A DNA stretch of 61,315 bases, counting the filler, from Hausera hauseri (lineage: Eukaryota): NCBI GenBank assembly GCA_046269625.1. It is 10 parts of 10 records of this genome, joined end to end, with 100 filler letters (N's around TTAATTAATTAA, not from the genome) between each part and the next. Parts side by side here need not be neighbours in the genome. Positions count along the whole stretch, not along the records: positions 1 to 4,925 come from JBJURY010389924.1; 9 more parts are not named here. One strand, given 5' to 3'. Positions 1 through 61,315 of this stretch are shown in pieces. The notes under the pieces are model-generated. The model was not told the origin of the DNA. It did no database searches and saw only the letters and a program-made list of their open reading frames with translations. A program made the translations under genes and the position numbers. Every line of letters begins with the position of its first letter. Within the stretch, counting starts at the first letter, position 1.

Positions 1-885
1 TATTTCTATTACAAAGGACAAACTGGGATAACTGAGTTGTACCACAAAATGATAACGAATGACTGTAAATTGGATACAGAGATCATGAGGACAAAACTGG
101 CTCTTATATATGCCAACCCAGAACTGGCTTCTCCAATAATTCCTATGAGAGAAGGAATTTTCGGTAGAGTTACAGGCGAAGTATTACTAACTTATGAATG
201 TGAAAAGAGAGATGTATCCATCAATGTAGAAGAAAAACGTTGCATCCAGGAACTTCCGGTTATCTATCAAAACGTTCCCAGACTAGCTATACCACTGACG
301 AGAGTATTATTGGATAACGCAACCCAACCTACTACCCTTAAAGATTGTAAAGCAAGCTTGGGAGAACCCATGTTTAGGCGTAGTGAAACAGACTGGGTCA
401 GCCTACCAAATGGAGGTATTACTGCTACACTAAGTAAACTAACGGTAACAAATCTTGCGAAGGGAATTACGGACGATAAATTTCAGGACACCTCATCGAA
501 AGGCATATATAGACCTAAAGAGATCGAAGCATTTAGACAGTTTCTCACTTTTCCGCGACAGCGAATGCACGATTTAAACCGAGCCATGGCCTCGGTTGTA
601 AATGACACACGATATCAGGCTAAATGGGAATTTTTTCTTGACGCGAATCACTACCCGAGAGTGACTTCGGAAATAATGTACAAAATTTGGGGAAAATTTT
701 TAATTTTTGGACAAGCTGCATTGGGATTCTTAGCCATCTGCTTCTTAGTACAATTAATTAAAGCAGTAATCCAAGCTGTTATAAACGAATATAAAATATT
801 TACGTTGACAGGATTCTCTTGTAAGATTTTAACTGCAATTATCACACACTTCGGAAAAATGCTTAAAGCATACGAAGAAAATTGA
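1..885 (+). CDS. Class III viral fusion glycoprotein (chuvirus G / herpesvirus gB-like env), C-terminal half; 5' end lies outside the window
   Basis: Frame is open from base 1 (YFYYKGQTGITELYHKMITNDCKLDTEIMRTKLAL). Motifs GIFGRVTGEVLLTYEC, KRCIQELPVIYQN, PLTRVL, SKGIY..EIEAFRQFLTFP and a membrane region WGKFLIFGQAALGFLAICFLVQLIK match, from memory, chuvirus-like glycoproteins found in LTR retroelements. Confidence 0.8.
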   Translation, partial: YFYYKGQTGITELYHKMITNDCKLDTEIMRTKLALIYANPELASPIIPMREGIFGRVTGEVLLTYECEKRDVSINVEEKRCIQELPVIYQNVPRLAIPLTRVLLDNATQPTTLKDCKASLGEPMFRRSETDWVSLPNGGITATLSKLTVTNLAKGITDDKFQDTSSKGIYRPKEIEAFRQFLTFPRQRMHDLNRAMASVVNDTRYQAKWEFFLDANHYPRVTSEIMYKIWGKFLIFGQAALGFLAICFLVQLIKAVIQAVINEYKIFTLTGFSCKILTAIITHFGKMLKAYEEN

Positions 886-1240
886 TGGAAAAATGATGTA
901 GAACGTCATGTCGGATATTACAATCGCAAACGATGAGGAAAACCCTCGATTCTTCATAAACGCAAAAAGGAAATGAATATAATGCGGCATGACTACCCAG
1001 ATGATGACGAGCCTAAGGGAGGCGAAGGAAATTCCAGAATAATGTTACACAGAACATATGTACCAATACCCATCATGCCACCAACCGAGCCGATTTACAA
1101 GGATTACGACTAGAATTCAGTCATATCTTACAGATCCGATATCTATCGAAAACCCATGGACTATGAAGACCCTTATGGAAAAACAAAACAATATGGGGTA
1201 TTACGGAAAATGAACGTTATCAACAAAGGACCTACGGAAA

Positions 1241-4200
1241 ATGTCCACGGAATATTATACTCGAAAAGGATACCCCGTCACAGAAGTGAAATCAGCGATC
1301 TGGAAGAACCCGAGGTTATGCTCAATCTCAGGCCCCCTACTTCAAAAACCACTTATTGAAGACCGCGTCACGGAAATAACAAATAACTATTTGTACCCGA
1401 ATGGAGAATTAAGACAATTAAGGCAGGATATCATTTTATCACCAGAAATAACGATAAACGGACACAGAGTCTCCACTGTAAAACGGTCCAAGATAGTGTC
1501 GAATTGTTATAGAACAGTAGCAGAAGGGAGACCTTTTGCTAAAATACACATCGAAGATTGGGAAGTGTATACGCTAATCGATACAGGATCAGAAAAATGG
1601 TTTATAAAATATGAATCGATACCAACCACATTGCGAGATCAGCTATGTCCACCCGCATGCCCAGACCCAGGCAGCGTAGGAGCATTTGGACAGGTATCGA
1701 AGCCGAAATTTAAGTAGACTCCTACCGTTTATATGATGGACCAAGCACTTCTACACGAATTTGCGGTAATGGACCAATTAACAGATGACGTAGTACTGGG
1801 TTGTGACGTATTAAAACAGATACCAGGTACGGCAATCGATGTGCATAATGGAAAATTAATTGAGCTCGAACCAGTAAAAAGAACCAAAGTATTAAAGGAA
1901 AGGAAATTAGGTGAAGTATGGATTCCAGTGGATGAGGACATTCCGCCTAGAACTGAAATAATAATTTTCGCGCAGATTTGTCAAGATGAAGATCTACTAG
2001 TATATTTCGAGCCTCAAGAGAATATTGATCCATACCTTATGTTTAGTAACATTTTATGTAGAGTAATGACGGGACGAATACCTATCAGATTAGTAAACAA
2101 CGCACCGATTCCAGTAAGATTGCACGCTAATACTACTTTGGGTCACACTTGCAGAATATCGGCAGTGACAATAGAGGAGAAACCATACAAGTGTGCCGAA
2201 TTTCCACCTCATGTTGAAACCAAATTCTCTCCCGAAGCGTATTGCAATTTCTACAAATTATTGTGTAAATTCCGCTCGATAATAGCGAAAAACGAAGAAG
2301 ACATAGGTAGAGCAAAGGCTCTAAGGTTAACCATTCCATTGAGGAATAAAACTGGCTCAAATGACGAAATCGATCTAGAGGAACAGAAAATGCCCAAATG
2401 GTAGCGGCCTCCTGACTCATTGAGACCAGAAATAACTAAAGAAGTAGAGCGGATGTTGAAGGCCGACATAATTCGACCACGTTATCGATCATAGTACTCA
2501 CCCATACTGATGGTTAAAAAGAAAAGAACCATAAAACATCGGTTTTGTATAGATTATTGCGCCTTAAGCACGCTGATGATAAAAGACTGGTTTCCAATAC
2601 CATCAGTAAAGGAGGCATTAGATAGGCTATCAGGAGTGAAATGGTTCACCACTCTCGACTTACAATCGGGATACTGGCAAGTGGAAATCGAAGAAGAGGA
2701 TCGTTATAAGGCAGCATTTAAAACACACGATGGCGTATACGAATTTAATGTTATGCTTTTCGGCATTATCACAGGACCAGCCATTTTTACTAAAATGCTG
2801 AATAAGATGCTCATGGAACTTGATCATGCATTTGCGTACTTAGACGACGTGATAATAACATCAAAAACAGAAGAAAAACACTTAAAGGATATTGAGGATA
2901 CACTCATGAGACTGGAACAAGCAGGGTTGAAGTTAAACCCAAAGAAATGTAAATGGGCACAGAACGCCGTATCGTAACTTGGACACATAGTTGGAGAAGG
3001 AGGATTAAAACCGGACAAATCTCTGCTAAATAAAATATCCGATTGTATGGGACCACAGAATCAAAAAGAGTTAAGACATTGGTTAGGCCTATGTGGATAT
3101 TACGCCACTTACGTACCAGACAATTCCAAAATTAACGCGCCACTATATCGCTTACTCAAAAAAGGAACTAAATGGAGATGGACAGAAGTGGAACAAAAAG
3201 CATTCGATGAAATGAAGAAAATCTTGACAAGTGAACCAGTCTTAAGATACACAGATTTTAACCTACCATTCATCATTAAAACGGATGCGAGCAAAGAAGG
3301 TATAGGGTACAAATTAGCTCAAAAATGCGAAGACGAAGAATTAGAACATATAATAGCTTATGGTGGACGCTCATTAAAGAAAGCGGAAAAAAATTATTTG
3401 GTTACCGAATTGGAAACATTGGCAGTTAAGGAAGCACTACGACACTTTAATGTCTATGTCTATGGACAAAGGATTATCATAGTGACTGACCACAAAGCAG
3501 TTACAATATTAAAAGGAGGAGATAATAACCCAACATGTAGACTAAACCTCTGGATTGAGGAAATTTTGCGATATAACATTGAATTTTACTACAAACCGGG
3601 TAACAAACACGTCGACGCCGACGCACTGTCAAGATTAAAAACAAAAACGAGTGCAATCACCACATTAAAGAGACCACAACTTGAACAGCTGATTGAACGA
3701 CAAAGAACGCTGATATCGGATAAGACAATTAGAATTTTAGCTGAGCAAGCTAAAGATACGGTTATTCAGCAAATTATCGAGTTCGTACGAAACGACAAAA
3801 TACCAAAAGGACGACAACTGTAAAAACATCTACAGAAACATAAACATAAATACCATGCATCGAATCGAGATAATATTTTGTATTACGAGCGAAAAGGAAG
3901 AAGACTAACAGTTATTCCAAAAGAATTGCGCATAGAAGTACTTATGGCCAAGCACGATTCGTATTTAGCCGGACATATGTCTTGGAAAAAGACATTGGAA
4001 AGGATATTAAATAAATACTACTGACCAAGATTTACATTGATGTAAAGAATTGGGTAGGAGCGTGCGAAGTTTGCTCAACAAAACAAAAAAAACGAAAAGC
4101 TACGTAGCGGAATTAAAACCCATAAACGTACCAGATAGGTCCATGCAAGCTATGTCTATGGATATAGTAGGGCCTCTATCTAAAACGCACAAAAACAACG

Positions 4201-4925
4201 GATACATTCTAACATGCGTGGACCGACTAACGCACTTCGTAGAACTGGTGGCTCTATTAAATCAAAAAGCAGAAACTATAGCCGACGCAGTAGTAAGAAA
4301 AATCATCTGCAAATATGGGCCACCAGAACAGATTTTACCGGATAGAGGAAGGAACTTCACAAGCGAATTATTCGAAAAAATTACCAAGATATTTGAAATT
4401 GAACGCTTAACTACTACCGCATACCACCCACAATGTAATGGAATGGTTGAGCGGATGAACGCAACAGTTATACGGATACTATCAACAGTAGTGGCAAAAG
4501 ATCAAAAGGATTGGGATGAATTCCTAGAAGGGGCACAATTCGCGATTAATACGACTCCACATCCAGCAACAGGGTTCACATTGTTCTTTATGATGTATGG
4601 ACGAAAGGCAATCTTACCTACCAATCTAGGCATGACGCCGTATGAAAAGAACCTCGAGGATCTAGAACAATACTTTGCCGAAGTTTTACAAACAACATTA
4701 CAGAAATGTTGGGCAGTCGCGAAAATATTATCACTGGAATACCAAGAACAATTTAAAAAATAATATGATAAAAAGATTAAACCTCATGATCTGGGAAAGG
4801 GAAATTGGGTTTATATACATTACCCAGTCGCGAAGAAAGGTATATCCTTGAAATTAACACGTCCCGGAAGAGGACCATATGCAATCATCCGGACAACACC
4901 AAATACGGTTTATGTCAATAAAAAT
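1241..4925 (+). mobile_element. Decayed Ty3/gypsy pol: protease - RT - RNase H - integrase (GPY/F)
   Basis: LIDTGS (PR); RFCIDY, LDLQSGYWQV, YLDD (RT); TDAS, ELETLAV, TDHK, DADALSR (RH); HDSYLAGH..CEVC, MDIVGPL, TTAYHPQCNGMVER, GPY (IN). Several stops and frameshifts; cut by the linker. Confidence 0.95.
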
Positions 4926-5025
4926 NNNNNNNNNNNNNNNNNNNNNNNNNNNNNNNNNNNNNNNNNNNNTTAATTAATTAANNNNNNNNNNNNNNNNNNN
5001 NNNNNNNNNNNNNNNNNNNNNNNNN
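4926..5025. other. Artificial contig linker N44-TTAATTAATTAA-N44
   Basis: Identical 100-bp spacer with stops in all six frames; nine copies in the window. Confidence 0.98.
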
Positions 5026-5099
5026 TTCTTTAAGTTAAAATTTAAAGGTTGAAGAAAACGAATCTTTATCGGATTTTGAAGAAGTTCTCGAACAGGATG

Positions 5100-5240
5100 A
5101 TTATTTGTTCTTCATGGACCATTGAGCCGGCAGAAAGTAGTTTCATCACTGCCAGTATGGATTATACTCTTAACATCTGGGACTTTACTGGAATGAGTTC
5201 GAATCCAACTTCGTTTAAAACGGTAACTCCGTGTGAACAC
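5100..5240 (+). pseudogene. WDR70: WDR70-like WD40 gene fragment
   Basis: IEPAESSFITASMDYTLNIWDFTGMSSNPTSFKTVTPCEH resembles WDR70 DPSG.R..TG..DY..KFWDF.GM....FR...PCE. Isolated piece only. Confidence 0.65.
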
Positions 5241-5494
5241 AAGAATGAAAACATGTCGAGTTTAGTGCCCATGGCGAACATTCATTTGTCGTTAGCAATG
5301 ATAGTCGGGCTTTTATAATAGATCGCGGGAGTGAACGTTTTGGAAGCAATTCGTGGTAATCCGTGCATTTAATGTTGTATTTTCGATATAACAAATCGAT
5401 TTTCGATTTCAGGTTCTGTCATGAACGAGATCATTTTTACTGCTCGATCCGATGAAGCTGAATGTATTCCACGAGAAACCGTACCGCAAACGTT

Positions 5495-5600
5495 GCGATG
5501 TTTGACGAAATTGTCGGTTCATGGTGGTCCAATTACTGATTTACAAGCTAACCGAAAAAATACCATGCTTACGACATCATCGAAAGATCACACTGCTAAA
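5495..5600 (+). pseudogene. EIF3I: eIF3 subunit I (WD40) exon fragment followed by a GT donor
   Basis: VHGGPITDLQANRKNTMLTTSSKDHTAK then GTAATT at 5601; resembles eIF3i H..QINDIQ...D.TMFVTASKDNTAK. Confidence 0.6.
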
Positions 5601-5629
5601 GTAATTGTGGTTTCTTTCTTTAAAATGCA

Positions 5630-6245
5630 CTATAGATCGACATGCTTATTTTTGTCTCCATCTCCCGTGGTTTTCGACTGTTTCTCTGATTCTGGAAATT
5701 TGTCATTGGATTTGAATTCATATTGAGATTTATCGTCTGATTTCTTATTCTGACTGATCAGTTCGTTTAGTTTTATTATCAATATTTTTATCAGAGTCAG
5801 TTGGTGGTGGTGACTGTGCTCTCCAAATATTAATTTTATTGATCAAATAGTTTATTTCCCGTTATAATGCCCGAATGTATGGTTCGAAATCTATTGTCAT
5901 AACAGTAGGATTTTCGTTTTGTTTCATTTTCCCCAATGCCCTATTCGTATTCTGGAACCATTTTGTGGTGTCAGCAATTAATTTGCCCAATGACTCATAT
6001 TCTGCCTTAGTGACAATTTTGTCTGTCCAATCACCGGACATCTTTTTGAGAGTATCGTAGAAAATATTGGATGTGTTTAGCACCATGTTCAGTTTACCTA
6101 TAACATCCTGTCTGTATTTGTGTTCTCTCACTCGAAATTCGATATCCATCATCAATTTCTTGAGATCACCGAATTTCGTCACGAACTCATCCTTTCCTGT
6201 TCCAAAATCCTGTTCTTCATACCAATTCTATGCCTCGTTAGCAGC
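5630..6245 (-). pseudogene. HYOU1: C-terminal fragment of HYOU1/GRP170 (ER Hsp70-family chaperone)
   Basis: WYEEQ..KFGDLKKL..IEFRVREH..LNMVLNTS..AEYESLGKLIADTTKW..ENPTV..IRAL*REINYLINK matches the GRP170 C-terminal helices. After a frameshift it ends KNKHVDL* (KDEL-type signal; stop at 5630-5632). Confidence 0.75.
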
Positions 6246-7040
6246 TTCTAGACTGTTGATTTTCGATTGCAACTCAGTACACTTGTTATTCATTTGTTCT
6301 TCGACAATAGATTTCTCCGTTGACAGATTTTAAATTTCCTGTTGAAAAAGCCCGAATTCTATACGTAATTCATCCCCACGATTTTGCGTTTAGTTTTGTT
6401 CCAATAAGGAAAAATTTCTGAGTTCCTTGAGCTCTGATCTTTTCTTTTCGAATTCATTTTTGATATGGGAGATTTCGGATTTTCTATCGGTCAGTTGTTT
6501 GTTTAAATCGTCATTTTGTTCTACTAGACCCCAGAGATCCCTTTTCTTTTCTTGTATCATATCAATCAAATTATTTATAATGGACCGAAGAGAATGGTTT
6601 TCGTTGATTTTCTCTTCGACGTATTTCGCCTTTACTGCGTCTAACTCTTGAATTTAATTTTTCAGCGAAGCATTTTCATTTGTTAAACGATGGAGTTTTT
6701 TCTCTAACGTTGTCATGTTACTGCCAATATTATGGAAATTGGGAAGCTCTTTTTGCTGAACCTCGATCATTTCGGTTCGTCTATTTAACTCTGATTGCAA
6801 TTGTGGCTTTTCTGTTTCGACTTCGTCCAGTCTCTTGTTTAATTCATCTATCTGATGGATTACACTATTTTTAAACTCTTCGCAATTGATCTGCAACTAC
6901 ATTCCTCGTTTGTTTGGTAGATTTGTGTTCAATGCATTGATTTGATTGCTAAGATACACCTTTTCCGCTTCAGTCTTTTTCAATTTGATATTTGATAGAT
7001 TGTACGGCGAGTTTTTTTAATTGGCCATGGTAGAAGGCAT
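6246..7040 (-). pseudogene. Decayed coiled-coil protein coding segment, in frame with the HYOU1 fragment
   Basis: A single heptad-rich E/K/Q/L frame from ATG ~7040 with several in-frame stops; family not recognised. Confidence 0.5.
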
Positions 7041-7327
7041 TTTGCGTTCTCTGAAATACATGGTAAACACATTTTTATCAGTGTTTTTAGAAATGGTGTT
7101 TGCCTGGTTTCATGCAGCGCACTCGTTGCCTATTAAAAACGGCACGGGCGAGTGTCGATATTGACACTGTGGGTTTAATCCCCACCTGTTTTGGTGCGGC
7201 GTTTACACTACGTATAACCAGGCTTTCGCTGTTTGGTTAAGGTAGGATTTCAGTAAAATCGGGTATCTTAGATGCACTCCTGGTTAGACTTGATACCGCT
7301 GCGGCAGGGGTTTGGTTGCGTATTATT

Positions 7328-9726
7328 TTACGTTCCGTTTCCGGAAGTACGGGCGTTTAAGGTAATGTGTGTTTCAGTATGGACAGGGATCGGGTCATAT
7401 ACTACGGGAGTGTCCATATTGAATGGATCAATTCTGTCGTAATTTTCGCGAAGCTTGTCTACTTCTAACATGCTTGTTACGTATTGGTGGGTAGGATCTT
7501 CCGTATCGGAATCATGATAGCCGAATGCGGGTTTTACATTTGACAAGTGGATTATGTGTTCATCGTTTCCGCGCAATATTTTGGCGTTTCGCTCAGTGAT
7601 GTCTATGAGCTTGCAGGGGTCCGTGTAGTATGGTTCAAAACCGTGTCTTTGTTGGCTTTTGAGTCAGACAAAGGACGCATCTTGTAGATTCTTGAGCATG
7701 ATTGGTTTTGTGTGATTGTTGTGAATGCAGGGTTTGTGTCTATTGACAGAAAATGCTGCCTAGATTGGTTGAGAGAAGGAATGGAAGTTACTTCCTCATT
7801 GCTCACCAGATCTTGTGGGAACGTGAGGTGGGCACCAAATAGTAGTTGTGCCGGAGAGGCATCAGTGCTAGTGTTGGGAGTGTTTCTCCAACCTAATAGC
7901 ACAATGGGTAATGCATACAACTAGTTCTTGTCATCGTGACATAGGATTTGTATGGATGATTTGAGTGTACGATGAAATCGTTCAATCAAGCCATTCGCCT
8001 GTGGATGATAAGGCGGTGTATGTATGTGCTTTGACCCAAGCGATTTGATTAATTGGTTAAACATGGCTGATTCGAATTGTGTCCTTTAATCTGTTATAAT
8101 CTTTTAGGTACTCCAACCCGAGAAATCCATGTATTTAGCAGTACAGCCACAACGCTTTGCGTTGTTATTTGGCGGATTGGAATGGCTTCGGGCCATCTTG
8201 TTTTTCGGTCGAGAATGGTTAGGATGTACTGATATTCGTTACATTTGGGAAGTGGTCCTACTATATCCATGTGGATGGTTTCAAACCGTGAGACAGTAGG
8301 ATAGTGTAGGATTGGAGGTTGTATGGTCTTGTTGACTTTGTACTGTTGGCAAAATGAACATTCTTTTGTCCACCGCATTATGTCGCTTAGCATGCGAGGC
8401 CAACAAACTCTACTGCTTAAAAGACGTGCTGTGGCTTTTGATCCAGGGTGATGGATGTTGTGTATGGTGTCAAACGTCTGTTTCCGTAGGTATGCTGCCA
8501 GAATTGGGCGTGGACAACCATTGAGGATGGTATTGTAGTGTATTCCATCCTTTATGTCGACTGTTTTGAAAAATGTAACATCGTCTTTATGTGGAGGGTT
8601 CGATCGGAGAACCTCCTCCGTGAAAATTGAGTCGAAGGATATCGTCGATATCCCAGTTCTGGAAAAGAAGTCAGCAACTGTGTTATCTTTACCATTTATG
8701 TGTTCTATGTGGAATGAGAATTCCGACAGAAATGAAATGTGTCGCTCTTGACGAGGCGATGGGTTTTTTATACTCATCATGTGAATGAGTGGTTTGTGAT
8801 TCGTGCGGATTGCGAACACATTTCCTTCGAGGAAATGTCAGAAGTGTTTGACACTAAGAATTATGGCTAGTAACTCTCGGTCGAAAGTTGAATAGCGTTG
8901 CTCAGCCGAATTGAATTTGTGGGAAAAAAATTCAATTGGAGCATTTTTGTCATCGATTGACTTGGAAAGTATGGCGCCTGCAGCGATTATGGATGCACAT
9001 GTTGTTAAGATGAACGGTGCATCTCGTTTACGATAGTGCAGTTTAGGTATGTGAAGAAACGCCATTTTTGCATTGGCAAATACCTGTTCAGCCTCATCCG
9101 TCCAGTTTACCTGGAATTTCTTGATTCCTTGGCATAGAGCAGGTAGAGGTGACAGGATTTCCGAGCAATGCGGAATGTAGCGATGGCAGAAATTGATCGT
9201 GCCTAGGAAGCTGCGAAGTCAAGTCACTGTGAATGGCTTCGGTATTTGTTTGATGGATTCTAGTCGCTCAGGAAGTGGACTATGACCATGTGGTGTTAAC
9301 CGAAATCCGAGAAATACGGCTTCAGTTTTAAATAATGAACATTTGTTTATGTTCAACTCTAGGTTGTTTTCATTCAACCTATGAAACACATGTTCGAGAT
9401 GTGTTTCGTGAGTCGCTTCATCGGGTGATGCAATCAATATGTCATCTATATATAGAATTGCATAAGGCATGTCGATGAGGACTTGGTCTATGTGGCGTTG
9501 GAATGTTTGACTTGCATTTCGTAAGTCGAATGGCATACGTAGATACTCGAACAAACCAAAAAGAGTTATTACGGCCGTTTTTGGAATGTCTTCGGTAGCC
9601 ACTAAGATCTGGTGGTATGCCCTTTCCAGATCAATTGTTCTGAATATTGCTGCACCATGTAGGCGATGCAATATGTCTGTTACCAACGGTGTTGGGTATG
9701 AATCGTGGATGGTGACGTTATTCAAC
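7328..9726 (-). mobile_element. Decayed CsRn1-like Ty3/gypsy pol (RT-RH-IN), 5' truncated by linker
   Basis: [70 protein letters not shown]. Confidence 0.93.
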
Positions 9727-9826
9727 NNNNNNNNNNNNNNNNNNNNNNNNNNNNNNNNNNNNNNNNNNNNTTAATTAATTAANNNNNNNNNNNNNNNNNN
9801 NNNNNNNNNNNNNNNNNNNNNNNNNN
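9727..9826. other. Artificial contig linker
   Basis: N44-TTAATTAATTAA-N44. Confidence 0.98.
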
Positions 9827-10045
9827 ATTCTAACCAAGGATATATATTCATATATCAAGGTGTATCATGGAAAATTAAATATTTAAATTTTTATTTTTCT
9901 TGGCACTACGTCTATAGTTCAATGAATATATTTATGGTTTTCTCTGTATTACTCAAAAGCAGCTGTTTAAATATCATTCCACTGACAATGGCTAATGAAC
10001 TGTATCAATTCCATATTTCAGAAAAAGCAAAGAAAACAAGTCATA

Positions 10046-10550
10046 TTAAAGAAAAAATGTATTAAAATAGAAAAATTGCTTCAATCTATAACCGAATGTC
10101 GGCAGGAATTCCGATTTCAAAACATACGGCCAACTTTCTCCTTCTTTGACCATCATTAAAATAGAGAAAACCAGATTTATCGCTAAAATCTGACGTGATT
10201 TACCTTTATGATCGGGAATCTTTTCCACATGTTTGTCAATTCGCAAATGACGACAGTGGATACCATGCTTTTGTCCGTAGTCGTAAGTAGTATTCTGAAT
10301 TAAATCAAACTTTAGCTAACTATAGAAATTAAATGTCGATACTCAAAATGAACAGAAACTGTCATTTATCAATTAATGAAATTTAAAAGACTAATAAGAT
10401 GTTTACCTTGATAATGTGCTCATCAATGAGTCCACCGATAACAAACACAGCTCTCATCCACATTCTCCAATTGCTCGGTGCATTAGGGGATAAAATAATA
10501 ATGTGTTCTTTATTGAATGTATCAGTAGCAGACTCTTTCGTTCTGATAAT
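10046..10550 (-). pseudogene. TRMT10B: tRNA m1R9 methyltransferase TRMT10B-like, last two exons (10550-10407 and 10294-10046)
   Basis: IILSP..VFVIGGLIDEHIIK|GT..AG|NTTYDYGQKHGIHCRHLRIDKHVEK..QILAINLVFSIL....SWPYVL matches TRM10 SPOUT motifs. Canonical splice sites; apparent compensating frameshifts. Confidence 0.75.
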
Positions 10551-12399
10551 CTAATTAAAACTAAAATAAAACCGAACCGCGAAATTCACAACCAACTTTG
10601 TAGTACAGAAAACCGCGAAAAATAAGTACACGGAATGAAATTAACACACACACAGTTTCAAAAAAATTAAAACAAATCCTACTACAACGACAAAAATTAT
10701 GTCATGCACACACGCAATTTGACATACACACAAACATAAATTGAATTGAAATTCCAAACTTAATACCGTCTAAATAATGAGAAAAAAGTATTCATTTTAT
10801 ATTAAAAAATTATCACAAACAACAAACTCAACGATAATGTGAATTTGAAAGGAACAGCCGAATGCTTCATATCGACATTCATTCAAGTAGCAACACACAA
10901 ACATGGTAATCGAATGTGACTGTTGAACATGAATGACAAATTAGATATCGAACGGAACATTTTCTCTGCTATGCCAAATAAAATTAAAACTATCAAACAT
11001 TATTGAGATACGTCCTTTCAAAAGTAACTATGATAAATAAAAAAACGGACAAACAACAAAATACTCAATTTTTCTACGAAAATCATTACACTAGACTTTA
11101 CAGATAATAAATAGCAAAAATATCAAAGAAATCACTTACATTGTTTTTACATCGAGAATTTCACAATCGTTGTCATCGCCATTCTTTGTAAGTGAAATTA
11201 AAAATTTTTATCGTAATCTACAGAATGATAAACCGCTAACCATTTATCGTACTATGACTTATATCCAACTGAATAAAAGTGCAACTAGTCACTAAGCATA
11301 AAAATTATTTCTGACCGTGTTAACAGAAACAAATTTTTTATCTATATAGATTTATCAATAAAATTTCACAAGTGAAATAAAATTAAAGAATATAATAATG
11401 TGCCTAAATGTGTGTATATTGATGAATTTGTATTTTTAAGAATTCATCTATATAGATTTCAATACTTTAAACCGGTGTCTGTATTGAATAATTATTTTGC
11501 TTTCGCTTTATATTTGTATTGTATACTAATTGCATTAATCATATTTGGTACGTCATTGTAACAAACCAATCGCATCATTTTAGTATTTACTCATCGCAGA
11601 ATTTCTTAAATAATTATTTCAGTTTTAAAACGTTATAAGCTTACCAAAAATCAAATTATTCATGGCTGTAAAATGTGGCGATTTATTGGAAAGTATTAAT
11701 ATGATATCCAGTTAAATACTTTACAGTACATTTCTTTAAAATAAATTTTGCTTGTTTTAGAAAAAGTGGGGTAAATGTATCAAGCTACGATGATTTATTT
11801 TAATGAATTCCGTCATTATGACCTTTTGTCACATTTATTTTCTGCATTTGATGGAAAAATCCGAACTTGATTAGTTGTAATTAACCAATATTTTCTTTTG
11901 TACAGATGGTTTCGTACTTTTGTTATTGGATTACAAATTTTCATAAGTGAAAATTCAGTAAACTTTGAAATACATGAATAAAGGTAAGTAATTGTACGAG
12001 AATAAATAAATGAGGAAATTGAAAGAAGGGTTAGGACTTATGCAGTTTTGTACATGTTAAGTGAAATTAACAAACAATTAATAGAAAATCATTTATTACT
12101 TTTAAGGGTGACTAGTTCAATTTCCTTAGACTATTATTTAACCATACTGCTGAAAAGCAATGTATTATGAATTCTACACAAAGTAAAGTTTCCTGTCAAT
12201 TCACTTCCATTGATGAAAATTTGCGTGCAGAACGTCTATTATAATTAAATTAATTTGGTAACTGATTTTTGGAGAAAATTGAGGGTTCGAATCGGGAAAA
12301 ATTGATGGTGCCGTTTTATCGCTAAGTTGGATTTTTATTCGGTGTTTCCCATTTATCATTTCTTGAATTCAATGCGTAAATTTTTGTTTAGAAAAATCT

Positions 12400-12758
12400 G
12401 CAACTTATCAATATTAATTATTATTTTGATTAATTAATTACTTTGATACCTTGGATAACATTGTCTGTACAAAATGCAATATTAGTGGCGATACTCATTA
12501 GAGGTTTAACGTGATTAAAAACAAGGAGACATTTACATACACAAGGATTTATTATTTATACATAAATGTTCACATAGTCATAGTCAATTATCTCGGACTG
12601 CGGAGTTTCAAATTACGCAAATGTTATTATTATTTTCGGATCACATGGATAAATGTTGATGTAAATATTTTAATTCGATTCAGGTTTTCTGGATTCGAAC
12701 TGAATCATGGTTTTCTGGTACTGTTTTTGTTGTAATGAATTATTAAGGAACCTTAACA
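12400..12758 (-). repeat. Solo LTR-like repeat, same family as 43320-43750
   Basis: Shares blocks TTACTTTG..CCTTGG.TAACA, GATAC.CAT.AG.GGTTTAAC, TTTATTATTTATA, CACATAGTCATAGTCA and the terminus TTAAG.AACC..AACA with the 43-kb copy. Left boundary approximate. Confidence 0.7.
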
Positions 12759-13407
12759 AAAGTAATACCGAATTCAAGTTGCTTTGAAACGTTAAATATG
12801 GGCCATTTACGGCATTATCATATTTTACTGACGTTTTTTAAATTTTAGAGTTATGGGAGCTGTAGTTAATATCGGCAAATCGAATTTGCAATAATTCAAA
12901 ACAGATGTTTTATTCCCGATTTTCTTCCTCTGAATTTACTGATACACAATACAAACCTCCTTAGTACGCCTCGCCTTAACGAAAGTTTTATCGTATTTTT
13001 TCCCAGCAAGATAAATTTTGGTAACATGCATTAGAATGTTTGTGTGCCATTCTTTGAAATACTTTACGATTACATTAATTGTCGACATTTCTAAAATAAT
13101 TGAAAGTTCGGCGATATTACTAGATTATCCTTTTACAAGTGATTTGAATCTGTATAAATATAGGATTAGTGAGTTGGAGAAGTTAGTTCATTGCTCACAT
13201 TTCCCTACCAATTATTAATGACTAATTATTGATAATAAAATTTAAAAAGCGAACACTAGATCTATTATTAACAACATTTGTATACATCTAATTCTATTTA
13301 TCGACAATGTCCGTTTGTAATAGGCAACTAAAAAAGTATTTCTTTATGTTGCGGTATTCGTTTTTTAGATCGGAATATTTTCACCAATTGACAGAGTTCC
13401 GAACAAT

Positions 13408-14319
13408 TTATATTAACAAATTTAGCCGCCCTTCGTGGATAACATCGAAATTATTTTTTCTCTTTAATAATTCAGTGGTAATTGTCTTTTGTAATTTGGT
13501 AAACACCGTTTCAATGGGATTGAGAAACGGCGAGTGCGGCGGTAACGCCACAATTTCATGTACATTTATCGACTGACAGTTTATTGGAGCATTATTGTGA
13601 ATTAAATAATGCCGTCTACTTGGTAACTTTTGGGATAATTCATTTATAAATGTTTCGTAACCATCTTGATTGAAATATCCAAATTGGGCTTTGTAATGAA
13701 TTGGACCAGTTTTACAAATAGCCATCACCAGATTTAAAGAATCTTCATTCGAATTTTGCGTAACTAAATCGACTTTATTTCGAAAACAAGATTGTTTTTG
13801 TCCTTGCTGAGTCCTCAAATTCATAGATAATTCACCAATGTACACGCAATCTCTACTCTGCCAAGTTTCCTCCAAATGACGCCTCACATACTTGTACCGG
13901 AGATTTTTAAATTTTAATGAATTTTTGTCGGAAACGGTTTCCTGTTTTACCTTCACTTTCTGAAATTTTCTGTTCAAATATCGGGCCATTATTCCCATTG
14001 AGCATTTTTTCTAGCACGTCTTTTCAAGATAATCAAACATATGTTTCAACTTTGCTTGAGGAACCTGTTTAATATATTCGAGAAGATTCTTTTCTGTGGA
14101 ATCATTTATCATGGATTTTTTATGACTGCCACGATGTCCAATACTGGTGCGGCCATATTTCCTATACCTGTAAATGATACTTTTTACTGTTGTTTTAGGC
14201 ATGCCCAAACGTTTCCCCAAAAAAATGTAATTCTGACCATTTAAATAGGCTGTAACAAGCTCTTCTTTGGTTAATTTTGAGATTCTACCAATAAATTTAG
14301 TGTCACATGTATTAAACAA
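13408..14319 (-). mobile_element. Degenerate IS630/Tc1-superfamily transposase (HTH + DDE_3)
   Basis: The two ORFs are in one frame split by a TAG at 14011. HTH LGMPKTTVKSIIYRYRKYG; CVYIGE (D->G), IHNNAP (D->N), LPPHSPFLNPIE. Confidence 0.85.
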
Positions 14320-14996
14320 GTTTTACGATAATCTTGTTTTCTTTTCTTTAACGAGAACTAGTGGCAAATTGACGTCAATCTCATCATGACTTGTAAGAAT
14401 CGTTATTAACTACTGAAAGCAATTTTAAATGGTACCTCTGCTCATTTTGACAGGTGACACAATTAGTTCAGGAATTTTTAAACAATCACCGGACAGTAAA
14501 TCACTTTCACTGTTGACGTCAGTCACACAATTTTCTTCGTAAAATTTTAAGACCCTATTTGCAACGTTAATGCCATATTAAAAAATATTACGATGATATT
14601 CTTCTCTTCCTTTTTAGCGGAACTGCATGCATATTTGCGACATTTTCATTATGGCATCTGAGACATACAAATCTTACTTGCCAACAATAATCATAAAATT
14701 TACCCTTCATCCATTTTATGAGTTTCCGAAATTGAAATTTCAAAGATACTTTTGAAAAATTTTATAAACTTGTCAGTTTTTGAATGTCTTACAATATTAT
14801 GAAAACCCAAAAGTAATTTCAAACACGAGGAATAAAAAAGTCAAAGCATAGCGTGTACTGACATATAAAAATTAGGTATATAGTACAAATATTAAAATAG
14901 ACCATTGTCTCGTTAGATGCTATTTATATTCCTAGTTTACTTGAATAAAATGATTCAAGAAAATATGCGTAAAATTTAGAAGTGTATTTTTACAAC

Positions 14997-15096
14997 NNNN
15001 NNNNNNNNNNNNNNNNNNNNNNNNNNNNNNNNNNNNNNNNTTAATTAATTAANNNNNNNNNNNNNNNNNNNNNNNNNNNNNNNNNNNNNNNNNNNN
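14997..15096. other. Artificial contig linker
   Basis: N44-TTAATTAATTAA-N44. Confidence 0.98.
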
Positions 15097-15336
15097 ACTA
15101 CTACTACTACTGCTACTGATACTAAATCGTTTGAGTCAATTTGGATTACACAAACCAATTAGCCAATTCCGAAGGAGAAGAATGATGGAGACCATGAGAA
15201 TTAATCGTATTGCAATATTGCTTCAAGCAAATTTCGTCTGCTGACTGCTACGTAGGAATGTAATCCGTCTGACTACCACCACCACGTTTGACAAAATTGG
15301 TCGTAAATTGTACTTGACGAGGATTATCATCTAACG

Positions 15337-15983
15337 TCATTTTTCATATGTTCGAAAAATCTTACGGAATAAAGATTCCATATCACCAGCAACCTGCTTC
15401 ATATAGCGTAGATAAGGTTCTCGTGCCCTCCAGTTCTGCTTAGCAAGTAGAAGTAGCTCTTCCGGAGGCAAATATCGAGTATTTTCCAAAGGTTGATTGA
15501 GATTGTACAGGTGGTTCCGGAGACCGTCGAATGAGTGGTATAAGCTAATGAGTTGTACCGTCAAGTGAGATATTGTATAATGTTATGGAAAGAAAGAATC
15601 AGAAGAAGAAGTAGAAACACAAGTATTTATACTGCAATGTAGCTTGAACACACAAACGCACAAAATAAAAATAAACACGTAGCGAAATTATATATTTATG
15701 TGGGGTTAAATACGGCCAATCAACTTTTCCATTATAATACAAAGCGAAGCAGTAAATACAAGTTCAATGAGGAAATTAATCCGTCGTTGTTGTTTTGTTG
15801 TTTTTGTCTCATTTCATCCTCGATACGTTTTACGAACAGAGATCTGACTATCAATTTGATATATTCTCGCCTGCTCTTTATTCTCGTTTCTGTGAGGTCA
15901 TATAAAAACTATACATCAAATACGTGTCCCGCCATTATGTCGTTGGTCAATTTCTGAATCTCACCTTCAAAGTACTGTTCCAT
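15337..15983 (-). other. Two small decayed ORFs divergent from the pPolB (15983-15733 with one stop; 15564-15337), probably element accessory genes
   Basis: Short intronless helical-looking frames, each preceded by TATAAA on the minus strand. No family recognised. Confidence 0.3.
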
Positions 15984-16136
15984 TTGATTAGTAGTAGTAA
16001 TAGTAGTAGAAGTAGTGGGAACAAATGTTTATAAAAGAGTAGGGGTTATGCTTAACGTTTAATTTTAAGCGTTTATTTTATTTATAATTTTAAATGTTGT
16101 TAATTTGTTTAAATTTAGAAATTTAAGCAATATCCC

Positions 16137-19100
16137 ATGTACTGCGTCTTGCGTCCACATATGGAGGAGGAGGATCAGTGCCATCAAGACATGGCAAAAT
16201 ATTACAAAATTGGTCCGGAGACGTATGTGCGTCTAACTTGTGATGTTCCAACCGGCTGTCCGTACCCCGACTTTTATGAGATGCACAAGCATCATCTTGG
16301 TCCATTTACGCGGCCCAAGAAGATGATGCATGTGCATTGTCCCACATACCCACACCACTGTAGTAATAAAGTGCACAAAGTTAGTGGTTGTCATAGTACA
16401 ATGGAGCAGTACTATGGCATAACAACAACGCTGCACAATAAACGGGCGTACGTTTGTCCCGGTTGTTCAATAGTTAAAGCTCATATCATTTATGAACAAT
16501 TTTATAGTCTGCACAAAAACCACTTAAACCAGTTTAAGCGGTGGAAGAAACAAATATTTATGGACAGCAGTAGCAGCAGCATCCTGTCAACAACAACAAC
16601 AACCAGAAGGAAACGTCAGGCCTCAACACGTCTTGGCGACTTAACCAGAAACAGTACCCAGCAGCAACATCAGCAGCAGCAGGAACAGCATCAACAAGAA
16701 CAGAAGGTCAGTATTCTCAACTTTACATTCAAGTACGATCTGAACAGATCATGCGTGGACATGCAGTTGGACATGTCGGCGAAAACAGTACCGCAATTGA
16801 AAAATGTACTTGCTCATGTGCGTAACCGGTTGGAAACAAAGGTGGCCAAATTCCAGTACCACCACCACTGCAAAGTACAATATTATGTACTTGCAGAATT
16901 TAAAAATTTGGAATGTGACAGAAAACAATAGTACCCGTTACATCGAGCACTACCGTATTTCGAAGATTTTATTTCCAACGTAAGTGAGAAGCTCGAGGAG
17001 AAAATCGCCAACTACACAGAAAAAGTTAGTGGATGGCGAATTATAAGAATTGCCACTCTGGTCATAACAAAGTCGAGTGATATGATATATTTGTCTGGAC
17101 GACCATTCATACCTACACCTACAGCTTTGAAGCAGTCTCTGGCGGTGGTGAATGTAAAAAATACCAACGATAAATACTGTTTTATTTATAGTATTTTATT
17201 TATAGTCCTGTATGTCCTCATGGATTCAGGTTGGAAACAACATCAGAGAAACATGTGACTCTGTGTGGACAAATTTTATCTGGAACCACAATGTATGTCG
17301 TGCCCGTCAAAAAGAAACTCAGTTTCACTGATTGGTCAATAATAGATTGTCCGGCATATGTAGTATATGCCGATATCGAAGCTATCTTACCGCGGCACAA
17401 CATATCTGACCAAAAACATGTTCCAATCGCCGTCGGTATGTTGGTTCTCCGAATAAAAGCCGCACGTCGTCAACCTCTATATTACATTTTTCATGGCTGG
17501 AACTGTGTACGTGATTTCCTGCAGCAGTTGGAAACAATATTAAAAACGTAAATCGCACCCTGGTACAGCAGAAATAGCAATAAACCTTTGATGTGGACAG
17601 ATGAAGATGAACGCCTGACGTTTGCAGTCACAGATGAATGTTACCTATGCCACAAAATATTACCGTTTGATGCACAGGAACGGCTCGTATGGGATCATGA
17701 TCATTTTACCGGTCGATATTTGGGAGCAGCATGTAATTCATGCAATTTGGCAATGCGTGTGCGGCCATTTCTACCGCTGGTATTTTATAACTTTCGAGGT
17801 TATGATTGTCACCATGTTTTGAAGTGGGCCATCAACGGATTTCCGCACTGAGAACTATCCATAATTCAAACAACGATGGAGAAGTACCTGTTCCTATCGG
17901 CACGCATAAACCGGTTCCAGATAAGGTTTATTGACTCATTGCAGTTCCTCAGTGAGTCTCTAGGAAAGCTCGTAAGTGCCTTGCCGGATGTGCCGATAAT
18001 GCTGACGCAATTCCCTGCGCATATTGCACGTACAAAGGCATACTCCCATATGACTTTGCTGTGTCGTACAAGCGGCTTCAGACAGCAGACGAATTGCCGC
18101 CACAATGGACCGGAATCAAAGAGGAAGAGTACTACAGAGCACAGGAAGCGTGGACAGAGCTCGGGTGCAGAAACATGTTGGATATGTTTTAGACATTTGG
18201 TGCTAAGGCTTTGGCGGAAGATAGACTGGAGCCGCTAAACTTTTATTCCATATCGGGGATGAGTTGGGCATCGACACTAATGTAGCTGGACAGGGAAATT
18301 GAGCTGTTGCAAGAACCGGAAATGTACAGACTATTTGATGTTGGTATTCGTGGTGGAATAACATTTGTCAACAAGCATCACGTAACCCGTGATAACGATG
18401 ATGATACAACGTCAATGTTGTACATCGATATTAATAACCTGTACGGCTGGGCGTTTTTGCAACCCTTGCCGTACGGTTCATTTGAATGGATAATGGATAG
18501 ACAAGAACCGGATACATTGCTGGACAGTCTGCCAACAGCAAACACGACAGAAAGCAGCTCAGTCGGCTACCTAATGGAAGTCGATCTTTTGGTACCAGAT
18601 GAGCTGCATGACGCTCTGGATGAATTACCCGTGGCACCAATCAGTCAATGTCCGCCCGGCGCAAAAGTAAAGAAATTTTAGATGACGCATGAACCCAAAT
18701 CGAATTACGTTGTTCATTGGCGTATATTGCAGTTTTACATGTAGCTCGGTGTACGCGTCACACAGCTGCATCGCGCAATCCGCTTCAATCAGGCGCCGAT
18801 ATTCAAGGCATACATTGGAAATTCGGAGAAACGAGCCGCAGCTTGTACAAAGTTCGAAAAGGACTACTACAAGTTGAAAAATAACTCTCTCTACGGCAAA
18901 ACAGTAGAGAACCTCGAAAAGCGACTCAATGTGCGCCAAAGTAACAATGAAATGCGGCTGGTTACGTACACTAGCAAGGCTCAGTTCAGGCGGTCAATGC
19001 ACATTGCCGATGGATTGGTTGCGGTGCTGTTAAACCGGGAAGAAGTCGGACTGGACCGACCAAGCTATATCGGACAAGTGGTATTGGACCTGAGCAAGTT

Positions 19101-19664
19101 GCGAATGTACGAGCTCTAGTATCGCGACGTGGCAGGTTACAGGCAAATGTTTGACAGCTGTGAGATCAGTATCGTTGCCGGTGACACAGACAGCTTTTTC
19201 CTTGAGCTGAAAAACGTCAGTCGCGACAAACTGCTCCGGCAAATGATGGCAGGTGGACTACTGGACACGTCCAAATACCCACAGAATCATCCTCTGTATA
19301 GCAACGCCATCACGAAAAAATCGGCTGCTTGGAGGATGAAAGCGAAGGCCGTGCTTAGTACCGAGAATGGATATTCCCACGCCAAAATGCTACAGTCGTC
19401 TGACGGACTGTGGACCGAAAATACGCGCAAAAGGCGTTCAGGTGGCCCAGACGGAAATCCACCACGGTGATTATTGCCGTATCTATGAAAATGGGCACGG
19501 AGGTGGGCAATCAAAGGCTTTTGTGTCACACGATCATCCGATCGATTGAGCGCCAGCTGTATACGGTAGCGAATAAAAAAATCGCTTTATCATGCAATAA
19601 TGATAAGCGTAAGTGGGTGGGGCGGAATAAGAGTTGGGCGTACGGACATTGGCGTTTGGCATAA
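16137..19664 (+). mobile_element. Fragmented protein-primed family B DNA polymerase of Polinton/Maverick (adintovirus-like) type with endonuclease VII-like insertion
   Basis: In order: SGWRI, VNVKNTNDKYCFIYSIL, ExoI YADIEAIL, CYLC..DHDHFTGRYLGAACNSCNL, ExoII YNFRGYD, FIDSLQFL, motif A YIDINNLYG, motif B YKLKNNSLYGK, motif C GDTDSF, AKGV, terminal YGHWR. Many stops and frameshifts. Confidence 0.92.
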
Positions 19665-19671
19665 AATAACA

Positions 19672-19771
19672 NNNNNNNNNNNNNNNNNNNNNNNNNNNNN
19701 NNNNNNNNNNNNNNNTTAATTAATTAANNNNNNNNNNNNNNNNNNNNNNNNNNNNNNNNNNNNNNNNNNNN
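19672..19771. other. Artificial contig linker
   Basis: N44-TTAATTAATTAA-N44. Confidence 0.98.
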
Positions 19772-22147
19772 TTATCTTAAAACAACTATATGTGACAATG
19801 GTACATTAAGATATTTAGATTTAAGACAACAGAAATTTTTAAAACTTTTTATTTCAAATGTAATACTGTAGTACCATGCTTGTTTCTCATACACACGAAA
19901 GTGTCTGTATGTGTGCTTGAACAAATTAAGGTGCGGAATTGATAACTGACCAATCAAAGCTTGGTTTCCTGATCACATGACAATTGGCCTATGGCAGCTT
20001 CCCTTGTCAGACGTGAACCTGTTCTGGCTCGGTTAATAACGCATTATTTGAAACTTCAGCGGATGAGTAAGTAGTGTTGTTCTTTTATGCCTCGTAGAGA
20101 AATGATGCTTGAAACAGACCAGAATGCTAAAGCAGTGCCTCTTATCACAGCGACATTTCCATGCTTTGCACAGCTTGAACTGAATTGTAGGCTCTGTGTA
20201 GCACTTGCATATTTGGAATACGTTAAACAAATCTGTTTATTTTGTGCATTTCATTGTTTCACGGTTTATTTGCGTGTCTCTGTATTTTTATGATACTTTA
20301 TTTTCTTATCAGAAATGGGGTACGTGACGAGAATGACCGGTCCGTTGACATGTCCAAACATGCCTGTAGATAATATAAACAGAAATGGTTAAAGGGGTCC
20401 CCACGTCTATGAAGTCCCTTGTGTCAACAAACAAAACTAAATGCTTAGTGGGGCTGATCATGTCCATACATGCCCATATTTAAAAGAAAAAAAGAGGTTC
20501 TTGTGAAATTTACTTTTATCAATCAAATTTTACATGCATTTAATTAATGCATGCAATTTGTTCTGTTACTAAAATATTTGCCGTTACAAACAATGCCTTA
20601 TTTTTGGAAATAATTTTTTGTTGATAGTCTATTACTCTTCTTTTGAAGTCTATTTTGCAGTCAAAAAGGGCATCAACTTTATAGCTTGTTTTCAATCTTT
20701 CATTAATTGCAGAAGTGTTGAAGGTAGATACTTTATTACTGTATCAGACAGCTTTCATGTAAATTATCTACAAATCATGTCATACATGGCAGCATAGCTT
20801 CTTATCCTATCTGCTACATTTTTGCGCAACAGCCAGCATGTGTGTGCATGTTAACTTCCAAACAGTGAACGCCTGCATTAAATTTAAACATGACTTTTTT
20901 GCTTGTCCTTTTTTTTTTTTTTTCCATACAGGTGAGAAATGGATACGCCAACCAGGACATCCTCTTCACAGCATCTAAAAGTAAGAGACAAATTTCCCTT
21001 GCTTCTTAGAAGGCATTGCTCTTCATAGGAAAAAAAAAATAATAATAAAAATAAACCAGATAGGTTACAGTATACCTGTTGTCTTTGTAAACACAGAATG
21101 TGAGATTCAGTGACACGAACACAGTCATCCTTTTCACAACCTGGCAGGATCCGGGCAACCTCAGGCCTCTGAGGAAGAGGAGGAGGTCCCGGAGCCGGGT
21201 TAGTGACAAGTGTCCAAAAAAACATGTCTGACACTCCCAGTTAAATGCCCGGGTGCCCCACAGTGTACTAAGGACCTGTGCAATTTAGTGCCGAGTTTAG
21301 AGGCAGCAGCAGCGAGGACCGACGGTGGACAGTAGTGGAGTGCATTTACTACAGTACATTCCTTGTGTATCTTTACTTTGAGTATTTTTTGGGGCACTTG
21401 TGACTTTCACTGGACTACATTTCAAAGACAAATATTGTACTTTTTACTCTGCTACATTTCTAAGAAGCTTTTAGTTACTTGTTGCTTTTGGTTCAGTAGA
21501 ATTCTTTTGTTTTTTGCTATTTTTCTTTCCTGAAATGTAATTGGCCACACGTTATGTACCTCGCAAGGGGAACCATCACAGTCATAGCTCGCATCTAGGA
21601 TAGATTTGGAACGACGTCACCTTCATTAGCAGCGGTGAGCCGAGCTCCACCTTCATTTCAAACCGAACCCAGCAATGGGGATGCTTGAAAAGAGTAGAGA
21701 AACCAGCTTGATGACCAGATATCAGCTCCATGCATGAGAATTTAGCACTGAAAATACTTCCTGACAGTTTAACCATCTTGTCCTCCACATAATCGTGTGG
21801 TTTCTGATGTTAGAAAATGTAATTTCTACTTTTTAAATGCATGCACTTAAGTATTTTCAAAATTAAGTACTTCAATATGAATGAACGGGCCCCCAAAGGT
21901 GATAGCTTTTCTTTGTTACATTTCCCAACAAACATAACCAGTAAATGGAACACATTCTGCACAAATTGACACATCCATAATGCTTTGTATGTTGACTGTT
22001 TTGCATCTGATGCTCTGATGATCCTGCCCAACATCTGAACTGGCATTCAAGTTAACGTCTCTTTCTTGTTTTCTTTTCTACTCCAACAGAAGCGCCATCG
22101 CCACCATCCTTACTCCACCAGCACCGTCCTCCAAAAGCCTCCTGAGG

Positions 22148-22247
22148 ATGTCTGCCCATCACAGTCAGCTCCAGATCTGATGGCGCCGGAATGTTCCTCG
22201 TCCCCTCCAGATGTCTGCCCATCACAGTCAGCTCCAGATCTGATGGC
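22148..22247. repeat. Two direct copies of a 38-bp unit
   Basis: GATGTCTGCCCATCACAGTCAGCTCCAGATCTGATGGC at 22148 and 22210. Confidence 0.9.
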
Positions 22248-23679
22248 AGAGTCTGATGACTGAACAATAAAAGAGTTTTTGAACAAATCATTGTGTTATC
22301 AATTTGTAAATATCATAATTTTATTTATTCATCAGGTACATTGAATATTACATGTATTGCACTTACTATTGTCAGAATTAAATTTAGGTTTATGAAAAAT
22401 CCATTAAGCTGGTAGGTGAGTGAAAAAACAGGCAAGTCAAAAAAGCTAATGGCAAAAAGTAGTCAAAAGTCAAAACAGATCAATGTGAGAAAAAGAGTTG
22501 GTAAATGATTTCAAAATGTGTGTGAAAAAAGGAAAATAACCAAGCATATCAGCTATTGAGGGAATAAATTGGGGAAAAAAAACTTAAAATAAAATCATGA
22601 AAAGCCTGCAATTTAATTTGCATTAATTGAATTGTATGTATCTCCCACTTAAAAGTCAAACTGTGAAGTCATAAAACCGTAACGCTGGTGATTATATGTA
22701 AAAGCTGCCTGCCATACTTGAGCTTCCTGCTGGAATGATCTTCTGCTGCCAGCAGAGAACCAGGAAGAACTTTAGTACTGAGACTTGAGGGCAAGGAACA
22801 ATCCACAGAGAAAAAGGGTTTTCAGACTCTGATTTGGAAACAAAACAAACCAAAACAGTCGATCCACTCATCCTTATTAAAACCGTAGCAATAATAGGTG
22901 AGCGCTCTGTTGAAGTCGCTGCAGCTCCTGCAATTGTCCAGCAGAGGTCGACAGGAGACCTAATGCATGTCTGAACAAAATGTAAACAAAACCTTATCAG
23001 AATATTTTACGAAAACCTGATATAAAACTTAAATATTCTCCATCTTTAAGAGCATTTAACTGTTGACCTGTGTTCTGTCACTTCTGCAGACTTTAGTTTT
23101 TATTTGAATTTATTTTGTGCATCATAGAGTTTGTATAACGTTTGTGTGTGTGTGTGTGAACCCTGCTGTGACACCCAAATTTCCCCTTGCAGGACAAATA
23201 TTATGCTATTTCTATTCTATTAACTTTAAGTTCTATGGGTTTTTCCTGGAAAGCAGCTTGTTTCTCACGCTGGGGTCTGAATGACTCCAAGTAAATGCGT
23301 CTTTGAGGACTGCACACTTTCCACAATTAACCAGTTGAAGGAAATTGTGTAAATGGTTACGTTTGAAACCGAATAAGAGTTGGGGTGGGGTGTTTTTTCG
23401 CACGTGTTGTCATGCGTCTGCTCTAGCATCAACAAGTTATATTAGTTATGTTGTGACAAATATCACCTCAAGCGGAGTAACCAGGAATAACCTTGGAGGT
23501 GTCAAAAGAATGAATAATGCTGAATTATTATATTGTTAAATTATAGTTGTGAAGCTAAGTGGAGTCTGAAATGGCAAATATTTAAGAACAAACAAGTGGT
23601 TAGTGAGACATTATTCAGACACGCCATTTTGAACAGAAGATTTATTTATTCTGAGAGCGAGTGGTGCAGTCTGTAAACA

Positions 23680-25884
23680 CAGCGCAGTTCAGTCAGCTCC
23701 TGGCACTTCTCTTTGAACATCTTCTTGTGATGGGCTGGAATGAACCGATAAAAACCTGGAAGATGGAGGACATGAGATTGGTTCACCTGCCTGACACCTC
23801 AGACTTCAGCTCTTGAACACAACAAACCTCGGAGCAGACTGTGGTTATGCTGGTCTTCAAACAGGACCGAGATCTTGGCCAGCAGGTCGTCCAGCCGGTT
23901 ATCCTCCTTGTAGGTCTGCAGAGCCACAAAGATCTGGTGGACCGACTCGTCACAAAGGTTCTTCTTCAAATCTGCCAGTAACCGGCTGGCATCATCTTGC
24001 CCCGACATGTCAGAGACACTCAGGTCCTTTAACAATACAAGAACTGTTATTAAAATGTCACTAGGAATTAAAAGCAGCGGTTAGCATCCGCGGAGCCAAC
24101 ATTCTTGTTCAGTCATTAGCGTTACCTTCTCTTAATGTTTCTATGGTTAGGATTAGCACAACTAAGATTCTTGTTTAGCATATTCACGGTTCATGAAGCC
24201 TACTTTTTGTTTCGCCATTCCCACCACTGTATCCAGTGATTCATGAGATATTTTGCTGACAGACAGGTAGTTACACAATCGTTAGCCTTGTATTATGGCA
24301 TGTAAGAAAAAAAAAAGAATCTGGATCTGGTCTCCCTTATTTCAAAACTAAAAGCTCAAATGTGCAGCACAGGACTAAACGTACCGGCTTCTGAATAACC
24401 CTCATCTTTCCTTTCCGTCTTGGGACTTGATCCCCCCATCTATTCTCACACTGAAGGAGCAGCGTGGACAAAGGTGCAGTCTTCAAAGAAAAAAACATAA
24501 AATGTGCTTTTAAACTTTAACGTTTGTTTTATAAAATCACTTGTTGAAATTTGCTACTTGTTTTTTTTTTATTTGATCAGTTTTCGTAAGTAGACCCTAC
24601 CTCTTCAGCAACATCGTCTCTAGGGAAACGATCAGCTCTATCCAGAGCATTCAGCAGATTGGACGGTTTCTGACCCTCCTTCCATTCAGACTTGGAGAAT
24701 GTAGTCATCCCACTGCCACAGCTTTTTTCATCTAAACAGGTAAACATCCTTTTGTAAAAAAATAGTTTGTAAACATTTGTCTGTAAACATTTGCTTTCAG
24801 GCTCAGTAAATACACCTGGTGATGTAAAACTGTCAGAGAGACAGACTCGTCTCCTCTTTAGACTGAGCAGGTGAGAGTCCTGGACTTTGGCCCTCTTGGC
24901 AAAGGAGCTTTCAGAGGAGGCCTCCTGTTTGGCGTTAGTTTCTGTCTGGGCAGGAGCGGTGGAGGGGTGTGATAAACACTCAGCTGCAGGAGCTTCTGCT
25001 GCAGGTGTTTTTATAGCCACGGGCCTCTGGTACATTCAGAAACACAGTTAGCTTTGTCTGAACTAAATAAAGAGATGTTAAATGTTCTGAACGGAACAGG
25101 TGAACTCACCATTGACTGTGCATCCCTGAAGAACTGACAGACGTTACGGATCATGTTCCCAAAGTGGGGGTGGAAGCGGACATGCGGTCTGACCCACGAG
25201 GGCAGATTCATTAGACTGTCATGATTTGAAAACCTGCCGGGAGGGGAGGGGGTTGGGGGGGGTGGCTATCATCTTTGAATCAATGGAAGTTGTACGCTTT
25301 AAACAGAGACCATAAATAAACCTCTGAACCAATGCATTAGCTAGACCATGTGTTTTCTAACTACCATCAAGTCCAAAAGACAAAAAATTCAACAAAGATC
25401 TTGTCCAGAGGACCTGACTAAACAATAAAAAAAATTTCAACCAGGATTATTGAGATGCATCCTGACAAATACCTCAAGGTTTAATTATAAGATTGCAGAA
25501 TTCTGTCATGATTCATGAGCAACACGTCTCACCTCTGATCACACAAGAAGATGGCTCCGTAGGCTTCCCTGGGGCGGAGAACTCTGCCGATAGCCGGGTT
25601 CACGGCTCTGAAGGCCTGCTGCTTGTACCACTCCTGCCCAGACAGAAACTAACCACAAACAGGAACAAATACCAGAACCACCTGTTAATCAACACAGTCC
25701 GAGTCTCATCAACCTGTTTATTAAACATTCCGCTCACCTCCATCCCAGGAGTCTTCTTGCGACACATTTCATCCAAAAACTGCATCTTCATGGCAACCCG
25801 AGGGTCCAGTTTCGGAGGAAAAGGGAGGCCAGTGATGACAACGCCTCGAGCGAAGGAGTCGGCAAAATCCAAACCCTCGCTGGC
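23680..25884 (-). CDS. RTEL1: Regulator of telomere elongation helicase 1, partial multi-exon gene, vertebrate/teleost-like (exons 25884-25738, 25648-25533, 25233-25110, further exons to ~23680, probably more downstream)
   Basis: [25 protein letters not shown]; [19 protein letters not shown]...[10 protein letters not shown]; [10 protein letters not shown]...[13 protein letters not shown]; harmonin-homology-like segment ending LLRG|[17 protein letters not shown] boundaries checked for the first three exons. Confidence 0.9.
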
Positions 25885-26406
25885 CTGATGGAGCCAAACA
25901 GAACTGATGTCAGGCTGAAAAAACTGAATGCAGCTTTAAGTCATGACAGAACAACTTCTGCTCTTGTGGAAAAAGCCTGCGAGCAGCAAGTAATGTGACG
26001 GATACAAAGATCTGGATGTTCATTGACACTGATAGAAACATTAGGACTGTTTTGGTCAGACATTGGTGTGATCTGTTGGTGCTGTAAGTACAGTTTCAGG
26101 ATGAATCTCAGCCATTATCACAACAGTTTAGCTCCATTGATGAATAAATGTGAACCATCTCATCGAAACAAGGATCAAGTCCAAAAGTGTACTGTGGAGA
26201 AATATGCACAAAAATTGATTTTTTCATAATAAAATAAATTAATGCCTTATCAATGAATCATTTGTAATATAATCTCCCAAAAAAATTTGAGGACTTCTTT
26301 TTGTATGGCTTTTAAAGCCAAATATCTGAAAATGTAGTTAGGTCATTTTCACCAAATTTGACTTAAGCCTAATTTCGATATGACTGATCACATATGTAAT
26401 CGTTGC

Positions 26407-26506
26407 NNNNNNNNNNNNNNNNNNNNNNNNNNNNNNNNNNNNNNNNNNNNTTAATTAATTAANNNNNNNNNNNNNNNNNNNNNNNNNNNNNNNNNNNNNN
26501 NNNNNN
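26407..26506. other. Artificial contig linker
   Basis: N44-TTAATTAATTAA-N44. Confidence 0.98.
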
Positions 26507-27596
26507 CTCGTCTTTCTATAATGCTTCTGCACACGGGGCAATTTGTTGCTGGGATGGAACATAGCTCACATGTTTTTAGATGACCACATGGTAGGAAGAT
26601 AACTTGTGGTACGTTTACGTAACAAATTACGTATTCCAAATCGCGTAGATAAAGGTTATCCAGCACATTTCGTTCTAGTTTACTTTCTTTTCCCAGAGGA
26701 ATAAAATTCAGATTGTGAAGTAATTCGAATGCATTTAAGGACCAATCTGGTTGGGTTTCGGTTCGATATTTAGTGTATTGATATATATTTTCACGTTTTT
26801 CTGGATGTCTGGATATTATTGATGTAACCACTAGACTATATTGATAACTTTCCTATAAGTTTCCAATATCGAACTGTACTCGACATCGTCTCTTCGTATA
26901 ATTATCGGAAGTTTTATATATTGAATATTCACATTTATTAGTATGTAGTATGTTTGAACATCACTGATCGATATCTTTTAACCAATAGGTTTCTTTGGAA
27001 CATATAGTACATTTAACATACTGTGCTTCTTCCTTGAATATTAATACCAATTCTTGTCTGGCTAAATGTTTAATATCCTCGTTTCCTTTAAAAGTTCATT
27101 TTCTTTTCTGTACTGTATTTGACATCCAATATGCATTTTCCTCTGCTGTATTGTCTGTTGAATAAATTATCCGTGCTGGTATTGTCATATCATAGTCAGT
27201 ATCCTGATCCAAATCAGGTTTTCTAGTGAATGTATCTGTAAGAGATATGTTGCTTACATTAACGTTAAGTAAGTAGGGACAATTGCGATATAATTTCTTA
27301 TGTCTCCTTTGGTAGGTCTTTTATCTGTTCGTATTGGAATTCCCCCTGGAACAGGTGAATTTGAATGTCTTAGAAATGATATCTTTCTATTCTGCGCATC
27401 TCATGGAGTTATCCAATACCAACATTTTTGCATAATTTGTTAGTCTTTTAATAAACAGGGCCGGTCCATGTTGCCTATTTCTATAATGCACTAAATATTG
27501 TACTATACTGGGCTGAGATAATGTTGGAAAATCCTGCTGTTTACGTGTTCTATATTCTTCATTTCTGATTATTTCCTTTTGAGCTAAATTAGTCAT
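26507..27596 (-). pseudogene. Intronless IAP-like gene: degenerate BIR plus C-terminal IAP-type RING
   Basis: C-terminal VICYVNVPQVIFLPCGHLKTCELCSIPATNCPVCRSII is an IAP/MDM2-type RING. N-terminal NEEYR..DFP, MRCAE*, RHKKLYRNCPYLLNVNVSNI has the BIR H-x6-C-P-F/Y tail. In-frame stops. Confidence 0.6.
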
Positions 27597-27702
27597 GTTA
27601 CTTCTATGTATAATAGCACTAATATAAAGCAAAACAATTTATTCAATTATTCACAAATTTTTTACGGTAAAATATTTAATCCCGTTTTTGCAGATTCTAT
27701 TA

Positions 27703-28356
27703 CTACTTCGACACAAAGGACAGGAAGTTGATATTCCTAACCATTCCCGTAGACAAGTTCGACAGTGTTCGTGCCGACAACTTATTAATGACACGGGGTC
27801 GATGGAATACTGATTTAAACAGAGCAAGGTGATCCCACTGGCGTAAACTTTCCTTGAGGGTTATAAGTTGAGTAATTGGGTTGAACATCTTAAACAAATC
27901 ATCATCAATAACAAACTCCATTAACAAATATCTATTATATTCATTTATATTAACAATTATTGAAGTTCGTTTAGCATAAAAGGCCTGGGATTTCTGCATT
28001 CGCTATCATCCTCATCAATTATCAACGTAATTGATGGTCGGTTATCAACATATAAGTATGTTATCATTCCCTCGACTGTGTAGTAATCTGTATATTCGAG
28101 GCAGTTGGGGCACAATTGATAGGTTCTAAAATACTTTCTGATACAATTCTGGTAAAAACCATGTTGGCAGGGAAGTGTCGCTACGTCCTTCGTCACGAAT
28201 TGGAAACAGAGATAGCAAAAAATACATTCTTCGGCAATAGGGGCAAGTGTTTCGTTCTGCCAGCCACGTATTGATGCATGAATTGCAGTACTGGTGTTTG
28301 CAGGGTAGGATGGTTCTTTCTGTAATGTTATCCAGACAAATGAGACATTTTTCTAA
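27703..28356 (-). pseudogene. Tandem RING-finger ORF(s): RING1 28347-28234 and RING2 28217-28101, plus downstream unknown frame
   Basis: CLICLDNITERTILPCKHQYCNSCINTWLAERNTCPYC (C3HC4, absent from the ORF track) and CYLCFQFVTKDVATLPCQHGFYQNCIRKYFRTYQLCPNC, separated by a 1-nt shift in a T6 run. Confidence 0.8.
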
Positions 28357-28447
28357 ATAGAATATTCAGTCTTTATATAGTTACTGTTTTTATTGAATAT
28401 TATTTTATTCTTTTTGCTCAATAACACTCTTTATTATATGACATCCT

Positions 28448-28714
28448 TTATCTACATTTCTGTACTATAATTCTATCAACTGGAATAGTCAACAAAATAC
28501 TCCCAAATAATTCAAACTTCAAATTTATTTCACAAAAATTTTCGATATTGATCTCCGTCAATATCGAACAATTGGGACATTTCATCATGTCCTGGTCTAT
28601 GATTGTCAATTCGATGTCCACTTTTCCATAATTTTCACATGTAATTTCTCCATAATTCAAGTAAGATATAAAGCGGCACGTTGTACATATCTTTTCTATA
28701 ATGGTGGTGGGCAT
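28448..28714 (-). CDS. Small Cys-rich putative Zn-ribbon protein (88 aa)
   Basis: ATG start; CTTC, CENY and CPNC pairs; co-oriented with the RING cluster. Confidence 0.4.
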   Translation of the reverse strand: MPTTIIEKICTTCRFISYLNYGEITCENYGKVDIELTIIDQDMMKCPNCSILTEINIENFCEINLKFELFGSILLTIPVDRIIVQKCR

Positions 28715-28965
28715 AGTTTCTGACTAGCATTCACAAATGGGGTAATTGTCTGAAATACAATTTTGCATTTTCTAATGTCGATTGTCATCACCTTGTTCAG
28801 CTTACATTGTTCAATTTATAATTGTATTTTTTAATGCTAGTAACTTCAAAACTTTTATTGTGAATTTTATAACTTCATAAACTATTGTGAATTTTAAAAC
28901 TTTATAAACTCCAGTATTAATCCAGCCGCAGGGTTCACATTACACACGTCATATATACAGGTTGC

Positions 28966-29191
28966 TGGTTAGGGTACCCATCAGTTGGGTTTACAATGTA
29001 CAAAAGATGAAAGTAAGAGAAAATCAATAATAAAAATATATTTAGTGTCATTCAACAACGTAAAGTGTATATTGTTAAAGTAAGTATATTGTCAAAATTT
29101 GTCGCAGAATAAAGTATTTTATCGAAGTAGCATTGTCAAAATAGCATGATTCCATGGAATCAAAGTAACAGAATTTCATGGAACCCCAACA
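28966..29191 (-). repeat. LTR-like repeat related to the 43-kb LTR family
   Basis: Minus strand starts TGTTGGGGTT and contains TAAACCC..CTGATGGGTA as in 43401-43750; preceded by a purine-rich run. Confidence 0.5.
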
Positions 29192-29229
29192 CCTTCTATT
29201 GATTTTTCCCTGCTATACTTGCTGAATGT

Positions 29230-32200
29230 GACTGCGTGTTTTGTTTTTGTGCGGTGTGTTTGCTTGCAGAGGTTGAAGTTGGGGAAAAATTGCCTGATTT
29301 TGTTGTGTTGTGTTGTGCGTAGATGAGTCAGAATAAAGAGAAGAAGGTGAAGAAGGAAGAGAGATTGTTGAAGACGAAGGAATGATTAAAGGTGTAGTGG
29401 CGGATAAAGGAAGAGAGAGAGAAGTTGGAGTAGAAGTTGGAATTGGATTGTGTGAAATAGTAGAAGTGGAAGATGAAACAGAAGTAGTATTAGAGAGAGG
29501 AAAAGGGATAGGGATAGAAGTAGAGAGAAGGAAGTTGCGAGGTGGAAGTGATATGCGTAGAAGACGATATGTGAGGAGAAAGGGATTAAGAGTGCCTCAA
29601 AAATGAGGAAGGCGTGGATAGAAGGAGAGATAGAAAACGACGAAGAGGTACAAAACGGGAGAGAGCAAGAAGATAGAGAAGGCGAAGGAAAGTAGTTAGA
29701 AGTTGGTGTGCAAGAGGTTGAAATGATGAAAGAGGTGGATGGAGAGATTGGTGAAGTTGAAGTGGTGTTTGATGGAGGAATTACTGTAAAAGGAGAAAGT
29801 AGGTTGTTATGAGGGAATGAAAGGTGTGAAAAGGTTTGAAGGTGGAACATCGCACGGGTAAGAAAAGGCTGAATTGTGAGAAGAAATTGAAGTAAAAGTC
29901 TTGGGAGAAAGCGTAGACAAAAGTGGATTAAGAAATTGAGCAGAGATGGAAAGTGGATTGTTAGATTGCTGCGCGTCGTGTAAAGATGTTGGTGGAGAAG
30001 TGGTTTCGATGGGAGACGTGTCGTCAATGAAGAAGGCCGGCTTAGCGTTGTTGATGTGAACTGTTACTTTGTCGTCTTTGAGAATGATGATTTTGTGGGA
30101 GTGTAAGCGAATTACTTTGTAAGGGCCGACATACTGAGGTTGAAAACCACACGGCGTCTGATTCTTTAACCAAACGAACTTGGCAGTATATAAATCGTCG
30201 GGTATGCAAGGTTTATTTGCGTGTAAAAATCTGCAAAATGAGTCTTTGCTGATCTCAACGAAACGTCACTGTGCCGCTTGGACGGTTTCGTCTGTAGGAG
30301 TATTGTCCAGCTCAGTCAGCTCGAATAATGATCTGATGGAAGTGACAAATAATGCTTCTGCAAGTGAACAGCCTGTAGAAGGTGACGGTGTGTTCCGCCA
30401 GCCAAGCACAACGCACGGAAGGAGTGTAGTCCAACTGTGGTTGGACTCAGCAAGAATTTTAAGAGAGACGTTTTCATCGTTCGGTGAAAGCGTTCGAGAA
30501 AGCCGTTCGATTGGAAATGGTATGGTGACGTGTGAATGTGGTTAATTCCCAATCGATAGAAAAGAGCTTTGAACAGGTTGGATTCCAACTGTGGACCTTG
30601 GTCCGAAATGATGTGGCGAGGTGATCCAAACCTGCTGATCCAAGTGCGGATGAAAATGTCTGAGATGGTTTCTGTGTTGGTGCTGCGAAGCGGGACAGTC
30701 TCTGGTCATCGCGAGAAACAGTTCACCATTGTGAGGATGAACTGATGGCCGTTGTCTAAGGGTAGTGGGTCTACAAGGTCAATGAGAACAGATTCGGAAC
30801 GAGACGTGCAGGGAAAATGAAATAGTGGTGGCTTAGTAACTTTATATTATATATTATATATAAAGTGCTTAGTAACTTTATATTTTTGGCATGCCACACA
30901 CTGCCTAACCCATGCCTGCACGTCAGAGCGCATCGACGGCCATACTACTTGGCGTTGTAAGAGGCGAAAAGTGGCCTTTTACCAGAATGATGCAACGAAT
31001 GTACGCTGTGGAACGATTCCTTTTGAAGCGACTCAGAAAAAATGATTTTGGGATTATTAGGTTTGGAGGTGTCAAAGGCCACACCGTCGATGGTTTTGCA
31101 AGATTTAAAAGATTTAAGAATGTCAGGAGGTGGCTGGTTTTGTTGAAGTTTGGAATGAGAAAAAATTGGCGTAAAATTAATCGAGCTGACCGATCGGGAC
31201 AAAAGGTCAGCTACTACATATTCGACTTCGTTTAAATGCTTAATTTGAAAATTAAGTGTTCATAAATACGATATTTTCCTCTCCTGACGTTGAGAAGGCG
31301 ATTACATGGTGAGAATTTGAAGCAAGGGCTTGTGGTCCGTTTGTATGGTAAAAGTTCGTGCAGTTAGGTGATGTTTAAAGTGTTTTACAGCAAGGACCAT
31401 TGCAAGCAACTCTCGGTCAAAGGTGGAATATCTCTGCTCTTGTGCTGTGAATTTTCGAGATAAGAATTCCAATGGCATATGAGATCCATTTTTGACTTGA
31501 TTGAGGACAACACCTGTAGCTGTTGTGGTTGCGTCGATGGTTAAAAAGAGTTCGGCATGGGAGTCTGGATTTCCACAGTTTTTAAATTGTCTTTGAGGTG
31601 ATCGAAAGCGTTGACTAGTTTGGCGGTCCATTGAATAGGCTGTTTCTTCTTGCCAGAGCTTAGTAATGCAAATGGAGCGGTTAGAGTGGAACAGTGCGGA
31701 ACATACTTATAAATAAAGTGCAGGGTTCCGAGGAAAGAACACATGTCTGTTGATATACGTGGTAGTTGTATGTTTTTGAGCTGTGTGATGCGGTCTGGCT
31801 GAGGTAAATGTCCGGAGGAGCTGATATCATGTCCTAGGAAGTTGACTTTATGTTGAAAAAAGCAGCACTTAGAAAAATTGATTTGCAAATTGTTTTGGTG
31901 CAGGCGTTGGAAGATCAAACGTAGGTGTTCGGAGTGCTGCTTTGAGGAAGATGATGCAATTAAGATGTCATCAATATAGGGGTAGGCAAAGTCTAAATCT
32001 GAAAGAACTGTATCTATATGCCTTTGGAAAGTCTGGGAAGCACTACGGAATCCAAAAGGCATAAAGAGGTACTCGAAAAGGCCGAAAGGTGTAATGACAG
32101 CCGTTTTCGGAATGTCTGCTGGGGCCACAGGAATTTGGTGGTATGCTTTGTGCAAATTAATGCAGGAAAAGATGGTTGCACCATGGAGCTTGTGAAGTAT

Positions 32201-32968
32201 ATCGTTGATTAGTGGTAGAGGGTAGGTATCCATTGTTGTTACGGTGTTGATTTGGCGGTAATTACCGCATGGGCAAAAGGCACCATCTTCTTTGGGAACC
32301 ACATGCAGTATAGAAGACCAGGGGGATTTGGATCTTCTGATTATTCCTGATCTTTCCAGTTCAAGAAACTCAGCCTCCACTGCCTGTCTGCGACGAGGCG
32401 ATAGCGGACGTACATTTTGACGTATTGATCTCTGATGTGCTGTTACTATGTGATGAAAGGTGGATTGAGGTGGTACAAATGATTTGTCATTTTGCAACAG
32501 ACGCGTGCAGGAGGACGAAATGTATTTCTGTAGAACAAAATGCAACGATGACAAATTATCCGATGATGTCGATGCATCGTGACTGGATGCAGTTGAGGTA
32601 TGAATTATAGACGAAGTGTTGTGACTGGGTGGTATTTGGTTCAGGATGTTTGTGTTGAAGATGGTGTTGGCAGCTGTGCTATTAGACATAGGTTCCACGC
32701 AGTTGGCAATATCGTATTTATCACCGTAGTAAAAATTTCTGTAGAATGAATGATTATAAAAATAATTTAAATCGGAAGTCGTTTTTTTCAGTACTGACTT
32801 GCTGGAAACGATCGCTCGGGTGGTCATTGAAATGTTGCTAATTTGATTAAGATTACTTCCGCACTTTAAGGAACATCGCTTGCAATCTAAAAGTAAATTG
32901 TAGTGGGACAGAAAGTCTGAACCCAATATAGGTGTGCGTACATTAGCTATTGTAAATTTCCATGTGAA
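29230..32968 (-). mobile_element. Decayed CsRn1-like Ty3/gypsy pol (PR end-RT-RH-IN) with long Ser/Pro/Thr-rich 3' tail
   Basis: PILGSDFL, PCGNYRQIN, DIPKTAVITPFGLFEY, YIDD, YSTFDRELLA, TDHKPL, YHFQSNGFLERFHR. Clearly paralogous to 53960-57430. Confidence 0.93.
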
Positions 32969-33068
32969 NNNNNNNNNNNNNNNNNNNNNNNNNNNNNNNN
33001 NNNNNNNNNNNNTTAATTAATTAANNNNNNNNNNNNNNNNNNNNNNNNNNNNNNNNNNNNNNNNNNNN
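32969..33068. other. Artificial contig linker
   Basis: N44-TTAATTAATTAA-N44. Confidence 0.98.
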
Positions 33069-34689
33069 CAGCATAGTACATTATAATAATTGTTATATAC
33101 ATTGGCAAATGACTTATCAAATAGGTTCGCCTGGCCAATAAGACGTTTTATGAATTGATATTTTTAAGTGCCATGTTTCATGAAGTTTTACACAGTGGAG
33201 ATATGAAGGCTATAATAATAATTGCTCAATGCATGTGATCTTTATTTGTGTAGGAATTGAAACAATTTATTAAAAGTTAAATTATGGTTAGATATATGAA
33301 GCAAATAAAACGTGAACATAACTGAAAAAAGTATTATTAAAAAAGAAAATTAATAATTCCTCTAAAGCATATTGGCTAATCCCATTAAAATGCAAATGCA
33401 CATAGTCAATTTCCATAAACAAGTTATAAAGTTAACAAGGAACAAAACAAAATAGTGCAGTTTAGATGGAATTTTTAGGCAGTATGTCGCAGGGATTACT
33501 AAGCAAAAAAAGCAATCTTCATAAAAGACAGAACCACAGACATATATAGATTAATTAGCCAAGGTGTTAAAATAATATTTGTAATTTTATTAAACAGGCT
33601 ACGGTACAAAAAAAAAAAAAAAAACTCTCATCGCCAAGATAACCCTATTCAATAAAGTGTTATGAAAAGAATGGATCGTAGACACCATTGTTGATAGAGA
33701 TGATAATCATATTCTATGAGGGCTACATAATGCATTCCAGAGACTGGCATGTTTGCAGTATAAGAGAAAGCGATTCGTGAAGCTAACGTTCAGGTGAAGA
33801 CCTCGCAATGTAATAACAACGTACATTTTTGACGAAAGTTATACATGTAATATTTCATACGTATGCAAATTATGTAGGTTAAAATAATAATTATACAATA
33901 CCTGTGATCTTCGGTTCATTGGGAGCTAAAATGTTTTTAATGTACAATTATGATTATATGTATGAAGCAAATCAAACTTGAATATATTCGAATAAAACAA
34001 ATTAAATTAGAAAAAAATAATTCTTTCAGAACTTACTGGCTAATCGCATTCATTAGCAATATAAGAGAAAGTTATACGTGAAGTCAACGTTGAGCTGAAG
34101 ACAACACAATTATTTTAACACGACAATCCATGAGGCCAATCTTCCTATCCAACGTAATACTAATTTTACATTAGCAGAGTTTGCGACGACGTTGACTAAA
34201 AGCAGGTCACTTGATAATTATTATTATTATGACATAGTAATGACGATGATACGAATGTTATTTCAAAAAGACCAAAATGTATTGTGGAAAAAATGGAACC
34301 AGTTTTACATTATGGCTGTCATATCACATCTTAGTTACTGCATTTGATTCTACATTATAAAGACATGTCTTGTGGACCATTTAATAAAATGTACATTGAT
34401 GACATTCTATTTACTTATTTTGTAATATCTTATAAAGAAATGTAATTGATTTTATAACAGATGAAACACAATGGTGATATGCGTTTCAAAAGTTCGATAT
34501 GTCATATTATCACAGCTGTGTTCACTTTGCATTAATAGTAAGTCTATTTACACGCCTAAGCAGGCATATAGGCAAATGTACAGTTAGTGTCCACATATTT
34601 TTCTAGACATCGGCACATAATTGGGCTATGTTGTTAGCATAACGCCAGGCAGCCTTTACTTTAACAGAGAATTTCTCTGGTACCATCAA

Positions 34690-35150
34690 GAGCTGTCGAC
34701 ACGATCATTGTCGACCTGAAGGATGTCGACATGAAGGTTTCGACACAAACGTTGTCGACAAGAAAGTCACCAAATTGAAACGTCACCGTCATGACAAATT
34801 CGACGACATGAACATTGTCGATACGAAAGTTGTGGACATGAACATTGTTGGCATGAAGGATGTCGACATGAAAACTTGCGGACGTGAAAAAAATTATACC
34901 GTGAAAACTTACGCACATACCAAAGTCGCCAACATCAAAGTTGACGACATTAACCCAGTCAACATTAAGGTTTTCGACATGACAGTTGTCAAAATGAAGG
35001 TTGTCGATATGAAAGTTGTCGACATCAGTGTTGTCCACATGAAAGTTGTCGATATGAACGTTGTCAACATGATAAAGTTGTCAACATGAAAAAAGACGCC
35101 AATAGGAAAAGTCACCGACATGGCTAAGTCGCTGACATGAATACTCCCGA
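34690..35150. repeat. 15-bp minisatellite, consensus GTTGTCGACATGAA(A/C/G)
   Basis: Roughly 30 degenerate 15-bp units centred on GTCGAC; they generate the MKVVD and VDNFH repeat ORFs. Confidence 0.9.
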
Positions 35151-35569
35151 CACGTTCTCCGGTAAAGATGCATACGCATGAAGAAGACGACCTAAACCAC
35201 CTTCAAGTAACCTTATGATACCCAAACTTAACCGAAAATATGACACTTCCATGACCAAACTTTCTCCCATAAGCATGCCCAAGATTAAGACGACCTAAGC
35301 CACCTCCAGTACCCTTAAAAACCTAACTGAAAATTTACCCCATTAACAACACTACCAATTATACAACATGGCACATAACAATACCTAGATCTAAGACGCT
35401 TCCAATCGCACCTCATCAGCCCCCTTATGGGAGACAATACACCTAAGCATGGGGGTGTTGGAATGTCTTGGTTGCTAACAACCCTTATACGACAGGGCAC
35501 CTGCTGATTCCTAGACATAACACGCCACCCATGCTCCATCATCCCTTACTCTACATAACTAAAGAAAAT

Positions 35570-36075
35570 GAAATTACTCTACATAAATAATTTACTATAC
35601 TACGTCATCAAGATGCTGATGTCACCAATAGAAAATGATGATGATGGTATTTACATCATCTACTAACTGTCTTACATCTATTACAAAGACATCTACATGT
35701 CACCACCCCATCATCCCTCAACATAACGTATCTCACGTCTAACAAAAGAAAAAGAAATACGTCAATAAGATGCTGACGTCATCAAAAAGAATGATGATAA
35801 TTGTGTAGCCATCATCTACTACCTATTTATGTCATCAACAATGATGACGGTCTATCTGACTACATAAAAGCTTATACACATATTAACTTAACTAAATATT
35901 ACTAATGGAGGTGACGGAAGGTCTTGGTCACTAACAAATAATAAAACGTTTTAAGATACATGATAACACTACCACCCGCCCCATCTCCCCTACCCCTTAT
36001 TATTATTCGCCTATGTTATCTAACTATAGAACACTTTGTAATTACGTCATCAAAAGAATGATGATGATAAAAAAT
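35570..36075. repeat. Degenerate local repeat, about three copies (TACGTCATCAA..ATGATGAT..CATCATCTACT)
   Basis: Similar blocks near 35600, 35760 and 36043. Confidence 0.6.
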
Positions 36076-36099
36076 AAAATGCTTATATGAGTTATGAGC

Positions 36100-36640
36100 T
36101 GGATCATCGTCACTGCACTCGGACCAAGTCCATAGGTGCTCAGATCCCCGCATCACTATTCACCGCAGCAGATAGTCAACTATGCTAGCTCTGTGTTGAC
36201 TAACAAGTTGTCTTGCACGTCCGACATGACGCTCACGTTTGGCTTGGCCGTGTTTAATCCCTAGTTCTCGCGTGTTGACTAACAAGTCGTCTTGCACGTC
36301 CGACATGACGCTCACATTTGGCTTGGCCGTGTTTAATCCCTAGTTCTCGCATTCCGGAGATCGATGCTCTATCACGATTAGCGAGGTCTTCAGTCCGTCC
36401 ACACACTCTGAAAGTGTTGATGACATCAACACGATCCATTCGCTGACCGTCTGATATGACAGCTGAGCTGGCCAGTTGGTCAGCTCGCTGGTTGCGATCC
36501 ATACCGGCATGGCCTGGTACGAATATGAAGGTGACCTTGCGGACTGTAGACCACTGCAGTGATTCAAGCCACTGCCTACGTGTCCAGCCAGACTTTACCT
36601 TCTTAACCATGTTCATTGAGTCAGACATAATGAAAACGTG
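36100..36640 (-). mobile_element. 3' fragment of a non-LTR retrotransposon with an RNase HI domain
   Basis: IMSDSMNM..VTFIFVPGHAGMDRNQRADQLA matches the cellular-type RNase H motifs SDS and WVPGH.G..GNE.AD.LA; Cys/His remnant downstream. Confidence 0.75.
36193..36350. repeat. 79-bp tandem duplication
   Basis: 36193-36271 and 36272-36350 differ at two positions. Confidence 0.95.
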
Positions 36641-37297
36641 AGTTTGCTTCTGTGTGATAGAGTCTTAGTCGTTTAACCCATATACGCATCATGCCACATG
36701 CAGCCGACTTCGGTTCTGCCGCCCAAGCGGCGGCATGTCGAGGATTTTTATTTTTTAATTGAACAATCGTCAGAACCTTGTCATTCAGTAGGATAGGGAT
36801 AATCAGTAGAAGCGGCCGCTGGAGTGCGAGATGAGTCGGCAGAGCCCTGTCTGTTGCTAACGGGGAGCACAAAGAGCCTCTTGTGGGGGGGGGGGGGCTC
36901 TTTGATGGTAGGGTTGCCTTGACAGACACACATAGAGACTGCCGCCCATACTCCTCATAGAATCCATTATAGTACAGCCCTTACTGTGTCACCGATTTTA
37001 AGTAAAGACTTTCTGATCCTCTTTTTTCGTTTTATTTTTTTTTCCCTTTGGCTACCTTGTCATTTATTTCAAATAGATTTTTGCCAAACCACTTCTATGT
37101 TTTTCTTCTTCTTCCTTCGTTCACGTTGATCTATATCTGCAGATGTGTCTCCTTGATGGACTGCACAGTGTTTATCTTTCATAGTTAGATCGGACGTCCG
37201 TGTACGTTGTCGTGCGCGTTAAAATTCCATTGGCAGTTAAAAATCGAAAAAGAGTAGGCCTATTCGCCGCTGTCCGGACACAATTCTAGGAAAAACC

Positions 37298-37397
37298 NNN
37301 NNNNNNNNNNNNNNNNNNNNNNNNNNNNNNNNNNNNNNNNNTTAATTAATTAANNNNNNNNNNNNNNNNNNNNNNNNNNNNNNNNNNNNNNNNNNNN
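37298..37397. other. Artificial contig linker
   Basis: N44-TTAATTAATTAA-N44. Confidence 0.98.
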
Positions 37398-50420: not shown

Positions 50421-52410
50421 TACTATGAAGCATTAAGAAGTATGTTTCAAAAGCATTCTATTCAAAACTTTCAGGTTAAGAATAACATCGCAGCACATCA
50501 TGTGTCAGCTAAGTGGGGTAACCTCGGAGTTACTGAAAGGTTAGTGAAAAAAGGAGCCCATTAGGAATGCAACACAAGGGATGGACTGACTCCTCTTCAT
50601 TGTGCTGTTCGAATCGAGCATGAAAATGTCGTCGCGTATTTTCTAAAGGTAGGCTCCAATCATTCGGCCAAAACTAGATATGGCCTAACAGCGTTGCATA
50701 TGGCATCTCAAGGAGATCACGTAGAATGTGGGTAATTATTAATACAGCATGGAGCAAATATCCACGAAACGACTTTGGATCTCTTAACTCCATTGCACGT
50801 TGCTGTACATTGTGGACATGTTAGAATTTCCAAACTATTGATAGATCGTTCTTGTGAAATAAATGCACGAGCACTGAATGGCTTTACGCCTTTACATATT
50901 GTATGCAAAGAAAATCACGTTAAAATTGTCGAATTGCTGTTCAAATGTGGTTCGACGGTTGAAGCTACAACAGAATTTGGACTTTCACCTCTTCATGTTG
51001 CTGCCTTCATGGGCTACACTAATATTCCATAAATGTTAATTCAAAATGAGGCTAATCCTAATTCATCAACAGTACGATGCGAAATAATACTTCATTTAGC
51101 CACCAGAGCCCGTTAACAGGAAATGATAAAATTACTTTTGAAAAACGGCGCCATTGTTGAAGCTCGTGCAAAGGAACAACAAATTCCTTTGCACATTGCA
51201 GCACGATTGGGTAATGTGAATATTATTTCCACTTTATAATTAGGAACAGATCCAAAGGTTCAGGGGAGAAACGGTTTAACTCCTTTGCATCTAGCTGTTT
51301 ACTATTCATAAATGCTTATGGCCGATTTACTTTTGGAATTTCAAACATCACCGTTCAACACATCTAAAAATGGATAGCCGTATTTGCATATTGCATCCAG
51401 AAATAATTTACTGGACATTGCACAAAATCAATTGAAAATCAAGCAAATCCAAATTGTGAGTCTCATGACGGTTTTACTCCATTGCACCTTTGTAGTCAAG
51501 AAACAGACGCTAATGCCAAAGCAAAAAATCTCTTAAACAGAACACATTTAGCAGCTCAAGAAAATTGTGTAAATGTTGCAGAAATTTTGGAGTCGGCGGG
51601 TTGCGAGATATATTCCAAAACAAAAGCCGGATATACTCCACTGCATACGGCCTGTCACTTTGAACAACTGAATATGATTAAATGTCTTCTCCGGCACAAC
51701 TGTGATATCAACGCACAGGCGAATTTTGGTTTTACAGCACTTCATTTGGCAATTTCCGGTGAAGACAGCATACATGAAGGATATGCCAATGATCAAAATC
51801 ATTTTCTACGAGAGTCTGGATTAATAAAGGACTCCATTGTGAGAACAAAGGTAATCAGTGACTACGCTGTTGCTCTGACTGACTGGGACTACACACCAGA
51901 CAATGTTCTAGTTGCACGGAAACCAGTTACGTCAGTGTTCCTGGTATCGTTTCTTGTCGATGCTTCTATGCATGGCAGCCGTCATGTTGGACTGAGACAT
52001 TAGTTCCACGAAGTTCGGCAATTGCACCGACACGTGTTACATATCGAATGATTAGTGCAGATAGAGTTCTTCATCTACCGCTTCTTAATGATGGCGAGTG
52101 TTTAGCGTGCAGAATTATCGAAACGGGGCTTCATCCGTGTAAATTCAACACTCCCGTTTTATTGGAAATACAGTATTTTGCAACACTCCCTAAAGATAGA
52201 GAATCAGTTATCCTCCGTTGTGACAATGGTGAAGTACGGAAGGAATATTTGTTGGAAATGACAGATCAAGCTGTAGTCGATGCGTTAGGCACGTCATTCG
52301 GAGAAATACTGGAAACCGCCGAGGAATTGCGCGAATAGCGAATTGTTCGAATCCTGACGACCGGATTCCAAATCCATTTTGCTGTCATGCGATTGAAACA
52401 GGAGATTTTG
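50420..52410 (+). pseudogene. Intronless, heavily decayed ankyrin (ANK repeats + ZU5)
   Basis: Serial TPLH repeats ([34 protein letters not shown]), then FLVSFLVDA and LNDGECLACRIIE..FNTPVLLEI..RESVILRCDNG (ZU5). Many stops, frameshifts and deletions. Confidence 0.92.
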
Positions 52411-52489
52411 AATCCAGGTTCATTGGGGTCTACCACGAATACTGCAGACATCTCTGTGACAACTCAGACTATACAATCCGTTGGAATCT

Positions 52490-55400
52490 TTCAAAGTAAT
52501 TTTATGATTGGATATCTTTCTATATTTACGGAGCATTCAATAAACTGTATATCTGATGGATCGAGAATGACCACCCCCGCTGCACTGCGTCCACTTTCCC
52601 TTATTTTTTTCAATAATAAACATGGATACACACTAAGGGTTGCTTGCAAACATACGGTGCACATCCTTTATTATGCATTGTCTTCCTTTTTTGGTTCCAC
52701 CGACTTTTATTGCATGCACAATGGCTTGACTTTGTTACCCTCCGACTCTGTCATCTTTTGCATCCGGGAAACATTTAATGACACTAACTGTCCATTTTCG
52801 TATCCGTGGTGGATCAGACCCTTATCCTTCTGCCGAAAATTTAAACAAAACCAGATCTGTTTGTCGTCCTGCCAACCTCTCACCAATTACATCTCCAAAT
52901 CTTCCTTGCACAGATTTTTTTCTTAATAAAACCAATTCGAGTCGCACTTGGTTACAGTTCCATTTGCAATGGCTTAATGCCAATTATATTACAGACTTCT
53001 TTTTGCGGGCAAACAGTTTGCTGCTACTACTTCCAGCTAATATCAAGCAGCAAATCAACAATCTTGCTGACATACTTCTTCACGTCTATATGATATACTT
53101 TATGAATCAGTTCGGCATATCACCGACCCTTCCATTGACAGAATAATTCAGAAATACTTCAATTAACACGCCATCGGAAATCAAAAACCGTCGGATTTCC
53201 TTAAAACTGCAATCTCGCAATTGACCTACTTGGGCGTCACTACCATAAATAATGCCGATCTTCTTCGTCCGTATTTTCTTTCATCCTTGCCAACCTCCAT
53301 TAGAGCGTTGCTCACGGTAGTAGACGAATCAGTGGCCCTTGAAAATCTCGCCCTATTAGCAGACAAAAGTTTTGACATTTTGCAGTCTAATAATTCAGAG
53401 CTAGTAGCTGCAGCAACCCCTCACACACCGTCACACGGATAACAGTTTATTTGCACAACAACTGCATATGATGCAGAAGCAATTTGACACACTACAACAG
53501 GCAATTTCTGCGATCACAGCCCAAATCAGTGACTTATCTGGGCCTCGAAAAAGCGAAAACCGTGTTTCGCGCAGTTGTAGTTTTTCCAGACACTCTGCTC
53601 GATCAATTTCACCTGGCGGACGCATGACTTGATTTTATTACATGCGATTTCGAAGGAATGCTCGGAAATGTTTTTTTGGGTTGTTGGTTCTACAGGAACG
53701 GTACGCTGTGGACAATCCCATTTGCATTTATCACAATAAGTTTCAGTCACGAGCTAGGTCGTGTGTGCCAGGATGTAAATATTATAAAAAGAATTCTAGT
53801 TTTTCTTCATCTTCGTCGCTTCCTCGCACTCATCATTCCTTCTCTTTCTCCCAACAAGCCTGAAAAAACTAATAACGCCGCCAGATGCCACGGCACATTC
53901 TGGTATAGGCAATACCGCTGAATCTTCTGGCCGTTTCAACACCACCTCTGCAGTCTTTCTGTTGAAAGCTGATCTGTTATTTGGAGACACATCACACATA
54001 GACTTGCTTATTGATTCAGGAGCTGCCTTTTCACTTCTTTCTTCGTCTTTCTCTCCTACCTCCAACACAGTTCTCTCTCCTCAACTCTTCACTGCCTGTG
54101 GCCAACCCTTGAACATTGTAGGTACCACAAAGCTGTCCTTCACATTCTACAACCCACCAGGGAAATTATCTTGGGAATTTTATATAGCCAATATTAGATC
54201 GCCAATAATATGTTCCAATTTCCTGGCTGCATACGATTTGTTAGTCGACCGTAAGTATAGATGTCTGCTGAGCAGAAACTCCGTTACAAATGCCAAAAAT
54301 GCTCACCAGGTGATTCGTCGTGCATCTTGTTTTCCTCTGTTTATTTAAATGTCAATTTGACATGCTGTTCATCAGCTGATAACAACACACTTAATAATTC
54401 ATCAATATTTTAAACCTCGTCAAGTGGGAAAAAATCAATCTTGAAACAATCGGCTGAACCGAATATCGTTAATGACGTATTCAGTCATTCTACATCAATT
54501 ACAGCCACTGACTCTATATGATATGCCCTCATCGTTCCTATGGTTGATTTTTGGTCTTAAATCCTACATCAAAACCTCTTGTTTCCGTATTCTCAAGATG
54601 AAAGTCAATTTCAAGCCGCATTACATAACTTATCACCACATAGTCACCGAACATCAAAGACCTATTAGACAAAAGGTCAGACCACTGTCACCTCGCAGGC
54701 GAAAAGCTGTTGAGTCAGAGTTCAATAAGCTCGAAAAGCCTGGCATTATTCGTAGATCCAAGTCACCATGGGCTTCACCATTGCATGTAGTAAAAAAGAA
54801 AGATGGCACTTACAGACCATGTGGTCACTATTGTCAGTTAAATAATTTAAAAGTCTTGGATGGTTACCATTTACCTCTTATAAATGACATCCTGAACAGC
54901 CTTACCAACACTAACACGTACTCCACAATTGACTTTCATAAAGCATATCATCAAATTCCTGTTGCACCTGATGATATTCCAAAAACTGCTGTTATTACTC
55001 CATTTGGCCTCTACGAATATATCTTTATGCCATTTGGTTTACGTAGTGCTTCTCAAACTTTCCAACGGCACATTGATACCGTATTCTTAGGTCTTGACTT
55101 CGCTCATCCATATATTGATGACGTATTGGTTGCCTTTACATCTGTCAAACAACATCAAGAACACCTTCGTATTATCTTTCACAGATTACATCACAGCAAT
55201 TTGCAAGTCAACTTCGCCAAATGTCACTTCTTTCAAAAACGCGTAAATTTCCTAGGTCACGTCATCACTCCTCACAGCCACTCTCCACAACAGGATCAAC
55301 TACAACAATTAAAGAACATAACTCTACTAACGACTACCACGGATATGAGAAGCTTCTTAGGCACACTCCATTTCATCCACAAATACGTACCTCATTGTTC

Positions 55401-57520
55401 TGAGCTCATAGCATCTTTTGCCCATTTATCATCCGGAAAAAAGGCAGTTGATTTACTGGACTCCTGATTTAGTCACTAAGTTTGACAACTTACGAGATGG
55501 CCTAAAATCCGTCGAAATACTGGCCTATCCAAAGCCCAACGCAGATCTAATACTTACCACCGATGCCTCGACTACAGCAACTAGTGCGATATTACACCAA
55601 ATATATAATGGTGTTGATGAACCATTAGAATTTTATTCCCGAAAGCTCACGCAACCCAAAAGCCGTTATTCAACATTTGACCGTGAGTTACTCACCATAG
55701 TTCCGGCAGTAAAACATTTTAAACACCTACTTCTCTCTCGTCCATTTGTAATTCAAACTGATCACAAGTCTCTCCTGCTCATCGTGTCGTTAAAACAGCC
55801 ATCACCGAGGCAAGAGAGACATATATCATGCCTGTCTACGTTTAGCTTTGTGTTGGAATATATTTCAGGCATAGACAATTTAGTATCAGACTTTTTCTCG
55901 AGGTCGGTTGGATTTATTACAGTTGAGCCAATTTTCTCATCCGAAGTCTTAAAGGCAAATCAACCGTCTGTTAACTTCCCTAGTCCTTTCAAGTCCTTCA
56001 AAATCATTGATGGCATTGCTTTTGATACGTCGAATTCCGGTAATAAAAAGATAATTCTAACTACACCTTTACAAAAACCAGCTTTCCTTTATAGGCACTC
56101 ACTCCATCATACGGGTTCGAAAGCAACCTTTCGTCTGCTTCAACGTCATGTAGTCTGGCCATCAATGCGCAAAGATGTACAGGGCTGGATTAAGAAATGC
56201 GTAGCCTGTCAAAAATACAAAATTAACAAACATCCGAAACCGCCGCTTTACCATTTCCTCTGTACATCACCCTTTCATACAGTTCATCTTGATCTCGTTG
56301 CTCCTTTACGTTCAGACAACGGATATGAACACATACTTACAATGATGGGTCTTGCTACTTGCTGGTCTGAAACCGTTCCTCTTCGTTCAACGAACACTAA
56401 GTCAGTTGCCGACGCTTTTATTAAAATCTGAATCAGTTGCTTTGGTTCTCCACGTTATGTAATAACGGATCAAGGTCCACAATTTAAGTTGGAACTTTTC
56501 ATATTGCATGTCAAGGGTTTGGGAATATCCCATTTCCATACTACACCATATCATCCTCAAGCAAACGGCCTCCTTGAAAGGTTCCATCGCACAATGAAAA
56601 ATTTTCTAAAAATCTTGGCTGACACTTATCGTAATTGGACGTCCATTCTACCATTTGTTCTACTAGGTTGGCGCAACACACCCTCAACCACTACCGGTTG
56701 TGCTCCAACCGAAGCACTCTTTGGGACTTAAATTCGGGCCTTATTTGAGTTTCCTGATCTCAACGACAACCCTACAGATGAAAAATTCGTTTCTGCACAA
56801 TCCCACTTCGTCGAGGTCAGCTCAGATTCATTTTGTCGCCTCTTCAACAACAACAAATCCTATATTCAGAAAGATTTATACTCCGCCAAGTTTGTGTGGT
56901 TGAAAGATCAATCGCCTTCGGGTTTTAGACCTCAATATGTTAACCCGTATAAACTGTTGAATCTTTCATCTCATACAGCTACAATTTTACGCCAAGGTAT
57001 ACCTTACAACATCCACATTTCGAATCTGAAGCCCCCTTTCTTCATTAATGACAATCCGTATGCCAACTCTACCGCTAATTAAAATTCAACTCCTACTCCT
57101 ACCGATTTTCTAAACGACTTTGCGCCGTTGCAGCAATCACTGTTTTGTCACACTCAAGCATCATGTCCTTCATCCGTCTCGCTTCCCTCTCAGTCATCAT
57201 GCTCACCACTTTCTTCACCTCCTTTACCCACGTCGACAATTTCATCACCTCCAATTGCATCGCCTTTTTTGCTCGACTCATCTTCTGTATCATCTTCATC
57301 GGAAAATATCACTCAACATCCTATCATAAATCCGTCCAGTAAGGCACGCAGGGTGACATTCAGTACCTACGGCAGAGAAAAGTTCGGTGATGATACACAA
57401 CGCCTAACTCATACTAAAACCGAATAGACGGTAAACACTGTTCCTCTCATCCTTATTATGGTTATCATTCCTTTTCATCCTTACATAGTTTCTCTTCTGC
57501 CACGGGGAGGGGGGGGTGCT
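52490..57520 (+). mobile_element. Near full-length decayed CsRn1-like Ty3/gypsy element: (Ubl)-gag 52567-~53900, pol ~53960-57080, PPT 57504-57516
   Basis: Gag IGNQKPSDFL, FLSSLP..LENLALLADK, CHCC knuckle CIYHNKFQSRARSCVPGC; PR LIDSGA; RT YIDD; RH TTDAS, YSTFDRELL; IN HHTG..CVAC, YHPQANGLLERFHR; GGGGAGGGGGGGG followed by TG. No matching LTR pair identified. Confidence 0.92.
52567..52813 (+). other. Putative ubiquitin-like domain (ends RIRGG) N-terminal to Gag, split by one frameshift
   Basis: LIFFNNKHGYTLRVACKHTVHILYYALSSFFGSTDFYCMHNGLTLL / PTLSSFASGKHLMTLTVHFRIRGG aligns by eye with ubiquitin TITLEV..DTI..LIFAGKQL..RTLSDY..TLHLVLRLRGG. Confidence 0.6.
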
Positions 57521-57999
57521 GTGATGCCGCGGTCGTGGACACAATTTGTGTCCTATCAACACCCATGGATCATCATATCAATCATAAACAGATCAAATAC
57601 TCTTTGTGCGCCTCCACCTGACCTGCGTCGGTTTTAAACAATTACCAATCGGATTTAAACAACTATCAGCCAGTTTTCAATTCAACTTCCGCTCCAAACA
57701 CAGATACTGAAGTCAGCTCAAATCCAAATTGTTTCAATATATGGTTACGTCATCTCACATCTACAATATTCTGCACAATATTTTCATGTCTACAATAATC
57801 AAATCTAACGACATTTTGCACTTTTACGATTTTCCTTCGCTCGTTGTGGTTATCGCATGTTTTATTTTTTTTTACTCTATGGAAACTATATATAACTATT
57901 TGCAAATTGTAGATATATTGAATAATTGATTTTGTAAAATTTGAAAATAAAATTAGTTGTCGTATATTCACTGTTCTCTCATTCTTTTGGATTTAACCT

Positions 58000-60290
58000 T
58001 TTTCTTCTCTATTGGAATTATTTGCTACGTTTACCACATATACCTCTCCTAAAATAGTGTCAGAACATTCCCATTCGAATCATGATGATGTGGGTAACGA
58101 AATAGAAATAAATTTCGGTAAACCAGTGGAGTCTGTGAATAATTCTTCAACCATTTCTATAATGATTGAAACAGTTCAAAGCAAATATTTAAATTTTCAG
58201 TGGCCTTTACTTCCTCGCAAAAGTTGTCTTCATTGGAGTGTCACTTATGCAGAAAGTAAAATTAACGAGGATTTCGTTGTTGACGAAACAGTTTCTGGAA
58301 ATTAGTTACCCGGTGACTTAATCGAAACCATTTCTTCAGATACTAGAAATCACGCTGAATGCAATTTCATACCCAATTGTTTTTATTATTTGCTTCCACG
58401 ACTTCTTGTAGTGCCGATTTTTCAGTTCTTATATTTACAAGAAATTAATGAGCATTTCCATAGACTTTCGTATAATGAAGACGATAAAATTACGTTAAAA
58501 GATGTGACTTCTATATATAATGAAAATAGATTCTATTATTATGACTCTTCGTAAAGTTTCTGAAATCAATGTCGTAAATTCCCGTATCCGATCTCTTCAT
58601 TTAAAGGAATTTTATCCTCAGTGCTCTGAATTACAGTTTGACAATAAGTGTGTGAAATTAGAGGAAATGGATATTACTGGAAATAAAGCTCCAGAACTTT
58701 CTGCATTTTTTAATTCAGAGTTTATCATGAATGGCGATCTTTACGTTTTAAACGACAATAGGAAGCCTGTCAATTCTGTCGTATAATTATTTGAAAATAT
58801 TATCCTAATTCACAAAGAGGACACTAGTTTCATGAAAAAGAATCAGTTGAGTCAAAGTCCATCACTAAAATTAAAAAAGATAGTACCACTGGAATGTATA
58901 CATGTAATAGATTCTGGCGTGATTACATATTCTAATCCTGGTTCGATCTTTGAGATCCATCTAGAATCGCTAAATAATTCGTTGCCGTATAATGATGAGA
59001 CTTGTTTCAGTGGATCTTACTGTGTACCATACATTTCGATTGCTTTATAAAGATTCGAGACAGTCAGCTGGAGGTGCACCCACATTTATATTGAATTTTA
59101 CTGCAGATTCACTAGAAAAAAACGTGATTGAATGTCTAGTTTATTACACATACAAACCAATCGGCTGTTTGAAAAATATGTCACAGAACTACCTCGTCAA
59201 GAAATTCCCTTACGCCTTCCAGATCCAACGAAGTACAGATTTTTTGAACCAGATTCGTTGGAAAATATTAGATTCGACAAATCTAGTGATAACAGCCCTT
59301 CTGAATTGAGTGATGATGAGGACTATGAAAATGTTTTTTTTGATATCAACTATTACAAAGGGAATCGTAAATTCGATAACTTCGGACATCCTCAAATCAG
59401 ATATGCAACTCTTTATAAATTGATTGAACGACTCACTTATCACACGTACCACGATGAGGGAGCTTTACACATGTTTTACTGGCTTACGGAAGATTTACAA
59501 CATCACACGAATTATTAGATTTACTAATTGAAAGATTTAATGTTCCAAATCCTGAATTTCTTCCAGAACAAATTTCAGAATGGAAATTTGGACAAACACC
59601 TGCTGAACAGATGCTTAAACGATTTAAAAATTCTTATCAACGGAGACTTCAACGTCGAGTTGTATGGGTTTTACAGAAATAGGTGCAAAATCCTAGTCTT
59701 CAAATCAAACTTTGAAAATGACTCACTTTTGCGACAGAAATTGCTTTATTTTCTTGCAACGGTAAAAGCAAAACAATTGAGGAACGCTTGTTTTGTATTG
59801 AAACAAGTATGCTTACAATGTTCCCAACAGACCTATGAAGACAAAAATAATCGTAATATTCTACATCAAGACATTCCACCAACTATCACATGGGATATTG
59901 TTAAGAAGCCCTCAGATGTTTCCATTGTTAATGTTCATTTTGTTGAGTTGGCACGACAAATAACATTATATAAATGGGGTTTGTACCATAAAATTCAGTA
60001 CTGGGAAGTAAAAAGTAAAGAAGGTTCACCCCAAAGTACACCAAATTTAACGAAGTCAAAGGAATTTTCGAACAAAATTAGAAACTGGTTTGCGTTCTCA
60101 ATGCTTCGTGAAGAACATCCTGAAGACCGAGCTACTGCTATTATGCGAGTTGATGATATGACATTGTTCAATAATTGGAATAATTTTCAAGGCTATCAAG
60201 AATCCAGAGCACCATTGATTAGTGCTTCCGTATTTCTATTGAGAAAATCTTTAAATTATATTATTTGTCGATTTCGACATCACAAGTCGA
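58000..60290 (+). pseudogene. SOS: Intronless fragmented Son of sevenless RasGEF (DH-PH-REM-CDC25)
   Basis: YLLPRLLVVP (DH), EFIMNGDL (PH), LRLPDPTKYRFFEPDSLENIRF, IRYATLYKLIERLTYH (REM), HFVELARQITL, PNLTK..FSN (CDC25). Frameshifts and stops; start approximate. Confidence 0.88.
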
Positions 60291-60793
60291 TTATTAACCC
60301 GCTTGTTCATGTTGTATCATTGATTTGGGTAAATTGTGAGAATAAGATCAACATCGACAACATGGAGCATGGAAATCTATCAACTCCAACGAAGTTTAAG
60401 GATGATGTAGCGTTTAAAATGACTGGGAAGGCAAAGACCTTGGATTACAATGCACAAAATGACAAATCCGCAAAACAATCCAACGCAATCACGATTGATG
60501 TTATGTATGTCGATACAATTGGACCGTTAACAGAATTCAAGAATATTAATATTGATAGCTATCCGTTATCGTTGACTATTGAGCAATCCATGCATTTAGA
60601 CTTCCAGTATAACCCACTGAGATGCGATTTAACTCAGCGGGCTCTTAAAAAATTTGTCAATAACTACGGGGGAAATGTTGCAACTAACAGATGCCAATCC
60701 TGAACCTAAATCATATCTGGGGGTATTCACCGATGGTGTATTCGTCCATTCGATGGAAAGTCAATGCGCTGCAAAGACTCAAAAGAGACACAG

Positions 60794-61315
60794 TCAAAGT
60801 AATTTTTATTGGATTTTCATTAGACATTTCTCTCATTGATCAATCAACCAAGTAATTGTCTGACTGGGGAAGCGAACGTGACCGCCCCCGCTGCACTGCA
60901 TCCCCTTTCCATTCTTATTTTCTTCAATAATAAACATAAATACACACTAAGGGTTGCATGGAAACATACGGCGCACATCCTTTATTTTGCATTGTCTTCC
61001 TTTTTTGGATCTTCCGACTTTTATTGCATGCACAATGGCTTGACTCTGTTACCTTCGGACTCTGTCATCTTTTGCATCCGGAAAACATTCATTGATACTC
61101 CCTGTCCATTTTCGTATCCATGGTGGATTAGACACTGACCCTTCCACCGAAAATTTAACCAAAACCAGATCTGGTAGTCGTCCTGCCGACCCCTCACCAA
61201 TTACATCTCCTAATCTCCCTGGCATAGATTTTTTCTAGATAAAACCAATTCGAGTCGCACTTGGTTACAGTTTCATTTGCAATGGCTTAAAGCCAATCAT
61301 ATCACAGACTCCTTT
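60794..61315 (+). mobile_element. 5' part of a second copy of the Ubl-gag CsRn1-like element, running off the window end
   Basis: 60878-61315 is a close direct repeat of 52567-~53000; weaker similarity extends back to TCAAAGTAATTTT at 60794/52491. Confidence 0.9.

Follow-up and report, generated by a model that had tools for sequence, protein, structure and literature searches.

Ty3/gypsy elements with the gene order GAG-ENV-POL and an envelope of the HSV/gB type have been described as "errantiviruses" of Platyhelminthes, Bryozoa, and Nematoda; chuvirus-like glycoproteins adjoining gypsy pol are also already published, and the entry mechanism of the gB-carrying elements is called unknown (Chary and Hayashi, eLife 2026, PMC13524379). 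A literature search on the GAG-ENV-POL gB-type arrangement found that paper alone, and in-frame fusion, topology, and a tail motif are not discussed in its accessible part. The same part describes NERV (Sacco et al. 2022, J Gen Virol), in which, as in the element reported here, a captured RNA-virus glycoprotein precedes a Metavirus pol. Anakin elements of mosquitoes, as far as the available portion of the source goes, are LTR retrotransposons of the BEL/Pao type that carry a chuvirus-type glycoprotein (Dezordi et al. 2020, PMC7642597).

The window analyzed here is a stretch of 61,315 nucleotides of Hausera hauseri (assembly GCA_046269625.1), and the element occupies its first part (JBJURY010389924.1, positions 1 to 4925, plus strand). 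We interpret it, with a probability of roughly 85%, as a decayed and truncated copy of a multi-copy Ty3/gypsy retrotransposon with a gB-type env before pol, the active form of which was likely translated as one Gag-Env-Pol polyprotein. The contig is cut at both ends: it stops at 4925, where the joining spacer (4926-5025) interrupts the element, and Gag, LTRs, and primer-binding site lie outside the window, gag being expected upstream of env. NERV reportedly has one continuous gag-env-pro-pol ORF and is said to be confined to nematodes. The likeness to it is one of description; the continuous ORF is broken in this copy, by breaks that look private, and is continuous in its relatives. The published errantiviruses share with our element both the multi-copy state and a gB-type env directly before a Ty3/gypsy pol, whereas the copy studied here is decayed and truncated (PMC13524379). 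An earlier sequence-only reading had proposed an env-before-pol gypsy lineage, which is borne out by sister copies that cover the junction and by relatives with the same order; the novelty that it implied does not stand, since the arrangement had been published (PMC13524379).

The envelope piece (1-882) is read in frame 1, which is open from position 1 up to a TGA at 883, and corresponds to the C-terminal half of a gB-type glycoprotein (Monjiviricetes_fusion, PF24664; E 9e-38, profile positions 323-599 of 653). The 5' half of the gene lies off the start of the window, as do ectodomain domains I-II, which would hold the C1a cysteine-bridge pattern. A single strongly hydrophobic segment at 685-790 (residues ~229-263), seen in hydropathy and as a long helix in the predicted model, is the likely transmembrane anchor, and is followed by a weaker, likely amphipathic helix. 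The glycoprotein with a C-terminal transmembrane region that had been read at 1-885 is therefore confirmed by both the Pfam match and hydropathy, as a C-terminal half. The predicted model of this piece has a pLDDT of 84; folding from the single sequence reached only 40.

Structural comparisons agree with the Pfam assignment. Herpes gB accounted for 34 of the 37 PDB matches of the family profile (best E 0.003), for the first 13 of the matches listed by Foldseek against the PDB, and for all of the best four rows of the VIA structure comparison, although fold scores against the PDB were modest (E at least 1.6e-3; Z 7.9). Fold matches of the model to chu-like G proteins ranged from E 2e-13 to 1e-9, and structural alignments with chuvirus or other Monjiviricetes glycoproteins and with herpesvirus gB gave 19-30% identity. 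Three further searches were negative: a single-protein PDB search with the envelope returned chance GpsB matches only, none of the 1685 candidates in a word-based search proved to be a longer envelope relative, and scans of viral and metagenome contigs for the env locus gave no match. Pfam, the family profile, and Foldseek thus uphold the proposed chuvirus G/gB identity, and the fold comparisons support 1-882 as the C-terminal half of a class III fusogen of Monjiviricetes/gB type. Under the operational definition of PMC13524379, the envelope is of the HSV/gB type. It has the class III fusion fold in common with the chuvirus, other Monjiviricetes, and herpesvirus glycoproteins, but these are stand-alone proteins of at least ~650 amino acids, followed by neither protease nor pol, unlike the element here.

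A domain search verified that the glycoprotein lies on the same strand as, and directly 5' of, a Ty3/gypsy PR-RT-RH-IN. Frame 2 is open from 1214, with an ATG at 1241, and encodes an aspartic protease (1523-1825; RVP, E 5e-4; Asp of the DTG at 1580, stop at 1715), a reverse transcriptase with YLDD (2516-2992; RVT_1, E 1e-30; stop at 2975), a Ty3/gypsy-type RNase H (3179-3574; RT_RNaseH_2, E 3e-32; RT_RNaseH, E 1e-27), and an integrase zinc-binding domain (3914-4021; Integrase_H2C2, E 1.5e-6) that is interrupted by a change of frame around 4020-4040. The integrase core follows in frame 3 (4137-4430; rve, E 1e-12), and the translation at 4872-4880 contains what we take to be the GPY motif of the integrase C-terminal module. 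This domain order, with its gypsy-type RNase H and H2C2 integrase, is that of Ty3/gypsy (Metaviridae). No Pao peptidase or related Pao family was matched in pol at E<=1, gypsy-type families being found instead, which separates the element from Anakin and its Pao backbone as described in the available part of PMC7642597. An RNase H scan located one distant locus (L001). Decay in pol matches that of the junction: there are five in-frame stops between 1214 and 4021, the frame change, and a further stop at 4761.

Between the two genes lies a region (886-1356) that appears to be the Env cytoplasmic tail and Env-protease linker. As had been noticed, the env frame runs on past TGA 883 and is broken only by TGA 934 and TAG 1111 before TGA 1357; the two stops within 886-1356 compare with a shuffle expectation of 9.6 (P 0.0024). 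Differences among sister copies favor third positions of frame 1 up to 1250 (10 of 13 polymorphic sites, P 0.002), a bias that is absent beyond 1290 (one of nine), so that the coding signal of the linker reaches about 1250. The env stop lies ~640 nt from the protease, well within the 2000 nt taken to define an env before pol in one element. Neither 886-1356 nor 1214-1540 gave a match to any gag family, and a gag concealed in the junction was rejected on that ground, in agreement with the gag-less junction first reported.

The juxtaposition could have arisen if a chuvirus-like glycoprotein, either an endogenous viral element or a BEL/Pao env, had been brought next to an unrelated gypsy pol by nested insertion or misassembly. 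None of the contig pieces listed spans the whole junction, and sister depth is lowest there. Overlapping sister pieces nevertheless cover every bin in both runs (30/30 bins, 29/29 junction bins), the linker carries coding signal, and the junction contains neither a repeat pair nor any sign of an LTR. Coverage of the junction by sister copies from two runs upholds the conclusion that env and pol form one element, not a nested insertion. The sister copies also bear on the stops: the depth reads them otherwise in the two runs at 883 (96/97%), 934 (88/86%), and 1111 (99/100%), as it does the middle base of ATG 1241 (91/77%), which was accordingly rejected as the start of pol. Since most sister copies read these positions otherwise, the frame switch, the three stops, and ATG 1241 appear to be lesions private to this copy, and the stops and frame switch are likely neutral decay.

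Relatives, compared as protein sequences, show the identical order within one protein. Protease follows Env in the same protein in nine of the 11 envelope matches at E<=1e-30, giving good support to the suggested Env-Pol polyprotein for the lineage, and in all seven matches of a further search (query included). Several of the closest relatives are a single Gag-Env-PR-RT-RH-IN protein, in which a Gag knuckle, signal-like segment, ectodomain, transmembrane segment, tail, and the four pol domains succeed one another. The signal-like segment precedes the ectodomain in 13 of 15 relatives, and a zinc knuckle or gag family lies upstream of env in seven. One of the 11 closest (P0047) extends 12 residues beyond the matched region, and weaker envelope matches are mostly stand-alone proteins of ~650 amino acids. 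The closest, P0043 and P0044, resemble the Schmidtea "Platyhelminthes_C1a" rows by eye only, for example in a common DAIRLVRK (PMC13524379, supplement 2). A stand-alone chuvirus endogenous viral element was rejected: a coding linker and pol follow, and the closest relatives are protease-fused.

From the pol side, fused proteins or their cluster mates made up the best eight RT and best 10 IN matches, and a distant fused relative (P0008) was recovered. Identity to the nearest relatives is 33-37% in env and 41-44% in RT-RH. Trees of RT-RH (without P0194, a cluster mate) and of IN (without matches of <200 aligned residues), built from unnamed relatives and no named errantivirus or BEL/Pao RT, gave the copy no resolved position and left it outside the fused-relative clade; in the IN tree the row nearest by path is a non-env element. 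The trees thus do not link this pol to the fused clade, a point on the side of nested insertion or misassembly, which we nonetheless consider very improbable.

A second alternative is that Env and Pol occupy separate ORFs that overlap, with Pol a minor product of programmed frameshifting or read-through. In this copy the env and pol frames are both free of stops for 48 codons (1214-1356), the zone in which it switches frame, and a 1:1:1 ratio of Gag, Env, and Pol would be unusual. Three ORFs are given in PMC13524379, and neither "polyprotein" nor "fused" occurs in its main text. An overlap of this length, however, has a chance probability of 0.05-0.14, and known motifs yielded no -1 slippery or exact Ty1/Ty3-type +1 heptamer in 851-1420. 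All four listed sister pieces that cross the overlap zone hold gaps and differ in length there, and Env and protease are in frame in the closest relatives. We regard separate ORFs as improbable, if somewhat less so than a nested insertion; of the overlap previously placed at ATG 1241, the two open frames stand, but the overlap looks specific to the decayed copy.

In the pol frame, 62 residues before the protease Asp, lies a hydrophobic-Tyr-Pro motif (LYPNGEL, 1391-1411), a candidate release site or YPXnL late domain. Of the 19 linkers of fused relatives, 16 have such a motif in the Env tail ahead of the protease, although the motif was chosen post hoc and these proteins are related to one another (envelope identity of 23-98% with a median of 43%). 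PPTEPIY and YEDPY, to which attention had been drawn earlier, are present in frame 1 but were rejected as conserved signals, that frame having no PPxY or YPXnL match. Instead of or besides a protease site, the motif may be a YPXnL late domain through which the Env tail draws in ALIX/ESCRT for budding, a possibility that we hold only tentatively. YPXnL binds ALIX (PMC8402826, accessible part), the pattern YPx1-3[LI] occurs in 10 of 19 fused linkers against 1.8 in shuffles and one of 16 non-fused controls, and in all 12 cases the first protease downstream of Env has a Tyr-Pro ahead of it, against only five of 23 later proteases. Yet the strict pattern is missing from six of the 16 Tyr-Pro linkers, the post hoc choice and kinship weigh here too, and Tyr-Pro is also a bond class cleaved by HIV protease (PMC3185513, accessible part). 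The motif fits both functions, and a YxxPhi sorting signal would be a third option; release of Pol from the Env tail by protease would be plausible.

For the polyprotein that we favor, the ectodomain would be directed into the ER lumen by a signal sequence located internally, behind Gag, and signal peptidase would free Gag. The single transmembrane segment would halt transfer and leave tail and Pol cytosolic, so that Pol would enter particles on the Env tail, not on Gag. The protease would likely release itself near the conserved motif, and the fusogen would give particles access to other cells.

Because the gene order is already known, the main contribution of this copy is a further distinct lineage that was once abundant. 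It also raises a question of assembly, since a membrane protein between Gag and Pol rules out packaging of the two as a single soluble precursor. The Env tail might take the place of retroviral p6/p12, with signal peptidase cutting off Gag, the Env trimer packaging Pol, and YPXnL both recruiting ALIX and serving as the Pol-release site; we offer this as a speculation, slightly more doubtful than the late domain itself. If true, it would constitute an envelope-driven route of retroelement assembly without description in the accessible parts of the literature found. In-frame relatives and a conserved tail motif make the signal-peptidase cut, carriage of Pol on the Env tail, and the choice between protease and ALIX site testable.

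Bases 1-882, on the plus strand, encode the C-terminal half of an envelope glycoprotein: their translation aligns with positions 323-599 of the 653-position PF24664 profile (Monjiviricetes_fusion; E 9e-38). Compared with the PDB, a profile of 110 relatives matched herpes gB in 34 of 37 cases (best E 0.003), and a structure model from the alignment of 110 relatives (pLDDT 84) gave gB as the first 13 among the Foldseek matches listed, none reaching E 0.001. The best BFVD rows for the model were chu-like and related glycoproteins (E 2e-13 to 1e-9), a wide VIA search put four gB chains on top with middling scores (Z 6.3-7.9), followed by the Thogoto virus glycoprotein, and 26 of 30 Atlas hits belonged to the family of the PF24664 match. 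Taken together, Pfam, family profile, Foldseek, BFVD, VIA and Atlas identify the envelope as a class III fusogen. The gB/chuvirus-type glycoprotein proposed in the sequence-only reading is borne out by the PF24664 match and by gB and chu-like fold matches; the structural check suggested there, against chuvirus G and herpes gB, matched both, with modest scores in the PDB. Since the window copy and all 19 fused relatives profiled (Env and protease in one protein) have a single strongly hydrophobic segment, the following helix being weaker, the C-terminal part of Env is likely cytosolic.

Of the ten short contigs in the window, the element occupies the first, which ends at 4925. Frame 1 is open from position 1 to a TGA at 883 and, as claimed earlier and confirmed by translation, is broken thereafter only at 934 and 1111 before the TGA at 1357; the two stops in 886-1356 compare with 9.6 in shuffles (P 0.0024). 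Protease, RT, RNase H and the integrase zinc domain lie in frame 2, from 1214 on, with the integrase core downstream in frame 3. Pol is interrupted by five in-frame stops, switches frame near 4020-4040 and has a further stop at 4761, and the entire window copy is therefore decayed. Comparison of the env-pol junction with gag families gave no match, in keeping with the earlier statement that no recognisable gag lies there.

The stretch is present in two public runs, one possibly the source sample, with 21,419 and 1,908 contigs aligned to it and 30 of 30 bins covered in each. Differences among sister copies (other copies of the element, seen as contig pieces in these runs) are far more commonly transitions than transversions. 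Chance adjacency of env and pol is very improbable: depth is lowest at the junction and no piece spans it whole among 16 of 1,069 pieces listed, but the linker is multi-copy, continuously covered (29 of 29 bins in 850-1400 in both runs) and coding, which a nested insertion would not be expected to give. The proposal that env and pol belong to one element thus stands, with no repeat pair found inside the junction and every junction bin covered in two runs.

Sister contigs differ from the window at 883 (96 and 97% of depth in the two runs), 934 (88 and 86%) and 1111 (99 and 100%, the figure in run X2 resting on one contig), and the stops and the frame switch look private to the window copy. We rejected the ATG at 1241 as the pol start, and both it and the frame overlap look confined to the window copy: the middle base of the ATG is another letter in 91 and 77% of depth, all four listed pieces crossing the overlap zone are gapped, and loose ends occur there in both runs. 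Within 886-1250, frame-1 third positions hold 10 of 13 sites varying among sisters (P 0.002, with a 93% cut-off picked after inspecting the data) and 16 of all 28 sites (P 0.008); beyond 1290 they hold 1 of 9 varying sites, all these counts coming from the 40 of 57 difference rows listed. Coding in the env frame therefore reached about 1250 and had ceased by about 1290. Separate Env and Pol ORFs joined by recoding are improbable, the 48-codon overlap being explicable by one lesion (chance P 0.05-0.14) and 851-1420 containing neither a -1 slippery heptamer nor an exact +1 heptamer. We put at roughly 85% the probability that the window copy is a decayed GAG-ENV-POL element whose Env-Pol frame was originally continuous.

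An env search of 1.84 billion representatives returned 389 matches, 11 of them reaching E 1e-30. In nine of these 11 closest relatives the protease follows Env in the same protein, which supports, for the lineage, the Env-Pol polyprotein earlier thought possible; the others are a 203-aa fragment and a protein ending 12 residues past the match. Fusion extends through RT, RNase H and integrase in P0043, P0046, P0193, P0196 and P0199-P0202, and a distant fused example, P0008, was reached from the pol side. A search restricted to long proteins, and hence biased towards fusions, found Env with protease in seven of seven (query counted). Weaker env matches are mostly stand-alone proteins of about 650 aa, and 11 of 153 env matches also matched the window pol. 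Of 15 long relatives, 13 have a signal-like hydrophobic stretch ahead of the ectodomain; six of these 13 also contain a CCHC knuckle farther upstream, and a gag family is present in P0053. The relatives, compared at the protein level, are nearly all metagenome proteins. Among the proteins retrieved for comparison, fused relatives or their cluster mates are the top eight RT-RH and top ten integrase matches of the window copy. In the RT-RH tree nine fused relatives form the starred clade (98/97), with the window copy outside on a long branch, its position unplaced; by path length in the integrase tree, an element without env is closest to it. By these comparisons the window copy represents a distinct lineage.

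The polyproteins P0044-P0046, P0048, P0050, P0053, P0193, P0196 and P0199-P0202 each contain two to seven protease-like domains of DTG/DSG type, located between Env and RT and sometimes also downstream of integrase, as against a single protease in the window copy; some of them also have C2H2 fingers or ankyrin repeats. One or two further hydrophobic segments follow integrase in P0043, P0046, P0193, P0196 and P0081; in P0043 and P0196 these lie on either side of a domain of 280-290 aa that has no Pfam match and may be a second membrane protein. P0043 is labelled as a hypothetical protein from a Flavobacteriaceae MAG, in which a contig of eukaryotic origin was likely binned. P0017 has another one-ORF build, Gag-Pol with a C-terminal baculovirus F-type Env.

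Nematode elements with a continuous gag-env-pro-pol ORF were reportedly described by Sacco et al. in 2022. GAG-ENV-POL elements with gB-type envelopes are known from Nematoda, Bryozoa and Platyhelminthes (nine flatworm and ten bryozoan entries, with up to 215 copies in Schmidtea), and glycoproteins of chuvirus-like type are likewise found next to gypsy pol (PMC13524379). The words "polyprotein", "fused" and "frameshift" are absent from the main text of that paper, whose figures and preprint supplements may show fusion. BEL/Pao Anakin elements (PMC7642597) differ from the window copy in backbone. Judged by eye, the envelopes of its closest relatives are similar to the Schmidtea C1a rows (PMC13524379), a resemblance that hints at a flatworm-type lineage. 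The novelty implied for an env-before-pol gypsy element is not supported, the arrangement being already published (PMC13524379): the feature is genuine and was correctly read, in a dead copy of known arrangement.

Linkers between the TM segment and the first protease show little visible similarity among relatives. Tyr-Pro occurs in 16 of 19 (4.6 in shuffles) and YPx1-3[LI] in 10 of 19 (1.8 in shuffles, highest 7 of 5000; 1 of 16 non-fused controls), but the shuffle test overstates the case because the motif was chosen post hoc and the proteins compared share ancestry. The motif lies mostly 30-90 residues N-terminal to the catalytic Asp; all 12 multi-protease relatives have Tyr-Pro ahead of their first protease, but only 5 of 23 later proteases follow one. 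In the window copy LYPNGEL (1391-1411, plus strand) stands in the pol frame, 62 residues N-terminal to the Asp, where a formerly shared frame of tail and protease would place it. The frequency of YPx1-3[LI] tentatively suggests a late domain, YPXnL being ALIX-binding (PMC8402826), with LYPAL of MLV an example (PMC4848597); however, Tyr-Pro is also a bond cut by HIV protease (PMC3185513), and a protease site seems somewhat likelier, although both may hold. Targeted literature searches did not find the tail motif, which may be the sole new part of the finding.

Elsewhere in the window, 100-base spacers (N runs around TTAATTAATTAA) separate the ten contigs at 4926-5025 and eight places up to 46684, so that adjacency across them is meaningless. 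A second decayed gypsy PR-RT-RH-IN (37398-41432) has an RT-RH that groups beside the clade of fused Env-Pol proteins (support 88/41; 56% to P0199) and a 438-aa open frame past IN without Pfam match; its contig begins within the protease, and any upstream env is therefore out of view. Three further gypsy-type pol copies, also decayed but belonging to a different group (7328-9770, 29807-33016, 53800-56818), are about 27-29% identical to the window-copy pol. There are DDE transposase remnants (13408-14010 and 49146-50073; DDE_3 and DDE_1), decayed-looking host-like segments at 51407-52338 and 59528-60703 with matches to ZU5 (ankyrin-type) and RasGEF, a repeat about 89% alike shared by 52538-53002 and 60849-61315, open frames resembling a Polinton-type DNA polymerase region by eye (16119-18681; no Pfam match at E<=0.01), and a 15-base tandem repeat open in both directions (34691-35073).

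A mechanism may be proposed that builds on the domain order, fold, multiple copies and fusion in relatives. Gag, Env and Pol would be made as one polyprotein, an internal signal sequence would direct the ectodomain into the ER, with Gag freed, and the TM segment would keep the tail, with Pol behind it, on the cytosolic side. Pol would be packaged via the Env tail and then released by its own protease, and the fusogen would permit cell-to-cell spread.
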